In this document: one piece after another, positions 1 to 39,572 of the stretch | Position numbering within the stretch: the first letter of the stretch is position 1 | How the letters are laid out: the number at the start of each line of letters is the position of its first letter | Source: a virus | Lineage: Duplodnaviria; Heunggongvirae; Uroviricota; Caudoviricetes | Reading direction: 5' to 3' (one strand) | IMG/VR virus record: IMGVR_UViG_2531839178_000021 | Coordinates: 1-39,572 of that record | DNA length: 39,572 nucleotides | Made by a program: the position numbers and the translations under genes | The notes under the pieces: model-generated | The model's input: only the letters and a program-made list of their open reading frames with translations | The model's database searches: none | Told to the model about the DNA's origin: nothing

Positions 1-17
1 TTAAGCGCAGCTATTTA
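1..17. mobile_element. Terminal 15 bp of an IS630-family element whose body lies upstream of the window, plus TA target duplicate
   Basis: bp 1-15 ttaagcgcagctatt is the exact reverse complement of the left terminus (29888-29902) of the complete IS630-like copy in this window; TA follows at 16-17 as at that copy's junctions. Confidence 0.8.
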
Positions 18-894
18 GTATCCGTTGTAGCGTGATAATACTTCCTCCATTAATCATGAAATGAGTGGCAAAGCTGTGCCTTAGTGCATGTGTGGCTTGC
101 CCCATTGGCAAATCCGGTTTTATTGCTTTCATTGTTCGTCTGAAGCGAGGGTAATCAGCATCAGGGAATAAAAAACCTCGTTTGTTATCCGCGATCATTT
201 TGGCAACAGCCTCTGAGATCGGGACGGTGCGTGGTTTGTTTGTTTTCGTTTTAACAAACGTGACGCGGTTATGGATGATATTTTCTGCTTTCAAACGAGC
301 TGCTTCTCCCCAACGTGCTCCAGTACTCAGGCAAAGAATCGCAATCTTTTTGTTGTCGCCGTCAAGAGCAGCAAGCAGTAAGGCAATTTCTTCCTGCGTG
401 AGATAGCCTGTGTCTGGTTTTTCCTCCTTAAGCCTTTTTGTCCCTCTGATAGGGTGCTCACCAAAGAATAACTCCGCTTCAATCAGGGCTGTAAACATGC
501 CGCTAATACATGTTAAATCACGATTGATACTCGAAGGTTTAATACCCTGACTTCTTCGGGTGGCGCAGTACTGGCTGATAAGCGATTTCGTAATTTGAAA
601 TGCGCATGGGTCATTCGTTATTTTTGTGAAGATTTCAATTTTTCCAAGATTAGATTTCCCATGCTCTTCGTGTTTACCCTTTAAATCCCACCAGATCTGT
701 GTCAGCTCCGACAGACGTCGCTTGTCTGTTGGTTTTGATAGCCATTCTTTATTGTGGTGGTTGTACAACGTGTATTTCTCGAAAGCGACAGCTTCGCTTT
801 TCTTATCAAACTTCCTACGGATGCGTTTTCCATTACGTCCAGTAGGGCGGATGTCCACTTCATATCGACCATCATCGAGTTTTTTGATTGCCAT
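1..894 (-). pseudogene. int: P2-type tyrosine integrase, truncated at its 3' end by the IS630 insertion; last codons (..NSCA stop) are IS-derived and the C-terminal catalytic Tyr region is absent
   Basis: 297-codon ORF beginning MAIKKLDDGRYEVDIRPTG; ends ..ALRHSFATHFMINGGSIITLQRIL then IS terminal repeat; no downstream LGH..Y motif. Confidence 0.85.
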
Positions 895-1009
895 CAGAAA
901 ACCCTCCGAGTGGTGTGTTTTTTTGCGACTACTAATCGCTTTTTTCGTGGTGGCTGAAATTTAGCCACCAATAGTAGGCACTTGTGATGAATATATTCAC
1001 GATGAATTG

Positions 1010-1309
1010 TTAACCAGTCTTTTGACCGGAGTGGGGCGACGTTGTTTCGTTTTGCCCAAAGTGTGCGAGAGCGGGCGCAATTTGCCCGGACTCAGGAGCG
1101 ACCTGATTGGTCATGAACCATAAAGTGTATTTGGTGAATTGTGGGGTCTGCAGGATGTTCATCATGACATCTGTTGGAGGTGTTGAACGACCACTTTCAT
1201 AGTAACTCAGCGTGCCATACGGAACCCCTGTTAAATCAGCAAGTTGTTGTCTGCTCAAATACTCTGATTTTCGCATTAAGACTATCTTCTCGCTTATCGT
1301 GTTTGACAT
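1010..1309 (-). CDS. C: Immunity repressor C (99 aa)
   Basis: 99-aa ORF MSNTISEKIVLMRKSEYLSRQQLADLTGVPYGTL with HTH; divergent from cox, as in P2. Confidence 0.9.
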   Translation of the reverse strand: MSNTISEKIVLMRKSEYLSRQQLADLTGVPYGTLSYYESGRSTPPTDVMMNILQTPQFTKYTLWFMTNQVAPESGQIAPALAHFGQNETTSPHSGQKTG

Positions 1310-1423
1310 GGTGTTTAGATCTCAATAGTATTTAGTTTAGATGTAGATTGTTTGGTGCTTGGATGTGGGCACTAAAAGGCATTATAAGGCATTAAACGCA
1401 ATTCATGAGGGCTGGAGGACGAC
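1310..1423. promoter_or_regulatory. Divergent Pc/Pe promoter-operator region of the lysogeny switch
   Basis: 114-bp intergenic region between divergent C and cox; TAGAT-containing direct repeats at about 1314-1320, 1336-1342 and 1344-1348 are candidate C operator half-sites. Confidence 0.5.
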
Positions 1424-1699
1424 ATGAGCAAGCAAGTAACACTCATGACTGATGCGATTCCTTATCAGGAGTTCGCAAAACTAATAGGAAAATCGACAGG
1501 AGCGGTTCGTCGGATGATCGATAAAGGAAAGCTGCCTGTAATTGATATGACCGATCCACAATCAGCTTCAGGTCGTGCAGGTGAATATTGGGTATACCTT
1601 CCGGCATGGAATAACGGACTAAAACTGGCTTATGAAAGCCGCCCTAAAGAGATTCGTGACGGCTGGTTGATGTGGTTAGGTCTCGGTGAACCACGTTAA
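1424..1699 (+). CDS. cox: Cox (excisionase / repressor of Pc), 91 aa
   Basis: ORF MSKQVTLMTDAIPYQEFAKLIGKSTGAVRRMIDKGKLP; first gene of early operon. Confidence 0.9.
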   Translation: MSKQVTLMTDAIPYQEFAKLIGKSTGAVRRMIDKGKLPVIDMTDPQSASGRAGEYWVYLPAWNNGLKLAYESRPKEIRDGWLMWLGLGEPR

Positions 1700-1709
1700 G
1701 GAGAACCGT

Positions 1710-1880
1710 ATGAATGAGCCTCGTTGTATTGCTCAGTTATTGCGTAACGAAAGCCCCAGGGCGATTGACTTTACCATCACCCACGGGAAGGGACGCAAGG
1801 GAATCATTATCCGCACCAAAAAACAGAGTCCGTTAAAGAAGGCTCTGACCTTTCTGAAAAGCCGGAGGGTCTGGAAATGA
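1710..1880 (+). CDS. Small early protein (P2 orf78-like)
   Basis: ATG at 1710 preceded by AAGGAG; occupies the position between cox and B. Confidence 0.6.
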   Translation: MNEPRCIAQLLRNESPRAIDFTITHGKGRKGIIIRTKKQSPLKKALTFLKSRRVWK

Positions 1881-2179
1881 CAGTGATGACGCTCAATCTC
1901 GTTGAAAAACAGCCAGCAGCTATGCGCCGGATAATTGGCAAGCATCTTGCCGTCCCTCGCTGGCAGGATACATGTGATTATTATAATCAGATGATGGAGC
2001 GCGAACGGCTAACGGTTTGCTTTCATGCACAGTTAAAACAGCGTCACGCAACGATGCGTTTTGAAGAAATGAACGACGTCGAACGTGAACGACTGGTATG
2101 TGCAATTGATGAATTGCGTGGCGCATTCTCAAAACGCCGTCAGGTTGGCGCAAGTGAGCATGCATATATTAGTTTTTTA
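1877..2179 (+). pseudogene. B: Replication gene B, 5' part (codons 1-101), interrupted by IS insertion
   Basis: ORF MTVMTLNLVEKQPAAMRRIIGKHLAVPRWQDTCDYYNQ runs into IS terminal repeat at 2180; removing the IS and one TA copy joins it in frame to 3098-3295, giving 166 codons. Confidence 0.85.
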
Positions 2180-2239
2180 GGCTGTGTCCCTTAATCATCT
2201 GAGCTATAGTAACTGTCTGTTTACACAACATATTGAACT

Positions 2240-2689
2240 ATGGCTCGCTACGACCTTCCCGATGAGGCATGGACCATCATCAAGCCCCTGTTACCTCCTG
2301 AACCCGCCACACCACGGGCCGGACGCCCATGGGCTGAGCACCGTAAAATCATCAATGGCATGTTCTGGGTGTTATGTTCCGGTGCACCATGGCGCGATTT
2401 ACCCGAACGATATGGGTCATGGAAAACTGTTTATAACCGCTTTAACCGATGGTCAAAGTCAGGCGTGATTAATATTATTTTCAACAGGTTGCTTTCGCTA
2501 CTTGATGCAAACGGCTTTATTGACTGGTCTGCCACCGCGCTGGATGGCAGTAATATCCGGGCGCTGAAATGTGCCGCCGGTGCTCAAAAAAACATCCCGA
2601 TATCGACGGAGATAATGGGCTGGGTCGCTCTCGCGGCGGTTTTGGCACCAAAATCCATCTGGCAACAGACGGAAGTGGCCTCCCGTTAA
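2240..2689 (+). CDS. IS transposase OrfA (DUF4096-like N-terminal part)
   Basis: MARYDLPDEAWTIIKPLLPPEPATPRAGRPWAEHRKIINGMFWVLCSGAPWRDLPERYGSWKTVYNRFNRW; A7 run at 2586-2592 places OrfB in the -1 frame. Confidence 0.8.
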   Translation: MARYDLPDEAWTIIKPLLPPEPATPRAGRPWAEHRKIINGMFWVLCSGAPWRDLPERYGSWKTVYNRFNRWSKSGVINIIFNRLLSLLDANGFIDWSATALDGSNIRALKCAAGAQKNIPISTEIMGWVALAAVLAPKSIWQQTEVASR

Positions 2690-3084
2690 ATATCGTGCTA
2701 AGCCCCGGACAAGCTCATGAAAGCCAGTTCGCGCAACGACTTCTGGACGGGATTGGCGTTCAGCGTCAGAACGGCAGCATGAAACGCCGTGGACATGCGG
2801 TACTGGCTGATAAAGCGTATTCAGGGCGCGCATTGCGCAACGAGCTGAAAAATAACGGTATAAAGGCAGTAATCCCCCGAAAGTCAAATGAGAAAATGGC
2901 ATCGGATGGACGTGCACAGCTTGATCGTGATGCGTACTGCAATCGTAATGTCGTTGAACGGTGCTTTGGGCGGCTGAAAGAATATCGCCGCATCGCCACG
3001 CGTTACGACAAAACGGCGAGAAATTACCTGGCGATGGTGAAACTGGGCTGCATCCGACTCTTTTATCAACGCTTACGTAATTAA
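2569..3084 (+). CDS. IS transposase OrfB (DDE catalytic part), expressed as OrfAB fusion by -1 frameshift
   Basis: ...ADKAYSGRALRNELKNNGIKAVIPRKSNE...NRNVVERCFGRLKEYRRIATRYDKTARNYL, IS4/IS5-superfamily C-terminal signature. Confidence 0.8.
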   Translation: MCRRCSKKHPDIDGDNGLGRSRGGFGTKIHLATDGSGLPLNIVLSPGQAHESQFAQRLLDGIGVQRQNGSMKRRGHAVLADKAYSGRALRNELKNNGIKAVIPRKSNEKMASDGRAQLDRDAYCNRNVVERCFGRLKEYRRIATRYDKTARNYLAMVKLGCIRLFYQRLRN

Positions 3085-3097
3085 GGGACACAGCCTA

Positions 3098-3295
3098 ACA
3101 GTCAGTCAGCGTCGTACTTTATTTATGCACGCCGGATTGACAGAAAAAGAATTTAATCAGCCATACTGGCGAATTAATGAAGAGTCATGTTACTGGCGTG
3201 ATGCTTTATTCCGTGCATTACGTGAATTATTCAGCCTGTTTGAGTATGCACCGACAATTCTGACGTCGGTAAAACCAGAGCAATATCTGCATTAA
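3098..3295 (+). pseudogene. B: Replication gene B, 3' part (65 codons) downstream of IS
   Basis: in-frame continuation TVSQRRTLFMHAGLTEKEFNQPYWRINEESCYWRDALFRALRELFSLFEYAPTILTSVKPEQYLH, stop 3293-3295. Confidence 0.8.
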
Positions 3296-3358
3296 GTAAT
3301 TAACCAGAGTTTTTAACGCACTTAATTGTGCGGGGCTTCTTTTTGCCTGGAGAAAGTC

Positions 3359-3583
3359 ATGCATACAGTTTCTGAAAATCAGTGCGGTAAATACGCATTA
3401 CTGCTGCAACAGGCCAGAACCGAAGCACAGGCCGACGCGGCGACGCGCTTTTCTTCTCATCTTGACGTCATGATTCGCCACATCACAAAGGCGGAGTTAT
3501 CCCGCGTGGAGATAGTCGAGCTGCTCAGTCAGGAGTCGGAAAAATTTCACAATATCGGATTGTCTCGCGGGGAGGTACTTTGA
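3359..3583 (+). CDS. Small early-operon protein (P2 orf80-like)
   Basis: ATG 3359 with GGAGAAAG upstream; [24 protein letters not shown]. Confidence 0.6.
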
Positions 3584-3882
3584 TGTCCTGCTCTCATTCA
3601 GTTGTATTACTGAATAACGCCTTAAAAATCGCCGTTATGAAAAATGGCGATTTGTCTCTTATTCAACTTTGTCTTGATAAAGAAAAACGCGACATCACTG
3701 AATCTGTTATCGCGATTTATCAGAATGAATTAAACCTCCTGTCTGATGTGGTCAATTTACTTGTTAAACGCGCTGTATTCCACAAGCAAATTTCCTCAGT
3801 GGATGAACTGACAAAATTAACGACAGAACTTGCCAGTTATTGCGCTGATGTATACAGGAAACTTAACGATAAAAGGAGCTGA
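3580..3882 (+). CDS. Small early-operon protein (P2 orf81-like)
   Basis: 100-aa ORF, start overlaps previous stop (ATGA). Confidence 0.6.
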
Positions 3883-3884
3883 TA

Positions 3885-4109
3885 ATGCCGGACAACGTAG
3901 ATTTTATTCAGGAACAACAGGCTGAATTACTGGAGCGCCAGATTAACGCGGCAAGGGTAAAACATTGCGGTGCTTCTGCGCTGGTTTGCGAAGAGTGTGA
4001 CGCGCCAATACCTGCTGCCCGTCGTGCGGCTTATCCGTCAGCCACGCGTTGTGTTTCCTGTCAGTCAGTCTTTGAAGCAAAAAATAAACATTACCGGAGA
4101 ACGGCATGA
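3885..4109 (+). CDS. Small C4 zinc-finger protein (TraR/DksA-like; P2 orf82-like)
   Basis: CEECDAPIPAARRAAYPSATRCVSCQ, a Cx2C..Cx2C motif. Confidence 0.65.
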   Translation: MPDNVDFIQEQQAELLERQINAARVKHCGASALVCEECDAPIPAARRAAYPSATRCVSCQSVFEAKNKHYRRTA

Positions 4110-4381
4110 GTATTCGTATTGAAATTGGCGAACGTTATGTCGTTACCAGTGACAGCTTCCAGTTTATTCTCCACGAGAAAAAGAGAGCGGAAAGCGGTAA
4201 AAACGCCGGTCAGGAATGGCTGGCGGTGGTTGGTTATTACCCGAAATTAAGCCAGCTTGTTTCCGGCCTGATGCATCACGATATTCTGACCGGAAGCGCA
4301 AAGTCTTTTGCTGATTTAAACGCGCAGGTTGAGCAACTCAGCAAGCGTTGTTCAGAGGCTTTTGGCTCATATGGCCGTTAA
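4106..4381 (+). CDS. Small early-operon protein (P2 orf83-like)
   Basis: 91-aa ORF MSIRIEIGERYVVTSDSFQFILHEKKRAESGKNAGQEW; translationally coupled. Confidence 0.6.
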   Translation: MSIRIEIGERYVVTSDSFQFILHEKKRAESGKNAGQEWLAVVGYYPKLSQLVSGLMHHDILTGSAKSFADLNAQVEQLSKRCSEAFGSYGR

Positions 4382-6653
4382 AGCCTCCGGGCGTTTTGTC
4401 CCTCCGTCAGCATTTGCTGCAGGCACCGGTAAGGCGTTTACCGGTGCTTATGCATGGAACGCGCCACGCGAGGCTGTCGGGCGCGAAAGACCCTTTACAC
4501 GTGACGAGATGCGTCAGGTGCAAGGTGTTTTATCCACGATTAACCGCCTGCCTTACTTTTTGCGCTCGCTGTTTACTTCACGCTATGACTACATCCGGCG
4601 CAATAAAAGCCCGGTACACGGGTTTTATTTCCTCACATCCACTTTTCAGCGTCGTTTATGGCCGCGCATTGAGCGTGTGAATCAGCGCCATGAAATGAAC
4701 ACCGACGCGTCGTTGCTGTTTCTGGCAGAGCGTGACCATTATGCGCGCCTGCCGGGAATGAATGACAAGGAGCTGAAAAGGTTTGCCGCCCGTATCTCAT
4801 CGCAGCTTTTCATGATGTATGAGGAACTCTGCGATGCCTGGGTGGATGCGCATGGCGAAAAAGAATCGCTGTTTACGGATGAGGCGCAGGCGCATCTGTA
4901 TGGTCATGTTGCTGGCGCTGCACGTGCTTTCAATATTTCCCCGCTTTACTGGAAAAAATACCGTAAAGGATAGATGACCACGAGGCAGGCATATTCTGCC
5001 ATTGCCCGTCTGTTTAACGATGAGTGGTGGACTCATCAGCTTAAAGGCCAGCGTATGCGCTGGCATGAGGCGTTATTGATAGCTGTCGGGGAGGTCAATA
5101 AAGACCGTTCTCCTTATGCCAGTAAACATGCCATTCGTGATGTGCGTGCGCGCCGTCAGGCAAATCTGGAGTTTCTTAAATCGTGTGACCTTGAAAACAG
5201 GGAAACCGGCGAACGCATCGACCTTATCAGTAAGGTGATGGGCAGTATTTCTAATCCTGAAATTCGCCGGATGGAGCTGATGAACACCATTGCCGGTATT
5301 GAGCGTTACGCCGCCGCAGAGGGTGATGTGGAGATGTTTATCACGCTGACCGCGCCGTCAAAGTATCACCCGACACGTCAGGTCGGAAAAGGCGAAAGTA
5401 AAACCGTCCAGCTTAATCACGGCTGGAATGATGAGGCATTTAATCCGAAGGATGCGCAGCGTTATCTCTGCCGTATCTGGAGCCTGATGCGCACGGCATT
5501 CAAGGATAATGATTTACAGGTCTACGGTTTGCGAGTCGTCGAGCCACACCACGACGGAACGCCGCACTGGCATATGATGCTTTTTTGTAATCCACGCCAG
5601 CGTAACCAGATTATCGAAATCATGCGTCGCTACGCGCTCAAAGAGGATGGCGACGAAAGAGGAGCTGCGCGAAACCGTTTTCAGGCAAAACACCTTAACC
5701 GGGGCGGTGCTGCGGGATATATCGCGAAATACATTTCAAAAAACATCGACGGCTATGCACTGGATGGTCAGCTCGATAACGATACCGGCAGGCCGCTGAA
5801 AGACACCGCCGCGGCTGTTACTGCATGGGCGTCAACGTGGCGCATCCCGCAATTTAAAACGGTTGGCCTGCCGACAATGGGGGCTTACCGTGAACTACGC
5901 AAATTGCCTCGCGGCGTCAGTATTGCTGATGAGTTTGACGAACGCGTCGAGGCTGCACGCGCTGCCGCAGACAGTGGTGATTTTGCGTTGTATATCAGCG
6001 CGCAGGGTGGGGCAAATGTTCCGCGCGATTGTCAGACTGTCAGGGTTGCCCGTAGTCCGTCGGATGAAGTTAACGAGTACGAGGAAGAAGTCGAGAGAGT
6101 GGTCGGCATTTACGCGCCGCATCTCGGCGCGCGTCATATTCATATCACCAGAACGACGGACTGGCGCATTGTTCCGAAAGTGCCGGTCGTTGAGCCTTTG
6201 ACTTTAAAAAGCGGCATCGCCGCGCCTCGGAGTCCTGTCAATAACTGTGGAAAGCTCACCGGTGGTGATACTTCGTTACCGGCTCCCACACCTTCTGAAC
6301 ACGCCGCAGCAGTGCTTAATCTGGTTGATGACGGTGTTATCGAATGGAATGACACGGAGGTCGTGAGGGCGCTCAGGGGCGCATTAAAACACGGCCTGAG
6401 AAGACCAAACCGTCAGCAAAGAAACGGAAGCCCGTTAAAACCGCATGAAATAGCGCCATCGGCCAGACTGACCCGGTCGGAAAGAATGCAAATTACCCGT
6501 ATCCGCGTTGACCTTGCTCAGAACGGTATCAGGCCGCAGCGATGGGAGCTTGAGGCGCTGGCGCGTGGTGCGACCGTAAATTACAACGGGAAAAAATTTA
6601 CGTATCCGGTCGCTGATGAGTGGAGTTGGTTTTATTGTTATTCAGAGCAATAA
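4371..6653 (+). pseudogene. A: Replication initiation protein A (rolling-circle nickase), 761 codons, interrupted by an in-frame TAG at 4971-4973
   Basis: ORFs 4329-4973 and 4974-6653 are in the same frame separated only by TAG; combined span from ATG 4371 matches the recalled 761-aa length of P2 gpA; HUH-like region ..PHWHMMLF.. and GYIAKYISK present. Confidence 0.8.
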
Positions 6654-6769
6654 ACATCTGATTTAATTTGTTGCATAATAGTAAAATTGCTGTTTATCTG
6701 CATGTGTTAACTATTGATAATTATGTTGCTAATAATGTGTGCAAATTTATACTGAAAAAGGTGAAAACG

Positions 6770-6922
6770 ATGAATGATATCTTTGTTCTTACAAGGGAAG
6801 AGCTTGAAACACTAGATTATAGTGTTTTTATGCATATACCAGTTACATTTCATGCACATAAAATAAAAAATATCTGGATGGGATTGCTGAATCATCAGAA
6901 AACCCCAAAGAGAAAAAATTAG
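6770..6922 (+). CDS. Cargo locus ORF segment 1 (frame 2), possibly the N-terminus of one larger gene
   Basis: ATG 6770 with AAGGTG 7 nt upstream; low-GC; frame-1 ORF opens at 6862 overlapping this segment across A6 runs (6865-6870, 6913-6918). Confidence 0.45.
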   Translation: MNDIFVLTREELETLDYSVFMHIPVTFHAHKIKNIWMGLLNHQKTPKRKN

Positions 6923-6936
6923 CATCTCTTTTTGGT

Positions 6937-7242
6937 ATGCTATATAGTTTCAATTTGCAAGTTGTTAACAACACTCCATCATTTGAACCCCAAATGATTT
7001 GGGGTAATAAAAGATCAATATTGCCTGAAGATTTTGATGAGCAGGTGAATGACTGTCTTTTATATGTTTCTCAAAAAATAACCAATCCATTTTTGTTATC
7101 AAGAATATATGATGTTGTTTGGTGTAATAATCGGAAAAATAAAGACGTGGCAATTAAAGCAATTGATTCCTATGCTGAAATGCTAAATATAGCAATTGAA
7201 AAGCTAATAATAAAAACGAAAGCATGGATGAAAGTGATTTAA
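6937..7242 (+). CDS. Cargo locus ORF segment 2 (frame 1), hypothetical
   Basis: 101-aa ORF MLYSFNLQVVNNTPSFEPQMIWGNKRS...; overlaps segment 3 by 19 nt across an A5 run (7212-7216). Confidence 0.45.
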   Translation: MLYSFNLQVVNNTPSFEPQMIWGNKRSILPEDFDEQVNDCLLYVSQKITNPFLLSRIYDVVWCNNRKNKDVAIKAIDSYAEMLNIAIEKLIIKTKAWMKVI

Positions 7243-8600
7243 ATTGCTTTATTTTTGCTCGTGATTATATTGCTAGGGCTTTGCACATTAATAAAATGGT
7301 CTACCCTAGAAAATCAGAAGGAAACATGGCGATTAAAAATGCCATTCATTCTCTTTATAGTATTCAAAATGAAAGATTAATCTTTGAAGGTTTCAATAAT
7401 TTGACTTGGTTTATGGTGCGTGATTTTGATGGGTATAATCTGCAGTATGCGGAAAATGCTGAGAAGATGGCTGAGCAGCATAAAGATAAAAAATATTATG
7501 ATGCTGTAAAATCACTTTATATGACAAGTGCAGTTATTTATGAAAAAAATGGTGAGTATGAACGTGCCAAGAGATGTAAACTGGCATCTGCAAATATTAC
7601 TATTAAAGTTGCAACAGATCGACCTGATAATATGGGTAAGATCTCTTGGTTAAGAACAGCTATCTCTGAATTAAGACAGTACGGTGGTGATAGCCAACAG
7701 ATAGAAGATTTAAAGGAACAACTTGCTAATTTGAGAGAAGAAGTAAGGAGTGAATATGTCACTTTAAGCCATTCTATTGATATTAGTGACTTGGTTGCTG
7801 AAAGTGAAAAAAAACTGACGGGGCGTTCTTTGCCCGATATATTCAAAGTTTTAATGCGTGAAACACCGATTGAAAATATTGAAAGCATGAGGGAACAAGT
7901 TTTAAGATTATCAGAAAAAAGTTTATTCTCTAGTTTTGTTGGAACAGAAATTAATGATGAGAGTGGGCGTAAGATATATACAATCCCGCCGTTGGATAAT
8001 AAAAAAGATATGAGTGATGATGTTGTTATTGATCAATATCTAAGAAATTTCGAGATTACTCATAAGATTTTTGTAAACGGTGTCTTTGAACCTGCTCGCT
8101 ATGTACTTTCTCAAGAACATGGCTTGACGTTGTCAACATTCGTTAAATTGGTTACAACTAGTCCAATTGTCAAGCCGGAGTTTAGGGAGATTTTTAATTT
8201 GGGCTTTTACAAATTATGGCAGGGAGATTACATCAGTGCAGCTTATCTTTTAATACCACAAATGGAGGGTATGGTTCGTTATTATTATGAGCTTAGTGGA
8301 AAGGATGCTACTAGATATTTGGATAAGGGATTAGAGGAGTCAACAAGTATTTCTCAGCTTCTAGATAAATGCAGAGATGATTTGGAAAGTATCTTTTCTA
8401 AAAATCTTGTTTTGACTATCGATGTTCTTTTTAACAGAAAGAGTGGGGCAACCTTAAGACATAAATTAGCACATGGTAATTTATATACTAATGCTTGTTA
8501 CGATGAAACAACGACATATGCATGCATCCTGATTTTCTTTCTGTGTGCTTATCCTCTCCTACCATATTTTGATACTGTTTTTGAACAGGGCTCTGTTTGA
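7224..8600 (+). CDS. Cargo protein, 458 aa, unknown function with C-terminal HEPN-like R-x4-H motif; candidate abortive-infection/defence effector
   Basis: low-GC ORF; motif RHKLAHG encoded at 8457-8477; coiled-coil-like EDLKEQLANLREEVRSEY; no Walker A, so not an Old-type ATPase. Confidence 0.6.
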   Translation: MDESDLNCFIFARDYIARALHINKMVYPRKSEGNMAIKNAIHSLYSIQNERLIFEGFNNLTWFMVRDFDGYNLQYAENAEKMAEQHKDKKYYDAVKSLYMTSAVIYEKNGEYERAKRCKLASANITIKVATDRPDNMGKISWLRTAISELRQYGGDSQQIEDLKEQLANLREEVRSEYVTLSHSIDISDLVAESEKKLTGRSLPDIFKVLMRETPIENIESMREQVLRLSEKSLFSSFVGTEINDESGRKIYTIPPLDNKKDMSDDVVIDQYLRNFEITHKIFVNGVFEPARYVLSQEHGLTLSTFVKLVTTSPIVKPEFREIFNLGFYKLWQGDYISAAYLLIPQMEGMVRYYYELSGKDATRYLDKGLEESTSISQLLDKCRDDLESIFSKNLVLTIDVLFNRKSGATLRHKLAHGNLYTNACYDETTTYACILIFFLCAYPLLPYFDTVFEQGSV

Positions 8601-8751
8601 TAACGTATACGTTGAGGCATAAAACCTATGCATACTTAGCTGCATCAATTTGCACGAGGTATTTCAGTATGCATTTTCTGCGTAATAGTAGGGATTGCTT
8701 GGTTTGGTAGTTGTAATTCAACTGCATTCAAACCGACCCATGAAGCGGGCG

Positions 8752-8770
8752 GGCGAGGCGGGGAAAGCAC
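8752..8770. other. cos: cos site (19-nt cohesive end sequence of P2-type phages)
   Basis: GGCGAGGCGGGGAAAGCAC matches the recalled P2 cohesive end; located between the A-side cargo and Q as expected. Confidence 0.7.
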
Positions 8771-8912
8771 TGCGCGCTGGCGGTGGTGCTGATTTTATTT
8801 TTTCAGCGTCTCAGCGCGTCGTGACGGCGCTTAGTCTGCCCGTTGGGGTGTTGGTGTGTCTGCGGGCTGTTTTGTGCTGTGGTGAGCGTGTGAGGGCGTG
8901 ATGACGGGATGT

Positions 8913-8934
8913 AAAAAAGCCGCCCGCAGGCGGC
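8913..8934 (-). terminator. Rho-independent terminator downstream of Q
   Basis: minus strand GCCGCC-tgcg-GGCGGC followed by TTTTTT. Confidence 0.6.
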
Positions 8935-8939
8935 GATGT

Positions 8940-9929
8940 TCAGCCGTTGTCAGTGTCCAGTGAGTAGTTTTTAAAGCGGATGACCTCCTGACCGAGCCAG
9001 CCGTTTATCTCGCGGATCCTGTCCTGTAACGGGATAAGCTCATTGCGGACAAAGACCTTTGCCACTTTCTCAATATCACCCAGCGACCCGACGTTCTCCG
9101 GCTTGCCGCCCATCAACTGAAAGGGGATGCGGTGCGCGTCAAGCAGGTCAGCGGCGCTGGCTTTTTTGATATTAAAAAAATCGTCCTTCGTTGCCACTTC
9201 ACTGAGCGGGATAATTTTAATGCCGTCGGCTTTTCCCTGTGGGGCATAGAGAAACAGGTTTTTAAAGTTGTTGCGGCCTTTCGACTTCACCATGTTTTCG
9301 CGAAGCGTTTCGATATCGTTGCGATCCTGCACGGCATCAGTGACGTACATGATATATCCGGCATGAGCGCCGTTTTCGTAATACTTGCGGCGGAACAGCG
9401 TGGCCGACTCATTCAGCCAGGCAGAATTAAGGGCGCTGAGATATTCCGGCAGACCGTACAGCTCCTGATTAATATCCGGCTCCAGCAGGTGAAACACGGA
9501 TCCGGGCGCGAAGGCTGTCGGCTCGTTAAAGGACGGCACCCACCAGTAAACATCCTCCTCCACGCCACGGCGGGTATATTTTGCCGGTGAGGTTTCCAGT
9601 CTGATGACCTTACCGGTGGTGCTGTAACGCTTTTCCAGAAACGCATTACCGAACACCAGAAAATCCAGCACAAAGCGGCTGAAATCCTGCTGGGACAGCC
9701 ACGGGTGCGGGATAAACGTTGAAGCCAGAATATTACGTTTGACGTAAATCGGTGAGCTGTGATGCACGGCAGCACGCAGGCTTTTTGCCAGACCGGTAAA
9801 GCTGATTGGTGGCTCATACCATCTGCTGTTACTGATGCATTCGACGTAATCCAGAATGTCACGGTGGTCGAGTACCGGCACCGGCTCACCAAAGGTGAAT
9901 ACCTCCATTTTCGGGGCGCTGGCGGTCAT
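8940..9929 (-). CDS. Q: Portal protein Q; N-terminus frame-broken (probable true start ATG at 9973)
   Basis: 329-aa ORF MTASAPKMEVFTFGEPVPVLDHRDILDYVECISNSRWYEPP; upstream ATG at 9973-9971 with GGAG 8 nt upstream, out of frame by one base across a 5-nt homopolymer (plus-strand T-run 9960-9964). Confidence 0.85.
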   Translation of the reverse strand: MTASAPKMEVFTFGEPVPVLDHRDILDYVECISNSRWYEPPISFTGLAKSLRAAVHHSSPIYVKRNILASTFIPHPWLSQQDFSRFVLDFLVFGNAFLEKRYSTTGKVIRLETSPAKYTRRGVEEDVYWWVPSFNEPTAFAPGSVFHLLEPDINQELYGLPEYLSALNSAWLNESATLFRRKYYENGAHAGYIMYVTDAVQDRNDIETLRENMVKSKGRNNFKNLFLYAPQGKADGIKIIPLSEVATKDDFFNIKKASAADLLDAHRIPFQLMGGKPENVGSLGDIEKVAKVFVRNELIPLQDRIREINGWLGQEVIRFKNYSLDTDNG

Positions 9930-10034
9930 TGTTTTTGCCGCAGGTTGCGGTGTTTTCCCTTTTTCTTGCTCATCAGTAAAACTCCAGAATGGTGGATGTC
10001 AGCGGAGTGCTGATACCGGCGGTGAGTGGCTCAT

Positions 10035-11744
10035 TTAACAGGGCGTGCATGGTCGCCCAGGCGAGGTCGGCGTGGCTGGCTTCCTCGCTGCGGCTGGCCT
10101 CATAGGTGGCCTGCGTCCGCTGCTGGTCATGGTCTTGCGGATAGCCATGAACGAGCTGGTGATGTCGGTGGCGCTGACGTCATATTCCAGACAGCCACGG
10201 CGGATAACGTCTTTTGCCTTGAGCACCATTGCGGTTTTCATTTCCGGCGTGTAGCGGATGTCGCGCGCGGCGGGATAGAACGAGCGCACAAGCTGGAACA
10301 CGCCGACACCGAGGCCGGTGGCATCAATACCGATGTATTCGACGTTGTATTTTTCGGTGAGTTTGCGGATGGATTCCGTCTGGGTGGCAAAGTCCATACC
10401 TTTCCACTGGTGACGCTCAAGTATTCTGAATTTGCCACCGGCCACCACCGGCGGTGCCAGTACCACGCATCCGGCGCTGTCGCCACGGTGTGACGGGTCG
10501 TAACCAATCCATACCGGTCGGGAGCCGAACGGATTGGCGGCAAACGGCGCATAGTCTTCCCATTCTTCCAGCGTGTCGACCATGCAGCGTTGCAGCTCCT
10601 CGAACGGGAATACCGATGCCTTGTCGTCAACAAATTCACACATGAACAGGTTTTTAAAATCGTCGGCGCTGTTTTCGCGTTTAAGCTGCTCAATGTCGAA
10701 CAGCGTGCAGCCACCTTTCAGGGCGTCCTCAATGGTGACAATCTGCCGCCACTGGCCGTCCGCACAGAGAAGCCCACCGGCAAGGGCGTTATGACTGATG
10801 TCGATTTCCACGCGTTCGGCGGCGCTGGCGCGTCCCCGGTTAAACAGTTCACCCGACCAGAACGGGTAGGCGTCGTGCGCCAGCGTGGACGGGGTGGAGA
10901 AATAGGTCGAGCGCAGGTGACTCTGTGAGGCCATACCTGATGCCATCTTACGCAGTACCTGAAAATTCGGGATCCAGAACATCTCGTCGACGTACAGGTC
11001 GCCGTTATGGCTCTGCGCGGTGTTGGAGTTGGTGCCGAGAAAAATCAGTTTTGCGCCGTTATTGCCCAGGACAATCGGGTCACCGGTCAGGTCAACGTCA
11101 ACCAGCCGGGCAAAGGCGATGATGTATTCGCGGAACACATACGCCTGTGTTTTACTGGCCGACAGAAAAATCTGGTTATGACCGGTTTTCAGGGCGCGCA
11201 GCAGCGCCTCGCGGGAAAAATAAAACGTCGCGCCAATCTGGCGGGATTTCAGGATATCGCGGATGCGGTGCTCAAGCCCGGCGCGATACCAGTGCAACTG
11301 ATATTCGAAAGACTGCTCAAAGAAAATCTGCTCCAGCTTTTCGATGGCTTCGTCACTGAAAAAATTCTTTTTCGGTTTGCGACGCCCGCCTTTGTTGCGG
11401 TTAGCGACGTTCGGATTAAGGTCTGCCTCGTTGCCGGTCTGACTGTAGCGGTTGACCCGCGCCAGTCGTTCAATCTGGCGTCCCAGCAGGTCAATTTCCT
11501 TGAAGTCACCGCCGGTTTTCTGCGGTTTGATAATGAGCTGGGTCAGCCGCGCTTCCAGACTCATTTCGACACGGCTGATGGGGGCAACGCTGTCCCAGCC
11601 GTCGCGCTGTTTCCAGCTCTGCACCGTCGGGCGTTTCATCTGCAACATGGCGGCAATCTGCGGCACGGAAAACCCCTGCCAGTACAGCAGCGCCGCCTGA
11701 CGACGCGGGTCGTGCAAAAGAGTGGTGTCTGTGGTGATGGTCAT
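10035..11744 (-). CDS. P: Terminase large (ATPase) subunit P; 3' end frame-broken
   Basis: MTITTDTTLLHDPRRQAALLYWQGFSVPQIAAM...; C-terminal ~30 codons are Pro/Arg-rich, while the adjacent frame gives ..YEASRSEEASHADLAWATMHALLNEPLTAGISTPLTSTILEFY ending in TGA overlapping the upstream Q ATG (TGATG). Confidence 0.85.
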   Translation of the reverse strand: MTITTDTTLLHDPRRQAALLYWQGFSVPQIAAMLQMKRPTVQSWKQRDGWDSVAPISRVEMSLEARLTQLIIKPQKTGGDFKEIDLLGRQIERLARVNRYSQTGNEADLNPNVANRNKGGRRKPKKNFFSDEAIEKLEQIFFEQSFEYQLHWYRAGLEHRIRDILKSRQIGATFYFSREALLRALKTGHNQIFLSASKTQAYVFREYIIAFARLVDVDLTGDPIVLGNNGAKLIFLGTNSNTAQSHNGDLYVDEMFWIPNFQVLRKMASGMASQSHLRSTYFSTPSTLAHDAYPFWSGELFNRGRASAAERVEIDISHNALAGGLLCADGQWRQIVTIEDALKGGCTLFDIEQLKRENSADDFKNLFMCEFVDDKASVFPFEELQRCMVDTLEEWEDYAPFAANPFGSRPVWIGYDPSHRGDSAGCVVLAPPVVAGGKFRILERHQWKGMDFATQTESIRKLTEKYNVEYIGIDATGLGVGVFQLVRSFYPAARDIRYTPEMKTAMVLKAKDVIRRGCLEYDVSATDITSSFMAIRKTMTSSGRRPPMRPAAARKPATPTSPGRPCTPC

Positions 11745-11917
11745 GAATACCTCGCCGTGATGAATACACGGCAAGGCTACTGAGTCGCGCCCCGCGATTC
11801 GCTAAGGTGCTGTTGTGTCAGTGATAAGCCATCCGGGACTGATGGCGGAGGATGCGCATCGTCGGGAAACTGATGCCGACATGTGACTCCTCTAATCACT
11901 ATTCAGGACTCCTGACA

Positions 11918-12772
11918 ATGGCAAAAAAAGTCTCAAAATTCTTTCGTATCGGCGTTGAGGGTGACACCTGTGACGGGCGTGTCATCAGTGCGCAGGATAT
12001 TCAGGAAATGGCCGAAACCTTTGACCCGCGTGTCTATGGTTGCCGCATTAACCTGGAACATCTGCGCGGCATCCTGCCTGACGGTATTTTTAAACGTTAT
12101 GGCGATGTGGTCGAACTGAAGGCCGAAAAGATTGATGACGATTCGGCGCTGAAAGGCAAATGGGCGCTGTTTGCGAAAATCACCCCGACCGATGACCTTA
12201 TCGCGATGAACAAGGCCGCGCAGAAGGTCTACACCTCAATGGAAATTCAGCCGAACTTTGCCAACACCGGCAAATGTTATCTGGTGGGGCTGGCCGTCAC
12301 CGATGACCCGGCAAGCCTCGGCACGGAATATCTGGAGTTCTGCCGCACGGCAAAACACAACCCTCTGAACCGCTTCAAATTAAGCCCTGAGAACCTTATT
12401 TCAGTGGCAACGCCCGTTGAGCTGGAATTTGAAGACCTGCCTGAAACCGTGTTCACCGCCCTGACCGAAAAGGTGAAGTCCATTTTTGGCCGCAAACAGG
12501 CCAGCGATGACGCCCGCCTGAATGACGTGCATGAAGCGGTGACCGCTGTTGCTGAACATGTGCAGGAAAAACTGAGCGCCACTGAGCAGCGCCTCGCTGA
12601 GATGGAAACCGCCTTTTCCGCACTTAAGCAGGATGTGACTGACAGGGCGGATGAAACCAGCCAGGCATTCACCCGCCTGAAAAACAGTCTCGACAGCACC
12701 GAAAGTCTGACCCAGCAGCGCCGCAGCAAAGCCACCGGCGGTGGCGGTGACGCCCTGATGACGAACTGCTGA
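11918..12772 (+). CDS. O: Capsid scaffolding protein O
   Basis: MAKKVSKFFRIGVEGDTCDGRVISAQDIQEMAETFDPRVYGCRINLEHLRG; divergent from P. Confidence 0.85.
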   Translation: MAKKVSKFFRIGVEGDTCDGRVISAQDIQEMAETFDPRVYGCRINLEHLRGILPDGIFKRYGDVVELKAEKIDDDSALKGKWALFAKITPTDDLIAMNKAAQKVYTSMEIQPNFANTGKCYLVGLAVTDDPASLGTEYLEFCRTAKHNPLNRFKLSPENLISVATPVELEFEDLPETVFTALTEKVKSIFGRKQASDDARLNDVHEAVTAVAEHVQEKLSATEQRLAEMETAFSALKQDVTDRADETSQAFTRLKNSLDSTESLTQQRRSKATGGGGDALMTNC

Positions 12773-12845
12773 CCGGCGTCAGTCAGTCCGGGAAAACCTT
12801 CACGATTAACCCTTAATTTCAGGAAAAACTATGCGCCAGGAAACC

Positions 12846-14271
12846 TAATGCCGATCAGTTAAGGATCAGTTGACCGATCCAGTGGCTGTGTAAGAATCCG
12901 GAAACGCTCACTTGTTTCCGGATTTTTTTATGCACATTGGACAGGCTCTTGATCTGGTATCCCGTTACGATTCTCTGCGTAACCCACTGACTTCTCTGGG
13001 GGATTACCTCGACCCCGAACTCATCTCTCGTTGCCTTGCCGAATCAGGTACTGTAACGCTACGCAAGCGCCGTCTTCCCCTCGAAATGATGGTCTGGTGT
13101 ATTGTTGGCATGGCGCTTGAGCGTAAAGAACCTCTTCACCAGATTGTGAATCGCCTGGACATCATGCTGCCGGGCAATCGCCCCTTCGTTGCCCCCAGTG
13201 CCGTTATTCAGGCCCGCCAGCGCCTGGGAAGTGAGGCTGTCCGCCGCGTGTTCACGAAAACAGCGCAGCTCTGGCATAACGCCACGCCGCATCCGCACTG
13301 GTGCGGCCTGACCCTGCTGGCCATCGATGGTGTGTTCTGGCGCACACCGGATACACCAGAGAACGATGCAGCCTTCCCCCGCCAGACACATGCCGGGAAC
13401 CCGGCGCTCTACCCGCAGGTCAAAATGGTCTGCCAGATGGAACTGACCAGCCATCTGCTGACGGCTGCAGCCTTCGGCACGATGAAGAACAGCGAAAATG
13501 AGCTTGCTGAGCAACTTATAGAACAAACCGGCGATAACACTCTGACGTTAATGGATAAAGGTTATTACTCACTGGGACTGTTAAATGCCTGGAGCCTGGC
13601 GGGAGAACACCGCCACTGGATGATACCTCTCAGAAAGGGAGCGCAATATGAAGAGCTCAGAAAACTGGGTAAAGGCGATCATCTGGTGAAGCTGAAAACC
13701 AGCCCGCAGGCACGAAAAAAGTGGCCGGGACTGGGAAATGAAGTGACAGCCTGCCTGCTGACCGTGACGCGCAAAGGAAAAGTCTGCCATCTGCTGACGT
13801 CGATGACGGACGCCATGCGCTTCCCCGGAGGAGAAATGGCGGATCTGTACAGTCATCGCTGGGAAATCGAACTGGGATACAGGGAGATAAAACAGACGAT
13901 GCAACTGAGCAGGCTGACGCTGAGAAGTAAAAAGCCGGAGCTTGTGGAGCAAGAGCTGTGGGGTGTCTTACTGGCTTATAATCTGGTGAGATATCAGATG
14001 ATTAAAATGGCGGAACATCTGAAAGGTTACTGGCCGAATCAACTGAGTTTCTCAGAATCATGCGGAATGGTGATGAGAATGCTGATGACATTGCAGGGCG
14101 CTTCACCGGGACGTATACCGGAGCTGATGCGCGATCTTGCAAGTATGGGACAACTTGTGAAATTACCGACGAGAAGGGGAAGGGCCTTCCCGAGAGTGGT
14201 AAAGGAGAGGCCCTGGAAATACCCCACAGCCCCGAAAAAGAGCCAGTCAGTTGCTTAACTGACTGGCATTA
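12846..14271 (+). mobile_element. IS4, 1426 bp, with 13-bp target-site duplication gcgccaggaaacc
   Basis: ends taatgccgatcagttaag ... cttaactgactggcatta; identical 13-mers at 12833-12845 and 14272-14284. Confidence 0.9.
12930..14258 (+). CDS. insG: IS4 transposase (442 aa)
   Basis: [71 protein letters not shown]. Confidence 0.9.
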
Positions 14272-15346
14272 GCGCCAGGAAACCCGCTTTAAATTTAATG
14301 CCTACCTGTCCCGTGTTGCCGAACTGAACGGCATCGACGCCGGTGATGTGTCGAAAAAATTCACCGTTGAACCGTCGGTCACCCAGACCCTGATGAACAC
14401 CATGCAGGAGTCCTCTGACTTTCTGACCCGCATCAACATTGTGCCGGTCAGCGAAATGAAAGGGGAAAAAATTGGCATCGGTGTCACCGGCTCCATCGCC
14501 AGCACCACCGACACCGCCGGTGGGACTGAGCGTCAGCCGAAGGACTTCTCGAAGCTGGCGTCTAACAAGTACGAATGCGACCAGATTAACTTCGATTTTT
14601 ATATCCGCTACAAAACGCTTGACCTGTGGGCGCGTTATCAGGATTTCCAGCTCCGTGTCCGTAACGCCATTATCAAACGCCAGTCCCTTGATTTCATCAT
14701 GGCCGGTTTTAACGGCGTGAAGCGTGCCGAAACTTCTGACCGCAGCAGCAATCCGATGTTGCAGGATGTGGCGGTCGGCTGGTTGCAGAAATACCGCAAT
14801 GAAGCCCCGGCGCGCGTGATGAGCAAGGTCACTGACGAGGAAGGGCGCACCACCTCTGAGGTTATCCGCGTGGGTAAGGGCGGCGATTATGCCAGCCTTG
14901 ATGCACTGGTGATGGATGCGACCAACAACCTGATTGAACCGTGGTATCAGGAAGACCCTGACCTTGTGGTGATTGTGGGACGTCAGCTACTGGCGGACAA
15001 GTATTTCCCCATCGTCAACAAAGAGCAGGACAACAGCGAAATGCTGGCCGCTGATGTCATCATCAGCCAGAAACGCATCGGTAACCTGCCGGCGGTACGC
15101 GTCCCGTACTTCCCGGCGGATGCGATGCTCATCACGAAGCTGGAAAACCTGTCCATCTACTACATGGATGACAGCCATCGCCGCGTGATTGTGGAAAACC
15201 CGAAACTCGACCGCGTGGAGAACTACGAGTCAATGAACATTGATTACGTGGTGGAAGACTATGCCGCCGGTTGTCTGGTGGAGAAAATTAAGGTCGGTGA
15301 TTTCTCCACACCGGCTAAAGCGACCGCAGAGCCGGGAGCGTAACCG

Positions 15347-15640
15347 ATGACGAGTCCCGCACAGCGCCACATGATGCGGGTCTCGGCAGCGATGACCGCG
15401 CAGCGGGAAGCCGCCCCGCTGCGACATGCAACTGTCTATGAGCAGATGCTGGTTAAGCTCGCCGTAGACCAGCGCACACTGAAAGCAATTTATTCAAAAG
15501 AGCTGAAGGCCGCGAAAAAACGCGAACTGCTGCCGTTCTGGTTGCCGTGGGTGAATGGCGTGCTGCCGCACGGCACCGCCGTCGAACTGCCCGACGTTCA
15601 GACCGCGCCCGTGGCTGAAACTGTCAATCTGTGGGAGTAA
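15347..15640 (+). other. 97-codon ORF, probably an in-frame fusion remnant of terminase small subunit M (5' part) and tail protein X (3' end) left by deletion of most of M, all of L and most of X
   Basis: only ~300 bp separate N stop (15343) from holin Y start (15644), where P2 order N-M-L-X-Y needs ~1.4 kb; the M and X assignments of the two halves are from memory. Confidence 0.5.
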
Positions 15641-15643
15641 CGC

Positions 15644-15925
15644 ATGACAGCAGAAGAAAAAAGCGTTCTGTCGCTTTTCATGATTGGGGTGCTGATTGTT
15701 GTCGGCAAGGTGCTTGCCGGTGGTGAACCCATCACCCCGCGTCTGTTTATCGGGCGCATGTTGCTCGGTGGTTTTGTCTCGATGGTTGCCGGTGTTGTTC
15801 TGGTGCAGTTTCCTGACCTGTCACTGCCTGCGGTGTGCGGCATTGGCTCCATGCTGGGTATCGCCGGTTATCAGGTGATTGAGATTGCCATTCAGCGCCG
15901 CTTTAAGGGCAGGGGGAAACCGTAA
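15644..15925 (+). CDS. Y: Holin Y
   Basis: 93-aa ORF with hydrophobic helices MTAEEKSVLSLFMIGVLIVVGKVLAGG...; precedes endolysin. Confidence 0.85.
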   Translation: MTAEEKSVLSLFMIGVLIVVGKVLAGGEPITPRLFIGRMLLGGFVSMVAGVVLVQFPDLSLPAVCGIGSMLGIAGYQVIEIAIQRRFKGRGKP

Positions 15926-16422
15926 TGCCGGTTATTAACACGCATCAGAATATCGCCGCCTTTCTCGACATGCTGGCCGTGTCCGAAGGGACGGCGAATC
16001 ATCCGCTGACGAAAAAACGGGGCTATGACGTGATAGTCACCGGACTGGACGGAAAGCCGGAAATTTTCACCGACTACAGTGACCACCCGTTCGCGCATGG
16101 CCGACCGGCGAAGGTGTTTAACCGTCGCGGTGAAAAATCCACGGCCTCCGGTCGCTATCAGCAGCTTTACCTGTTCTGGCCGCACTACCGCAAACAGCTT
16201 GCCCTGCCGGATTTCAGTCCGTTGTCACAGGACAGACTTGCCATTCAGTTGATCCGTGAACGCGGTGCACTGGATGACATCCGGGCGGGACGCATTGAGC
16301 GCGCCATTTCACGCTGTCGCAATATCTGGGCGTCCCTGCCGGGTGCCGGTTACGGTCAGCGTGAGCATTCACTGGAAAAACTGGTCACCGTCTGGCGTAC
16401 CGCTGGCGGCGTACCTGCTTAA
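15925..16422 (+). CDS. K: Endolysin K (lysozyme-like)
   Basis: MPVINTHQNIAAFLDMLAVSEGTANHPLTKKRGYDVIVTGLDGKPEIFTDYSDHPF. Confidence 0.85.
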   Translation: MPVINTHQNIAAFLDMLAVSEGTANHPLTKKRGYDVIVTGLDGKPEIFTDYSDHPFAHGRPAKVFNRRGEKSTASGRYQQLYLFWPHYRKQLALPDFSPLSQDRLAIQLIRERGALDDIRAGRIERAISRCRNIWASLPGAGYGQREHSLEKLVTVWRTAGGVPA

Positions 16423-16436
16423 ACGGAGTAAACACC

Positions 16437-16862
16437 ATGAAGAAATTATCCCTTTCACTGATGCTGAACGTGTCGCTGGCGCTGATGCTGGCACTGTCCC
16501 TGATTTACCCGCAGAGCGTGGCCGTCAATTTTGTCGCCGCCTGGGCGATTCTGGCGACGGTTATCTGTGTGGTTGCCGGTGGTATCGGCGTGTATGCCAC
16601 TGAGTATGTACTGGAACTCTACGGGCGGGAGCTGCCGCCGGAATCGCTGGCCGTGAAGATTGTCACGTCGCTGTTTTTGCAGCCGGTGCCGTGGCGCAGA
16701 CGGGCGGCGGCTCTGGTTGTGATGGTGGCGACATTTATCTCGCTGGTCGCTGCCGGGTGGATTTTTACCGCGCTGATTTATCTCGTAGCGTCGCTGTTTT
16801 TCCGGCTGATACGCACGGCCTGCCGTCAGCGTCTTGAGGGGCGGGAACCATGTCAAGGCTGA
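16437..16862 (+). CDS. lysA: Lysis regulatory membrane protein LysA
   Basis: 141-aa multi-TM ORF following K. Confidence 0.75.
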   Translation: MKKLSLSLMLNVSLALMLALSLIYPQSVAVNFVAAWAILATVICVVAGGIGVYATEYVLELYGRELPPESLAVKIVTSLFLQPVPWRRRAAALVVMVATFISLVAAGWIFTALIYLVASLFFRLIRTACRQRLEGREPCQG

Positions 16863-17275
16863 TGATTGTACTGATTGTGTTGTTATCGCTGGCGGTGGCG
16901 GGTCTGTTTCTGGTGAAACACAAAAATGCCAGCCTGCGCGCTTCGCTGGACAGGGCGAACAGCGTCGCCAGCGGGCAGCAGACGACCATCACCATGCTGA
17001 AAAATCAGCTTCATGTTGCGCTCACCAGGGCAGAAAAAAACGAGCTGGCGCAGGTGGCACTGCGTCAGGAACTGGAAAACGCCGCGAAGCGTGAAGCACA
17101 GCGCGAGAAAACCATCACGAGGTTACTCAATGAAAACGAAGATTTTCGCCGCTGGTACGGTGCTGACCTGCCTGATGCTGTGCGCCGGTTGCACCAGCGT
17201 CCGGCCTGCACCGACGCCAGTGATTGTCGCCAACGCCTGCCCGAAAGTGAGTCTTTGCCCGATGCCGGGCAGTGA
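16850..17275 (+). CDS. lysB: LysB (Rz-like inner-membrane spanin)
   Basis: N-terminal TM MSRLMIVLIVLLSLAVAGLFLV followed by coiled-coil region. Confidence 0.75.
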   Translation: MSRLMIVLIVLLSLAVAGLFLVKHKNASLRASLDRANSVASGQQTTITMLKNQLHVALTRAEKNELAQVALRQELENAAKREAQREKTITRLLNENEDFRRWYGADLPDAVRRLHQRPACTDASDCRQRLPESESLPDAGQ

Positions 17276-17420
17276 CCCGCAGACGAACGGCGATTTAAGT
17301 GCTGATATCAGGCAGCTTGAGAACGCGCTGGCACGCTGTGCCAGCCAGGTAAAAATGATTAAACACTGTCAGGACGAAAACGATGCTCAAACCCGACAGC
17401 CTGTGCAGGGCGTTGACTGA
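17130..17420 (+). CDS. lysC: LysC (Rz1-like outer-membrane lipoprotein spanin), overlapping lysB in another frame
   Basis: MKTKIFAAGTVLTCLMLCAGC lipoprotein signal with lipobox; Pro-rich mature part. Confidence 0.7.
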   Translation: MKTKIFAAGTVLTCLMLCAGCTSVRPAPTPVIVANACPKVSLCPMPGSDPQTNGDLSADIRQLENALARCASQVKMIKHCQDENDAQTRQPVQGVD

Positions 17421-17850
17421 TGCCGTCACGGTGCTGAAAACTAACCCCGATATGCTGCGGATATTCGTGGATAACGGGAGTATTGCCTCCACACTGGCGA
17501 CGTCGCTGTCGTTCGAAAAGCGTTACACGCTCAATGTGATTGTGACCGACTTTACCGGTGATTTTGACCTGCTCATCGTGCCGGTGCTGGCGTGGCTGCG
17601 GGAAAATCAGCCCGACATCATGACCACCGACGAAGGCCAGAAAAAGGGCTTCACGTTTTATGCAGACATCAACAATGACAGCAGCTTTGATATAAGCATC
17701 AGCCTGATGCTGACCGAGCGCACGCTGGTCAGTGAGGTGGACGGCGCGCTGCATGTGAAGAATATCCCTGAACCTCCGCCGCCGGAGCCGGTTACCCGCC
17801 CGGTGGAGCTTTATATCAATGGCGAACTGGTGAGCAAGTGGGATGAATGA
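17383..17850 (+). CDS. R: Tail completion protein R
   Basis: 155-aa ORF MLKPDSLCRALTDAVTVLKTNPDMLRIFVDNGSIAS. Confidence 0.8.
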   Translation: MLKPDSLCRALTDAVTVLKTNPDMLRIFVDNGSIASTLATSLSFEKRYTLNVIVTDFTGDFDLLIVPVLAWLRENQPDIMTTDEGQKKGFTFYADINNDSSFDISISLMLTERTLVSEVDGALHVKNIPEPPPPEPVTRPVELYINGELVSKWDE

Positions 17851-18294
17851 GTTTAAGCGTTTTGAAGACCGGCTGGCCGGACTGACTGAATCGCTGTCAC
17901 CGTCAGGGCGTCGGCGACTGAGCGCCGAACTGGCGAAACGTCTGCGTCAGAGTCAGCAGCGTCGGGTGATGGCACAGAAAGCCCCGGACGGCACACCCTA
18001 CGCGCCACGTCAGCAGCAGAGCGCCAGAAAAAGACCGGTCGCGTTAAGCGAAAAATGTTTGCGAAACTTATCACCAGTCGTTTTTTGCATATCCGCGCCA
18101 GCCCGGAACAGGCATCAATGGAGTTTTACGGCGGGAAGTCACCGAAAATCGCCAGTGTGCATCAGTTCGGTCTGTCGGAAGAAAACCGGAAAGACGGTAA
18201 GAAAATTGATTATCCGGCGCGTCCTCTGCTCGGCTTTACCGGTGAGGATGTGCAGATGATTGAAGAGATTATCCTGGCTCACCTGAATCGTTAG
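17843..18294 (+). pseudogene. S: Tail completion protein S, frame-broken at an A5 run (18028-18032)
   Basis: ORF 17843-18259 (MNEFKRFEDRLAGLTESLSPSGRRRLSAELAKRLRQSQQ...SARK) shifts to ORF 18055-18294 (MFAKLITSRFLHIRASPEQ...ILAHLNR) by a 1-nt deletion-type break. Confidence 0.75.
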
Positions 18295-18497
18295 CTTTAA
18301 TCATCTGAGAATATAAGATAGAAATCAATTGATTAGCATAATTTATTTTGAATTTTCATGTTAATAAATAAAAGGCCAGTTATTGGCCTTTTATCATTAC
18401 TTTCCATTTTTTAATGAATTGATTAACGATGCTATTTGCTCAATGCCATCAAATGTAGATGGTATCTTATCATCGGATAGCATGATGTTTGAAAATA

Positions 18498-18815
18498 CTA
18501 CGTCTTCGAATTTTGAAAGCGCTTCCGGATTGTTTTTCTTATCTCTGAGGAATAGTCGCTATAACTCTGAATGAACTGACAAAGGCTCTTTTTGAGTTCT
18601 ATTTGCATAATCTGAGTTCGTAACGATATATGATTTAGCAGTACAACTCTAAAGTAATACATGAAAATCAATGTAACTGATGCAAAAGGTAGTGCTGACA
18701 TAAAATATGTGGCAGCATTTGTCGTTTCGAGAGCTGGTAATTTATGCATTCCATAGTATATCAGCGGGGAGGGAATGATTATAGCCAAGATGATAAGAAT
18801 TATTCTTGATAGCAT
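18498..18815 (-). CDS. Small membrane protein (two predicted TM helices), cargo, unknown function
   Basis: 105-aa low-GC ORF MLSRIILIILAIIIPSPLIYYGM...ATYFMSALPFASVTLIFMYYFRVVLL; downstream of and co-oriented with the 18902-19468 gene. Confidence 0.55.
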   Translation of the reverse strand: MLSRIILIILAIIIPSPLIYYGMHKLPALETTNAATYFMSALPFASVTLIFMYYFRVVLLNHISLRTQIMQIELKKSLCQFIQSYSDYSSEIRKTIRKRFQNSKT

Positions 18816-18901
18816 GATTGCACTTTCTTTTTTTTGCCAAGTGAATTAAAGCCTTCAAACAATCCAACAAAATTAAATGCGACCTCATACCCTTTTAATG
18901 A

Positions 18902-19468
18902 CTATTTGATTGACTCTATTTTGGTATGTTGCTCCTTTAAGAAGGAGTCGCACTTTTCGAAAAATTGACGCCCTTCGTTTAAACTATCAATGTATTTTTT
19001 ATATGTGTCAACATTGCTGGAGCTTAAAACTTCTTTAACCATTGCTAATGGCAGTTCTCTAAGAGAAAAGTCTATCTGTGCTCTGCTCCGCTCATCGAAT
19101 TCATTATAGTTATACAGAGCAAAATCCTTGATGGTTCTTAGTGGTGAAAAGTGAGACTCTATTTCCGGAGAGAGAATGCTTGGTTCAATGATAAATCTAA
19201 AAAAGCAAGTGAATATAAGGTTGATGCTGTTGTTATCTTCTCCCTTTTCTCTTAAGAAACTTTTAAAGGTGTCGCCAATCATAGCAATGTTGTGCTGGGA
19301 TTTTTTGTCCCAATCTTCAGGGTTTTCGGAAATGAAGTTTATTGCTTGAGCAATTATTTTGTTTCTGTTTGATTCAAAGTTTGTGCCGGGAGTCAGCGTG
19401 TTCAAAAAGACCAGATAATCTTTGAACAATTCTTTCATTGTTTCTGACGAGAAAAAGTAAGTACTCAT
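18902..19468 (-). CDS. Hypothetical cargo protein (~188 aa), unknown function
   Basis: low-GC ORF on the strand opposite to the tail genes, inserted between S and V; start taken at ATG 19468 (MSTYFFSSETMKELF); the longer ORF to 19564 uses GTG and overlaps the V start. Confidence 0.5.
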   Translation of the reverse strand: MSTYFFSSETMKELFKDYLVFLNTLTPGTNFESNRNKIIAQAINFISENPEDWDKKSQHNIAMIGDTFKSFLREKGEDNNSINLIFTCFFRFIIEPSILSPEIESHFSPLRTIKDFALYNYNEFDERSRAQIDFSLRELPLAMVKEVLSSSNVDTYKKYIDSLNEGRQFFEKCDSFLKEQHTKIESIK

Positions 19469-19554
19469 AATGGATTTTGTTGTCCCTTGTTGTTCTGTGC
19501 ACCAGAAATCGTGGTGTGATTTACTTCGAGATTGTACAGAATCATTATTATCGA

Positions 19555-20184
19555 ATGAATGCACAATACAATGAAATTCTTCGCTTTATACGCAATATGA
19601 TTCGCACTGGCATTATTGTCGAAACCGACCTTAATGCCGGTCGCTGCCGTGTGCAGACCGGCGGCATGTGCACCGACTGGCTTCAGTGGCTGACCCATCG
19701 CGCCGGACGTTCGCGCACATGGTGGGCACCTTCCGTGGGGGAACAGGTGCTGATTCTGGCCGTGGGCGGTGAACTCGACACGGCGTTCGTTCTGCCGGGG
19801 ATTTATTCCTGCGATAACCCCGCGCCGTCTGCGTCGGCGGATGCCCTGCATATCCGTTTCCCTGACGGGGCGGTGATTGAGTATGAACCCGAAACCAGTG
19901 CACTCACGGTAAGCGGAATTAAAACGGCCAGCGTGACGGCTTCTGATTCTGTTACTGCCACGGTGCCGGTGGTCATGGTGAAAGCGTCAACCCGCATCAC
20001 CCTGGACACCCCGGAGGTGGTCTGCACCAACAGACTGATTACCGGCACGCTGGAAGTGCAGAAGGGCGGGACGATGCGCGGCAACATTAAACATACCGGC
20101 GGTGAACTCTCATCAAACGGTAAGGTACTGCATACCCATAAACACCCCAGCGACAGCGGCGGCACAACCGGGAGTCCTCTATGA
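19555..20184 (+). CDS. V: Baseplate spike protein V
   Basis: MNAQYNEILRFIRNMIRTGIIVETDLNAGRCRVQTGGMCTDWLQWL. Confidence 0.85.
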   Translation: MNAQYNEILRFIRNMIRTGIIVETDLNAGRCRVQTGGMCTDWLQWLTHRAGRSRTWWAPSVGEQVLILAVGGELDTAFVLPGIYSCDNPAPSASADALHIRFPDGAVIEYEPETSALTVSGIKTASVTASDSVTATVPVVMVKASTRITLDTPEVVCTNRLITGTLEVQKGGTMRGNIKHTGGELSSNGKVLHTHKHPSDSGGTTGSPL

Positions 20185-20528
20185 CAGCGCGTTATCTTGG
20201 AATGAATCGCAGTGATGGCCTGACGGTCACTGACCTTGAGCATATCAGCCAGAGTATCGGCGATATCCTGCGCACACCGGTCGGCTCACGGGTGATGCGT
20301 CGTGATTACGGCTCGTTGCTGGCGTCAATGATTGACCAGCCGCAGACCCCGGCGCTTGAGTTGCAGATTAAGGTCGCCTGTTACATGGCGGTGCTGAAAT
20401 GGGAACCCCGCGTCACCCTGTCATCCGTCACCACGGCGCGCAGCTTTGATGGGCGAATGACGGTCACGTTAACCGGCCAGCACAACGACACCGGCCAGCC
20501 ACTTTCGTTAACCATCCCTGTGAGTTGA
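20181..20528 (+). CDS. W: Baseplate protein W
   Basis: 115-aa ORF MTARYLGMNRSDGLTVTDLEHISQSIGDILRTPVGSRVMRRDYGS. Confidence 0.85.
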   Translation: MTARYLGMNRSDGLTVTDLEHISQSIGDILRTPVGSRVMRRDYGSLLASMIDQPQTPALELQIKVACYMAVLKWEPRVTLSSVTTARSFDGRMTVTLTGQHNDTGQPLSLTIPVS

Positions 20529-20532
20529 AACC

Positions 20533-21441
20533 ATGCCGATTATCGACCTGAACCAGCTACCCGCACCGGATGTGGTCGAGGAGCTGGACTTTGAAACCAT
20601 TCTCGCCGAACGCAAGGCGACACTGATTTCCCTTTACCCGGAAGACCAGCAGGAGGCGGTCGCCCGTCCCCTGACGCTGGAATCTGAGCCTCTCGTCAAA
20701 CTGCTGGAGGAAAATGCTTATCGTGAGCTTATCTGGCGTCAGCGTGTGAATGAGGCCGCACGGGCGGTGATGCTGGCCTGTGCCGCCGGTAATGACCTTG
20801 ATGTGATTGGTGCCAATTACAACACCACGCGTCTGACTATCACCCCGGCAGATGATTCGACTATCCCGCCGACACCGGCAGTGATGGAGTCTGACACGGA
20901 TTATCGTCTGCGTATTCAGCAGGCGTTTGAAGGCTTAAGCGTCGCCGGGTCGGTGGGAGCCTATCAGTATCATGGTCGCAGTGCTGACGGGCGTGTCGCG
21001 GATATCTCTGTCACCAGTCCGTCTCCGGCCTGCGTCACTATCTCCGTGCTGTCACGTGAAAATAACGGCGTCGCATCCGAAGACCTGCTGGCCGTGGTGC
21101 GTAACGCCCTTAATGGCGAGGACGTCAGGCCGGTGGCCGACCGCGTGACCGTGCAGTCTGCCGCCATTGTTGAATATCAGATAAACGCCACACTTTACCT
21201 TTACCCAGGTCCCGAAAGCGAACCCATCCGCGCTGCTGCCGTGAAAAAACTGGAAGCGTACATCACGGCACAGCACCGGCTGGGGCGTGACATCCGTCTG
21301 TCTGCCATTTATGCCGCTTTGCATGTGGAAGGCGTGCAGCGTGTCGAACTGACTGCACCGCTGGCTGACATCGTGCTCAACAGTACGCAGGCGTCTTTCT
21401 GTACTGAATACCGCGTCGTGACCGGAGGCTCGGATGAGTGA
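20533..21441 (+). CDS. J: Baseplate protein J
   Basis: 302-aa ORF MPIIDLNQLPAPDVVEELDFETILAERKATLISLYPEDQQ. Confidence 0.85.
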   Translation: MPIIDLNQLPAPDVVEELDFETILAERKATLISLYPEDQQEAVARPLTLESEPLVKLLEENAYRELIWRQRVNEAARAVMLACAAGNDLDVIGANYNTTRLTITPADDSTIPPTPAVMESDTDYRLRIQQAFEGLSVAGSVGAYQYHGRSADGRVADISVTSPSPACVTISVLSRENNGVASEDLLAVVRNALNGEDVRPVADRVTVQSAAIVEYQINATLYLYPGPESEPIRAAAVKKLEAYITAQHRLGRDIRLSAIYAALHVEGVQRVELTAPLADIVLNSTQASFCTEYRVVTGGSDE

Positions 21442-21964
21442 TTCGCGACTGCTGCCGACCGGCTCATCACCGCTTGAAGTCGCCGCCGCAAAAGCCTGTG
21501 CGGAAATTGAAAAAACACCGGTCAGTATTCGTGAGCTGTGGAACCCGGACACCTGCCCGGCAAATCTGCTGCCGTGGCTGGCGTGGGCGTTTTCGGTCGA
21601 CAGGTGGGATGAAAAGTGGCCGGAAGCGACCAAACGCGCCGTTATTCGCGATGCCTATTTCATCCACTGTCATAAAGGCACTATAGGTGCAATCCGGCGT
21701 GTGGTGGAGCCGCTAGGCTATCTCATCAACGTGACGGAGTGGTGGGAAACCAGTGACCCGCCGGGCACCTTCCGGCTTGATATTGGTGTACTGGAAAGTG
21801 GCATCACAGAGGCAATGTATCAGGAAATGGAACGGCTGATTGCTGATGCCAAACCTGCAAGCCGCCACCTTATTGGCCTGAACATTACCCGGGACATTCC
21901 CGGCTACCTGTTCGCCGGTGGTGTGGCTTATGACGGCGATGTAATTACGGTTTACCCCGGATAA
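21434..21964 (+). CDS. I: Baseplate protein I
   Basis: 176-aa ORF, start overlaps J stop. Confidence 0.8.
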   Translation: MSDSRLLPTGSSPLEVAAAKACAEIEKTPVSIRELWNPDTCPANLLPWLAWAFSVDRWDEKWPEATKRAVIRDAYFIHCHKGTIGAIRRVVEPLGYLINVTEWWETSDPPGTFRLDIGVLESGITEAMYQEMERLIADAKPASRHLIGLNITRDIPGYLFAGGVAYDGDVITVYPG

Positions 21965-22496
21965 GTGAGGAATAATGAGCACAAAATTCAGAACCGTTAT
22001 CACCACTGCCGGTGCAGCAAAGCTGGCAGCGGCAACCGCACCGGGAGGGCGGAAGGTCAACATTACCACGATGGCCGTCGGGGATGGCGGTGGTAAATTG
22101 CCTGTCCCGGATGCCGGACAGACCGGGCTTATCCATGAAGTCTGGCGACATGCGCTGAACAAAATCAGCCAGGACAAACGAAACAGTAATTATATTATCG
22201 CAGAGCTGGTTATTCCGCCGGAGGTGGGCGGTTTCTGGATGCGTGAGCTTGGCCTGTACGATGATGCGGGAACGTTAATTGCCGTGGCGAACATGGCCGA
22301 AAGTTATAAGCCAGCTCTTGCCGAAGGCTCAGGGCGTTCGCAGACCTGCCGTATGGTCATCATCGTCAGCAGTGTGGCCTCAGTGGAGCTGACCATTGAC
22401 ACCACAACGGTGATGGCGACGCAGGATTACGTTGATGACAAAATTGCAGAGCACGAACAGTCACGACGTCACCCGGACGCCTCGCTGACCGCAAAA

Positions 22497-22860
22497 GGTT
22501 TTACTCAGTTAAGCAGTGCGACCAACAGCATGTCTGAAACACTGGCTGCAACGCCGAGAGCGGTAAAGACCGCCTATGACCTTGCTAACGGGAAATATAC
22601 CGCGCAGGATGCCACCACCGCGCGAAAAGGCCTTGTTCAGCTCAGTAGTGCGACTAACAGCACGTCTGAAACGCTCGCCGCAACGCCGAAAGCGGTAAAG
22701 GCAGCATATGACCTTGCTAACGGGAAATACACTGCACAGGATGCCACAACAGCGCGAAAAGGCCTTGTTCAGCTCAGTAGCGCCACCAACAGTGATTCTG
22801 AAACGCAGGCTGCAACGCCAAAGGCGGTGAAGTCTGCCTATGACAATGCTGAAAAACGTC
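22497..22860 (+). repeat. Tandem 132-bp (44-codon) coding repeat, ~2.75 copies, inside tail fibre gene H
   Basis: units starting 22497, 22629, 22761: LSSATNS-SETLAATPKAVKAAYDLANGKYTAQDATTARKGLVQ. Confidence 0.8.
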
Positions 22861-22931
22861 TTCAGAAAGATCAGAACGGTGCGGATATCCCTGATAAAGA
22901 ACGCTTCCTGAGTAACATTAGGCTGTGTCCC

Positions 22932-23444
22932 TTAATTACGTAAGCGTTGATAAAAGAGTCGGATGCAGCCCAGTTTCACCATCGCCAGGTAATTTCTCGC
23001 CGTTTTGTCGTAACGCGTGGCGATGCGGCGATATTCTTTCAGCCGCCCAAAGCACCGTTCAACGACATTACGATTGCAGTACGCATCACGATCAAGCTGT
23101 GCACGTCCATCCGATGCCATTTTCTCATTTGACTTTCGGGGGATTACTGCCTTTATACCGTTATTTTTCAGCTCGTTGCGCAATGCGCGCCCTGAATACG
23201 CTTTATCAGCCAGTACCGCATGTCCACGGCGTTTCATGCTGCCGTTCTGACGCTGAACGCCAATCCCGTCCAGAAGTCGTTGCGCGAACTGGCTTTCATG
23301 AGCTTGTCCGGGGCTTAGCACGATATTTAACGGGAGGCCACTTCCGTCTGTTGCCAGATGGATTTTGGTGCCAAAACCGCCGCGAGAGCGACCCAGCCCA
23401 TTATCTCCGTCGATATCGGGATGTTTTTTGAGCACCGGCGGCAC
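22932..23444 (-). CDS. IS transposase OrfB (copy 2)
   Basis: same protein as 2569-3084 apart from the N-terminal residues at the A-run. Confidence 0.75.
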   Translation of the reverse strand: MPPVLKKHPDIDGDNGLGRSRGGFGTKIHLATDGSGLPLNIVLSPGQAHESQFAQRLLDGIGVQRQNGSMKRRGHAVLADKAYSGRALRNELKNNGIKAVIPRKSNEKMASDGRAQLDRDAYCNRNVVERCFGRLKEYRRIATRYDKTARNYLAMVKLGCIRLFYQRLRN

Positions 23445-23775
23445 ATTTCAGCGCCCGGATATTACTGCCATCCAGCGCGGTGGCAGACCAGTCAATAAAG
23501 CCGTTTGCATCAAGTAGCGAAAGCAACCTGTTGAAAATAATATTAATCACGCCTGACTTTGACCATCGGTTAAAGCGGTTATAAACAGTTTTCCATGACC
23601 CATATCGTTCGGGTAAATCGCGCCATGGTGCACCGGAACATAACACCCAGAACATGCCATTGATGATTTTACGGTGCTCAGCCCATGGGCGTCCGGCCCG
23701 TGGTGTGGCGGGTTCAGGAGGTAACAGGGGCTTGATGATGGTCCATGCCTCATCGGGAAGGTCGTAGCGAGCCAT
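23401..23775 (-). CDS. IS transposase OrfA (copy 2); with A6 the OrfB frame is +1 rather than -1
   Basis: MARYDLPDEAWTIIKPLLPP...AQKTSRYRRR stop. Confidence 0.7.
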   Translation of the reverse strand: MARYDLPDEAWTIIKPLLPPEPATPRAGRPWAEHRKIINGMFWVLCSGAPWRDLPERYGSWKTVYNRFNRWSKSGVINIIFNRLLSLLDANGFIDWSATALDGSNIRALKCAAGAQKTSRYRRR

Positions 23776-24682
23776 AGTTCAATATGTTGTGTAAACAGAC
23801 AGTTACTATAGCTCAGATGATTAAGGGACACAGCCTAGTGTTTTTTATGTTGAAGCCAGAGCTTTCCCTGTACAAATTCTTGCAGAGGAAGGGCTAACGG
23901 TTATTGTTCCGACAGAGGATTATGTCGTCGGTCAAACGACATATAAGTGGGGGGCAACTAATCCCGCTACAGAAAGCACGAACGCACAGGCTATTCTGGA
24001 TTTTAAAAATGGACGTGGTTATTACTGTTCACATCCATTTATTTCCAGCCTTTCAGGAAATGCTGCAACAGCAACGAAGTTAGCGAACGCAAGAAATATT
24101 AATGGTGTCAGATTTGATGGCTCTGCCGATATAAATATTAATACACTGGTATCCAGAAACCGTGTTACTGCATTAGGTGGGAGCGTAAAGGGGACACCAG
24201 GTATTCAGATGTATGAGGCATACAACAATGGCTACCCAACAGCCTATGGTAATGTGCTTCATCTCACTGGCGTAACCGCAGTAGGAGAGGGTGAGTTACT
24301 TATTGGTTGGAGTGGAACCAGCGGTGCTCATGCTCCGGCATATATTCGTTCCCGACGAGATACCACAGATGCTAACTGGTCTGGATGGGCGCAACTATAT
24401 ACAACTGCTCATAAACCCTCAGCGGGAGATGTTGGTGCATACACCAAAACTGAGTCAGATTCACGTTATGTGAGAGACATGCGGCTGGGCGGTGCATCTA
24501 CATATAAACCAGCAAATAATGGTACTACATGGACGCATCAGGCTCCGTCAGGTTGCGTATATACCGGCATTATTGTTCAGGATACCGGCTCAAACTCTGC
24601 CGATAACATTGGTGGCGTATATTACAGACCGGTGCAGAAATACATTAACGGGACATGGTATAACGTGGTGCAGGTATAATTT

Positions 24683-25210
24683 ATGCAGCATTTAAAAAAT
24701 ATTACGGCGGGTAATCCAAAAACGGTTGAACAATATCAATTGACAAAGGACTTTGATGTTGTCTGGTTTTTTTCAGAAGATGGTAAGAACTGGTACGAAG
24801 AACAAAAGTATTTTGCTGATGACACGATAAAAATAGCGTACGACAAAGATAATATCATCCACTATGTGGAAAAGGATGTGACAGCTATCAGACCGGATGG
24901 ATTAAGTGTTGTTGAAGTGGCGGATATTACTGCTAACCGACGGGCGGACATTTCAGGGAACTGGATGTTTAAGGACGGCAAAGTGATTAAACGCGTTTAT
25001 ACGGCAGAGGAATTACAGCAGCAGGCAGAAATTCGGAAAGCCAGACTTCTTGCAGATGCTGAATCCGTGATTTTGCCGCTGGAGCGCGCGGTCAGACTGA
25101 ACATGGCAACAGATGAGGAGCGTAGCCGACTGGAATCATGGGAACGCTACAGCGTTCTGGTCAGTCGTGTGGATCCTGCAAATCCTGAATGGCCGGAAAT
25201 GCCGCAATAA
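24683..25210 (+). CDS. G: Tail fibre assembly chaperone G
   Basis: 175-aa [44 protein letters not shown] immediately after H. Confidence 0.85.
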
Positions 25211-25259
25211 GTTGTATTAGCTTACATATCTATGGCACAGAGTAAAGCCTAATCTGACA

Positions 25260-25298
25260 GTCCGCTCTGTGCCAGGAGCAGACATTGCCAACGTTATG
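25260..25298 (+). repeat. ~39-bp direct repeat, copy A (partner at 27932-27970)
   Basis: gtccgctctgtgccaggagcagacattgccaacgttatga versus gttcgctttgtgccaggagcggacgttgccagcattgag, ~85 percent identity. Confidence 0.7.
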
Positions 25299-25677
25299 AC
25301 CCTCGATTACATCAAAGAGCCCTATAGCCGAAACCTGCACCATAGCCATCTCTGTAGAATTCGTCCTAGGGGCTTTTAACAGACCTAGTTGTATGGATCG
25401 GAAGGAAATATTAAAGCTCAAGGCGTCAGTCCAGTGCTGTCCTGTTTGCTTACCACACGAAAGAGTGCTGCTTGTACCTGCTAACTAATGGTATGCGGAG
25501 TGAGGGGGGCGGGTAGAACCAAAAGCACTTACTACGTGTGGCGCTCTCCTGGAAGAGGAGACGTCGAAGTGATAACGCTAACAACAGTCTTACTGGTGAT
25601 GCAAATAATGCTAGCTGGTCTGGTTGCCATCAAGCAACTGACCGGACGCCCGTAAGGGATGGAGGAACTTGATTAAA

Positions 25678-25707
25678 GGCAGGGGGGTTACCTCCCCTGC
25701 CTTTTTC
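25678..25707 (+). terminator. Strong rho-independent terminator
   Basis: GGCAGGGG-ggttacct-CCCCTGCC followed by TTTTT; lies ~470 nt downstream of G stop with no ORF of 60 aa or more between. Confidence 0.75.
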
Positions 25708-25769
25708 GTTTCTGCGCAAGTTAGCTCTGTTATTATAATCCTTACTCACACTGTAAGGACATAGTTCAA

Positions 25770-26033
25770 ATGACTGAATGGCTTAATGCACATTTTGGTG
25801 CAGACGCAGCTACCTATCTTAGCTTATTAGTCGGCGTACTGGCACTGTTTGGTATTGGGGGCGGTGTTACATATAGAATCAGACAGCAAAACAACATAAA
25901 ACAGAAGGCAAAGAAAACCGAGGGTGATGTGAACCAGGCCGGGCGGGATATTAATCAGACCACCAACGTTTACCACACATCCAATGAATCTACTGAGGAC
26001 CCTGTAAAAAAAAGCAAGATGAACATGATCTGA
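25770..26033 (+). CDS. Membrane-anchored hypothetical protein, N-terminal segment (single TM helix)
   Basis: TATAAT at 25734-25739; MTEWLNAHFGADAATYLSLLVGVLALFGIGGGV; ORF ends just after an A8 run (26006-26013) where the next ORF's frame opens. Confidence 0.55.
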   Translation: MTEWLNAHFGADAATYLSLLVGVLALFGIGGGVTYRIRQQNNIKQKAKKTEGDVNQAGRDINQTTNVYHTSNESTEDPVKKSKMNMI

Positions 26034-26056
26034 AGATAATCGACCAGATCCTTGAA

Positions 26057-26452
26057 TTGCTGCCTTATGAGGATACTACTCAATGGGTTGAGCAGAGCTA
26101 CCTGAGCGGTATACGGCAAGATGTTTGCTTAAACATTGAAAAAGCTGAAAAATTTAGCGGTGAAAAGTATCGGTTATTCAATACTGAAGTGAATGGTGCG
26201 AAAGACGCTTTTTTGGACGCTATGACCGCATACGTAGATAGTACGCTACCATTTATGAGTGTTGATTACCCGAACAGAAAGCCAGTGATGCTAAGCCTTC
26301 CCCATGACTGGAAGAGTAAGAGTGTTGAATCGGAGGCAAACTTCCGCTTTCATCAGCAAAATGTGCGTGAAACATCGGGGGGGATGATTGCGCGCTATGA
26401 GGATTTTGTCAGGACATTTAAGGCTCATGGATTCATAAGCGATAAACTGTAA
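26057..26452 (+). CDS. Hypothetical protein segment lacking an ATG start; probably the C-terminal part of one ~227-aa gene 25770-26452 broken by a 1-nt deletion
   Basis: frame open from 25997; ORF-track start is TTG; frame offset from 25770 is of deletion type. Confidence 0.5.
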   Translation: MLPYEDTTQWVEQSYLSGIRQDVCLNIEKAEKFSGEKYRLFNTEVNGAKDAFLDAMTAYVDSTLPFMSVDYPNRKPVMLSLPHDWKSKSVESEANFRFHQQNVRETSGGMIARYEDFVRTFKAHGFISDKL

Positions 26453-26545
26453 AGGCGCAGTGGGTCAGCGAACACCGCAACGACAGAACCGCGTAAGCGG
26501 TAAAATCAGCTTGTTAACTGGCGAGTTTATAGCCGTCCCTCCGGG

Positions 26546-27846
26546 CTGAGGGATCCCCACAAAATTACTGCTAATAAACCAGTACCATATTTCGGTAGGT
26601 TCTGGACAGATGGTTTAGAACTGTGCTCAGTACTGTTCGTCTTAAAATAAGTGGCGAGTGTCGAAGAACATTCTTCGCTAACGTCAGATATGAGATAACC
26701 CGCCGGGATTTAATGCTGTTAGCCTGATATTTCAGGTGTAACCCTTTATTTTCAGCGTGATAACCGAGTAACCACATTACGATAGTGCTCAACGTTGCCA
26801 GCAGACTCAGAACCAGAATTCTTCCTGTTGAACGACTTTTGCTGGCCCGAAGACCAAATCCGAAGCGCCCGTTCTTTTCATCACGAAAGTTTTGCTCTAT
26901 CTGCATTCGCCGACTGTATAACTTGATGATTTCTCGCGCTCTGAAGTCATTTGTACTGCTGAAGATCAACCAGGCTTCTTTTGCTGATTTGCTCTGTTCT
27001 TTGTCTGTTTTGTTTAAACCACTCTGACCTTTCGAACGTTTCTTTTTTCGCCCTTTTGCCGATTTCTTATAGGTGTAAAAATGCCCCCGGATGCTTTTTT
27101 TCCTTTCTTTAACCAGCCTTCCAGCCCCCATATATTCCGGTGTTTTACATTCAGGGCTATCCGACACTTTTAACCATCTTTCAGGCGCGTTATCGAGGCA
27201 ATACTGAACGTTATTTCTGATCCGACCAATAAAATCCCAGCCCAGAGAAGTAATATGGTGAAACCATGCGCTCTGAAATCCAGCATCCGTGACAATAATA
27301 ACCCTGGCATCGGGGGGCAGGGATTGAGCAAGGGAATCAAGGAAATCATGTTGTATCAATGGATTATTTTGTTTTTCAGAAGGAACAACCTTACTCAATA
27401 ACGGAATGGAACGCCCGTCACACAGAAGGCTGGCACGAAGAACATGATGCTCCTGGGAGGGATAGCCACTCCAGTCTACGGCTATTACACATAAAGATAA
27501 CTGCCGTGTCAGCATTGAAGTGATATTCCTGAAAATCATTGGAATATCGCGATGGAGCGCCTCATTACCCATGAGGCGATCAATACGTTTGCTCTTATTC
27601 TTAACTTGTGCATTACCCGGGAAAAAACGTCCGATACTGGTCAGCGTCAGAGATGCTCCGTTGATTAACGCCACTGTGGCATCCATCAGGGCATTTTGTC
27701 GGTACTGATGAAATGGTGCTAAGGCATCCCGGAAGAAATTCTGACATACTTTATGAACAGGCATAGCAGTGATCTCATTGAATTGTTGGCACAAATCAGT
27801 AGATCACATAATGCTATGTCTGTCTCGTTTTCTGGGAATTCCTCAG
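26546..27846 (-). mobile_element. IS10-like (IS4-family) insertion sequence, ~1.3 kb, with 9-bp target-site duplication CCCTCCGGG
   Basis: ends CTGAGGGATCCCC (26546-) and its reverse complement (-27846); identical 9-mers at 26537-26545 and 27847-27855. Confidence 0.8.
26571..27764 (-). CDS. IS10-like transposase (~397 aa)
   Basis: KRIDRLMGN, VDWS, VLRAS, TDAGFQSAWF, SLGW, SKGRKKKRS, SAKEAW, IKLYSRRMQIEQNFRD, FGLRAS: motifs shared with the IS10 transposase. Confidence 0.8.
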   Translation of the reverse strand: MPVHKVCQNFFRDALAPFHQYRQNALMDATVALINGASLTLTSIGRFFPGNAQVKNKSKRIDRLMGNEALHRDIPMIFRNITSMLTRQLSLCVIAVDWSGYPSQEHHVLRASLLCDGRSIPLLSKVVPSEKQNNPLIQHDFLDSLAQSLPPDARVIIVTDAGFQSAWFHHITSLGWDFIGRIRNNVQYCLDNAPERWLKVSDSPECKTPEYMGAGRLVKERKKSIRGHFYTYKKSAKGRKKKRSKGQSGLNKTDKEQSKSAKEAWLIFSSTNDFRAREIIKLYSRRMQIEQNFRDEKNGRFGFGLRASKSRSTGRILVLSLLATLSTIVMWLLGYHAENKGLHLKYQANSIKSRRVISYLTLAKNVLRHSPLILRRTVLSTVLNHLSRTYRNMVLVY

Positions 27847-27931
27847 CCCTCCGGGGCGGCTTTTTTATGACTATAATCGACAGAATCACCTGAACGTCCA
27901 GGTGGGTTTCCCTGACAGGACGTCAAGGAAT

Positions 27932-27970
27932 GTTCGCTTTGTGCCAGGAGCGGACGTTGCCAGCATTGAG
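27932..27970 (+). repeat. ~39-bp direct repeat, copy B (partner at 25260-25298)
   Basis: see copy A. Confidence 0.7.
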
Positions 27971-28116
27971 TTTTCAGTTTTCAAAGGTATATCTTTAGAT
28001 TTAGTTCACTTAGAATGAGCGTGTTAAAGTTTTCGGTTATGTGAGTATATTGAACATAACAAATAAACAATAATTTTTGTATTCCATTTAGGATATAAAA
28101 AAGAGGGATTTGAGTT

Positions 28117-28902
28117 ATGTACGATTATAGTTTTTTACTTACTCCATCTACAGGATTTGTTAAAGGATTATGTGGAGTTTGGTCGAATGATTTCTCTATA
28201 AATGATGATTCTGACTCTGATTTAGGGCAAACAGATATTCATTTACTTTCATCTCCTCATTTGAATATCATATCCGACCCAAATGAATTGGCTTCCAAGT
28301 TAAAAGGTTTGTTGATGCTCATGAACGGCGCACTTAGCGTTCTTTATGGTTTTGAAAGATATCAATCTTTTGGTCCTCTTTCTATTTCTGGAAGTGAAGG
28401 CATTAATTACTCGGAAATATGCGGCTTTAAATCAATGGATGTAACTCAGGTAAACCCCTTTAATTTCCATGACATACAGCAACCACACCCTCGCGCTGAT
28501 AATTTTTCACGATTAATTAATTTATCATCTAAACATGAATCCTTACGTGTTGTTTTAGGTATGTGTGCCTTAGGTTATGATTGGGTTAATCTTTATCGTT
28601 TGTGGGAAACAATTAGAGAATATGTATATGATAAATATGTGAAAGGTATACTAAATTTCCCCGACGCTTATAAAGGCAAGAAATATCAGAGAGATAAAGT
28701 AATTAGCATGGCTTTTAATATTGATGAAAAGGAAATCAGCAGATTCACGGGCACTGCTAATAGCTTTGAACTGTTAGGGTATCTTGCGAGACATGGAAAG
28801 GGAAGTTCCGGAGGGATATTAAAAAATCCGATGTCAAGAGTTGACGCAAGCATTTTCGTACACAAAGCAACTTACAAATATTGTAAGTTATTTTTGATGT
28901 AA
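28117..28902 (+). CDS. Hypothetical cargo protein (261 aa), unknown function
   Basis: low-GC ORF with AAGAGGGA RBS; no recognisable motif. Confidence 0.6.
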   Translation: MYDYSFLLTPSTGFVKGLCGVWSNDFSINDDSDSDLGQTDIHLLSSPHLNIISDPNELASKLKGLLMLMNGALSVLYGFERYQSFGPLSISGSEGINYSEICGFKSMDVTQVNPFNFHDIQQPHPRADNFSRLINLSSKHESLRVVLGMCALGYDWVNLYRLWETIREYVYDKYVKGILNFPDAYKGKKYQRDKVISMAFNIDEKEISRFTGTANSFELLGYLARHGKGSSGGILKNPMSRVDASIFVHKATYKYCKLFLM

Positions 28903-29004
28903 GTAAAAAGTTGAAGCTATAATACTCAAAGTATCGAAAACTACGTTCGTCGTGCACTCGAAAACAATATGCTTATTGTGTCTGCACTAATTACTCAAGG
29001 TCCG

Positions 29005-29041
29005 AGAAAAATGGCGAAGCTCATCTTTTTCAGGCTTCGCC
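29005..29041 (-). terminator. Hairpin terminator between the convergent genes 28117-28902 and 29064-29816
   Basis: GGCGAAGC-13 nt loop-GCTTCGCC; on the minus strand followed by ATTTTT. Confidence 0.5.
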
Positions 29042-29063
29042 AACTTGAGTTATTGGTTAAAAT

Positions 29064-29816
29064 TCATTTAGGAATAATAGAATGCAATTCGTGACTCACC
29101 TGGATTTCATAGTGTTTCAATAGTTCTCCGATGTTAATTCCTACTACCTTACGAACTGCGCCGAGGGAGAAGTTAAGCTCCTCAATGCCCGGCCGATCTG
29201 GCGTTGAATTCATATAGTGTCGGCACGCACGGACAATTGACTCGACGATCAACGATAGCGGAGACTCAGGTGCAATCTCGGAGCGAATCGCCGTAAGAGA
29301 GAGTCGGAGCTCCTTCAAAGAATCCGAGACTCGTGCTGGATCCTCTTGAGCATATGGCAGATAAAGAGAACTCTTGTCTTCCAATAAATGGATCAACCGC
29401 AGAGCAATTTTCTCGTCTGGGCGATGCGATAGAAATTGAAACATTAGCCTCTTTCCTCCCTCCAAGCACTCCTTCATTAGTGATTCGTGGTCACGTTTCC
29501 ATTTTCGCAAATACTCGGCGGGGTAGCCCATACCGCCATTCTTATCAACTAAATCAGCACAAGCTCCGCACAACCATATAGCATTTTTTATGCTCTTCCG
29601 CTCTGTTTCTGACTGAGACATGTCATAGCGCGGTCCGCCAGGGCTCGCCGCGCAGATATGCGCCGCCTCACCCGTCTTGATAGAAAGATTTTCCGCCAAT
29701 TGATCCGGGCCGATTGTTACCCTATGACAAGAGGGATTGCTACAAATATATGTAGCGCGCTCTGCTACCTTACCTACAACGCTTGGAGGAAAGTTGTGCC
29801 TATTTGTCTTGGTCAT
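29064..29816 (-). CDS. Hypothetical protein with N-terminal Cys/His cluster resembling an HNH/His-Me-finger nuclease motif
   Basis: YICSNPSCH ... AAHICAASPGG ... NAIWLCGACADLVD; mid-GC; the IS630 copy lies ~70 bp upstream of its start. Confidence 0.45.
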   Translation of the reverse strand: MTKTNRHNFPPSVVGKVAERATYICSNPSCHRVTIGPDQLAENLSIKTGEAAHICAASPGGPRYDMSQSETERKSIKNAIWLCGACADLVDKNGGMGYPAEYLRKWKRDHESLMKECLEGGKRLMFQFLSHRPDEKIALRLIHLLEDKSSLYLPYAQEDPARVSDSLKELRLSLTAIRSEIAPESPLSLIVESIVRACRHYMNSTPDRPGIEELNFSLGAVRKVVGINIGELLKHYEIQVSHELHSIIPK

Positions 29817-29887
29817 AAAAGTTATGCTTCTTTGTTTTTTTCATCTATGTGGGGAGAATAAAATCATACTTTTTATATCTGATCCTA

Positions 29888-31041
29888 AATAGCTGCGCTT
29901 AATACCGCTACACTTTTGCCAGTCCATGTTTGCCTCCGGGGAATGGGCTGACGGTTTCCATAAAATGGCGAACTTTTTTCAACAGTTGCCACATTGAGCG
30001 GCACTGATGATTACGCGTTATTGTGTCGTGAAGTGCCTGCCATAGCCGTTCAACATGATTCACCCATGGCGAGTAAACCGGCTGATAAATGACCCTGAAC
30101 TTCGGGTTCTCCTTCAGCCAGCTCTGTGTTTCCCGGCTTTTGTGGATAATGTAGTTGTCCACGATCAGCGTGATGGTTTTCGCCCGACGCTATGTCGCTT
30201 TAAGCCGCTTCAGCAGGCTGATGAACAGCGCCGAACTTTTTGCTGTTGCCGCCCACATAGCTGACTTTACCTGTCCCGCTGTGCAGCGCTCCGGCCAGAT
30301 AATATTTTTCATTCTGTCCCGGCGTGACCACCCGTTTTTGCTGTCCGCGCAGTTGCCAGTCCGCACCGATTTTGGGATGAAGATGGATATCCACTTCATC
30401 TTCATAAAAGACCGGATGCTCTGCGCTGCATTCGTCCAGTGCTTTATGGATTGCTGCCATCTTTTCATCTTTATGCGGGTCACGGATACGCAGAGTTGGC
30501 GCAGCCCTTCGCCACACAATCCCCGCAGACGGCAACCAGCGGCGAACGGTTCCGGCATTTAACTGGCAACCGGTTATCTCATTGATTTTTATTGCCAGCA
30601 GTTCTGTACTCCAGCGTGAACGCTGGTAGCCAAAGTCGCCGGGAGAATGTTTTACCAGCTCACGTAACAGTGTGCAGATATGCTCAAACGGCCAGCGACG
30701 GGCACGCCCGGCAGGTAATGATTTCAGTCCCTCAACACCCGACTGCGTGAACCAGTTAATCCAGCGTCCAACAGAGGAACGGGCGCAGCAGAGCGTTCTG
30801 GCAACGTCGCTGACACGGTCGCCCCGGTGCAGCATCAGCATGGCAGTCAGTCTGCGGGCATAATTTTTATCGTGTGTTTTATGGATGGCTTTCTGCATCA
30901 GGCGTCGTTCGTCACGGGAAATTGGTGCTATGATCGGCATTGCTCAGTCCGGTTGGTGATTTGTTTTGATTTGGCGATTGATCAGATCGCACAATCCGGG
31001 CTAAGTTCCCTCAAAATGATCTACTATTCCGCGCAGCTATT
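29888..31041 (-). mobile_element. IS630-family insertion sequence (1154 bp), TA duplication within a CTAG target
   Basis: terminal repeats aatagctgcgc (29888-) and gcgcagctatt (-31041); TA at 29886-29887 and 31042-31043 flanked by C and G. Confidence 0.85.
29908..30940 (-). pseudogene. IS630 transposase, split into two ORFs (30200-30940 and 29908-30162) by a frame break
   Basis: N-part MPIIAPISRDERRLMQKAIHKTHDKNYARRL.. and C-part ..NYIIHKSRETQSWLKENPKFRVIYQPVYSPWVNHVERLW together approximate the recalled single 343-aa IS630 transposase. Confidence 0.75.
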
Positions 31042-31214
31042 TAGGTCTGACCAGCAACCTATTGATCAAAAAACCAAGATATTAGCTAAAAAAATCAGCA
31101 TACTTGAGACCAAGCTCAATGTCCGCTCCTCGCTCAAAGCAGACTGTCAGATTTGATAGCATTTGGGCTATGTAAATTGTCAGGCGGAAAATGAGTGAGT
31201 ACAAATCAGGACAG

Positions 31215-31240
31215 GCGGGCGAATTGCCCGCATTTTCTTT
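31215..31240 (+). terminator. Hairpin with T-tract upstream of the FI late promoter region
   Basis: GCGGGC-gaatt-GCCCGC followed by ATTTTCTTT. Confidence 0.4.
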
Positions 31241-31336
31241 ATCTGTTGTTTCATCCCCTGACCAGCCAGGTCAAATAGCGTCTCATGCTCTGCACAACAG
31301 AAAATAGTTGCACCCATTAACCACGGAGTTAAACGG

Positions 31337-32527
31337 ATGAGTGACTATCATCACGGCGTGCAGGTGCTGGAGATTAACGACGGCACCCGCGTCATTTCCA
31401 CCGTATCCACGGCCATTGTCGGCATGGTCTGCACGGCCAGCGATGCAGATGCGGAAACCTTCCCCTTCAATAAACCGGTGCTGATTACCAATGTGCAGAG
31501 CGCAATTGCAAAGGCCGGTAAAAAAGGCACGCTGGCGGCGTCGTTACAGGCCATCGCTGACCAGTCAAAACCGGTCACCGTTGTTGTGCGCGTGGAAGAC
31601 GGCACCGGCGACGACGAAGAAACGAAGCTCGCGCAGACCGTTTCCAATATCATCGGCACCACCGACGAAAACGGTCAGTACACCGGACTGAAAGCCCTGC
31701 TGGCGGCGGAGTCGGTAACCGGTGTTAAACCGCGCATTCTCGGTGTGCCGGGACTGGATACCAAAGAGGTGGCTGTTGCACTGGCATCAGTCTGTCAGAA
31801 GCTGCGCGCTTTCGGGTATATCAGCGCATGGGGCTGTAAAACCATTTCCGAGGTGAAAGCCTACCGCCAGAATTTCAGCCAGCGTGAGCTGATGGTCATC
31901 TGGCCGGATTTCCTCGCATGGGATACGGTCACCAGTACCACCTCCACCGCGTATGCCACCGCCCGTGCGCTGGGGCTGCGCGCTAAAATCGACCAGGAGC
32001 AGGGCTGGCATAAAACGCTGTCCAACGTCGGGGTGAACGGTGTTACCGGCATCAGCGCGTCCGTATTCTGGGATTTGCAGGAGTCCGGCACCGATGCTGA
32101 CCTGCTTAACGAGTCAGGCGTCACAACGCTGATTCGCCGTGACGGTTTCCGCTTCTGGGGTAACCGTACCTGCTCTGATGACCCGCTGTTCCTCTTTGAA
32201 AACTACACCCGCACCGCGCAGGTGCTGGCCGACACGATGGCTGAGGCGCACATGTGGGCGGTGGACAAGCCCATCACCGCAACGCTGATTCGCGACATCG
32301 TTGACGGCATCAATGCCAAATTCCGTGAGCTGAAAACAAACGGCTATATCGTGGATGCGACCTGCTGGTTCAGCGAAGAATCCAACGATGCGGAAACCCT
32401 CAAGGCCGGAAAACTGTATATCGACTACGACTATACACCGGTGCCTCCTCTCGAAAACCTGACCCTGCGCCAGCGTATTACCGATAAATACCTGGCAAAT
32501 CTGGTCACCTCGGTTAACAGCAATTAA
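31337..32527 (+). CDS. FI: Tail sheath protein FI
   Basis: 396-aa ORF MSDYHHGVQVLEINDGTRVISTVSTAIVGMV. Confidence 0.9.
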   Translation: MSDYHHGVQVLEINDGTRVISTVSTAIVGMVCTASDADAETFPFNKPVLITNVQSAIAKAGKKGTLAASLQAIADQSKPVTVVVRVEDGTGDDEETKLAQTVSNIIGTTDENGQYTGLKALLAAESVTGVKPRILGVPGLDTKEVAVALASVCQKLRAFGYISAWGCKTISEVKAYRQNFSQRELMVIWPDFLAWDTVTSTTSTAYATARALGLRAKIDQEQGWHKTLSNVGVNGVTGISASVFWDLQESGTDADLLNESGVTTLIRRDGFRFWGNRTCSDDPLFLFENYTRTAQVLADTMAEAHMWAVDKPITATLIRDIVDGINAKFRELKTNGYIVDATCWFSEESNDAETLKAGKLYIDYDYTPVPPLENLTLRQRITDKYLANLVTSVNSN

Positions 32528-32539
32528 GGAGCCTGACCG

Positions 32540-33057
32540 ATGGCAATGCCGCGCAAACTCAAGTTAATGAACGTCTTTCTGAACGGCTACAGCTATCAGG
32601 GCGTTGCAAAGTCCGTCACGCTGCCAAAACTGACCCGTAAACTCGAAAACTATCGCGGTGCGGGGATGAACGGAAGCGCACCGGTAGACCTCGGCCTTGA
32701 TGACGATGCGCTGTCAATGGAGTGGTCGCTCGGGGCTTCCCGGATTCGGTTATCTGGGAGCTCTACGCCGCAACCGGCGTGGATGCCGTACCGATTCGTT
32801 TTGCTGGCTCTTACCAGCGCGACGATACCGGCGAAACGGTGGCCGTCGAGGTGGTCATGCGTGGCCGTCAGAAAGAAATCGACACCGGCGAGGGGAAACA
32901 GGGAGAAGACACCGAGTCGAAAATCTCCGTGGTCTGCACCTATTTCCGGCTGACGATGGACGGTAAGGAGCTGGTCGAAATCGACACCATCAACATGATT
33001 GAGAAGGTGAACGGTGTCGACCGGCTGGAGCAACACCGCCGCAATATCGGCCTGTGA
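32540..33057 (+). pseudogene. FII: Tail tube protein FII, frame-broken at a G4 run (32732-32735)
   Basis: ORF 32540-32953 (MAMPRKLKLMNVFLNGYSYQGVAKSVTLPKL...SMEWSLG) shifts to ORF 32722-33057 (GFPDSVIWELYAATGVDAVPIRFAG...); deletion-type offset. Confidence 0.8.
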
Positions 33058-33113
33058 TTTTCATCCGGTCAGCCAGGCTGACCGGTTAACCCTGATTCAG
33101 AAGTGAGAAAACC

Positions 33114-33389
33114 ATGAACAAAGAAAATGTGATTACCCTGGACAATCCGGTCAAGCGTGGTGAGCAGGTTATCGAACAGGTCACGCTGATGAAACCCAAT
33201 GCCGGGACGCTGCGCGGTGTCAGTCTGGCTGCGGTCGCAAACTCCGAAGTCGATGCACTGATTAAGGTGCTGCCGCGCATGACGGCACCGATGCTGACCG
33301 AGCAGGAAGTCGCCGCGCTGGAACTGCCTGACCTTGTGGCGCTGGCCGGTAAGGTGGTCGGTTTTTTGTCGCCGAACTCGGTGCAGTAA
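33114..33389 (+). CDS. E: Tail assembly chaperone E
   Basis: 91-aa ORF MNKENVITLDNPVKRGEQVIEQVTLMKPNAG. Confidence 0.85.
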   Translation: MNKENVITLDNPVKRGEQVIEQVTLMKPNAGTLRGVSLAAVANSEVDALIKVLPRMTAPMLTEQEVAALELPDLVALAGKVVGFLSPNSVQ

Positions 33390-33541
33390 CGTTCCCGAAA
33401 AATCTGTCGGTCGATGAGCTGATGGCGGATGTGGCAGTGATATTTCACTGGCCGCCATCAGAACTGTATCCCATGAGTCTGACCGAACTCATCACATGGC
33501 GCGAAAAGGCGCTCCGGCGAAGCGGAAACACGAATGAGTAA
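33114..33541 (+). CDS. E': Tail assembly chaperone E+E' produced by programmed -1 ribosomal frameshift at T TTT TTG (33362-33368)
   Basis: slippery heptamer near the end of E; -1 frame stays open to TAA at 33539-33541, overlapping the T start. Confidence 0.7.
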
Positions 33542-35981
33542 CAATGTAAAATTACAGGTATTGCTCAGGGCTGTTGACCAGGCATCCCGCCCGTTTAAAT
33601 CCATCCGCACAGCGAGCAAGTCGCTGTCGGGGGATATCCGGGAAACACAAAAATCACTGCGCGAGCTGAACGGTCACGCATCCCGTATTGAGGGATTTCG
33701 CAAGACCAGTGCACAGCTCGCCGTGACTGGTCATGCACTTGAAAAGGCACGGCAGGAGGCCGAAGCCCTTGCCACACAGTTTAAAAACACCGAACGTCCC
33801 ACCCGTGCTCAGGCGAAAGTGCTGGAATCCGCAAAGCGTGCGGCGGAGGACTTACAGGCGAAATATAACCGCCTGACGGATTCCGTTAAACGCCAGCAGC
33901 GGGAACTGGCCGCTGTGGGAATTAATACCCGCAATCTTGCACATGATGAGCAGGGACTGAAAAACCGTATCAGTGAAACCACCGCACAACTTAACCGTCA
34001 GCGCGACGCGCTGGCGCGTGTCAGTGCGCAACAGGCAAAACTTAACGCAGTAAAACAGCGTTATCAGGCCGGAAAGGAACTGGCCGGAAATATGGCCTCA
34101 GTAGGCGCTGCCGGTGTGGGGATTGCGGCGGCGGGAACGATGGCCGGAGTTAAGTTGCTGATGCCCGGTTATGAGTTTGCGCAGAAAAACTCAGAATTGC
34201 AGGCCGTGCTAGGAGTGGCAAAAGACTCCGCCGAAATGGCCGCGCTACGCAAGCAGGCGCGCCAGCTCGGTGACAATACCGCCGCCTCAGCGGATGATGC
34301 GGCCGGTGCGCAGATTATCATTGCGAAAGCGGGTGGAGATGTTGATGCCATTCAGGCGGCAACGCCGGTCACGCTGAATATGGCGCTGGCGAACCGCCGC
34401 ACGATGGAAGAAAACGCCGCCCTGCTGATGGGGATGAAATCCGCCTTTCAGCTTTCAAACGATAAGGTTGCTCATATCGGGGATGTTCTCTCCATGACGA
34501 TGAACAAAACCGCCGCCGATTTTGACGGCATGAGCGATGCGCTGACCTATGCCGCACCTGTGGCAAAAAATGCCGGTGTCAGCATTGAAGAAACCGCCGC
34601 AATGGTCGGGGCACTGCATGATGCAAAAATTACCGGTTCAATGGCGGGGACGGGAAGCCGTGCCGTGTTAAGCCGCCTGCAGGCACCGACGGGAAAAGCA
34701 TGGGATGCACTGAAAGAGCTTGGTGTGAAAACCTCAGACAGCAAGGGAAACACCCGGCCAGTATTTACCATTCTGAAAGAAATGCAGGCCAGTTTTGATA
34801 AAAACCGGCTCGGTACTGCCCAGCAGGCTGAATACATGAAAACCATTTTCGGGGAGGAGGCCAGCTCAGCCGCTGCTGTGCTGATGACTGCCGCCTCAAC
34901 CGGAAGGCTGGACAAACTGACCGCTGCGTTTAAAGCCTCAGACGGGAAGACCGCGGAGCTGGTAAATATCATGCAGGACAACCTCGGCGGTGACTTTAAG
35001 GAGTTTCAGTCCGCTTATGAGGCGGTAGGGACTGACCTGTTTGACCAGCAGGAAGGCGCGCTGCGTAAGCTCACGCAGACGGCCACAAAGTATGTGTTAA
35101 AACTCGACGGCTGGATACAGAAAAACAAATCACTGGCGTCAACTATCGGCCTCATTGCCGGTGGCGCACTGGTGCTGACTGGCATCATCGGTGCCATTGG
35201 TCTTGTAGCCTGGCCGGTTATCACCGGCATCAATGCCATTATCGCGGCAGCAGGCGCAATGGGGGCAATCTTCACGACGGTTGGCAGTGCTGTTATGACG
35301 GCCATCGGGGCGATTAGCTGGCCGGTTGTGGCCGTGGTGGCCGCCATTGTCGCCGGGGCGTTGCTTATCCGTAAATACTGGGAGCCTGTCAGCGTATTCT
35401 TCGGCGGTGTGGTTGAAGGGCTGAAAGCGGCATTTGCGCCGGTGGGGGAACTGTTCACGCCACTTAAGCCGGTGTTTGACTGGCTGGGTGAAAAGTTACA
35501 GGCCGCGTGGCAGTGGTTTAAAAACCTGATTGCACCGGTCAAAGCCACCCAGGACACCCTGAACCGTTGCCGTGACACGGGCGTCATGTTCGGGCAGGCA
35601 CTGGCTGACGCGCTGATGCTGCCGCTTAATGCGTTCAACAAACTGCGCAGCGGTATTGACTGGGTACTGGAAAAACTCGGCGTCATCAACAAAGAGTCAG
35701 ACACACTTGACCAGACCGCCGCCAGAACTCATGCCGCCACGTATGGCACCGGTGGTTATATTCCGGCGACCAGCTCTTATGCAGGCTATCAGGCTTATCA
35801 GCCGGTCACGGCACCGGCTGGCCGCTCTTATGTGGACCAGAGTAAAAACGAATATCACATCAGCCTGACCGGTGGTACTGCGCCGGGGACACAGCTTGAC
35901 CGCCAGTTACAGGATGCGCTCGAAAAATACGAGCGGGATAAACGAGCGCGCGCCCGTGCCAGCATGATGCATGACGGTTAA
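33534..35981 (+). CDS. T: Tail tape measure protein T
   Basis: 815-aa ORF, coiled-coil N-terminus, Gly/Ala-rich hydrophobic segment. Confidence 0.9.
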   Translation: MSNNVKLQVLLRAVDQASRPFKSIRTASKSLSGDIRETQKSLRELNGHASRIEGFRKTSAQLAVTGHALEKARQEAEALATQFKNTERPTRAQAKVLESAKRAAEDLQAKYNRLTDSVKRQQRELAAVGINTRNLAHDEQGLKNRISETTAQLNRQRDALARVSAQQAKLNAVKQRYQAGKELAGNMASVGAAGVGIAAAGTMAGVKLLMPGYEFAQKNSELQAVLGVAKDSAEMAALRKQARQLGDNTAASADDAAGAQIIIAKAGGDVDAIQAATPVTLNMALANRRTMEENAALLMGMKSAFQLSNDKVAHIGDVLSMTMNKTAADFDGMSDALTYAAPVAKNAGVSIEETAAMVGALHDAKITGSMAGTGSRAVLSRLQAPTGKAWDALKELGVKTSDSKGNTRPVFTILKEMQASFDKNRLGTAQQAEYMKTIFGEEASSAAAVLMTAASTGRLDKLTAAFKASDGKTAELVNIMQDNLGGDFKEFQSAYEAVGTDLFDQQEGALRKLTQTATKYVLKLDGWIQKNKSLASTIGLIAGGALVLTGIIGAIGLVAWPVITGINAIIAAAGAMGAIFTTVGSAVMTAIGAISWPVVAVVAAIVAGALLIRKYWEPVSVFFGGVVEGLKAAFAPVGELFTPLKPVFDWLGEKLQAAWQWFKNLIAPVKATQDTLNRCRDTGVMFGQALADALMLPLNAFNKLRSGIDWVLEKLGVINKESDTLDQTAARTHAATYGTGGYIPATSSYAGYQAYQPVTAPAGRSYVDQSKNEYHISLTGGTAPGTQLDRQLQDALEKYERDKRARARASMMHDG

Positions 35982-35995
35982 GGAGGTGACGAAAA

Positions 35996-36475
35996 ATGAT
36001 GCTCGCGTTAGGTATGTTTGTTTTTATGCGCCAGACGCTGCCACATCAGACCATGCAGCGTGAATCAGATTATCGCTGGCCGTCAAATTCCCGTATCGGT
36101 AAACGGGATGCCTATCAGTTTCTCGGTGTAGGTGAGGAGAACATCACACTTGCCGGTGTGCTTTATCCCGAACTGACTGGCGGAAAGCTGACGATGACCA
36201 CGCTCAGACTGATGGCAGAGGAAGGCCGGGCGTGGCCGTTGCTGGATGGCACCGGCATGATTTACGACATGTATGTCATCAGCAAGGTGAGTGAAACAGG
36301 GAGTATTTTCTTTGCAGACGGCACACCCCGGAAAATTGATTTTACGCTGTCGCTCACCCGCGTTGATGAGTCACTGGCCGCGCTTTATGGCGATATCGGT
36401 AAACAGGCGGAATCGCTCATCGGTAAGGCTGGCAGTATGGCGACTAAATTCACGGGTATGACGGGGGCGGGATAA
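35996..36475 (+). CDS. U: Tail protein U
   Basis: 159-aa ORF MMLALGMFVFMRQTLPHQTMQRESDYRWPSNSRIG. Confidence 0.85.
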   Translation: MMLALGMFVFMRQTLPHQTMQRESDYRWPSNSRIGKRDAYQFLGVGEENITLAGVLYPELTGGKLTMTTLRLMAEEGRAWPLLDGTGMIYDMYVISKVSETGSIFFADGTPRKIDFTLSLTRVDESLAALYGDIGKQAESLIGKAGSMATKFTGMTGAG

Positions 36476-37638
36476 TGCTGGATGCGCTGACATTTGATGC
36501 AGGCAGTACGCTGACGCCGGATTACATGCTGATGCTCGACAGCAGGGATATTACCGGCAATATCAGCGACCGTCTGATGAGCATGACCCTGACGGATAAC
36601 CGGGGCTTTGAGGCTGACCAGCTTGATATTGAACTGAACGATGCCGACGGGCAGGTCGGGCTGCCGGTTCGTGGCGCTGTCCTGACGGTGTATATCGGCT
36701 GGAAAGGTTTTGCCCTGGTATGCAAAGGGAAATTTACCGTTGATGAGGTTGAACACCGGGGCGCACCGGATGTGGTCACCATCCGCGCCCGGAGTGCAGA
36801 TTTTCGCGGGACGCTCAATTCCCGCCGGGAAGGCTCATGGCATGACACCACGCTCGGTGCGATTGTTGAGGCGATAGCCTCCCGGAACAGGCTGGAAGCC
36901 AGTGTCGCTCCGTCACTGGCCGGAATTAAAATTCCGCACATCGACCAGTCGCAGGAGTCTGATGCGAAATTCCTGACCCGCCTTGCTGAACGCAACGGCG
37001 GTGAGGTGTCGGTAAAAATGGGAAAACTGCTGTTTCTCAAAGCGGGGCAGGGGGTGACGGCCAGCGGTAAAAAAATCCCGCAGATTACCATCACCCGCAG
37101 CGACGGCGACCGTCATCATTTTGCGATTGCTGACCGTGGAGCCTACACCGGCGTAATGGCAAAGTGGTTACACACCAAAGACCCGAAGCCACAAAAGCAG
37201 AAGATAAAACTGAAACGCAAAAAGAAAGAGAAACACCTGCGCGCACTGGAGCACCCGAAAGCGAAACCGGTCAGGCAGAAGAAAGCGCCTAAAGTACCGG
37301 AAGCGCGCGAAGGTGAATACATGGCCGGTGAGGCTGATAACGTTTTTGCCCTGACTACGGTATATGCCACAAAAGCGCAGGCCATGCGCGCCGCTCAGGC
37401 GAAGTGGGATAAGCTGCAACGGGGCGTGGCGGAGTTCTCCATCAGTCTGGCTACTGGTCGGGCAGATATTTACACGGAAACGCCGGTCAAAGTGTCAGGT
37501 TTTAAGCGCGTCATAGACGAGCAGGACTGGACAATCACTAAGGTGACACACTTTCTGAATAATAGCGGCTTCACGACGTCCTTAGAGCTTGAGGTCAGGC
37601 TTTCTGATGTGGAGTACGAAACAGAAGGTGATGAGTAA
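36475..37638 (+). CDS. D: Tail protein D (late control gene D)
   Basis: 387-aa ORF MLDALTFDAGSTLTPDYMLMLDSRDITGNISDRLMSMTL. Confidence 0.85.
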   Translation: MLDALTFDAGSTLTPDYMLMLDSRDITGNISDRLMSMTLTDNRGFEADQLDIELNDADGQVGLPVRGAVLTVYIGWKGFALVCKGKFTVDEVEHRGAPDVVTIRARSADFRGTLNSRREGSWHDTTLGAIVEAIASRNRLEASVAPSLAGIKIPHIDQSQESDAKFLTRLAERNGGEVSVKMGKLLFLKAGQGVTASGKKIPQITITRSDGDRHHFAIADRGAYTGVMAKWLHTKDPKPQKQKIKLKRKKKEKHLRALEHPKAKPVRQKKAPKVPEAREGEYMAGEADNVFALTTVYATKAQAMRAAQAKWDKLQRGVAEFSISLATGRADIYTETPVKVSGFKRVIDEQDWTITKVTHFLNNSGFTTSLELEVRLSDVEYETEGDE

Positions 37639-37719
37639 TGTTTTGTTTTTATCTGTTTGTTTTATAAGGGTAAATTAACTAAAATGGCACCGTCAACAAA
37701 ACCGGAAGAGGTGCTCGCG

Positions 37720-37938
37720 ATGTTTCATTGTCCTTTATGCCAGCATGCCGCACATGCGCGTACAAGCCGCTATATCACTGACACGACAAAAGAGCGTTAT
37801 CACCAGTGTCAGAACGTGAATTGCAGTGCCACGTTCATCACTTATGAGTCGGTACAGCGATACATCGTGAAGCCGGGAGAAGTCCACGCCGTAAGGCCGC
37901 ACCCGTTGCCATCAGGGCAGCAAATTATGTGGATGTAA
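37720..37938 (+). CDS. ogr: Ogr, zinc-finger activator of late transcription (72 aa)
   Basis: MFHCPLCQHAAHARTSRYITDTTKERYHQCQNVNCSATF, C4 zinc finger. Confidence 0.9.
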   Translation: MFHCPLCQHAAHARTSRYITDTTKERYHQCQNVNCSATFITYESVQRYIVKPGEVHAVRPHPLPSGQQIMWM

Positions 37939-37949
37939 TTACAAACAGA

Positions 37950-37976
37950 AAGCCCCTCAGTCGAGGGGCTTTTTTG
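37950..37976 (+). terminator. Rho-independent terminator after ogr
   Basis: AGCCCCTC-agtc-GAGGGGCT followed by TTTTT. Confidence 0.75.
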
Positions 37977-38039
37977 TCGATGTGGTCAATGTGTGGACGT
38001 GACCAGAAATAAATCCTTTTATTTCAATTTATTGTACGT

Positions 38040-38066
38040 AAAAAATAAGCCCGTGTAAGGGAGATT
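38040..38066. other. attR: attR: 27-bp P2-type attachment core at the prophage/host junction
   Basis: AAAAAATAAGCCCGTGTAAGGGAGATT matches the recalled P2 att core; lies between ogr and the host gene. Confidence 0.7.
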
Positions 38067-38210
38067 ACACAGGCTAAGGAGGTGGTTCCTGGTACAGCTA
38101 GCATTTTATGGGTTATGTTTTTCAGCGAAACGGATGATAACCTTAATAAATGCAGCTGTATGTGATCGGTTTCTAAGAATTTTCCATCCGGGAAAAATAA
38201 TCGAAATTAA

Positions 38211-39572
38211 TCACTTACCGTGGGGGTTACGCGTGGTTTCCCCGGAGAAATTACGCATTAGCAGCGCGTAATTTAGCTCAAGATCCTGCGGGACCGGGAG
38301 CCACACAGTATAACCATCGCCTGGTGCGACCGGCATAGCTTCGCCTTTGGCGTTTTCCATGTGCTCAAGGGTAAAGTTAATGTTGCCTTGCGGCGTCATC
38401 AGCTCAAGACTGTCGCCAACGGAGAATTTATTTTTCACCGCTACCGCTGCGAGGTCCCCCTTGCGCTCACCGGTAAACTCACCAACAAACTGCTGGCGGT
38501 CAGAAACTGAATAACCGTATTCGTAGTTCTGATAATCGTCGTGAGTATGACGACGCAGGAAACCTTCGGTATAGCCACGATGCGCCAGACCTTCCAGAGT
38601 TTCCAGCAGGCTGGTATCGAACGGTTTTCCCGCAGCGGCGTCATCGATAGCTTTGCGGTAAACCTGTGCGGTGCGTGCGCAATAGTAGAAAGATTTGGTA
38701 CGACCTTCGATTTTCAGCGAATGCACGCCCATTTTGGTCAGGCGTTCTACATGGGCGATGGCGCGCAGATCTTTCGAGTTCATGATGTAAGTGCCGTGCT
38801 CATCTTCAAACGCGGTCATATACTCGCCCGGACGCTGGGCCTCTTCGATCATAAACACTTTGTCGGTTGGCGCGCCGATACCCAGCGTCGGCTCAACATT
38901 TTGCACCGGAATCGGCTCGTACTTGTGTACGATGTTGCCAACGTCATCTTCTTTCCCTTCCTGGACGTTGTACTCCCAGCGGCAGGCGTTGGTGCAGGTA
39001 CCCTGGTTCGGATCGCGCTTGTTGATATAGCCAGAGAGCAGGCAGCGACCGGAGTAGGCCATGCACAGTGCGCCGTGAACGAAGATCTCGATCTCCATAT
39101 CCGGCACCTGATTGCGGATCTCTTCAATCTCTTCAAGCGACAGCTCGCGAGAGAGGATCACGCGGGTCAGGCCCATTTGCTGCCAGAATTTCACCGTCGC
39201 CCAGTTTACGGCGTTAGCCTGCACCGAGAGGTGGATCGGCATTTCAGGGAAGTGCTCACGCACCAGCATAATCAGCCCTGGATCGGACATAATCAGCGCA
39301 TCCGGCCCCATTTCCACCACCGGTTTCAGGTCACGGATAAAGGTTTTCAGCTTGGCGTTGTGCGGTGCAATGTTGACCACGACATAAAACTTTTTCCCCA
39401 GCGCGTGGGCTTCATTGATGCCGAGCTGAAGATTTTCGTGGTTGAATTCGTTGTTGCGCACACGTAGGGAGTAACGCGGCTGGCCCGCATAAACAGCATC
39501 TGCGCCATAAGCGAAAGCGTAACGCATATTTTTCAGCGTTCCCGCCGGGGAAAGGAGTTCCGGTTTAAACAT
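38211..39572 (-). CDS. yegQ: Host peptidase U32-family protein (YegQ-like), complete 453 aa
   Basis: MFKPELLSPAGTLKNMRYAFAYGADAVYAGQPRYSLRVRNNEFNHENLQLGINEAH; start codon at the window end. Confidence 0.8.
   Translation of the reverse strand: MFKPELLSPAGTLKNMRYAFAYGADAVYAGQPRYSLRVRNNEFNHENLQLGINEAHALGKKFYVVVNIAPHNAKLKTFIRDLKPVVEMGPDALIMSDPGLIMLVREHFPEMPIHLSVQANAVNWATVKFWQQMGLTRVILSRELSLEEIEEIRNQVPDMEIEIFVHGALCMAYSGRCLLSGYINKRDPNQGTCTNACRWEYNVQEGKEDDVGNIVHKYEPIPVQNVEPTLGIGAPTDKVFMIEEAQRPGEYMTAFEDEHGTYIMNSKDLRAIAHVERLTKMGVHSLKIEGRTKSFYYCARTAQVYRKAIDDAAAGKPFDTSLLETLEGLAHRGYTEGFLRRHTHDDYQNYEYGYSVSDRQQFVGEFTGERKGDLAAVAVKNKFSVGDSLELMTPQGNINFTLEHMENAKGEAMPVAPGDGYTVWLPVPQDLELNYALLMRNFSGETTRNPHGK

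Follow-up and report, generated by a model that had tools for sequence, protein, structure and literature searches.

The two minus-strand reading frames between the tail completion gene S and the baseplate spike gene V of this P2-like prophage are very probably pieces of a single accessory gene that lies in the orf30 slot and has become a pseudogene. The window (the whole stretch of DNA that was analyzed, 39,572 nucleotides) contains two co-oriented minus-strand ORFs in this interval, at 18902-19468 (188 aa) and at 18498-18815 (105 aa, with two hydrophobic segments). The first-pass annotation took them for two genes, the first for a cytosolic protein and the second for a small membrane protein. 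Both ORFs exist and the second has its two hydrophobic segments, but in relatives they form one intact ORF, and the apparent two-gene layout is best read as an artefact of the pseudogenisation of a single polypeptide.

Reading frames between S and V

The window was compared with near-identical E. coli loci. These loci were 99.4% identical to it (1267 bp vs. 1265 bp in the window) and contained a single 1074-nt gene encoding 357 aa. DNA of the insert was carried by 60 of 5426 complete E. coli genomes, with at least 80% query coverage in all 60, and the 30 genomes listed among these, which covered the identity range, matched over all 1074 nt with no indel, and the gene was annotated there as a single hypothetical protein. 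One intact allele is that of E. coli CFSAN051542 (NZ_CP020835.1, 3105248-3106321). We also found 345 homologue clusters in one search and 923 clusters at 50% identity in another. Nearly all of the homologue clusters listed were single chains of 350-375 aa (about 355 aa) with an end-to-end match. In addition, F6 was invariant in an alignment of 47 sequences (A1), and this favours the upstream ATG at 19468. These results indicate that a two-component toxin/antitoxin or abortive-infection (Abi) module is absent here, since a single ORF, not a conserved pair of genes, was present in the listed E. coli carriers and in nearly all listed homologues.

The whole pseudogene extends over 18397-19468 on the minus strand and is collinear with the intact CDS in E. 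coli loci L001/L002 and L096-L098. Proteins of this type (phrog_9373, WP_000661081.1; 357 aa) are encoded at the same position, on the same strand, and with the same flanks, and the window copy differs from them by E189*, two frameshifts, and R293K. Codon 189, which is GAG in relatives, was TAG in the window (18902-18904). This stop codon ends fragment A (18902-19468, minus strand, 188 aa), which comprises the predicted N-terminal cytosolic helical domain and the start of the stalk. Next to it is an untranslated remnant of codons 190-218 (18816-18901, minus strand), which contains the AFNFVGL motif and the first 1-nt deletion (about 18830, codon ~213), where GG became G in AAGGAAAG. Fragment B (18498-18815, minus strand, 105 aa) starts at the internal Met219 and contains the two predicted transmembrane (TM) helices and the juxtamembrane helix. 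Because of a second 1-nt deletion at about 18538 (codon ~311), fragment B is out of frame and ends early. The 47 codons of the C-terminal tail (NNPEALSKFEDVVFSNIMLSDDKIPSTFDGIEQIASLINSLKNGK*), which the frame-0 translation and the conservation profile identified as the most conserved part, are left as an out-of-frame remnant (18397-18537, minus strand).

The fragments were about 98% identical to the intact E. coli allele. The window-specific substitutions were Y59H, A182T, E217A, R293K, and E189*, all five of which alter the protein, and R293 was invariant in alignment A1. The window copy thus has no uninterrupted ORF of about 355 aa, such as a functional member of the family would have, and is a pseudogene member. 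Since the gene is broken into two pieces here, this copy is almost certainly inactivated and no longer performs the function of the gene, whatever that function is. The prophage around the accessory gene is also decaying. The S ORFs are split into 17843-18259 and 18055-18294, with a 1-nt deletion in an A-run at about 18027 relative to two E. coli loci, and gene H is truncated, with IS elements downstream.

It is very improbable that these interruptions are sequencing or assembly errors and that the gene of the organism is intact. The deletion in S lies in an A-run, and both deletions in the accessory gene drop one base of a CC pair beside a T-run (plus strand), which are contexts prone to indel errors. 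However, the nonsense change is a substitution and not an indel, and it was found elsewhere: the deposited Shigella boydii protein WP_000661080.1 is identical to the truncated product (fragment A), S. dysenteriae proteins seen on 39 contigs had the same stop codon, and 11 Logan contigs carried exactly the 188-aa product. That all five lineage-specific substitutions are protein-altering, and that IS insertions are also present in the prophage, argues against error as well. A functional two-gene module, with the 188-aa cytosolic protein and the 105-aa two-TM protein acting as a toxin/antitoxin or abortive-infection pair, is also very improbable. Both ORFs are present, co-oriented, and AT-rich, the second has two hydrophobic helices, and working split systems can in principle arise by gene fission; however, the split is caused by a stop codon and a frameshift in a gene that is single in E. 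coli carriers and in hundreds of homologues, the 86-nt inter-ORF remnant with its conserved AFNFVGL motif is no longer translated, and the 105-aa ORF is without the most conserved C-terminal 47 residues and carries R293K at an invariant position. The stretch upstream of the ATG of this ORF (AAGGAAAG) became AAGAAAG through deletion, and the exact 105-aa sequence was not found in a collection of 15 billion proteins.

The AT-rich insert and the orf30 slot

GC content was 0.342 in the insert (18295-19554), compared to 0.566 (15925-18294) and 0.567 (19591-22943) in the flanks. The description of about 1.26 kb of low-GC DNA that separates S and V on the opposite strand, given in the first-pass annotation, agrees with these values and coordinates, and its view of the insert as foreign AT-rich DNA outside the tail operon was upheld. 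The left border is the stop codon of S (18292-18294); S itself (17843-18294, plus strand) is a frameshifted P2-like gene with homology to P2 S. The right border is the start ATG of V at 19555 (V, 19555-20184, plus strand), to which the PGAP start in E. coli locus L001 maps. In an alignment to P2, homology ended 5 nt past the S stop codon and returned only at about V codon 13 (~19590). This gap indicates that the terminator and the P_V promoter region belong to the exchanged module, as does the start of V up to about codon 12 (19555-~19590), which diverges from that of P2 V.

A terminator-like hairpin with A/T runs on both sides (18368-18394, ATAAAAGGCCAGTTATTGGCCTTTTAT) was found downstream of S. 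Judging from its sequence, it is a probable bidirectional terminator that ends both the S operon on the plus strand and the accessory gene on the minus strand. The annotated P2 terminator after S lies at the equivalent place. At the other end of the insert, the two start codons are separated by a divergent control region of 86 bp (19469-19554), which was aligned to P2 10239-10266. A TGTTGT element in this region matched the annotated activator site of the late promoter P_V of P2. The ACAAC(A)/TGTTGT element was conserved across 8 loci, and conservation in the upstream-region alignment was limited to the V start and this late-promoter element. In a promoter scan, sigma-70-like matches were no commoner than in shuffled sequence. 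Since the start codons are only 86 bp apart, any promoter of the accessory gene must overlap the P_V/V-start region. An overlap with the V start had been suggested earlier, and it is borne out in that any promoter would have to fall within the 86 bp or just inside V.

The insert occupies the variable "orf30" slot of P2-like phages. In P2, orf30 has the same position and strand as the gene of the insert and is annotated as nonessential. Previous reports described orf30 as one of three foreign-gene regions in P2-like phages (PMC3091744) and the S-V slot as a place where genes have entered by horizontal transfer (PMC3091744, PMC6823313). The slot is filled by a different 741-bp ORF in phage R18C (PMC6823313), and it is empty in phage D8, in which S and V are 66 bp apart. 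The gene in the window lies between S and V, is not co-transcribed with them, and is foreign in composition, and viable relatives have the slot empty (D8) or filled by other occupants (P2 Orf30 and the R18C ORF). The occupant of the slot is a horizontally acquired, AT-rich, opposite-strand accessory gene ("moron"). P2 Orf30 (NP_046770.1), the original occupant, shares the slot and the opposite-strand orientation with the window gene, but it is a protein of 261 aa vs. 357 aa, and its family has 5 clusters vs. more than 900. Homology between the two was rejected, as the BLASTP E value was 1.6 and the proteins belong to different PHROGs (2407 for Orf30 and 9373 for the window gene).

The intact protein and its family

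Between alleles with 92% identity, dN/dS was 0.14-0.16, with purifying selection along the whole protein, which marks the gene as real when intact. The protein has hydrophobic segments at residues 217-242 and 252-278, with K/R flanks on their N- and C-sides. The full-length AF2 model was all-helical (pLDDT 78.8) with long helices at 152-231 and 252-313, and the model of fragment A was also all-helical (pLDDT 89.4). Residues 1-150 had a mean pairwise identity of 0.30, compared to 0.52 for residues 216-357. The invariant residues include N199, F200, R293, and P337-G342. We infer four parts in the intact protein: a helical cytosolic domain that is variable, a stalk that differs in length, a membrane hairpin of two helices, and a cytosolic tail that is highly conserved. 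The hairpin is predicted to anchor the protein in the inner membrane with both ends in the cytoplasm. The predicted periplasmic loop is only about 10-15 residues long, and about 85% of the mass would be cytoplasmic. TM2, the juxtamembrane helix, and the C-terminal tail with its PSTFDG motif appear to form the conserved region. The N-terminal helical domain appears to evolve fast and to recombine; one allele was a mosaic in which the N-domain alone had been exchanged. In the allele pairs tested, the N-domain showed no positive selection, with a dN/dS of 0.16-0.39 (purifying).

The intact protein matched phrog_9373 end to end (E 1.9e-133, residues 13-346 of 347), which is listed in PHROGs without function. 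The family has more than 900 clusters at 50% identity in Proteobacteria, Campylobacterota, Desulfobacterota, Nitrospirota, and Bacteroidota. Homologues were found at the S-V position in P2-like phages of Citrobacter, Kosakonia, Yersinia, Pectobacterium, and Erwinia, and S and V both flanked the family gene in 69 of 80 IMG/VR loci. The GC content of the gene was 0.30-0.37 in Enterobacterales loci, with flanks of 0.46-0.61, and among 78 loci from many phyla it was almost always lower than in the flanks. A family member was also present as a lone opposite-strand gene in the Klebsiella phage-plasmid pJN2-26. The family is common outside phages, where the gene often stands alone amid housekeeping genes, for example, between hisB and hisH in Pasteurellaceae.

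No recurrent partner gene was found among 144 immediate neighbours. When 278 neighbours from 78 loci were clustered, only lineage-specific synteny was seen (V/S/W in Enterobacterales, hisB/hisH in Pasteurellaceae, and msbA with a sensor kinase in Beggiatoa-like genomes). Defence-type neighbours, namely putAbiC, a SLATT protein, an AAA_15/21 ATPase, GmrSD, and a dGTPase, occurred occasionally and were a minority of the neighbours. PADLOC matches among the neighbours were few, and some of them (mad3, mad8) may be generic histidine-kinase matches. From its gene contexts, the intact protein is likely to work without a partner gene.

The profile and structure searches proposed in the first-pass annotation gave no characterised relative of the intact protein in Pfam, NCBIfam, PADLOC, PDB, or BFVD. 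A Pfam search with both window ORFs, the intact protein, and 62 family members one by one returned only sub-threshold noise (DUF3810, TrbE, OmpH, and others), as did an NCBIfam search with the intact protein. PADLOC-DB 2.0 gave 0 families at E ≤ 1 for the intact protein. In Foldseek searches of PDB and BFVD with the full-length AF2 model, there was no match at E ≤ 0.001, and only long-helix proteins were returned; no match from a profile search of PDB sequences had an E value under 0.35. No papers on WP_000661081 or phrog_9373 were found in the literature.

Possible functions of the intact gene

A defence-type role for the intact single protein is plausible from the sequence data. Homology to characterised proteins that would link the family to phage defence was found in none of the Pfam, NCBIfam, PADLOC, and structure searches. 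We tentatively propose that the intact gene may encode a prophage-expressed, stand-alone membrane protein that excludes or aborts other phages. In this mechanism, the variable N-domain would sense a component of the invading phage, and the conserved membrane module would act as the effector, either by permeabilisation of the membrane or by the block of a membrane step. A slightly bolder possibility is that the intact relatives represent a new and widespread single-protein anti-phage system, in which a variable cytosolic sensor on a stalk would trigger a conserved two-TM effector.

T4 Imm, P22 SieA/SieB, and HK97 gp15 are phage or prophage inner-membrane proteins that act alone on incoming phages; they are small and mostly membrane-embedded or periplasm-facing. 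The window family differs from these superinfection-exclusion proteins in its mostly cytoplasmic mass and has no sequence match to them. The shortness of the predicted periplasmic loop argues against a classical injection-blocking surface interaction. Two-TM effectors of conflict systems include SLATT domains and the 2TM effectors of CBASS and retrons (Burroughs et al. 2015 and later work). The window family resembles them in having a membrane hairpin, a conserved cytosolic helix, and a variable cytosolic domain on AT-rich mobile cargo, a likeness that is architectural only. One homologue of the family adjoins a true SLATT_3+SLATT_1 protein. Membership in the SLATT group was rejected at this sensitivity, as hhalign against that protein gave a probability of 0.4%, and no match to SLATT_1-6/DUF4231 was found in Pfam at E ≤ 1 for the intact protein or at E ≤ 0.1 for the 62 members. 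In P2, old/tin near cos and Z/fun between G and FI are variable-locus cargo with anti-phage activity (PMC9122126, PMC9519451), and a 2026 preprint reported further defence hotspots within P2 late genes (10.64898/2026.02.27.708500). Like the window gene, old/tin and Z/fun are cargo at fixed variable points of the P2 backbone. However, they lie at other loci, have no homology to it, and match PADLOC models, whereas the protein of the window family does not.

Alternatively, the intact gene could have no anti-phage role and encode a membrane protein of host physiology or lysogenic conversion (for example, one that modulates stress, transport, or the envelope), or it could be selfish addiction-type cargo. 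We regard this as somewhat less likely than the anti-phage reading. It would account for the wide spread beyond phages, where housekeeping genes often flank a solitary copy, for the 0 PADLOC matches, for purifying selection on the whole protein, and for the small number of defence genes among the neighbours. However, the AT-richness is persistent, the gene occurs in phage variable slots and in a phage-plasmid, a variable N-domain with intragenic exchange is carried on a conserved membrane module, and Abi, SLATT, or GmrSD genes sometimes adjoin. The AT-richness, the slots, the N-domain exchange, and the defence neighbours fit conflict-system cargo better than host physiology, and none of them is decisive.

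The first-pass annotation had named conserved structural or lysis accessory genes of P2-like phages with backbone-like GC as the case contrary to its module. The position proved to be conserved in P2-like phages, but the homologues are AT-rich and absent from viable phages such as D8, and they are therefore accessory genes and not structural ones. That the P2-like phage itself needs the gene as an accessory factor in morphogenesis or lysis is highly improbable: 69 of the 80 viral-contig loci lie between S and V, and this position is kept across several genera, but the gene is on the strand opposite to the late operons and separated from S by the terminator hairpin, D8 is viable without it, the unrelated Orf30 (annotated as nonessential in P2) or another ORF (R18C) can stand in its place, the family is common at non-phage chromosomal sites, and its GC is far below that of the backbone. 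A holin or lysis-accessory gene of P2 was likewise rejected, as the window gene runs opposite to the late operons and lies downstream of R and S, outside Y-K-lysABC, with a GC of 0.34 vs. 0.57.

In the window, what looks like a two-gene toxin-like module is the remains of a single gene in a decaying P2-like prophage, probably of Shigella. Neither annotation nor further work should treat it as a two-component system. The family of the intact gene is large and uncharacterised, with a reproducible architecture, no partner, AT-rich composition, and a fixed address in the cargo slot of P2-like phages. Because it is one gene of about 1.1 kb, the intact allele is a cheap and well-defined candidate for phage challenge. 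If the proposed anti-phage function is true, the S-V slot would be a third defence hotspot of P2-like phages, and the family would add a new type of membrane effector to the defence catalogue. The repeated independent truncations in Shigella and some E. coli would then reflect the cost of the gene or relaxed selection.

A single accessory gene, broken in the window

The insert at 18295-19554 begins on the base that follows the stop codon of the P2-like tail completion gene S (18292-18294, plus strand) and ends on the base that precedes the ATG of V, the baseplate spike gene (19555, plus strand). Its GC content was 0.342, compared with 0.566 in the 2.4 kb leftward and 0.567 in the 3.4 kb rightward, and the only other stretch of the window that is equally AT-rich lies at about 6.0-8.9 kb. 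The anomaly in composition reported by the first-pass annotation is thus real and sharp. That annotation also described two minus-strand genes in the insert. Both ORFs were found, one of 188 aa from its ATG (18902-19468) and one of 105 aa (18498-18815), and they are pieces of one broken gene.

The insert was searched by megablast against 5,426 complete E. coli genomes and was present in 60 of them, chromosomal in every case. The best matches had 99.4% identity over 1267 bp, compared with 1265 bp in the window, and in each of these a single hypothetical protein was annotated between S and V. Base-by-base alignment and three-frame translation against the E. coli loci located the lesions. Codon 189 is TAG in the window and GAG in the relatives (18902-18904), a single G is lost from the AAGGAAAG stretch at ~18830 (codon ~213), and another single G is lost from the AAGGAAAAAC stretch at ~18538 (codon ~311). 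The 188-aa and 105-aa ORFs are therefore parts of one intact protein: the former corresponds to residues 1-188, and the latter starts at internal Met219 and loses frame short of the C-terminus. Between the two ORFs, the untranslated gap contains the conserved AFNFVGL motif (codons ~198-204). The final 47 codons, where the family is most conserved, persist out of frame at 18397-18537. Compared with two close E. coli alleles, the window copy carries Y59H, A182T, E217A, R293K, and E189*; each of these five substitutions changes the protein, with no synonymous one among them. R293, which does not vary across the 47-sequence family alignment, is Lys in the window copy. The toxin/Abi layout proposed previously calls for two conserved genes, and the E. 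coli relatives have one. The earlier observation is partly confirmed and its interpretation partly supported: the feature is ordinary but was mis-parsed, being a dead copy of a single accessory gene. The window copy is inactivated, and any proposed function applies to its intact relatives only.

The lesions are genuine rather than an assembly artefact. The exact 188-aa product was found on 11 Logan contigs and, read from its second Met, has the same sequence as Shigella boydii WP_000661080.1. The stop and Y59H recur, with additional changes, in proteins of S. dysenteriae (39 contigs), and further Shigella and E. coli entries end at other positions. Besides E189*, the gene is cut at 137, 191/201, and 211 aa in four Shigella and E. 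coli family members. The differing truncation positions indicate independent inactivations, and hence repeated loss of the gene. Since the truncated allele is shared with Shigella, the window most likely comes from that genus.

Decay extends to the whole prophage. Compared with two E. coli prophages, a single nucleotide is missing from an A-run at ~18027, which shifts the frame of S (17843-18294), a gene essential in P2. Gene H, for the tail fibre, is cut short at 322 aa, and downstream of it lie transposase ORFs of IS4/IS5 and other types, namely a DUF4096 IS4/5 ORF (23401-23775), a DDE_Tnp_1 ORF (26571-27794), and an IS630-like HTH ORF (30200-30940). The G-FI (Z/fun) region is heavily rearranged (within 21975-31300). 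The prophage is probably defective.

The S-V slot and its control region

The type of locus is already known. P2-like phages carry horizontally acquired genes at three places, orf30, Z/fun, and the right-end TO region (PMC3091744). In the annotation of phage P2, a nonessential orf30 lies at the equivalent position and strand, with a terminator after S and an Ogr-type activator site of P_V before V. Another, different ORF occupies the slot in phage R18C (PMC6823313), and in phage D8 the slot is empty, with 66 bp between S and V. Homology of the intact protein to P2 Orf30, whose family has merely five clusters, was rejected (BLASTP E 1.6; PHROG 2407 for Orf30 and 9373 for the cargo protein). Published work on P2 hotspots concerns the cos-proximal and Z/fun loci (PMC9122126, PMC9519451). 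A 2026 preprint (10.64898/2026.02.27.708500) reports further hotspots within late genes, and its accessible text does not describe the protein studied here.

Other candidate defence loci were also observed in the window. The AT-rich island at 6000-8900, with GC down to 0.32, lies just upstream of the portal gene Q, the position of the classic cos-proximal P2 defence hotspot. The ORF at 7224-8600 (plus strand, 458 aa) matched the PADLOC candidate PDC-S39 (E 9e-71) over profile positions 141-583 of 595 and so may be N-terminally truncated. In the G-FI region, the ORF at 29064-29816 (minus strand, 250 aa) matched HNH-endonuclease effector models, namely PDC-M68A (E 7e-24) and the CBASS-type models 'Effector Endonuclease' and SAVED_HNH.

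Homology between the window and P2 stops 5 nt past the S stop codon and restarts at about V codon 13. The exchangeable unit therefore runs from the terminator through the cargo gene and the P_V control region to the first ~12 V codons; compared with P2, the control region and these V residues travel with the cargo gene as a module (18295-19590). The start codons of the cargo gene and V are 86 bp apart, and no more than about 25 nt from the cargo ATG is a TGTTGT element that matches the activator site of P2 and is conserved between genera. Any cargo promoter therefore has to overlap P_V or the 5' part of V, as the first-pass annotation had proposed; the promoter itself was not located, and matches in a sigma-70 scan were no commoner than in shuffled sequence. 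A hairpin at 18368-18394, with A/T runs on either side, is terminator-like and plausibly a bidirectional terminator.

The intact gene and its family

The intact gene is genuine and under selection. The 30 listed E. coli copies, which span the range of identities, aligned over the full 1074 nt with no indels, and dN/dS was 0.14-0.16 between alleles ~8% apart in DNA. RefSeq start sites are inconsistent, giving 347 aa in some E. coli loci (L001/L002, 3102-4145) and 357 aa in others (L096-L098, 1501-2574). Since F6 is invariant in the 47-sequence alignment, the start is the upstream ATG (19468) and the protein has 357 aa; on this alignment, the 347-aa start used by PGAP in some genomes appears too far downstream. 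Between E. coli TUM14771 (L098) and L001, dS was 0.18 in the N-domain and 0.01-0.03 in the remaining gene, indicating intragenic recombination in which the N-terminal domain alone was swapped. A word-indexed search gave 345 homologue clusters, and an exhaustive profile search gave 923 (clustered at 50% identity), of which 671 scored below E 1e-30; almost all of the profile matches listed were 350-375 aa long and matched end to end. The family is catalogued (phrog_9373, RefSeq hypothetical proteins) yet uncharacterised, and the window adds just a pseudogenised member.

P2-like prophages of Citrobacter, Kosakonia, Yersinia, and Pectobacterium carry opposite-strand homologues (37-50% identity) in this same S-V slot, and homologues are also present in the isolated Yersinia phages vB_YenM_31.17 and 06.16-2. 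Both S and V adjoin the gene in 69 of 80 IMG/VR loci, and one of them does in 6 more. The slot accounted for only 5/80 loci in a species-representative genome set, the remainder being scattered over Gamma- and Betaproteobacteria, Campylobacterota, Desulfobacterota, Nitrospirota, and Bacteroidota. The Klebsiella phage-plasmid pJN2-26 encodes a more distant member (24% identity, hhalign probability 99.5%), which stands by itself on the opposite strand amid genes for replication. The homologues of six Pasteurellaceae species come immediately after hisB (IGPD) and on its strand, and some of them precede a GATase (hisH-like) gene; each is thus a lone AT-rich insertion in the histidine operon.

GC content of the gene was well under that of its flanks in nearly all of 78 loci examined (0.30-0.37 versus 0.46-0.61 in Enterobacterales prophages). 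Neighbour clustering across the 78 loci found no recurrent partner gene, only lineage-specific synteny. A Pfam tally of 144 immediate neighbours consisted mostly of housekeeping and phage genes, with a few integrases and a few defence-type proteins (GmrSD/HEC-06, dGTPase, AAA_15/AAA_21 ATPase, and a SLATT_3+SLATT_1 protein). In one island, putAbiC lies two genes from the homologue. An island in a proteobacterial MAG (L011, 1-13071) holds a 35%-identical homologue with a D5_N primase, two resolvase-type recombinases, a DUF6338 protein, and a putAbiC protein; its flanks are equally low in GC, and it may be closer to the source pool of the family. The overall picture is of self-sufficient single-gene cargo, found among defence genes sometimes, not usually.

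Architecture and possible function of the intact protein

The two TM helices predicted previously for the 105-aa ORF were recovered by hydropathy at about residues 217-242 and 252-278 of the intact protein. GKKK precedes these segments and an R/K-rich helix follows them; by the positive-inside rule, both termini would therefore be cytoplasmic, with an outside loop of ~10-15 residues. An AlphaFold2 model built with 47 homologues was all-helical (mean pLDDT 78.8). It has a compact N-domain of seven helices (residues 9-149, pLDDT at or above about 90), a long helix that enters TM1 from the cytosol (152-231), a second that leads from TM2 back to the cytosol (252-313), and a low-confidence tail (330-357). 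The N-fragment modelled alone gave a pLDDT of 89.4. Mean pairwise identity was 30% in the N-domain and 52% from TM1 to the C-terminus; conservation and model confidence run in opposite directions along the protein. The near-invariant blocks are AFNFVGL-GF, TM2 with the next helix (YYFR...QIELRK-LC-FIQ-Y), and the tail (KFE..IFSNIM....K.PSTFDG). In three members (P0120, P0148, P0184), the stalk before AFNFVGL is longer by 20-40 residues, with tandem W..L.EK...V..L units.

Searches for relatives of known function gave no match above threshold. The intact protein had no match in PADLOC and sub-threshold matches only in Pfam and NCBIfam, and no Pfam family was common to more than three of 62 members. 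Foldseek of the model against PDB and BFVD gave nothing at E <= 0.001, and a profile search of PDB sequences found nothing. SLATT-type two-TM effectors are alike in architecture, but the likeness is unsupported in sequence (hhalign probability 0.4%).

These results describe a dispensable, foreign, independently terminated gene without a partner, in a phage cargo slot. Its product is predicted to be membrane-anchored, with a cytosolic N-domain that varies and recombines and a conserved membrane module and tail. The best-fitting reading, which we hold tentatively, is a stand-alone factor expressed by the prophage against other phages. The variable N-domain would recognise something, and the membrane hairpin and conserved tail would execute, by membrane permeabilisation (abortive infection) or by interference with a membrane-associated step. 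The main alternative, a host-physiology or addiction-type membrane function, is somewhat less likely. The gene is unlikely to serve P2 morphogenesis or lysis, since its strand and composition are both wrong for such a role, viable relatives lack it, and it occurs commonly outside phages. The modest interest of the locus rests on the intact family, which is a clean candidate, open to testing, for a new defence or exclusion factor made of one membrane protein.

Follow-up and report, generated by a model that had tools for sequence, protein, structure and literature searches.

Segment 25211-25769 of the P2-like prophage analyzed here is a mosaic of four separate parts, and the part at 25431-25716 is, with a probability we put at about 0.6, an orphan copy of a tisB/istR-1-type small-toxin gene, most likely a silent passenger relic. 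The window, meaning the whole stretch of DNA that was analyzed, is 39,572 nucleotides long and is IMG/VR virus record IMGVR_UViG_2531839178_000021. In E. coli K-12, tisB/istR-1 is a type I toxin-antitoxin pair, in which the toxin is an SOS-induced, membrane-depolarizing peptide of 29 aa and the antitoxin RNA IstR-1 blocks the standby site. Relatives of the window copy are found on plasmids, where the toxin gene is accompanied by the gene of a small RNA (sRNA) whose 5' end is complementary to the toxin mRNA leader. The window copy has kept the target of that sRNA and has lost the sRNA gene.

For the annotation of the window, this changes a possible non-coding RNA, as the first-pass annotation had it, into an unannotated small-protein gene with RNA control elements of a known type. 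Divergent-sRNA type I loci, tisB/istR-1 included, were described as chromosomal. As of Fozo et al. 2010 (PMC2887945), they were known only in E. coli and close relatives, and no plasmid homologs of tisB-istR-1 had been reported. What is new is a family with the tisB/istR-1 architecture, including an sRNA with detectable homology, that occurs as complete plasmid modules near partition or leading-region genes. The orphan copy bears on how such cassettes get dismantled once they are swept into phage or island cargo.

The cargo-slot border and the spacer

Gene G (tail-fibre assembly, Caudo_TAP) occupies 24683-25210 with its stop codon at 25208-25210, and the tail sheath gene FI starts at 31337, so the segment is the start of the Z/fun cargo slot of the P2-like prophage. 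Its features are collected in the table. The counterpart of the first part in the Z region of AJ512679 is annotated as "left inverted repeat". In BLAST against phages, similarity is confined to the ~76 nt directly downstream of G, where P2-like phages have 85-97% identity. In most of the P2-like viral contigs examined, the core motif of this repeat lies ~50 nt 3' of the G stop. The P2 Z/fun (TO) slot of AJ512679-80 is laid out in the same way, in the same position between G and FI, with the left repeat conserved (85-97% identity) right after the G stop and an inverted copy at the right end, before FI. That slot, with its left and right inverted repeats, is reportedly treated in a 2004 paper by Nilsson, Karlsson and Haggard-Ljungquist (Mol Biol Evol 21:1). 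Where the window differs from P2 Z/fun cargo is that the same bordered cargo is also found in CP4-like islands.

Features of segment 25211-25769 and related copies of the border motif (window coordinates)
Feature	Position	Strand	Remarks
P2 Z/fun left border repeat	25211-25287		Holds the 10-nt inverted repeat and the 30-nt hairpin core
10-nt inverted repeat, TGGCACAGAG / CTCTGTGCCA	25233-25242 / 25265-25274		22-nt spacer; arms 100% complementary
Core border motif, CAGTCCGCTCTGTGCCAGGAGCAGACATTG	25258-25287	+	~30 nt; hairpin GTCCGCTC (25260-67) / GAGCAGAC (25276-83)
Spacer B	25288-25430	none	Without detectable structure, promoter, or homolog outside the module
Putative TisB-like type I toxin mRNA element	25431-25716	+	5'-truncated; own promoter missing
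Fold-back helix, 5' arm	25438-25446	+	Predicted pairing with 25640-25648
22-nt target box for an IstR-1-like sRNA, GTGCTGCTTGTACCTGCTAACT	25465-25486	+	104 nt upstream of the start codon
Shine-Dalgarno hairpin	25545-25561	+	TCTCCT (25545-50), GGAAG, AGGAGA (25556-61)
Small ORF, (M)ITLTTVLLVMQIMLAGLVAIKQLTGRP	25569-25655	+	GTG start; 28 codons plus stop
Fold-back helix, 3' arm, GACCGGACG	25640-25648	+	In the last ORF codons
Intrinsic terminator of the toxin mRNA	25675-25709	+	Stem 25675-25704, then T run TTTTTCGTTT
Promoter region of the next gene	25717-25769	+	
Next gene's promoter and 5' leader	25728-25769	+	−10 TATAAT (25734-39) or extended −10 TGtTATTAT; ATG at 25770
Core motif, direct internal copy	27931-27959	+	Divides cargo module 1 from module 2
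Core motif, inverted copy	31118-31148	−	Right cargo border, ahead of FI (31337)

The core motif is common to P2-like phages, CP4-like islands, and one Pantoea locus, and the similarity to these partners switches inside it. From ~25237-25261 on, the sequence and the genes that follow are 98-99% identical to 32 E. coli chromosomes, and in all 5 of the E. coli loci examined, the module lies in a CP4-like island with a GTPase gene on one side and the gene of a 227-aa hypothetical protein on the other. Carrier strains include E. coli SE11 (NC_011415), AH65, with the module in an island, and cM2a (NZ_CM176588), with the module in P2 surroundings. E. coli strain 144 and two Serratia chromosomes stop matching exactly at the internal core copy, which makes 25258-27959 one core-bounded cargo module. 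Together with the switch inside the core, this identifies the 10-nt inverted repeat as a border of the slot rather than part of an RNA gene. The first-pass annotation had taken the repeat GGCACAGAG/CTCTGTGCC as a feature of an RNA region; the repeat itself is real, and indeed one base longer than claimed, but it belongs to the P2 Z/fun left border repeat. By these sequence comparisons, the core marks the junction of P2 sequence with island-type cargo.

Indels aside, the module is 97-100% identical between the E. coli and Serratia chromosomes, and in both genera the toxin element always precedes the 227-aa gene. In the Z/fun slot it is rare, being present there in one complete E. coli genome and three IMG/VR contigs of the collections searched. 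The module (spacer, toxin element, and the gene of the 227-aa membrane protein), bounded by the 30-nt hairpin motif, travels as a unit. PADLOC gives no match for the adjacent 227-aa protein. The cargo slot of the window holds defence-like genes, and elsewhere in the window CyaR at 38043-38128 is the sole match at an Rfam gathering score.

Spacer B has no DNA homolog among phages or plasmids, is 99-100% identical in Serratia, and always accompanies the toxin element. No sigma-70-like promoter and no terminator were detected in it. Two candidates for its origin were considered and rejected. A 63-aa minus-strand ORF with a TTG start (25230-25421) could have been degraded coding sequence, but it has no Pfam match, tblastn gives E values of at least 0.2, and its best matches fall on the part that overlaps the border motif. 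By eye the spacer resembles the plasmid toxin promoter region, for which nhmmer gave no support. As to folding, 25288-25432 is no more structured than shuffles (z = 0.15 on the plus strand and 1.25 on the minus strand), and the inverted-repeat segment 25211-25295, which is conserved as a P2 border element, is marginal at z = −1.4. For 25425-25712, z is −3.4, with 0 of 200 shuffles as stable. Hence, only the 3' half has more structure than chance. The structured RNA proposed for the whole 560 bp therefore survives as a conserved plus-strand RNA that ends at the terminator, but it is confined to 25431-25716.

Conservation, fold and coding signature of the mRNA element

An nhmmer model of the plasmid family matches 25434-25716 with E = 1.5 × 10−67, using only positions 281-562 of its 562. 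Homologs are present in 30-31 plasmid records; blastn aligns 30 such records to 25434-25717 at 68-77% identity, from Erwinia, Pantoea, Serratia, Mixta, Klebsiella, Providencia, Proteus (Rts1), and other hosts, and a pattern scan adds homologs in 11 further genome contigs and 3 viral contigs. The plasmid copies examined have partition, replication, psiA, or antirestriction genes nearby. Nearly all plasmid records leave the element unannotated; in those of the Rts1 type, the matching stretch carries just psiA and a hypothetical protein. None of the RefSeq records looked at has an annotated gene at the element. Aligned, the homologs share conserved blocks, a GTG codon with GGAG ahead of it, and the terminator.

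RNAalifold on 10 of these sequences yields 74 pairs, with 94.9% of the cells paired and 17 pairs changed on both sides. That number of double changes is reached by 0 of 500 shuffles, and slid controls give 2-4. Many invariant G-U pairs lie in the conserved helices, which identifies the structure as that of a plus-strand RNA. Compensatory changes had been suggested as something to look for across P2-like prophages; they are present in the homologs of the element, while the P2-like phages match only the first ~76 nt of the segment. The intrinsic terminator, rightly called strong in the first-pass annotation, is a hairpin of 13 bp, 8 of them G-C, closed by a loop of 4 nt. It is conserved in the family, and in two of its pairs both partners have changed. 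The helix that folds the 5' end back on the last ORF codons is paired in 92% of the cells and has zero double changes. In the full-length plasmid mRNAs, its 5' arm pairs locally with upstream sequence, with compensatory changes present, so the 5'-3' fold-back is possibly an alternative structure. A covariance scan with Rfam 15, which had also been proposed, finds nothing at the gathering score in 25211-25769, and the E-value scan of 25100-25900 returns chance-level terminator matches.

The absence of any plus-strand ORF of 60 aa or more between the G stop and 25770 was correctly noted (the longest, 25488-25655, has 55 aa), but the element nevertheless encodes a peptide whose ORF falls below that cut-off. 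There are 12 distinct homolog ORFs, all open and all exactly 31 codons from the GTG, and in plasmid locus L004, for example, the 31-codon ORF lies at 5130-5225; the window ORF has 28 because of an in-frame 9-nt deletion (3 codons) relative to the 31-codon Serratia and plasmid forms, and one homolog (L018) has a further, larger in-frame deletion. In frame +1 the 31-codon homologs have 3-8 stops. Variable columns number 22, 10, and 20 at codon positions 1, 2, and 3, position 2 being the least variable. The family peptides are hydrophobic (GRAVY 1.2-1.6) and end in KQLTG(R/S)x. They have no match in Pfam or NCBIfam at E up to 10, the 31-aa peptides are missing from a collection of 15 billion proteins, and the C-terminal motif KQLTGRP was not found in the searchable literature. 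Some older annotations have a 39-aa version of the window ORF as a "putative membrane protein" or hypothetical.

The Shine-Dalgarno (SD) sequence lies in the TCTCCT-GGAAG-AGGAGA hairpin, which had been picked out as an RNA feature and turns out to be conserved. Among the homologs whose ORF is intact, almost all are predicted to form it, with compensatory variants; the Rts1-type sequence, which has a different default fold, is the exception. An equivalent hairpin closing the SD is predicted for K-12 tisB. We take these data together to mean that 25431-25716 is the mRNA of a hydrophobic small ORF and not a non-coding RNA.

The last part of the segment belongs to the next gene. The TATAAT box assigned to that gene by the first-pass annotation is present, with a weak −35, and the promoter and leader segment 25728-25769 is 100% identical in the Serratia loci. 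The terminator of the element would still insulate this gene, which has its own promoter.

Complete plasmid modules and the orphan copy

On plasmids, the element is the 3' half of a module of ~550 bp. A plus-strand toxin promoter (TTGCGG-17-TATACT) is predicted to give an mRNA of ~360 nt with a ~200-nt leader, and in each of the plasmid loci, TATACT or TATAAT stands 196-226 nt 5' of the GTG. The leader contains a 22-nt box ~97-100 nt upstream of the GTG, and a second copy of the box lies farther upstream. On the minus strand, in plasmid locus L004, the upstream copy directly follows a TTGACG-17-TAATAT promoter, with a terminator ~90 nt further on, and it is therefore the 5' end of a divergent sRNA of ~95 nt, which in L004 runs from about 4843 to 4748. 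The sRNA 5' end is complementary to the leader box over 22 contiguous pairs, and it is followed by a central hairpin with covarying stems and by the terminator. In 11 of the 11 plasmid-type loci, the two copies of the box agree in 20-22 of their 22 nt, where shuffles reach 16-18 at most. The pairing was measured by box-repeat and contiguous-pairing counts against shuffles, the whole-region RNAduplex duplexes extending over everything. The box pairs co-vary as three sequence types, which amounts to a natural experiment on antitoxin specificity. An Erwinia plasmid (L011) with a dead toxin gene and a kept sRNA is an instance of the reverse decay.

Judged from these sequence features, what the plasmids carry are complete modules of the type I toxin-antitoxin kind. 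If they work as tisB/istR-1 does, the sRNA would block a ribosome standby site and trigger cleavage of the mRNA, and after plasmid loss the unstable sRNA would disappear and the membrane toxin would be translated.

The window copy retains the box, the SD hairpin, the ORF (3 codons shorter), and the terminator, and the sRNA of L004 pairs with its box at 22 of 22 positions. Where the plasmid modules have the sRNA gene, the two promoters, and the 5' ~85 nt of the leader, the window has an unrelated spacer. There is no second box in the window, nor in the 32 carrier E. coli genomes, which have one copy each. With R1, a covariance model for which 9 plasmid sRNAs were the sole input, the window, the E. 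coli islands, and Serratia yield nothing but the antisense strand of the box, and the sRNA/promoter region has no homolog among 5,426 E. coli genomes. K-12 IstR-1 was considered as a stand-in antitoxin, but it pairs with the window mRNA no better than background, whereas the Erwinia plasmid sRNA would pair perfectly. By its sequence, the window element is an antitoxin-less orphan.

No sigma-70-like plus-strand promoter is found in 25150-25580. In the preferred reading, that of a passenger relic, the toxin gene would be transcriptionally silent or translationally closed; this silence, and likewise the toxicity of the peptide and the standby-site mechanism, we infer, the silence only because no consensus promoter was seen, whereas homology, RNA structure, the coding signature, sRNA/box co-variation in relatives, and the lack of the sRNA in the window are shown. 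Transcription of the toxin could still come from a promoter that is weak or not of sigma-70 type, or from P2 late transcription that reads through. It is unlikely that the toxin is functional and conditionally expressed in one of those ways, by P2 late read-through in lytic growth or a promoter in spacer B, as a membrane-depolarizing effector, for example in lysis or abortive infection, that perhaps acts with the 227-aa protein. The intact ORF, SD hairpin, and terminator would fit, as would the stretch from G to 25675, which is free of terminators, the fixed place of the element 5' of the 227-aa gene in E. coli and Serratia, and the defence-like genes in the cargo slot. The tisB mRNA undergoes an activating 5' processing, which the loss of ~85 nt from the leader 5' end might mimic. 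Against expression stand the lack of a detected promoter, the expectation that an expressed toxin without antitoxin should be counter-selected, the deletion of 3 codons in the window copy and the larger one in L018, IS elements inserted in the toxin element (E24377A, RS571, and viral contig L024), and the unrelated neighbors on plasmids. Late read-through in particular is doubtful in the window because the tail-fibre gene upstream of the element is interrupted by an IS. The intact ORF, SD hairpin, and box, with the 97-100% identity of the module between E. coli and Serratia, are compatible with decay and selection alike. Rather improbable is the related idea that the antitoxin-less gene is a phage or island weapon, for abortive infection or lysis timing, or that its fully intact 22-nt box makes for host dependence on, or a sponge for, the IstR-like sRNA of an incoming plasmid. 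As a weapon it would have lost the sRNA, the promoter, and the inhibitory leader 5' end, such that translation would occur only under strong foreign or late-phage read-through.

The remaining readings would give the segment another RNA or DNA function. That the pair is complete, with a new antisense or trans-acting antitoxin RNA encoded by spacer B or a nearby segment, would agree with the constant company and 99-100% Serratia identity of the spacer, and with a minus-strand promoter-like site, TTGATG-17-CATTAT (25633 to 25605), which the 9-nt deletion created and which would give an RNA antisense to the start-codon region. We find this improbable, since the site is missing in the Serratia and plasmid versions, while the spacer has neither structure above shuffles on either strand nor a promoter or terminator, and its complementarity to the toxin mRNA is at background (best 13-15 of 22). 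Very improbable by now is the first-pass reading itself, in which the segment would be a structured 3' UTR or the gene of a non-coding RNA that may partner the adjacent membrane-anchored gene. The strong conserved structure, the terminator, and the lack of a gene annotation at the element in RefSeq records would suit it, but the start codon, the SD, the 31-codon length, and codon position 2 are conserved, the peptides are hydrophobic, there is no Rfam match, and the 39-aa ORF version had already been annotated as a putative membrane protein. The partnership with the adjacent gene is left without support because the plasmid module is self-contained and its neighbors are unrelated. Hardly credible is an Frpo/ssi-like single-stranded-DNA promoter of plasmid leading regions, carried into the island and prophage. 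Several plasmid homologs do lie near psiA, antirestriction, and DNA methylase genes, a leading-region context, but others are next to rep/par genes or on non-mobilizable plasmids, and in place of a single long imperfect hairpin with −35 and −10 boxes, restricted to leading regions, there are multiple helices with invariant G-U pairs, as expected of a single-strand transcript and not of DNA hairpins. All the conserved blocks are accounted for by the small ORF together with the sRNA gene, which has a promoter and a terminator of its own.

Comparison with known type I systems

The plasmid modules share with hok/sok, srnB, and pndA a plasmid location near maintenance or leading-region genes and a predicted 5'-3' fold-back of the mRNA. 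Those systems have a cis-encoded antisense RNA that overlaps the toxin gene; the sRNA of the plasmid family is divergent and trans-acting. Hok, moreover, has ~50 aa and a leader ORF, mok. No sequence similarity to hok/sok, srnB, or pndA was found, and no Rfam Sok match. The systems zorO/orzO, shoB/ohsC, and dinQ/agrB have the same gene arrangement, a long structured 5' leader, and a peptide of ~26-30 aa. Rfam OrzO-P gives a weak match of 15.2 bits on the plasmid sRNA, no relationship to these three systems is found at the sequence level, and the peptide comparison is not significant. Rfam scans of four plasmid loci, by gathering score and by E value, find nothing at threshold.

The toxin itself differs from TisB in its distinct C-terminal KQLTGRP motif, and the start codon is GTG in the plasmid and window family. 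Local alignment of the peptides to TisB, compared with shuffles, is not significant (p = 0.38 for the window and 0.008-0.4 for the family). A LexA box, CTG-N10-CAG, is present at K-12 tisB, absent in the window, and inconsistent in the plasmid loci. Since the peptide similarity is not significant, there are no profile matches, and the LexA box is lacking, we conclude that the toxin should not be filed as a member of the TisB family. Compared with the chromosomal tisB/istR-1 locus, the complete copies are plasmid-borne, and the window copy is without the istR gene and the istR promoter; the divergent sRNA, which the window lacks, is present in 11 of 11 plasmid-type relatives.

The likeness to tisB is in the gene layout and the mRNA. 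As in tisB/istR-1, the sRNA and toxin genes of the plasmid modules are divergent. As in tisB, the target lies ~100 nt upstream of the start, the SD is closed in a hairpin, the ORF is hydrophobic with 28-31 codons, and a terminator soon follows the stop; the window copy, too, has the small hydrophobic ORF, the SD in a hairpin, and a long structured leader. The part of the tisB leader that pairs with the first ~20 nt of IstR-1 is ~120 nt upstream of the start codon, and the corresponding distance in the plasmid family is ~100 nt. A leader block, GAAACnGGTGGTGCnGTC, is common to both. Like IstR-1, the plasmid sRNA consists of a ~20-22-nt recognition stretch at the 5' end, a central hairpin, and a terminator, and the top of the hairpin, GCGGUUACCAGCCGC, is identical.

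Covariance model R1 finds the K-12 IstR with 30.3 bits and E = 3.7 × 10−5, and its match, 1117-1203, lies over the annotated IstR-1 at 1119-1191. In the other direction, the Rfam istR family (RF01400) aligns full-length to the predicted plasmid sRNA at 17.2 bits, far below the gathering score of 45. The nhmmer model of the plasmid family gives two collinear weak matches, to istR and to the tisB leader, with E of ~0.06 each, the best spurious match in the window, which is 16-fold larger, being at 1.6. The plasmid sRNA is, then, probably homologous to IstR-1. Because the sRNA is divergent, its 5' end pairs with the leader box, and R1 finds IstR-1, the architecture matches that of tisB/istR-1, and we conclude from this correspondence that the module would work as tisB/istR-1 does. 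These likenesses point to the plasmid family as a plasmid-addiction relative, or ancestor, of tisB/istR-1.

Cargo borders and mobile insertions

The borders of the cargo in P2-like phages are marked by a core hairpin, located about 50 nt past the stop codon of tail gene G in most of the viral contigs examined, and borders within CP4-like islands carry the same core. Some viral contigs hold 3 to 4 direct copies spaced 0.8 to 2.6 kb apart, an arrangement that looks like a gene-cassette array. The entire bordered cargo of the window is found in an island of E. coli AH65 (locus L001), where cores are located at 6024, 7388, and 9422.

Two insertion elements lie inside the cargo. The IS4-family element is missing in most of the related loci compared, namely E. 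coli islands, Serratia, and viral contigs L025 and L026, and appears to be common to the window and viral contig L024. In loci without the element the flanks of the site overlap by 9 bp, which is consistent with a target duplication. The IS630-like element, with its split transposase, is another insertion, one that the AH65 island and viral contig L025 lack.

Features of the window and of compared loci
Feature	Location	Strand	Remarks
Hairpin core GTCCGCTYTGTGCCAGGAGCRGAC, ~24-30 nt	25258-25287	+	window
Hairpin core	27931-27959	+	window
Hairpin core	31118-31148	-	window
Core copies, locus L043	7966 / 8767 / 9724		
Core copies, locus L045	2245 / 3168 / 4067 / 5287		
Core copies, locus L046	2133 / 3445 / 6050		
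Tail-fibre ORF	21975-22943		window; Phage_tail_fib + Phage_fiber_2; followed by IS5-family element
IS5-family element	~22925-23850		window; ORFs DUF4096 and DDE_Tnp_1 on - strand
IS4-family element	26546-27846		window; 407-aa DDE_Tnp_1 transposase on - strand
IS630-like element	29888-31041		window; split transposase
IS630-like transposase part	within 30200-30940	-	window; HTH domains + DDE_3 fragment
IS630-like transposase part	within 29908-30162	-	window; DDE_3 fragment
Palindrome TTGACGatccCGTCAA	4862-4877 and equivalents		L004, Erwinia plasmid locus; between divergent toxin and sRNA promoters of plasmid modules

Genes of the cargo and state of the prophage

The gene following the region (25770-26452) is a frameshifted copy of the 227-aa hypothetical protein WP_000141343.1, which has no Pfam or PADLOC match. 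It is split into ORFs of 87 and 131 aa because the A run at 26006-26013 is A8 in the window, versus A9 in 7 other loci; the gene may truly have become a pseudogene, it may be phase-variable, or the shorter run may be an error in sequencing the homopolymer. In cargo module 2, a 250-aa protein (29064-29816, minus strand) matches the candidate defence protein PDC-M68A in PADLOC (E = 7e-24) as well as HNH-endonuclease effector models, and the neighbouring 261-aa ORF (28117-28902) has zero matches.

The ORF at 24209-24679 has no Pfam match. If it is the remainder of tail-fibre gene H, then that gene is disrupted, the prophage is likely to be defective, and late read-through into the cargo is therefore doubtful. 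A CyaR sRNA gene (38043-38128, minus strand, Rfam 100.7 bits) adjoins the prophage end.

Decay and control of the toxin-sRNA module

Around the sRNA target box, a stretch of 40 nt has only 92.5% identity to the window in 21 of the 32 carrier E. coli genomes, these being strain 144 (L002, 6212-6241) and 20 others. The strain 144 box, GTGCTGATTGTACCTGATAACT, has two C-to-A changes versus the window, with a 1-nt deletion just past it. Such changes fit drift of the box once the sRNA is absent. The reverse of the window's decay route is found on a plasmid of Erwinia sp. HDF1-3R (L011), where the IstR-like sRNA is retained (2933-3023, minus strand, 48.9 bits) and the toxin ORF is lost: its GTG has become GTA, and a stop codon interrupts it early.

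In the plasmid modules, the palindrome overlaps the −35 box of the sRNA promoter. It may serve some regulator as an operator, and in that role it would replace the LexA box of tisB.

What the first reader, a model, noticed from the sequence alone, without database searches (positions are those of the whole stretch)
25260..27970. Imperfect ~39-bp direct repeats bracket a 2.7-kb module in the G-FI cargo region
The repeats at 25260-25298 and 27932-27970 are ~85 percent identical and flank the structured region, the membrane-anchored gene, and the IS10-like element. They could be recombination anchors where cargo cassettes are exchanged between P2-like phages, remnants of a duplicated 3' UTR, or att-like sites of a small integrated cassette.
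Basis: seen in the sequence. Interest (0 to 1): 0.4.

Follow-up and report, generated by a model that had tools for sequence, protein, structure and literature searches.

The report
Recombination sites bounding swappable prophage cargo cassettes
The two 39-bp repeats are copies of a short lox-like recombination site that marks the edges of swappable gene cassettes in P2-like prophages, genomic islands and plasmids of enterobacteria, which offers a concrete, testable mechanism for how these cargo and defence hotspots trade genes.

Summary
The repeats are real: 25260-25295 and 27932-27967 are 83% identical, with none expected by chance. Each holds a 24-bp core, GTCCGCTn-TGTGCCAG-GAGCGGAC (8-bp inverted arms, 8-bp asymmetric spacer), here called an L site. 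A third, inverted copy with spacer TGAGCGAG (R site) lies at 31121-31144, just before tail-sheath gene FI.

The cargo region therefore reads G | L > cassette 1 | L > cassette 2 | < R | FI. Copy 1 lies within the "left inverted repeat" annotated in GenBank P2 Z-region records (Nilsson 2004).

Cassette 1 occurs at about 99% identity beside four different right-hand neighbours. Similarity always stops inside copy 2. E. coli CFT073 carries the matching empty site. The whole L-c1-L-c2-R block recurs in unrelated genomic islands, and similarity ends at the L and R cores.

Across about 470 unique sites the arrangement is strict: L and R converge on cassettes, and same-type sites are direct. Spacer hybrids are almost absent (1 of 195).

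A conserved 200-aa Xer-like tyrosine recombinase gene always lies between an R half-site and an L site. It is the candidate enzyme but is absent from this window.

Recombination at these sites is shown. Catalysis by a site-specific enzyme is inferred.

The parts
24683..25210 (+). P2 gene G (tail fibre assembly): conserved left backbone flank of the cargo region
   Evidence: ORF. Annotated 'tail fiber assembly protein' in the 99.4% identical cM2a locus.
25211..25259 (+). Outer part of the P2 'left inverted repeat'. It contains GGCACAGAG (25234-25242), which can pair with CTCTGTGCC (25266-25274); this may be a decayed inverted L half-site.
   Evidence: Aligns with the repeat_region 'left inverted repeat' of GenBank AJ512679 and AJ512681. 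Hairpin seen in the DNA fold.
25260..25283 (+). L-type core site, copy 1: arm GTCCGCTC, spacer TGTGCCAG, arm GAGCAGAC. Its left half is backbone-linked and its right half is cassette-1-linked.
   Evidence: nhmmer E=3e-16. Half-site origins.
25284..25298 (+).
25299..25710 (+). Cassette 1, non-coding leader. It is folded (z = -2.8), contains a possible 28-aa hydrophobic ORF (GTG at 25569 to 25655) and ends in a strong intrinsic terminator (25675-25704).
   Evidence: No Rfam family.
25770..26452 (+). Cassette 1 gene: 227-aa protein with one N-terminal membrane helix (WP_000141343 in intact copies). In the window it is split by a 1-nt deletion in an A-run (A8 versus A9, 26006-26013).
   Evidence: No Pfam, NCBIfam or PADLOC match.
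26531..26545 (+). Left half of cassette 1's terminator hairpin (intact form AGCCGTCCCTCCGGGGCGGCTTTTTT), split by the IS. Positions 26537-26545 are one copy of the 9-bp target duplication CCCTCCGGG.
   Evidence: (pair I1).
26546..27846 (-). IS4-family insertion sequence (1301 bp, 407-aa transposase at 26571-27794). It is a secondary insertion and not part of the cassette.
   Evidence: NCBIfam transpos_IS4_2, E=1.6e-107. Absent from cM2a, SE11, F41 and EC_J_9.
27847..27931 (+). 3' end of cassette 1: second copy of the target duplication (27847-27855), the rest of the terminator, and the cassette-linked sequence that runs into copy 2
   Evidence: Conserved in all contexts that carry cassette 1.
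27932..27955 (+). L-type core site, copy 2: arm GTTCGCTT, spacer TGTGCCAG, arm GAGCGGAC. Its left half is cassette-1-linked and its right half is linked to whatever follows.
   Evidence: E=3e-12. Similarity to SE11, CFS3313-type islands and plasmid pSCU-111-1 ends at 27955-27960.
27956..27970 (+). Inner flank of copy 2 (GTTGCCAGCATTGAG)
28117..29816 (.). Cassette 2: a 261-aa protein (28117-28902, +) and a 250-aa HNH-type protein (29064-29816, -; annotated DUF6650; matches PADLOC candidate PDC-M68A)
29888..31041 (-). Second secondary insertion (IS630-like by my reading, frameshifted transposase), absent from cM2a, F41 and EC_J_9
   Evidence: The family name was not tested.
31121..31144 (-). R-type core site. 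On the minus strand it reads GTCTGCTT-TGAGCGAG-GAGCGGAC. It is the right boundary of the cargo region.
   Evidence: E=2e-13. P2 backbone similarity resumes at 31115-31135. Similarity to the F41 and EC_J_9 islands ends at 31144-31150.
31145..31185 (-). Outer part of the P2 'right inverted repeat' (..CTGTCAGATTTGATAGCATTTGGGCTATGTAAAT..), which mirrors 25220-25259
   Evidence: (inverted matches 31117-31153 and 25251-25286).
31337..32527 (+). P2 gene FI (tail sheath): conserved right backbone flank

Best explanation
The two repeats are two directly oriented copies of a 24-bp core recombination site, here called the L site: GTCCGCTn-TGTGCCAG-GAGCGGAC, with 8-bp inverted arms around an asymmetric 8-bp spacer, laid out like lox, FRT or dif. 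Together with one inverted R site (spacer TGAGCGAG) in front of FI, they divide the P2 G-FI cargo region into two cassettes: G | L > cassette 1 | L > cassette 2 | < R | FI. Cassette 1 is about 1.36 kb without the later IS insertion. It entered, and in principle can leave as a circle, by L x L recombination, which duplicates the site; each copy is therefore a hybrid of a context-derived half and a cassette-derived half. Whole cargo blocks are swapped between P2-like prophages, CP4-like genomic islands, other prophages and plasmids by paired crossovers at an L site and an R site. Because L and R have different spacers and face each other, they should not recombine with each other, so the cargo would be neither inverted nor deleted. 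This is the logic of engineered recombinase-mediated cassette exchange. What is shown: the site anatomy, the arrangement rules, the empty and filled sites, and similarity breakpoints inside the 24-bp cores. What is inferred: that a site-specific tyrosine recombinase catalyses the exchange. The best candidate is a 200-aa Xer-like recombinase whose gene always lies between an R half-site and an L site. It is not encoded in this window, so it would have to act in trans.
For: Site anatomy: 253 unique L and 216 unique R sites give the consensus GTCcGCTt TGTGCCAG gAGCGGAC and GTCcGCTn TGAGCGAG GAGCGGAC. The seven outer arm positions are complementary in 57-98% of sites. CFT073 carries a perfect 12-8-12 version, GACAGTCCGCTC-TGTGCCAG-GAGCGGACTGTC. 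Two discrete spacer classes: a scan pattern that allowed all four combinations found 194 of 195 unique matches to be either T..C or A..G (Fisher p about 1e-23 and 1e-32). Arrangement rules over unique neighbouring site pairs: 139 L> <R convergent pairs (median 1.6 kb apart), 65 abutting <R L> junctions (offset 19 nt), 42 direct L-L pairs as in the window, 11 direct R-R pairs, 13 divergent <R L> pairs lying farther apart (307-3121 nt), and at most 3 for every other combination. Portability of cassette 1: it occurs at 98.5-99% identity with four different right-hand neighbours (window/cM2a, SE11, CFS3313-type islands, plasmid pSCU-111-1), and similarity always ends at 27955-27960 inside copy 2. 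Empty versus filled site: the CFT073 L site equals the left half of CFS3313 copy 1 plus the right half of its copy 2. SNPs in SE11 and in the plasmid place the crossover within GTGCCA. Further breakpoints in the cores: strain 536 differs from CFT073 by a 4.27-kb L x L indel that leaves a hybrid site; strains 097H6 and ECONIH6 replace everything between the first L and the last R. Window cargo as a unit: 25237/25249 to 31144/31150 is 99% identical in CP4-like islands of strains F41 and EC_J_9 with unrelated flanks, and the F41 R site is a hybrid. P2 backbone: in 29 P2-type loci, similarity to the window ends at 25273-25298 and resumes at 31115-31135; a P2 genome assembly has L and R around its G-FI cargo genes. 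Candidate enzyme: the 200-aa Phage_integrase-domain protein is flanked by an R half-site and a variant L site in E. coli islands and prophages, Proteus, Idiomarina and marine ICE-like elements (integrative conjugative element-like), and similarity between these units ends inside the spacers. There are at least 8000 homologues at 76-96% identity among the listed best hits, in the same taxa that carry the sites. The gene is present in 774-959 of 5426 E. coli genomes. Literature: the GenBank annotation and a review citing Nilsson 2004 attribute site-specific exchange to inverted repeats flanking fun.
Against: No recombinase is encoded in the window, and none was enriched near sites in about 250 loci. 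No recombination activity, DNA binding or cleavage position has been measured. Because the partners share only 17-24 nt, any mechanism would put the crossover inside the core, so breakpoint mapping does not separate site-specific from short-homology recombination. The spacer is more conserved than the arms, which is unusual for tyrosine-recombinase sites. Most loci were recruited by a pattern that fixes much of the core, so the consensus and conservation values are partly circular. The sequences are also related by descent, so the Fisher p-values overstate independence. No P2 prophage carrying cassette 2 without cassette 1 was found, so the direction (insertion or deletion) in the P2 context is not established. 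The Nilsson 2004 paper could not be read.
Confidence: 0.7

Rival explanations
1. The repeats are only short patches of shared sequence. Cassettes move between elements by homology-dependent recombination (RecA, or phage annealing proteins such as Red or RecET), using the 24-60-nt conserved boundary sequences as anchors, with no dedicated site-specific enzyme.
For: The partners share 17-24 identical nt at every mapped junction, which from general knowledge is near the minimum for RecA-dependent exchange and within the range used by phage annealing proteins. No recombinase is encoded in the window or enriched near sites. In the P2 context the shared sequence extends about 40 nt beyond the core.
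Against: This does not explain why the anchor is dyad-symmetric. It does not explain two strictly separate spacer classes (194 of 195) or the L/R orientation rules. It does not explain conservation of the same 24 bp from E. coli to Erwinia, Proteus and Idiomarina, or why a tyrosine recombinase gene is always framed by the two half-sites.
Confidence: 0.15
2. The abutting R/L pair (about 66 bp, an imperfect palindrome) is the mobile unit: a miniature transposon-like or REPIN-like element whose autonomous form carries the small recombinase or some other enzyme. It seeds intergenic regions. The 'cassettes' are simply whatever lies between copies, shuffled afterwards by recombination between copies.
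For: There are 65 unique abutting junctions with a fixed 19-nt offset and a conserved linker, CTTcagCtCagt.Agct. The recombinase gene occupies exactly the linker position between an R half-site and an L half-site. The doublet of inverted short palindromes resembles REP doublets (my own knowledge).
Against: The polymorphisms actually observed are cassette plus one site, or whole blocks between L and R. None is a bare 66-bp element present in one genome and absent in another. No target-site duplication is visible at the P2 boundaries. P2 boundaries and the window's copy 2 are single sites, not doublets. Copy number per E. coli genome is low, at most 6.
Confidence: 0.1
3. The repeat is a regulatory or RNA element, such as a terminator, an mRNA-stabilising hairpin or an operator, that travels with the genes. 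Its duplication here would be a leftover of a duplicated 3' UTR.
For: Copy 1 lies directly after gene G. The core can form a 7-8-bp hairpin.
Against: There is no T-run, and the terminator scan does not pick up any site; the real terminators lie elsewhere (25675-25704, and the IS-split hairpin). Single-strand folds are weak, z about -1.3 to -1.7. Sites occur on both sides of cassettes whatever the gene orientation. No Rfam family matches. This reading does not explain hybrid sites or the empty and filled alleles.
Confidence: 0.03

Closest known systems
Inverted repeats flanking the Z/fun cargo region of P2-like coliphages (Nilsson, Karlsson and Haggard-Ljungquist 2004, Mol Biol Evol 21:1; GenBank AJ512676-AJ512683)
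   Same: Same locus and same sequence. Copy 1 aligns within the annotated 'left inverted repeat' immediately after G, and the R site corresponds to the repeat in front of FI. [quoted passage not shown]
   Different: The window has an extra internal direct copy that splits the cargo into two cassettes. The following points come from my own analysis, and I could not check them against the 2004 paper: the 24-bp arm-spacer-arm core, the two spacer classes, arrays in other mobile elements and chromosomes, and the linked small recombinase gene.
Integron gene cassettes and attC sites
   Same: Arrays of small, mostly promoter-poor accessory genes (GNAT acetyltransferases, glyoxalase-family proteins, kinases, defence candidates) separated by imperfect palindromic junctions of about 66 bp. 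Cassette gain produces a duplicated site. A tyrosine recombinase is the candidate enzyme.
   Different: There are no R''/L''/L'/R' boxes or GTTRRRY core. No IntI or attI platform is present. Genes lie in either orientation, and cassettes may hold several genes with their own regulators. Each junction is two separate dyad sites of different spacer class, not one folded site. The candidate recombinase is 200 aa and matches the integron-integrase model only marginally (E=0.006).
Engineered recombinase-mediated cassette exchange with heterospecific lox or FRT sites
   Same: A cassette is flanked by two sites that share arms but differ in spacer, so each pairs only with its own kind. Double crossover swaps the cargo without deleting it. 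The 8-8-8 (up to 12-8-12) layout resembles the 13-8-13 layout of loxP.
   Different: This would be a natural system. The enzyme is unidentified and spacer incompatibility is untested. The sequence is unrelated to lox or FRT (from memory, not tested).
pdif modules of Acinetobacter plasmids (XerC/XerD-dependent)
   Same: Accessory modules bounded by inversely oriented short recombination sites, found in many plasmid contexts, with no recombinase inside the module.
   Different: The site sequence has no resemblance to the 11-6-11 XerC/XerD consensus (compared from memory only). Adjacent cassettes here have two sites 18 nt apart rather than one shared site. Host range differs.
REP/BIME/REPIN and ERIC intergenic repeats of enterobacteria
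   Same: Short imperfect palindromes, often as inverted doublets with a conserved linker, dispersed in Enterobacterales.
   Different: The sequence is different: a genuine ERIC copy found in locus L202 does not resemble the site. K-12 strains give only a weak match inside ydfV (E=0.2), probably chance. Copy number is low and sites cluster at accessory cassettes. No RAYT (REP-associated transposase) gene is linked. The sites show hybrid, empty and filled alleles typical of att sites.

Membership tests
P2 Z-region boundary repeats (Nilsson 2004 / GenBank 'left' and 'right inverted repeat') | Lies immediately downstream of gene G (left) and upstream of FI (right) in a P2-like genome | tested here: met
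   Copy 1 starts 50 nt after the G stop. The R core lies 193 nt before the FI start. The same layout is seen in a P2 assembly.
P2 Z-region boundary repeats (Nilsson 2004 / GenBank 'left' and 'right inverted repeat') | Sequence homologous to the annotated repeat_region of P2-EC45, EC48 and related records | tested here: met
   Window 25181-25283 aligns at 86-91% with AJ512679 and AJ512681 positions 1-106.
P2 Z-region boundary repeats (Nilsson 2004 / GenBank 'left' and 'right inverted repeat') | Unrelated cargo lies between the repeats in different phages | tested here: met
   Backbone similarity ends at 25273-25298 and resumes at 31115-31135 in 29 P2-type loci.
Tyrosine-recombinase core site (lox/FRT/dif type) | Two inverted recombinase-binding arms around a 6-8-bp asymmetric spacer | tested here: met
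   8-8-8 consensus from about 470 unique sites; arm complementarity 57-98%; a perfect 12-8-12 example in CFT073.
Tyrosine-recombinase core site (lox/FRT/dif type) | Strand exchange occurs inside the spacer; the products are hybrid sites | tested here: inconclusive
   Hybrid sites, and crossover intervals limited to GTGCCA or the spacer edge, were found in five or more comparisons. However, the shared identity is so short that other mechanisms would give the same map.
Tyrosine-recombinase core site (lox/FRT/dif type) | A cognate recombinase binds and cleaves the site | not testable with these tools
   There is only a genomic association with a 200-aa Phage_integrase-domain protein.
Integron attC / gene cassette | R''-L''...L'-R' boxes with a GTTRRRY core, folding into a bulged hairpin | tested here: not met
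   The consensus lacks these boxes. Folds of junctions give two small separate hairpins with weak energy.
Integron attC / gene cassette | IntI integrase and attI at the head of the array; cassettes co-oriented | tested here: not met
   No IntI was found near the arrays. Genes lie in both orientations. The candidate enzyme scores E=0.006 against the integron-integrase model, well below its cutoff.
Prophage attL/attR of the P2-like element itself | Direct repeats at the two ends of the whole prophage, next to int and at the host junction | tested here: not met
   Both copies are internal, between the late genes G and FI. The host junction lies near cyaR at 38043-38128.
Transposon or IS terminal inverted repeats | Inverted ends flanked by a target-site duplication, with a transposase between them | tested here: not met
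   No duplication is visible outside the L/R pair. The only transposases between them are secondary IS elements with their own ends and their own 9-bp duplication.
ERIC / REP-type intergenic repeats | Match to the ERIC or REP consensus; high copy number in core intergenic regions, including K-12 | tested here: not met
   An ERIC copy in L202 is unrelated apart from CCAGGAGC. K-12 strains give only a weak match inside ydfV (E=0.2), probably chance, and there are at most 6 places per E. coli genome. The REP consensus was compared from memory only.
Intrinsic terminator | GC-rich hairpin followed by a T-run | tested here: not met
   The scan finds terminators at 25675-25704 but none at the repeat copies.
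Xer dif-like site | 11-bp XerC arm, 6-8-bp spacer and 11-bp XerD arm matching GGTGCGCATAA / TTATGTTAAAT | not tested
   Compared by eye with the consensus as I remember it; no resemblance. No tool-based test was run.

The most novel reading that the evidence does not exclude
The window's repeats belong to an unrecognised, integron-independent gene-cassette system of Gammaproteobacteria. It would consist of two heterospecific lox-like sites (L: spacer TGTGCCAG; R: spacer TGAGCGAG) and a highly conserved 200-aa, catalytic-domain-only, Xer-like tyrosine recombinase. The recombinase would act in trans to insert, excise and swap cassettes among P2-like phages, CP4-like islands, other prophages, ICEs, plasmids and chromosomal arrays. 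This would be the mechanism behind cargo turnover at defence hotspots, which papers from 2022 and 2026 state is unknown.
Probability: 0.4. Interest if true: 0.85.

Novelty: new variant of a known kind. Interest (0 to 1): 0.68.

Why it matters
Hotspots in P2-like phages and genomic islands hold much of the anti-phage defence and accessory gene diversity of E. coli. How their cargo moves between unrelated mobile elements is still described as unexplained (Rousset 2022; NAR 2026). A defined 24-bp site with two spacer classes, strict arrangement rules, empty and filled alleles and a candidate recombinase turns that question into simple experiments. It also gives a sequence tag for finding cassette borders, and therefore new cargo genes, across Enterobacterales. 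If the enzyme works as proposed, it would be a compact natural cassette-exchange recombinase of possible use in genome engineering.

Tried and rejected
- **Rfam.** No family matched at the repeats or in the structured leader at gathering or E<=1 thresholds. Only CyaR was found elsewhere in the window.
- **Similarity search with copy 2 and its right flank** against phage records: no match.
- **P2 prophage with cassette 2 but not cassette 1.** None was found. All 15 E. coli genomes carrying cassette 2 also carry the end of cassette 1.
- **Empty SE11-type site.** The right flank of the SE11 island is unique to SE11, so this test could not be done. CFT073 provided the empty site instead.
- **ERIC identity.** Considered because of the shared CCAGGAGC and GTGAGCGAGGA strings; rejected after comparison with a real ERIC copy.
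- **Terminator or RNA hairpin reading.** Rejected.
- **attC reading.** Rejected on site anatomy.
- **Recombinase enriched near sites.** All-against-all clustering of ORFs from about 250 loci gave only cargo families (LysR regulators, dehydrogenases, UmuC) and phage genes.
- **The small recombinase in the window.** Absent. It has no relative in the PDB by sequence.
- **Literature.** Nilsson 2004 and Odegrip 2006 are not held in the library. Full-text searches for the site sequence returned nothing, and topical searches found no description of this site family.


Full report
**Setting.** The window is a P2-like prophage. Late genes run left to right, and gene G (tail fibre assembly, 24683-25210) and FI (tail sheath, 31337-32527) frame a 6.1-kb cargo region. 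The sRNA gene cyaR lies at 38043-38128.

**Observation.** The repeat finder reports 25260-25295 and 27932-27967 as a 36-nt direct repeat, 83% identical and 2672 bp apart. The 23-nt core occurs nowhere else in the window with up to 3 mismatches, and none was expected in shuffles.

- A diverged inverted copy lies at 31121-31144, just upstream of FI.
- Half of the spacing is a later insertion. An IS4-family element (26546-27846), with a 9-bp duplication CCCTCCGGG, landed in the loop of the cassette's terminator hairpin.

Without the IS the repeat period is 1362-1364 bp, as in E. coli cM2a, CFS3313 and SE11.

**What copy 1 is.** The roughly 90 nt after G, including copy 1, match dozens of P2-like phages. 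The similarity stops inside or just past the repeat. In the GenBank Z-region records AJ512679 and AJ512681 this stretch is annotated 'left inverted repeat', with a 'right inverted repeat' before FI. The source paper, Nilsson et al. 2004, is not held in the library. [quoted passage not shown] So copy 1 and the inverted copy are the known boundary repeats of the P2 cargo locus, and copy 2 is an additional internal copy.

**Anatomy of the site.** Aligning copies from several contexts shows a 24-bp core. In E. coli CFT073 it is a perfect 12-8-12 palindrome-with-spacer, GACAGTCCGCTC-TGTGCCAG-GAGCGGACTGTC.

I scanned IMG/VR and one genome per species with GTCYGCTNTGWGCSAGGAGCGGAC. About 9 chance hits are expected in the genome set by my estimate. 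I then profiled all loci with nhmmer. The result was 253 unique L-type and 216 unique R-type sites:
- L: GTCcGCTt TGTGCCAG gAGCGGAC gTTg
- R: ctgAag GTCcGCTn TGAGCGAG GAGCGGAC aTT

The scan pattern allowed all four combinations at the two variable spacer positions. Even so, 194 of 195 unique exact matches are T..C or A..G. There are therefore two discrete spacer classes.

Single-strand folds of the sites are weak (z about -1.3 to -1.7, except for the perfect CFT073 site). No T-run follows them, and the terminator scan ignores them. This favours a double-stranded protein-binding site over an RNA or terminator hairpin.

The element is not ERIC. K-12 strains give only a weak match inside ydfV (E=0.2), probably chance, and other E. 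coli have at most 6 places per genome.

**Arrangement rules.** Counts over unique neighbouring site pairs were as follows.

| Pair type | Count | Note |
|---|---|---|
| L> <R convergent | 139 | median 1.6 kb apart; these enclose cassettes |
| <R L> abutting | 65 | fixed 19-nt offset, conserved linker CTTcagCtCagt.Agct |
| L L direct | 42 | the window's arrangement |
| R R direct | 11 | |
| <R L> divergent, farther apart | 13 | 307-3121 nt |
| every other combination | at most 3 each | |

Tandem arrays of up to 7 sites in 8 kb occur in chromosomes of Erwinia, Pantoea, Klebsiella, Citrobacter, Ewingella and others. Their cargo is typical flexible-genome material: LysR-regulator/oxidoreductase pairs, GNAT acetyltransferases, glyoxalase-family proteins, kinases, methyltransferases, UmuC and defence candidates.

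The window reads G | L > cassette 1 | L > cassette 2 | < R | FI. These are its only three sites at E<=0.1.

**Evidence that recombination happens at the sites.**

1. *Cassette 1 is portable.* Cassette 1 comprises the leader, the 227-aa membrane-anchored protein gene and its terminator. It is present at 98.5-99% identity next to four different right-hand neighbours:
   - cassette 2 (window and cM2a);
   - a 205-aa gene in an SE11 island;
   - the HEC-08 defence candidate in CFS3313, RS571 and CUVET-type islands;
   - a GNAT gene on plasmid pSCU-111-1.

   In every case similarity ends at window 27955-27960, inside copy 2.

2. *An empty site exists.* CFT073 has the same island slot without cassette 1. 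Its single L site equals the left half of CFS3313 copy 1 plus the right half of CFS3313 copy 2. This is the classic attB / attL-attR relation. SNPs in SE11 (copy 1 TC..CCAGG, copy 2 TT..CCAAG) and in the plasmid confine the crossover to GTGCCA within the spacer.

3. *Other alleles of the same island slot break in the cores*. Strain 536 differs from CFT073 by a 4.27-kb indel between two L sites and carries a hybrid L. In strains 097H6 and ECONIH6, everything between the first L (similarity ends at 12035, the last base of the core) and the last R (similarity resumes at 21997-22009, at the R core 22000-22023) is replaced by unrelated cargo.

4. *The window's whole cargo block moves as a unit.* Positions 25237/25249 to 31144/31150 recur at 99% identity in CP4-like islands of E. 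coli F41 and EC_J_9, next to a YeeP-like GTPase gene, with unrelated flanks. In F41 the R site is a hybrid: its inner half matches the cassette and its outer half matches a CFT073-type junction.

5. *P2 backbones break at the same places.* In 29 P2-type loci, similarity to the window ends at 25273-25298 and resumes at 31115-31135.

**Candidate enzyme.** No recombinase family is enriched near sites, and none is encoded in the window. There is, however, a 200-aa protein with a complete Phage_integrase catalytic domain. Its best NCBIfam matches are XerA and XerC, far below their cutoffs. By my inspection the catalytic R, K, HxxR, H and Y residues are present.

Its gene sits in island arrays in a very particular way. 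It lies between an R half-site (..CCTCGCTCA-TAAGGGAC) and a variant L site. The variant L site is a GGGCTGCAACAGCAGCCC hairpin followed by TGTGCCAG-AAGCGGAC, about 20 nt after the stop codon. This is the position normally occupied by the 18-nt linker of a junction.

The same framing is found in:
- two kinds of E. coli island;
- a Qin-like prophage;
- viral contigs, including a decayed copy;
- a Proteus mirabilis island;
- an Idiomarina chromosome;
- marine ICE-like (integrative conjugative element-like) elements, between arsenic and copper modules.

Similarity between these units ends inside the spacers. The family has at least 8000 members, and the listed best hits are 76-96% identical across Enterobacterales, Morganellaceae, Idiomarina, Pseudoalteromonas and Cycloclasticus. 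These taxa overlap those that carry the sites. The gene occurs in 774-959 of 5426 complete E. coli genomes. I regard it as the best candidate, at about 0.45-0.5. It would have to act in trans on this prophage.

**Mechanism proposed.**
- L x L recombination (or R x R) between a circular or resident cassette and a target site inserts or excises cassettes and leaves direct repeats. This explains the finding.
- Paired L x L and R x R crossovers swap whole cargo blocks between unrelated elements.
- L and R share arms but differ at two spacer positions and face each other. A recombinase that requires spacer identity would therefore neither invert nor delete the cargo.

*Shown:* site structure, arrangement rules, hybrid, empty and filled alleles, block transfer, and linkage to the recombinase gene. 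*Inferred:* enzymatic site-specific catalysis, spacer incompatibility and the identity of the enzyme.

**Rivals.**
- *Short-homology recombination without a dedicated enzyme (0.15).* It fits the breakpoint maps, because the partners share only 17-24 nt. It does not explain the dyad symmetry, the two spacer classes, the orientation rules, the cross-genus conservation or the framed recombinase gene.
- *The R/L doublet as a miniature mobile element (0.1).* It fits the fixed linker and the position of the recombinase gene. However, the polymorphisms seen are cassette-sized, and no duplications flank the boundaries.
- *A UTR, terminator or regulatory element (0.03).* The tests above contradict it.

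**Comparison with known systems and novelty.** The repeats are members of the P2 Z-region boundary repeats known since 2004. The internal direct copy is a new arrangement of them. In function the system resembles integron cassettes, pdif modules and engineered cassette exchange with heterospecific lox sites. It fails the defining tests for attC/IntI, ERIC and REP repeats, transposon ends, prophage att sites and terminators (see membership rows).

I found no description of the 24-bp core, the two spacer classes, the arrays outside P2 or the linked small recombinase. Papers from 2022 and 2026 on P2 and P4 defence hotspots state that the exchange mechanism is unknown. My literature access is incomplete, so I rate this 'new variant of a known kind' rather than categorically new.

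**Caveats.**
- Loci were recruited with a pattern containing most of the core, so conservation values are partly circular.
- The sequences are related by descent, so the p-values are inflated.
- The direction of events (gain or loss) is not resolved in the P2 context.
- There are no biochemical data.

Noticed in passing
window 25770-26452 (A-run 26006-26013): The cassette-1 gene (227 aa, one N-terminal membrane helix, no family match) is split in the window by a single-base deletion in a poly-A tract (A8 versus A9 in cM2a). This could be a pseudogene, a sequencing error or a slippage-prone switch.
   Followed up: partly
window 25299-25710: The roughly 410-nt leader of cassette 1 folds better than shuffles (z = -2.8) and ends in a strong terminator (25675-25704). 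It contains a possible 28-aa hydrophobic peptide (GTG at 25569 to 25655, VITLTTVLLVMQIMLAGLVAIKQLTGRP) with a GGAG motif upstream. This resembles a type I toxin-like module. No Rfam match.
   Followed up: partly
window 26546-27846: An IS4-family element is inserted exactly in the loop of cassette 1's intrinsic terminator hairpin, with a 9-bp duplication (26537-26545 and 27847-27855).
   Followed up: yes
window 29888-31041: A second insertion relative to cM2a, F41 and EC_J_9. It carries a frameshifted transposase (ORFs 29908-30162 and 30200-30940, minus strand). By my reading it is IS630-like and sits at a TA; the family was not tested.
   Followed up: partly
window 22925-23831: The tail fibre gene H appears to be interrupted (ORFs 21975-22943 and 24209-24679) by an IS with two overlapping transposase ORFs on the minus strand. 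With three IS insertions, the prophage is probably defective.
   Followed up: no
window 38043-38128 (-): The CyaR sRNA gene (Rfam 100.7 bits) lies beside the prophage end, as expected (from my own knowledge) for a P2-type element at the cyaR/ogrK locus of E. coli.
   Followed up: no
window 29064-29816 (-): The 250-aa protein of cassette 2 has an N-terminal HNH-type nuclease region matching PADLOC candidate PDC-M68A (E=7e-24) and CBASS-type effector nucleases. With the 261-aa neighbour it is a likely two-gene defence candidate.
   Followed up: partly
L010 (E. coli CFT073) 16280-22023; L251 (strain 536): A TonB-dependent receptor plus ABC-transporter iron-uptake operon of uropathogenic E. coli is itself a cassette bounded by an L site and an inverted R site.
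   Followed up: partly
L010 13577-14179 and homologues P0001-P0120: A 200-aa tyrosine recombinase family with only the catalytic domain. The listed best hits are 76-96% identical from E. coli to Idiomarina and Cycloclasticus, there are at least 8000 homologues, and no PDB relative was found by sequence. I found no described function.
   Followed up: partly
L175 6845, 6891, 6937 (MAG labelled Alphaproteobacteria): Three L-type sites in tandem at 46-nt spacing. This arrangement was not seen elsewhere, and it lies outside the usual host range.
   Followed up: no
L009 (E. coli VTB96935v) 4714-8294: The same island slot next to the YeeP-like GTPase gene holds a Gabija-like nuclease and helicase pair, but no L or R site was detected in that locus. 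Not every cargo at this slot is site-bounded.
   Followed up: no

Follow-up and report, generated by a model that had tools for sequence, protein, structure and literature searches.

Among bacterial defence genes, homopolymer switching is known from the pglX G-tract of Pgl/BREX in Streptomyces and from the phase-variable mod genes of restriction-modification; in these, a coding mononucleotide run expands and contracts in nature and a change of length turns the gene off. Membrane effectors of defence systems, as in TIR-TM (PADLOC), Thoeris and CBASS, join a membrane anchor to a cytoplasmic domain, and in abortive-infection systems of this kind a transmembrane segment and a TIR domain can replace each other as the output. 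In P2-like phages the 'fun' locus, situated between the tail-fibre assembly and sheath genes, carries a variable accessory cassette with its own terminators. Phage P2 has fun at this position, which Vassallo et al. (2022, PMC9519451) named as a second site enriched in defence genes in P2-like phages.

The gene described here is found at the same position in the window, i.e., the whole stretch of 39,572 nt that was analysed. Over 8,264 nt the window matched contig AKNA01000058.1 (assembly GCA_000268145.1, Shigella boydii 965-58) without a difference. The surroundings represent a P2-like prophage, with genes for replication protein A, portal, terminase, tail-fibre assembly protein and tail sheath, and yegQ is the chromosomal flank of the prophage. 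A first-pass annotation, made from the letters alone, had described 25770-26452 as a membrane-anchored cargo protein split at a run of eight A's. Its status as cargo agrees with the location between the tail-fibre assembly gene (24683-25210) and the tail-sheath gene (31337-32527). The features of the locus are listed in Table 1.

The split gene, its intact relatives and the interrupted terminator

Eight A's were read directly from the sequence. The upstream ORF, 87 aa from an ATG start, reads the run as GTA AAA AAA AGC, continues for five out-of-frame codons with the C-terminus ...PVKKSKMNMI, and stops at TGA 26031-26033, 18 nt past the run. The downstream ORF (26057-26452, 131 aa) has a TTG start and no ATG. 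Its frame opens right behind a TGA at 25994-25996 and stays open over 25997-26452, giving an overlap of 37 nt (25997-26033) between the two frames, with the A-run inside. The second frame lies at -1 relative to the first, so that a single additional A fuses the ORFs, as the first-pass annotation had proposed. The joined product has 227 aa and is identical to WP_000141343.1. The frame break falls after residue 82, and up to this point the upstream ORF is identical to the intact protein. The sequence for the C-terminal domain is complete and unmutated, but as written its -1 frame separates it from the N-terminal module. At the junction the joined protein reads ...EDPVKKKQDEHDLKII..., matching a motif kept in every homologue, and the join restores the family motif ...VKKKQDEHDLKII, which is conserved across all homologues.

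Table 1. Positions of features at the split gene and its borders in the window.
Feature	Position	Strand	Description and basis
Intrinsic terminator	25675..25704	+	Strong; shields the gene from the tail-fibre assembly operon upstream; terminator scan (13-bp stem, then T-run)
-10 hexamer TATAAT	25734..25739	+	Consensus, 30 nt upstream of the ATG; possible own promoter with poor -35; read directly
5' part of the gene	25770..26033	+	Extracytoplasmic N-terminus, one membrane helix, basic stretch and low-complexity linker (QAGRDIN), as predicted from ORF list, hydropathy, charge and alignment
A8 tract	26006..26013	+	Intact allele has A9; the frame breaks here; sequence, alignment to relatives
3' part of the gene, -1 frame	26014..26452	+	Conserved helical-bundle domain, predicted cytoplasmic (HDLKII..LELLPYEDT ... 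FISDKL); translation, AlphaFold2, homologues
Left half of terminator hairpin and first target duplication copy	26531..26545	+	9-bp copy CCCTCCGGG at 26537-26545; comparison with uninterrupted L002
ISSfl1, IS4 family, 1301 bp	26546..27846	-	Ends CTGAGGGATCCCC and CTGAGGAATTCCC; borders and duplication
ISSfl1 transposase ORF	26571-27794	-	Pfam DDE_Tnp_1; NCBIfam IS4 family, E = 1.6e-107
Second target duplication copy, right half of terminator and T-run	27847..27866	+	CCCTCCGGGGCGGCTTTTTT; comparison with uninterrupted locus

Among 5,426 complete E. coli genomes, 33 carried the same DNA at 99.5% identity or more. Probed with a 101-nt sequence spanning the run, 32 of the 33 showed the in-frame length, A9, and the remaining one, strain elppa5, showed A10, with the gene annotated in two pieces; A8 was seen in none. 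In the relatives' records examined, the gene is a single CDS of 684 nt, and the 227-aa product is WP_000141343.1, a 'hypothetical protein' of Enterobacteriaceae. Within the gene, the window has A8 where seven loci (L001-L003, L005, L009-L011) have A9, and the alignment is otherwise without difference. Intact relatives, with run length as the sole difference, are the signature of a homopolymer frameshift pseudogene. The overlap of the two frames is not a chance pattern, because the relatives differ at the gene only by A9, which gives the 227 aa. Between L001 and L005, nine of the 11 differing sites are at third codon positions, which argues for purifying selection on the frame over its whole length. 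By these sequence comparisons 25770-26452 is one gene rather than two. With the intact WP_000141343.1 allele the window shares DNA, promoter region, terminator and neighbours; it differs from it by the frame break after residue 82 at A8 and by ISSfl1 in the terminator.

Of the signals around the gene, the upstream terminator ends in T5 in the window, against T6 in each of the eight relatives compared. The -10 box, which the first-pass annotation had assigned to the gene, held as a perfect TATAAT but not as a promoter: it lacks an acceptable -35, and a sigma-70 scan upstream of the gene, with a threshold of at least 4/6 matches in both hexamers, called nothing, the TATAAT standing alone. In L004, a homologue with 68% identity, a similar AT-rich stretch resembling a -10 box is present, and the AAGGA...ATG spacing is unchanged.

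Downstream of the gene, uninterrupted loci carry the hairpin AGCCGTCCC-TCCG-GGGCGGC followed by TTTTTT. By comparison with these, the window has a 1,301-bp IS inside the gene's hairpin, with a 9-bp duplication, and the terminator was indeed disrupted by an IS element. The element was 99.7% identical to a copy annotated as ISSfl1, and its DDE transposase, terminal inverted repeats and 9-bp direct target duplication are those of the IS4 family. It had been labelled 'IS10-like', which is fair: IS10 likewise has an IS4-family DDE transposase, a length of ~1.3 kb, a 9-bp target duplication and CTGAG...-type terminal inverted repeats, although the element is ISSfl1 and not IS10. A second IS, IS630-like and 1,155 bp long, is located at 29888-31042. 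In Shigella boydii 965-58, then, the prophage carrying the gene is interrupted by several IS elements.

Length of the A-run in the strain and across lineages

The missing A may be absent from the DNA of the strain, or it may be a homopolymer under-call of the draft assembly, and we consider the two about evenly balanced. The record IMGVR_UViG_2874920711_000012 has the identical junction of gene and ISSfl1, but with A9. It also shares with the window two lineage markers, an extra T at 25492 and the state at 10110. The identical junction together with the shared markers implies that this sister record is the same dead prophage in a close relative. At four positions where the window is one base short, 9959 (T6), 18027 (A6), 18537 and 25701 (T6), the sister has the consensus length. 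The window alone has T5 at 9959 among 49 P2 contigs, and it alone has a four-base run at 32731 among 122 P2 contigs, by which the tail-tube gene is truncated. Two further A-run contractions in the window, at 6864 and 7211, split the DUF7380/PDC-S39 gene, the cargo of the other hotspot, whose intact E. coli form encodes 610 aa. The events found in the window only are all single-base losses, nearly all of them in A/T runs, and they are numerous relative to the substitution difference of ~0.1% from the sister. Such losses are typical of homopolymer under-calling. The locus L022, from AKNH01 with a prefix adjacent to AKNA01, also has A8 and carries a unique G-run loss of its own. On the side of a real mutation, the assembly of the A9-bearing sister is itself full of systematic homopolymer errors, although all in G/C runs, a prophage riddled with IS elements is free to decay, A9 is the most mutable site of the gene, and A8 is real in other lineages. 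The first-pass annotation was right to be cautious about the A-run, as the strain may not lack the A at all. Frameshifts of this contig, including the split DUF7380/PDC-S39 gene, are not safely read as biology without the reads.

Alleles were counted by exact look-up in a collection of 15 billion proteins. The intact allele, with full-length product, was found on at least 1,000 contigs, versus roughly 100 with split forms. The A8 allele (product end ...KKSKMNMI) was found on 59 contigs, with extra variants in Morganella and others, the A7 allele (...KKAR) on 14, and the A10 allele (...KKKAR) on 13, plus a Raoultella variant. Serratia had two further alleles, one with the G behind the run lost (...KKNKMNMI, 3 contigs) and one of A11 type (...KKKTR, 1 contig). 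Scans at the DNA level gave one Serratia genome with the ...KKNKMNMI-type break and A10 in one metagenome contig. The 68%-identical homologue carries A10 as well, and its in-frame form would also be A9.

Both A8 and A9 occur within the P2 prophage context (L020 and L009, respectively), and likewise within the Ag43 island context (A8 in L013, L015, L019 and L022, A9 in L001); therefore the length changes arose more than once. In three samples of one lineage, A8 was the only indel in 6.7 kb relative to the A9-bearing L001. Three samples of another lineage had A8 in common and were gap-free among themselves. Judged from these alignments, at least two lineages genuinely have A8. Slippage recurs at the tract, which is the most slippage-prone site of the gene, and off loci make up only ~3-10% of those sampled. 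Elsewhere in the family the in-frame tract is A8 (L036, L037), an interrupted A6TAA (L027, L039) or A6 (L025, Vibrio). The tract is thus not conserved as such, and the A-run looks to be a side effect of coding for Lys-Lys-Lys in a gene rich in A and T. As most of the disrupted alleles seen trace to the A-tract, surveys counting this gene should join the two ORFs.

Three other readings of the split were weighed. That a small membrane peptide and a soluble protein of 131 aa are made from two separate genes is hardly credible. Gene callers annotate both pieces in many assemblies, and the protein library holds many stand-alone ORFs of 58-87 aa with the same N-terminal module; but the second ORF lacks an ATG and its frame opens inside the first, the intact form is much the commoner, and homologues down to 36% identity are single proteins of 219-234 aa. 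Programmed recoding would make A8 the working form, with -1 ribosomal frameshifting on A_AAA_AAA or transcriptional slippage giving the full-length protein in addition to an 87-aa stub. The zero frame, GT[A AAA AAA] AGC, does offer a slippery heptamer of the X_XXY_YYZ type at 26006-26012, a -1 ribosomal shift or an extra A in the mRNA restores exactly the wild-type VKKKQDE, and long A runs are known to cause slippage in E. coli. Yet most relatives are in frame with A9 anyway and the homologues are single-frame, the off alleles A7 and A10 would need different shifts, and the upstream GAGG is just 6 nt from the run. RNA structure downstream of the run was not significant (z = -1.1). Read-through, if any, is to be expected as leakage and not as design, and we regard programmed recoding as very improbable, while a low level of leaky frame restoration on A8 is plausible.

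Selected phase variation, in which A9 would be a contingency switch for a costly membrane-acting gene (on at A9, off at A7, A8 and A10), has more in its favour and still seems improbable to us. Length variants in both directions recur over several species and contexts, and the A9 run is kept in lineages with 55-68% protein identity (L004, L007, L012). Apart from the run, off and on alleles do not differ over 684 nt, and the events are therefore recent. Against a switch, the run is not conserved beyond what coding requires, with A9, A8, A6TAA or A6 in frame depending on lineage, the off state is confined to the small fraction of loci given above, and A8 is stably inherited over several samples of one lineage, as a plain pseudogene would be. 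A neutral mutational hotspot accounts for all the observations. Compared with pglX and mod, with which the gene shares a coding mononucleotide run that expands and contracts in nature and whose change in length means off, the tract here is without sign of selective maintenance or of switching within a strain, and the off alleles resemble ordinary pseudogenes. We take the A-run frameshift as an ordinary homopolymer event or a sequencing under-call. Taken together, the locus is very probably one 227-aa gene, a stand-alone mobile cargo of a P2 prophage, with a non-programmed one-base contraction from A9 to A8. By such a contraction the A9 context GTA AAA AAA AAG would come to be read as A8. If the A is truly missing, a loss-of-function pseudogene with an 87-aa membrane stub would result, and polymerase or ribosome slippage would yield at most a trace of full-length protein from A8.

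The intact protein, its family and its mobility

The basic flank of a membrane helix stays cytoplasmic according to the positive-inside rule. In the joined protein a single N-terminal hydrophobic helix was recognized at residues ~13-33, in line with the membrane anchor expected from the first ORF. The best 19-residue hydropathy window was 15-33 (Kyte-Doolittle 1.9), and the net charge was -2 before the helix and +6 after it. The charges and the positive-inside rule together place the bulk of the protein in the cytoplasm (N-out/C-in). An alignment of 14 sequences showed W4, N6, G10, D12, A14 and Y16 as invariant in the N-terminal stretch. The N-terminal module, M-x2-W-L-N-x3-G-x-D-x-A-T-Y followed by the hydrophobic helix and a basic stretch, is present in the first ORF of the window. 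It is followed by a low-complexity linker with a QAGRDIN motif, which is tripled in one homologue, and a Lys-rich patch lies between the linker and the conserved domain of ~145 residues. This C-terminal domain starts with HDLKII..LELLPYEDT and ends with GFI.DK, and it is in one polypeptide with the N-terminal module only after adding one A. AlphaFold2 modelled it as a helical bundle with pLDDT 96.9. The intact product would accordingly be described as a 227-aa bitopic inner-membrane protein with a short outside N-terminus and one helix, then some 50 residues of flexible linker leading to a cytoplasmic bundle of ~145 residues.

The family is small. It comprised 16 clusters at 90% identity in a search of 5.8 billion sequences and 60 proteins at E <= 0.001 in a profile search of 1.84 billion representatives, with homologues from Enterobacterales, Vibrio and Pseudoalteromonas. 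The joined protein had no match among Pfam, PHROGs, NCBIfam and PADLOC models. For PADLOC, expected to cover systems published by 2023, there was no hit at E <= 0.1. The family profile gave nothing below E = 0.5 against PDB sequences, and no enzymatic or toxin domain was found in the protein. In distant homologues the C-terminal domain is placed behind other N-terminal segments, which read as hydrophobic helices. One remote homologue has it after a TIR domain (Pfam TIR_2, 1.2e-7), replacing the membrane helix; the match of the C-terminal domain to this TIR protein reached 96.2% probability and E = 2.6e-9 in hhalign, and the gene adjoins an AbiEi/AbiEii pair on a TraG/ParA element. The N-terminal module, in turn, also precedes a different helical domain of ~250 residues, and many ORFs of 58-87 aa in the protein library bear this module alone; considered as evidence for a free-standing peptide, these may be true genes, fragments or other frameshifts.

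The gene was found together with genes for a 261-aa protein and a 250-aa DUF6650 protein in P2 prophages and in the Ag43/GTPase island. Without these neighbours it was found in a deleted form of the same island, in a resolvase/acetyltransferase element, in a Vibrio alginolyticus superintegron cassette array rich in toxin-antitoxin pairs, after lambdoid phage tail-fibre genes, and in a Salmonella int/RelB/ParA element. These contexts characterize it, at the level of sequence, as a stand-alone, horizontally mobile accessory gene. A partnership of the 227-aa gene with the 261-aa and DUF6650 genes was considered and rejected, because a terminator separates them and the gene occurs alone in several contexts. 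The two neighbours (28117-29816) were also considered as a Type VI Thoeris system, which is composed of TIR and the DUF6650 protein ThsG (bioRxiv 10.64898/2025.12.03.692087). The 250-aa neighbour is DUF6650 and matches PDC-M68A, but the TIR partner is absent, the 261-aa protein having neither a TIR nor another hit, and this candidate was rejected too.

Putative role and comparison with known systems

The defence neighbourhood of the family includes the P2 fun locus, Abi_C, RelB and AbiE genes, and toxin-antitoxin-rich cassettes; the 68%-identical homologue adjoins the Abi_C gene, and RelB genes are likewise found next to homologues. Among models of known or candidate defence proteins no match was obtained, the sole support of this kind being a machine-learning prediction. 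In the DefensePredictor list WP_000141343.1 is labelled 'Predicted novel defense gene', its log-odds of 5.3 exceeding the cut-off of 4 (PMC13092281 Table S5). The accession is absent from the tested-system tables of PMC13092281, and a full-text literature search for WP_000141343.1 found no paper.

Tentatively, and with somewhat less than even confidence, we infer that the intact protein is a putative single-protein anti-phage defence of the abortive-infection type. The reasons are the hotspot position, the DefensePredictor listing, the occurrence of the C-terminal domain on a TIR protein by AbiEi/AbiEii, and the swappable N-terminal module. In this scheme a cue from the phage would be perceived by the cytoplasmic bundle, and the effect on the membrane would come from the conserved N-terminal membrane module. 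As a pore-forming effector, one transmembrane helix by itself is not a strong candidate. The main alternative is that the protein serves superinfection exclusion or is another lysogenic-conversion moron at the inner membrane, where it could, for example, prevent the entry of DNA or alter a membrane partner. The position after the tail-fibre genes is one at which exclusion morons are found, P2 fun among them (PMC9519451), and this gene sits there in P2-like and lambdoid prophages, and a membrane-anchored protein without enzymatic or toxin domain suits such a role. Most of the protein, however, is predicted to be cytoplasmic, the gene is also found outside phages, in integron cassettes, islands and plasmid-like elements, and the C-terminal domain on a TIR protein near AbiE suits a cytoplasmic sensor better. 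We therefore consider an exclusion or other moron function rather unlikely, and retain abortive-infection defence as the working proposal. A bolder version of the latter would be a new membrane-tethered sensor-effector, with the 'WLN..G.DWATY' helix as an output swappable with TIR, the helical bundle as a novel sensor and A9 as an on/off switch. If this were true, hosts would shed and regain a costly defence and the window would represent the off state, but we give such a combination little chance.

The sequence feature itself is of little weight, as a homopolymer frameshift is expected in an accessory gene of an IS-riddled Shigella prophage. The interest rests on the intact protein, a member of a rare, uncharacterised modular family at a known defence hotspot and a computationally predicted defence gene. 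Its modular build, with a membrane helix or TIR ahead of the same helical bundle, makes a concrete testable hypothesis. The gene is homologous to no PADLOC system, which sets it apart from the known cargo of the fun locus, while it shares with that cargo the site between tail-fibre assembly and sheath genes. HMM searches did not assign the protein to membrane effectors of the TIR-TM, Thoeris or CBASS type, and it differs from these by having one helix only and no recognisable nucleotide-binding or signalling domain or conserved partner gene. Like them, it combines a membrane anchor with a cytoplasmic domain, and in a remote homologue TIR takes the place of the helix.

One-base deficits and their possible source

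The A8 run that splits the gene is not the only run in the window with a single base missing. Deficits of one base were also found at positions 9959, 18027, 18537, 25701 and 32731, mostly in A or T runs, and none of these contractions was present in any comparator. The contraction at 9959 was missing from all 48 other P2 contigs, and that at 32731 from all 121. The sister prophage, which has the same junction with the insertion sequence, was without the contraction at each of the four sites it covers, that is, all but 32731. Several of the window-only contractions break conserved genes, e.g., at the portal N-terminus and in the tail tube. This distribution suggests either systematic under-calling of homopolymers in the draft contig or unusually fast decay.

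The sister assembly (IMGVR_UViG_2874920711_000012) has an error pattern opposite to that of the window, with about ten one-base contractions, nearly all of them in G/C runs. Two of its runs within the 227-aa gene are shortened, G5 to G4 and G7 to G6, yet the A9 run is intact. Frameshifts in the 227-aa gene can thus be platform artefacts, as this assembly illustrates. Some Serratia alleles (locus L006 and proteins P0021 and P0030) carry either A9 followed by C, the G after the run being lost, or a run of the A11 type, which suggests that in one lineage a change of AAG to AAA gave an in-frame A10 that later slipped in both directions.

Other broken genes and insertion sequences

The candidate defence gene of the other P2 cargo hotspot, DUF7380/PADLOC PDC-S39, stands between the genes for replication protein A and the portal, and in the window its frame is likewise broken, by two one-base contractions of A runs. 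Its intact counterpart in E. coli Ecol_867 (WP_021535452.1) is 610 aa long. At least four IS elements lie within the prophage, which is therefore defunct. The 1,155-bp insertion has IS630-like features, with helix-turn-helix and DDE_3 matches, and the frame of the transposase it encodes seems to be disrupted. It was missing from nearly all relatives compared, and the alignment of the sister prophage runs through part of it.

Features of the prophage outside the 227-aa gene
Feature	Position	Strand	Remarks
IS-derived sequence	2569-3084		near prophage left end; DDE_Tnp_1 match
DUF7380/PDC-S39 gene, broken	6771-8600		pieces are ORFs 6937-7242 and 7224-8600
Contraction A7 to A6	~6864		in DUF7380/PDC-S39 gene
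Contraction A6 to A5	~7211		in DUF7380/PDC-S39 gene
IS-derived sequence	22925-23835		inside tail-fibre gene region; DDE_Tnp_1 match
261-aa protein gene	28117-28902	+	neighbour of 227-aa gene; convergent with 29064-29816
250-aa protein gene (DUF6650)	29064-29816	-	convergent with 28117-28902
1,155-bp insertion	29888-31042		between DUF6650 gene and tail-sheath gene

The N-terminal module and the convergent neighbours

The conserved N-terminal module of the 227-aa protein has the layout ML.WLN..G.DWATY, a helix and a G..IQ.GGD linker. Among the profile-search matches P0081, P0086, P0105 and P0079-P0116, it was also found fused to a helical domain of a different, unrelated kind (about 250 aa) and in dozens of stand-alone ORFs of 58-87 aa. 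A Lys run closes several of these ORFs, which may be either genuine small membrane proteins or more genes cut short at the tract.

No family was detectable for the 261-aa neighbour. The 250-aa protein is recorded as DUF6650 in RefSeq and in a precomputed table, the Pfam scan being without DUF6650. Its N-terminal ~118 residues match PADLOC PDC-M68A (8e-24), and the same residues also match CBASS endonuclease effectors. No TIR partner was visible beside its gene. DUF6650 has recently been given the name ThsG, as the effector of type VI Thoeris (bioRxiv 10.64898/2025.12.03.692087).

Follow-up and report, generated by a model that had tools for sequence, protein, structure and literature searches.

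The variable loci of P2-like phages, such as the Z/fun locus of P2, hold swappable defence cargo, nearly identical copies of which occur in other mobile elements and in chromosomal islands (Nilsson et al. 2004, cited in PMC9122126; bioRxiv 10.64898/2026.02.27.708500). According to the 2026 preprint, this cargo is exchanged 'without pseudogenization' and with few transposable elements (bioRxiv 10.64898/2026.02.27.708500). Among the defence genes described recently is that for WP_061089765.1, designated HEP3 or DS-29 in the DefensePredictor study (PMC13092281; Science 2026, doi 10.1126/science.adv7924). It is entered as defensive=TRUE in Table S6 of that study as a one-gene unit and blocks T-even and other coliphages alone, with values in the plaque table of 6.3 for Bas60, 5 for T4, 3.7 for Candy and 1.3 for RB69 (PMC13092281). 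A further domain relevant here, DUF6650, is the effector domain of ThsG in type VI Thoeris and is reported to be responsive to 2'cADPR; it is common to the effectors that are paired with all three studied 2'cADPR-producing TIRs, and added 2'cADPR arrests the growth of cells with those type VI Thoeris systems (bioRxiv 10.64898/2025.12.03.692087).

Here, we analysed a stretch of 39,572 nt of DNA from a Caudoviricetes virus (IMG/VR record IMGVR_UViG_2531839178_000021), which as a whole is referred to as the window. We consider it likely that it carries, in the hotspot between the genes G and FI, a 2.05-kb mobile cassette consisting of two autonomous single-gene anti-phage systems, DS-29 and a predicted one termed HNH-DUF6650, together with a third cargo gene. 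Based on the RefSeq annotation of an IS-free equivalent of the locus (L002), the tail-fibre-assembly gene G is located at 24683-25210 and the tail-sheath gene FI at 31337-32527, the same position as that of the P2 Z/fun locus and of variable loci of P2-like phages (Nilsson et al. 2004, cited in PMC9122126; bioRxiv 10.64898/2026.02.27.708500). An earlier note on this DNA had placed cargo at exactly this position, and this is borne out by the non-backbone DNA found between the two genes, as judged from the L002 annotation, from a non-P2 island in which the same cargo is present (L001, homology of which to the window begins at 25237), and from 21 P2-like loci in which the same pair of hairpin motifs encloses differing cargo. 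Two ORFs in this region, 28117-28902 on the plus strand (261 aa) and 29064-29816 on the minus strand (250 aa), are convergent and 161 bp apart, and sequence comparison identifies both as real, conserved genes and not chance frames. The first had been described as low in GC with a good ribosome-binding site and the second as mid-GC on the opposite strand, in agreement with a GC content of 0.349 and a GAGGG Shine-Dalgarno sequence that precedes the ATG by about 8 nt for the former and a GC content of 0.479 for the latter (whole window, 0.503; FI, 0.569). Between the two genes, an inverted repeat (GGCGAAGC-N13-GCTTCGCC, 29013-29041) forms a hairpin that probably serves as a shared bidirectional terminator of both. 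The cassette had no near match in the phage GenBank collection.

The 261-aa protein (28117-28902) is identical to WP_061089765.1 in 260 of 261 residues, as seen from the RefSeq-annotated copy in L001, with which the sequence in the supplement of the paper agrees. The sole difference is an isoleucine at position 246 where the tested protein has an asparagine, in a column that is variable among homologues. Thus, the gene in which no recognisable motif had previously been noticed is the published defence gene DS-29, for which a HEPN-like fold is suggested. The ECOR contig that served as the source of DS-29 has the same three-gene layout, with a 227-aa gene, the 261-aa gene and, on the opposite strand, the 250-aa gene (PMC13092281). 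An exhaustive search yielded 1167 representatives of the family at E<=1e-3. No match to Pfam, NCBIfam, PADLOC or PHROG was obtained for the protein even at permissive thresholds, a sequence search of the PDB returned empty, and ten distant homologues similarly gave nothing in Pfam. Among 50 members of 20-30% identity, R225-H226-G227 is the only invariant motif; it resides in the C-terminal half of the protein, the part that appears HEPN-like. The AF2 model of the protein has a pLDDT of 82.9 and a pTM of 0.83, the loop carrying the RHG motif (residues 221-232) being its least confident part with a pLDDT below 50. The published link to HEPN is an HHpred probability of 0.59 to PF18867 (PMC13092281), and the canonical HEPN motif Rx4-6H is absent from the family, in which arginine and histidine are adjacent and no R-to-H spacing of 4-6 is conserved. 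We therefore word the assignment of a HEPN-like fold as a tentative one that is weak by sequence. With such a fold, the C-terminal helical bundle might act as an RNase that is activated by infection and has the invariant RHG at its centre, while the small N-terminal domain might regulate or sense. As this AT-rich gene has already been published and validated, our analysis adds little to it beyond another copy and its context.

The cargo begins and ends at a conserved 24-nt hairpin motif, and the same motif frames other cargos in P2-like prophages. In the window, copy 1 (GTCCGCTCTGTGCCAGGAGCAGAC, 25260-25283, plus strand) is located 50 nt after the stop codon of G, where the cargo as a whole has its left edge. 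The 2.05-kb cassette with DS-29 and HNH-DUF6650 has its left edge at copy 2 (GTTCGCTTTGTGCCAGGAGCGGAC, 27932-27955, plus strand), and copy 3 (GTCTGCTTTGAGCGAGGAGCGGAC, 31121-31144, minus strand), 193 nt before FI, is the right edge of both the cassette and all cargo. Homology to Klebsiella, Citrobacter and Proteus sequences begins at copy 2, the same point at which the sequence of E. coli islands with different cargo departs from that of the window. In P2-like prophages the motif lies at a fixed distance of 65 (or 53) nt after G with the sequences diverging directly after it, and in one prophage four direct copies form an array in which they separate single genes. The motif is probably the point at which P2-like prophages exchange cargo with CP4-type islands and with other elements as well as among themselves. 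When compared with integron attC sites, as defined by R''/R' cores of the type RYYYAAC...GTTRRRY and an IntI integrase nearby, the sequences following the hairpin, GTTGCCA and ATTGCCA, did not fit GTTRRRY as judged by eye. A search of the literature for the motif sequence found nothing. The hairpin-bounded cassette bears on a question of the 2026 P2/P4 preprint, namely the recombination process by which defence cargo is swapped at hotspots (bioRxiv 10.64898/2026.02.27.708500).

The cassette with both genes is 94-99.8% identical between E. coli and Klebsiella and occurs in at least four kinds of context; in three Klebsiella-type contexts it was found at 94% identity. The block is present in 15 of 5426 E. 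coli genomes, all 15 of which have the pair, and every copy seen in E. coli and Klebsiella has both genes together. This co-occurrence, the fixed spacing with which the block moves and the hairpin shared between the genes would fit a two-component system, either sensor and effector or toxin and antitoxin, in which the 261-aa protein controls the HNH protein. We regard such a system as very unlikely, as DS-29 alone protects strongly (PMC13092281), the genes are convergent with no co-transcription, and each gene occurs alone in more distant relatives. A 54%-identical homologue of HNH-DUF6650 is a lone moron between the Q and holin genes of lambdoid prophages. All-against-all comparison of 21 loci from diverse phyla with full-length or near-full-length homologues revealed no conserved neighbour, and nothing recurrent appeared in Pfam scans of ten immediate neighbours. 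Similarly, Klebsiella aerogenes, Pantoea, Citrobacter, Proteus and others have homologues of DS-29 with no accompanying HNH gene, and a Proteus cassette has the same ends with exactly the HNH gene cleanly missing. The spreads of the two families also differ: the 261-aa protein has 32 close clusters, the named ones being mostly from Enterobacterales, whereas the 250-aa protein has more than 400 homologue clusters across several phyla. Since more distant relatives carry each gene alone, the pair does not appear to be one system, and the two genes are, as far as their distribution tells, linked only by co-transfer; within the E. coli/Klebsiella clade a functional link is possible. The two genes had earlier been thought to be separate acquisitions. 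With regard to their long-run origins this agrees with the different phyletic spreads and with the Proteus cassette, but at the present locus the pair came as one 2.05-kb block.

A third cargo gene (25770-26452, plus strand) encodes a 227-aa homologue of WP_000141343.1 with an N-terminal transmembrane helix. In the window it is a pseudogene, as an A9 run is reduced to A8 at about 26006-26013 and the resulting frameshift splits the gene into ORFs of 87 and 131 aa; in L001 and L002 it is intact. The protein has no match in Pfam, PADLOC or PHROG and is predicted to be defensive by DefensePredictor with log-odds of 5.3 (PMC13092281). Of the E. coli genomes, 31 have the gene, and in roughly one half of these other cargo follows downstream. 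It was considered as part of a single three-gene system, which was rejected on account of this other cargo and of the absence of the gene from the Klebsiella contexts. Both the frameshifted gene and ISSfl1, which lies between the 227-aa and 261-aa genes, were missing from the earlier note. ISSfl1 (26546-27846, minus strand) is an IS4-like element with a transposase ORF at 26571-27794 and a 9-bp target duplication (CCCTCCGGG); it is inserted into the hairpin that serves the 227-aa gene as terminator and lies 270 bp upstream of DS-29, and the native expression of DS-29 may thus differ from that of the tested gene. A second element, IS630 (about 29888-31041, minus strand), is inserted at a CTAG/TA target and has its transposase frame split into ORFs of 246 and 84 aa. 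It begins 71 bp upstream of the start codon of HNH-DUF6650, matching the distance of about 70 bp given before. It had been proposed that this insertion cut the promoter or the operon of the nuclease-like gene. IS-free loci, from which the pre-insertion operon was to be recovered, have only about 366 bp of intergenic DNA 5' of the HNH gene up to FI; they showed no upstream operon and also revealed the third cargo gene. IS630 may, however, displace or remove the promoter of the HNH gene. The frame at 31046-31156, formerly taken for an orphan C-terminal ORF fragment beyond the IS, is spurious: in IS-free loci the same DNA is intergenic, and the frame extends from there into the beginning of the HNH gene on the antisense strand. 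With the frameshifted third gene, ISSfl1 and IS630, the locus in the window is decaying.

The 250-aa protein (29064-29816, minus strand) consists of a Cap5-type HNH domain (residues ~1-120) with a CX4C...CX2C zinc site, followed by a helical DUF6650 domain (residues ~125-250). Across 33 homologues C24, C29, H52, N77, C82, C85 and H109 are invariant, among them the catalytic His and Asn (H52 and N77) and the zinc-binding Cys pairs (C24/C29 and C82/C85) of an HNH nuclease. At the position of the last His of the classical HNH motif, Ala or Ser is present, with an invariant D90-K91-N92 nearby. The HNH-like pattern Cx4C-H...H...N...Cx2C that had been read from the gene is therefore conserved among these homologues, with the exception of H30. 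The proposal of an HNH/His-Me-finger-like nuclease is strengthened by matches of the HNH part to PADLOC models at 1e-18 to 1e-24, in detail PDC-M68A (6.6e-24), the CBASS endonuclease effector (2e-19) and SAVED-HNH (2e-18), and by those of the family profile to the PDB, where 9om4 (3.4e-14) and also the Cap5 structures 8ysq, 7rwk, 7rwm and 8fm1 were matched. For the C-terminal part, PF20355 (DUF6650) is precomputed on all listed homologues (PF20355.5), and the RefSeq name of the protein is DUF6650 family protein; a direct scan with PF20355.3 remained below threshold, with hits to 7 of 33 members and a best E of 7e-4. A stand-alone 158-aa protein provides a bridge, as it passes the Pfam cut-off for DUF6650 (58.9 bits versus 27) and aligns with the C-terminal profile at an hhalign probability of 98.7% (E 4e-16), indicating that the C-terminal domain is a genuine DUF6650 homologue. 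In this domain R170, R221 and K222 are invariant and R198 is nearly so (33 homologues). Used alone as query, it retrieved no ThsG-like architectures but only members of its own family that were truncated N-terminally. In the DefensePredictor tables HNH-DUF6650 is listed as a prediction only, with log-odds of 5.5 and a range from -1.4 to 8.3 (PMC13092281). Literature searches for PDC-M68 and for the protein accessions found nothing. Taken from its sequence, the 250-aa protein is a putative HNH/His-Me-finger DNase of the Cap5 clade fused to DUF6650.

A stand-alone HNH gene at prophage moron positions and with no methyltransferase might alternatively encode a constitutive DNA-targeting nuclease, either a type IV McrA-like modification-dependent enzyme, in which the C-terminal domain would serve DNA recognition or dimerisation, or a phage homing endonuclease. 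The gene mcrA also sits in a prophage, e14. One homologue of the 250-aa gene adjoins a gene for a type IIG-like methylase-nuclease, and the DefensePredictor table gives an HHblits link to 'Type_II_REases HNH endonuclease' (PMC13092281). Nevertheless, we hold a constitutive enzyme to be highly improbable: the nearest relatives of the HNH domain are ligand-gated Cap5 effectors and not McrA or homing enzymes, the homing-type 'HNH endonuclease' family of PHROG matching at only 0.009; the four-helix bundle of the C-terminal DUF6650 bears no resemblance to known modified-base readers; and, unlike homing genes, the gene is neither in nor beside a conserved phage gene. In the reading that we prefer, the protein is a DNase of the Cap5-effector clade with DUF6650 in the place of SAVED. 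DUF6650 would keep the HNH domain inactive, probably in an oligomeric state, and a cue from infection would then switch it on so that DNA is cut.

Such a cue might also be supplied in trans. HNH-DUF6650 would then be an orphan type VI Thoeris-like effector that does not itself sense the infection but responds to 2'cADPR, or to a related isomer of ADPR, from a TIR encoded elsewhere in the cell, so that the prophage plugs into host signalling. This would be in line with the genuine homology of its C-terminal domain to DUF6650, with the occurrence of DUF6650 in the effectors of all three 2'cADPR-producing TIRs and the growth arrest by 2'cADPR (bioRxiv 10.64898/2025.12.03.692087), with the invariant R170, R221 and K222 and near-invariant R198, which would suit a phosphate-binding pocket, and with the role of the same HNH clade as a ligand-gated effector in CBASS Cap5. 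In addition, one locus (L041) shows translational coupling between a TIR gene and a gene of this HNH clade, but the HNH protein encoded there has a different C-terminal domain. In one Klebsiella context (L094) a TIR gene is located two genes upstream of the cassette; this is, however, the only TIR among the searched loci with full-length homologues, it lies outside the 2.05-kb cassette, and the 39.6-kb window is without any TIR homologue. E. coli MG1655 is not known to possess a Thoeris system. In this strain a single gene, that of the DUF6650 protein DS-27, is sufficient for defence (PMC13092281), which also argues against dependence on a TIR. An orphan effector of this kind is thus unlikely in our view, and we similarly see only a small chance that the protein is a free-standing signal-gated DNase without a synthase of its own that listens for TIR-made molecules of the 2'cADPR type or reacts when phage sponges disturb them. 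If true, a prophage-borne orphan effector would extend Thoeris signalling in trans, and DUF6650 effectors would gain a clear mechanism of killing. We consider it more likely that the cue is sensed by the HNH-DUF6650 protein itself than that it is a TIR-made nucleotide provided in trans.

Compared with the systems described so far, the locus shares its position and its swappable cargo with the variable loci of P2-like phages, but the copy in the window differs from the picture drawn in the 2026 preprint by two IS insertions and one frameshift. HNH-DUF6650 is the useful half of the finding, as it combines DUF6650 with a nuclease whose type is known. According to the ThsG preprint, the killing mechanism of DUF6650 effectors that lack membrane helices is unclear, and the HNH-DUF6650 family with its more than 400 clusters gives a handle on the role of the domain. 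ThsG and the 250-aa protein both have a DUF6650 domain, but ThsG consists of DUF6650 alone or with transmembrane helices and is always found beside a TIR (ThsB), whereas the 250-aa protein is a fusion to HNH with no TIR. DS-27 ('SMEK'; PMC13092281) is likewise a single gene that defends without a partner and has a reported C-terminal DUF6650, which in this case resides behind a different N-terminal domain, SMEK and not HNH; hhalign of the 250-aa family profile with the single DS-27 sequence detected no similarity, and any kinship would run only via the Pfam family. PDC-M68A is the best match in PADLOC, to the HNH domain, but only positions 5-113 of the 253-position model are covered, and as the C-terminal half is unmatched, the 250-aa protein is not a full-length member. 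The SAVED-HNH models of PADLOC similarly match only the HNH part, residues 18-117. In contrast to CBASS, neither a CD-NTase nor another signal-producing gene adjoins HNH-DUF6650, and the cassette has no cyclase gene. A further related system is Cap5, the SAVED-HNH effector of CBASS (7rwk, 7rwm, 8fm1, 8ysq), the solved chains of which are matched by the N-terminal HNH domain of the 250-aa protein as homologues at E values between 1e-9 and 1e-6. Both proteins follow the same logic of a nuclease joined to a regulatory or sensor domain, this domain being SAVED in Cap5 with its about 385 aa and DUF6650 in the 250 aa of the protein described here.

ORF reading of the window places a 261-aa ORF at 28117-28902 on the plus strand and a 250-aa ORF at 29064-29816 on the minus strand, both where the earlier note had them. 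The two genes are convergent and separated by a gap of 161 bp, in which an inverted repeat with an 8-bp stem can be read from the sequence at 29013-29041. The 261-aa gene, which is preceded by the ribosome-binding site GAGGG, is low in GC (0.349): the 250-aa gene has a GC content of 0.479, the window as a whole 0.503 and the adjacent tail-sheath gene FI 0.569. Close homologues of the 261-aa protein form 32 clusters, and a profile search against 1.84 billion representatives gave 1167 matches at E<=1e-3, most of which, among the matches listed, are full-length (~230-290 aa). For the 250-aa protein, over 400 homologues were retrieved, some of them from Pseudomonadota, Bacteroidota and Verrucomicrobiota. 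These numbers indicate that both ORFs encode conserved proteins rather than being chance frames.

The AT-rich 261-aa gene is already known, as DS-29. The window protein differs by a single residue, I246N, at a column that is variable among homologues, from WP_061089765.1, the RefSeq annotation of the copy in the chromosomal island of NZ_CP075062. This protein, taken from ECOR contig NZ_RRWI01000012.1 (2077-2862) as listed in the supplement to the DefensePredictor study (PMC13092281), constitutes the single-gene unit "HEP3", or DS-29, scored there as defensive = TRUE with plaque-assay values of 6.3 (Bas60), 5 (T4), 3.7 (Candy) and 1.3 (RB69), which we read as log10 reductions. The main text of that paper counts DS-29 among the systems with homologues as distant as Halobacteria, and its HEPN label is based on an HHpred match to PF18867 with a probability of 0.59 (PMC13092281). 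No sequence model in Pfam, NCBIfam, PADLOC or PHROG and no entry in a PDB sequence search matched the 261-aa protein; its AlphaFold2 model reached a pLDDT of 82.9 and a pTM of 0.83, and the fold is probably HEPN-like. Among 50 members of the family sharing 20-30% identity, R225-H226-G227 are the only invariant residues, so that the canonical HEPN Rx4-6H spacing is absent from these members, while S46, G71, L159, Y160, F210 and N215 are near-invariant. The RHG residues, which lie in the lowest-confidence loop of the model, are likely to form the catalytic centre, and DS-29 would then act as an RNase.

For the 250-aa gene, the nuclease proposed in the earlier note is borne out at the sequence level by matches to HNH models and Cap5 structures and by the invariant residues. 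Residues 1-120 match PADLOC PDC-M68A (6.6e-24, confined to the N-terminal half of that model), the CBASS "Effector endonuclease" (2e-19) and SAVED-HNH (2e-18), the family profile matches PDB 9om4 (3.4e-14) and the Cap5 structures 8ysq, 7rwk, 7rwm and 8fm1, and C24, C29, H52, N77, C82, C85 and H109 are invariant within the family; the structure model of the HNH half is poor (pLDDT 40-60). The C-terminal half is assigned through a 158-aa stand-alone protein from another prophage (L184, 3453-3929; phrog_29952), which passes the Pfam DUF6650 cut-off (58.9 vs 27 bits) and aligns with the C-terminal profile of the 250-aa family over 119 columns (hhalign probability 98.7%, E 4e-16), and which thus provides an independent bridge to DUF6650. 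According to a preprint of December 2025, DUF6650 is ThsG, the type VI Thoeris effector, which is partnered by TIR proteins producing 2'cADPR, assembles in AlphaFold3 predictions into a hexameric ring containing basic pockets, and whose killing mechanism in members lacking membrane helices is stated to be unknown (bioRxiv 10.64898/2025.12.03.692087). Another DUF6650 protein, DS-27, has been validated as a single gene, and the 250-aa protein (WP_059356353.1) occurs in the same work as a prediction only, with a mean log-odds of 5.5, and is absent from the table of tested units (PMC13092281). Our analysis suggests that the 250-aa gene encodes a Cap5-clade HNH effector gated by DUF6650 and encoded alone, which would represent a new architectural variant.

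Linkage would suggest that the two genes form one functional unit, as both genes are intact in each of the 15 E. coli genomes that carry them, and the pair recurs at 94% identity in at least two further settings. One is a plasmid/ICE-like leading region, with ArdA and SSB, of a Klebsiella-type assembly and of a metagenome contig; the other is an island adjoining smpB. However, DS-29 defends alone (PMC13092281), the genes are convergent, and each is found without the other. Homologues of DS-29 at 45-85% identity lack the HNH gene in Klebsiella aerogenes, where they adjoin a DUF2971 gene, in an ICE of Pantoea, in Citrobacter, in Proteus and in one further lineage; the Proteus cassette has both flanks and is missing exactly the HNH gene, and the Citrobacter copy retains the last 81 bp of it as a deletion scar. 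Conversely, HNH-DUF6650 homologues at 21 loci from many phyla have no common neighbour, a 54%-identical E. coli homologue is a lone opposite-strand moron between the Q and holin genes of lambdoid prophages, and the more distant loci (L007-L089) contain no homologue of the 227-aa or the 261-aa protein. We therefore regard the two genes as autonomous, although they travel together.

Of 5426 complete E. coli genomes, 15 contain the region 27847-29887 (2041 bp) at 99.6-99.8% identity, and two IS-free loci give the undisturbed arrangement. In a P2-like prophage remnant (L002, NZ_CM176588) the order is tail-fibre assembly, 227-aa gene, 261-aa gene, 250-aa gene on the opposite strand and tail sheath, and in the island of NZ_CP075062 (L001) the three genes are flanked by a GTPase/Ag43 block on one side and by a type I R-M system with DarTG on the other. 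Alignment of the window to both revealed two insertions. An IS4-like ISSfl1 copy (26546-27846), flanked by the 9-bp target duplication CCCTCCGGG, has entered the stem-loop of the 227-aa gene's intrinsic terminator, and a full ISSfl1 copy is present in only one of the 5426 genomes. The second, IS630 (29888-31041; CTAG/TA target), lies 71 bp upstream of the 250-aa start codon; its transposase frame is broken into ORFs of 246 and 84 aa, with a 1-base length difference to reference copies in the alignment, and it is probably inactive. The idea that IS630 had cut an operon does not hold, since in the IS-free loci only ~366 bp of intergenic DNA separate the 250-aa gene from FI, and the supposed orphan C-terminal ORF fragment beyond the element is a spurious ORF which in these loci overlaps the 5' end of the HNH gene in antisense orientation. 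The promoter of the 250-aa gene may well have been displaced by IS630; a promoter scan found no consensus promoter upstream of the gene. In addition, the 227-aa gene (25770-26452) is frameshifted in the window, where an A9 run has lost 1 nt. With two IS elements and one frameshift, this copy of the locus is degraded. Pseudogenisation is reported to be absent from P2 hotspots (bioRxiv 10.64898/2026.02.27.708500), and such decay is thus unusual by comparison, yet it is what one would expect of a Shigella-type genome rich in IS elements. The rarity of full ISSfl1 copies in E. coli, taken with the pseudogene and the IS630 copy, suggests such a genome as the source of the window. Close to the right-hand end of the window, a CyaR/RyeE sRNA gene (38043-38128, minus strand; Rfam, 100.7 bits) is located past the last phage-like ORFs and therefore probably in host DNA; no tRNA genes were found within the window.

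The 227-aa protein (WP_000141343.1; intact copy in L002, 5233-5916) has an N-terminal transmembrane helix, gave no match in family libraries and is defensive by prediction (PMC13092281). Its gene is present in 31 E. coli genomes, where it adjoins a GTPase gene belonging to CP4-type islands; the cargo beyond it varies and consists of the DS-29 pair, a DUF2971 gene or a 366-aa protein. In E. coli SE11 (L091, 8246-8974), the slot held in the window by the DS-29 pair is filled by a DUF2971 gene, and DUF2971 genes also occur by the DS-29 homologue of Klebsiella aerogenes (L003-L005, 5141-5896). The working name of the validated unit DS-45, "2971" (PMC13092281), probably refers to DUF2971.

The breakpoints of homology between these contexts coincide with a 24-nt hairpin motif, GTYYGCTYTGWGCSAGGAGCRGAC, which has a stem of 8-9 bp and, with RNA parameters, is predicted to fold at -9.6 to -10.9 kcal/mol. 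Three copies, compared to 0.31 expected by chance, are present in the window: 50 nt after the tail-fibre-assembly gene G (25260-25283, plus strand), between the 227-aa gene and the two-gene cassette (27932-27955, plus strand) and 193 nt before FI (31121-31144, minus strand). In E. coli islands with other cargo after the 227-aa gene, divergence starts exactly past the middle copy, the point at which homology to Klebsiella, Citrobacter and Proteus begins. The motif was also identified in 109 stretches of an IMG/VR scan and at L001, L002, L090 and L091. Among 21 P2-like loci having both G and FI, it is fixed at 65 (or 53) nt after G in 19 and, inverted, at 193 (once 197) nt before FI in 14, and at least ten different sequences follow directly after its terminal GCGGAC. 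The motif likewise borders cassettes of CP4-type islands, and in the prophage L184 (2245-5310) four direct copies separate single-gene units, including the 158-aa DUF6650 protein, two small transmembrane proteins and a GIY-YIG protein. We read the hairpins as conserved anchors where cargo is exchanged; the motif could thus be a recombination anchor for defence cargo, with short-homology recombination or a dedicated enzyme as candidate routes. No mention of the motif sequence turned up in a literature search; judging by its title, Nilsson et al. 2004 may have proposed a site earlier, and the motif may already be described there. The recombination process at P2/P4 hotspots, as recently put, "still needs to be elucidated" (bioRxiv 10.64898/2026.02.27.708500).

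A search for TIR homologues, run iteratively from the single nearby TIR protein, gave no match in the window. That protein is encoded in a Klebsiella-type genome (L094, GCA_054849875.1), two genes upstream of the cassette and outside its boundary: in the island adjoining smpB, a 260-aa TIR protein and an SRAP-domain protein (3117-4806) directly precede the cassette, and no obvious Thoeris effector adjoins the TIR gene. The proximity of the TIR gene may be a chance feature of a defence island, or its product could act as a signal source for the DUF6650 nuclease; that the 250-aa protein is an orphan effector driven in trans by 2'cADPR strikes us as rather improbable. In a Pseudomonadota MAG (L041, 4775-6927), a 405-aa TIR protein is translationally coupled, with overlapping stop and start, to a 311-aa protein carrying the same HNH module and a C-terminal domain unrelated to the DUF6650 one, a combination that resembles a Thoeris pair with an HNH effector and seems undescribed. 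The G-FI hotspot of other P2-like prophages (L127, 1088-2299; also L174) contains a 403-aa protein in which the HNH module is joined to an AAA/ABC-type ATPase, with weak GajA and PtuA matches. Since the HNH clade is fused to such differing C-terminal domains, it is a reusable effector module joined to various sensors, which supports a gated-nuclease mechanism for the 250-aa protein. With no SAVED domain and no cyclase, the 250-aa gene falls outside CBASS, and with no TIR gene outside type VI Thoeris. It shares its HNH clade with Cap5, in which SAVED takes the place of DUF6650, and the protein plausibly works like the effectors of CBASS and type VI Thoeris.
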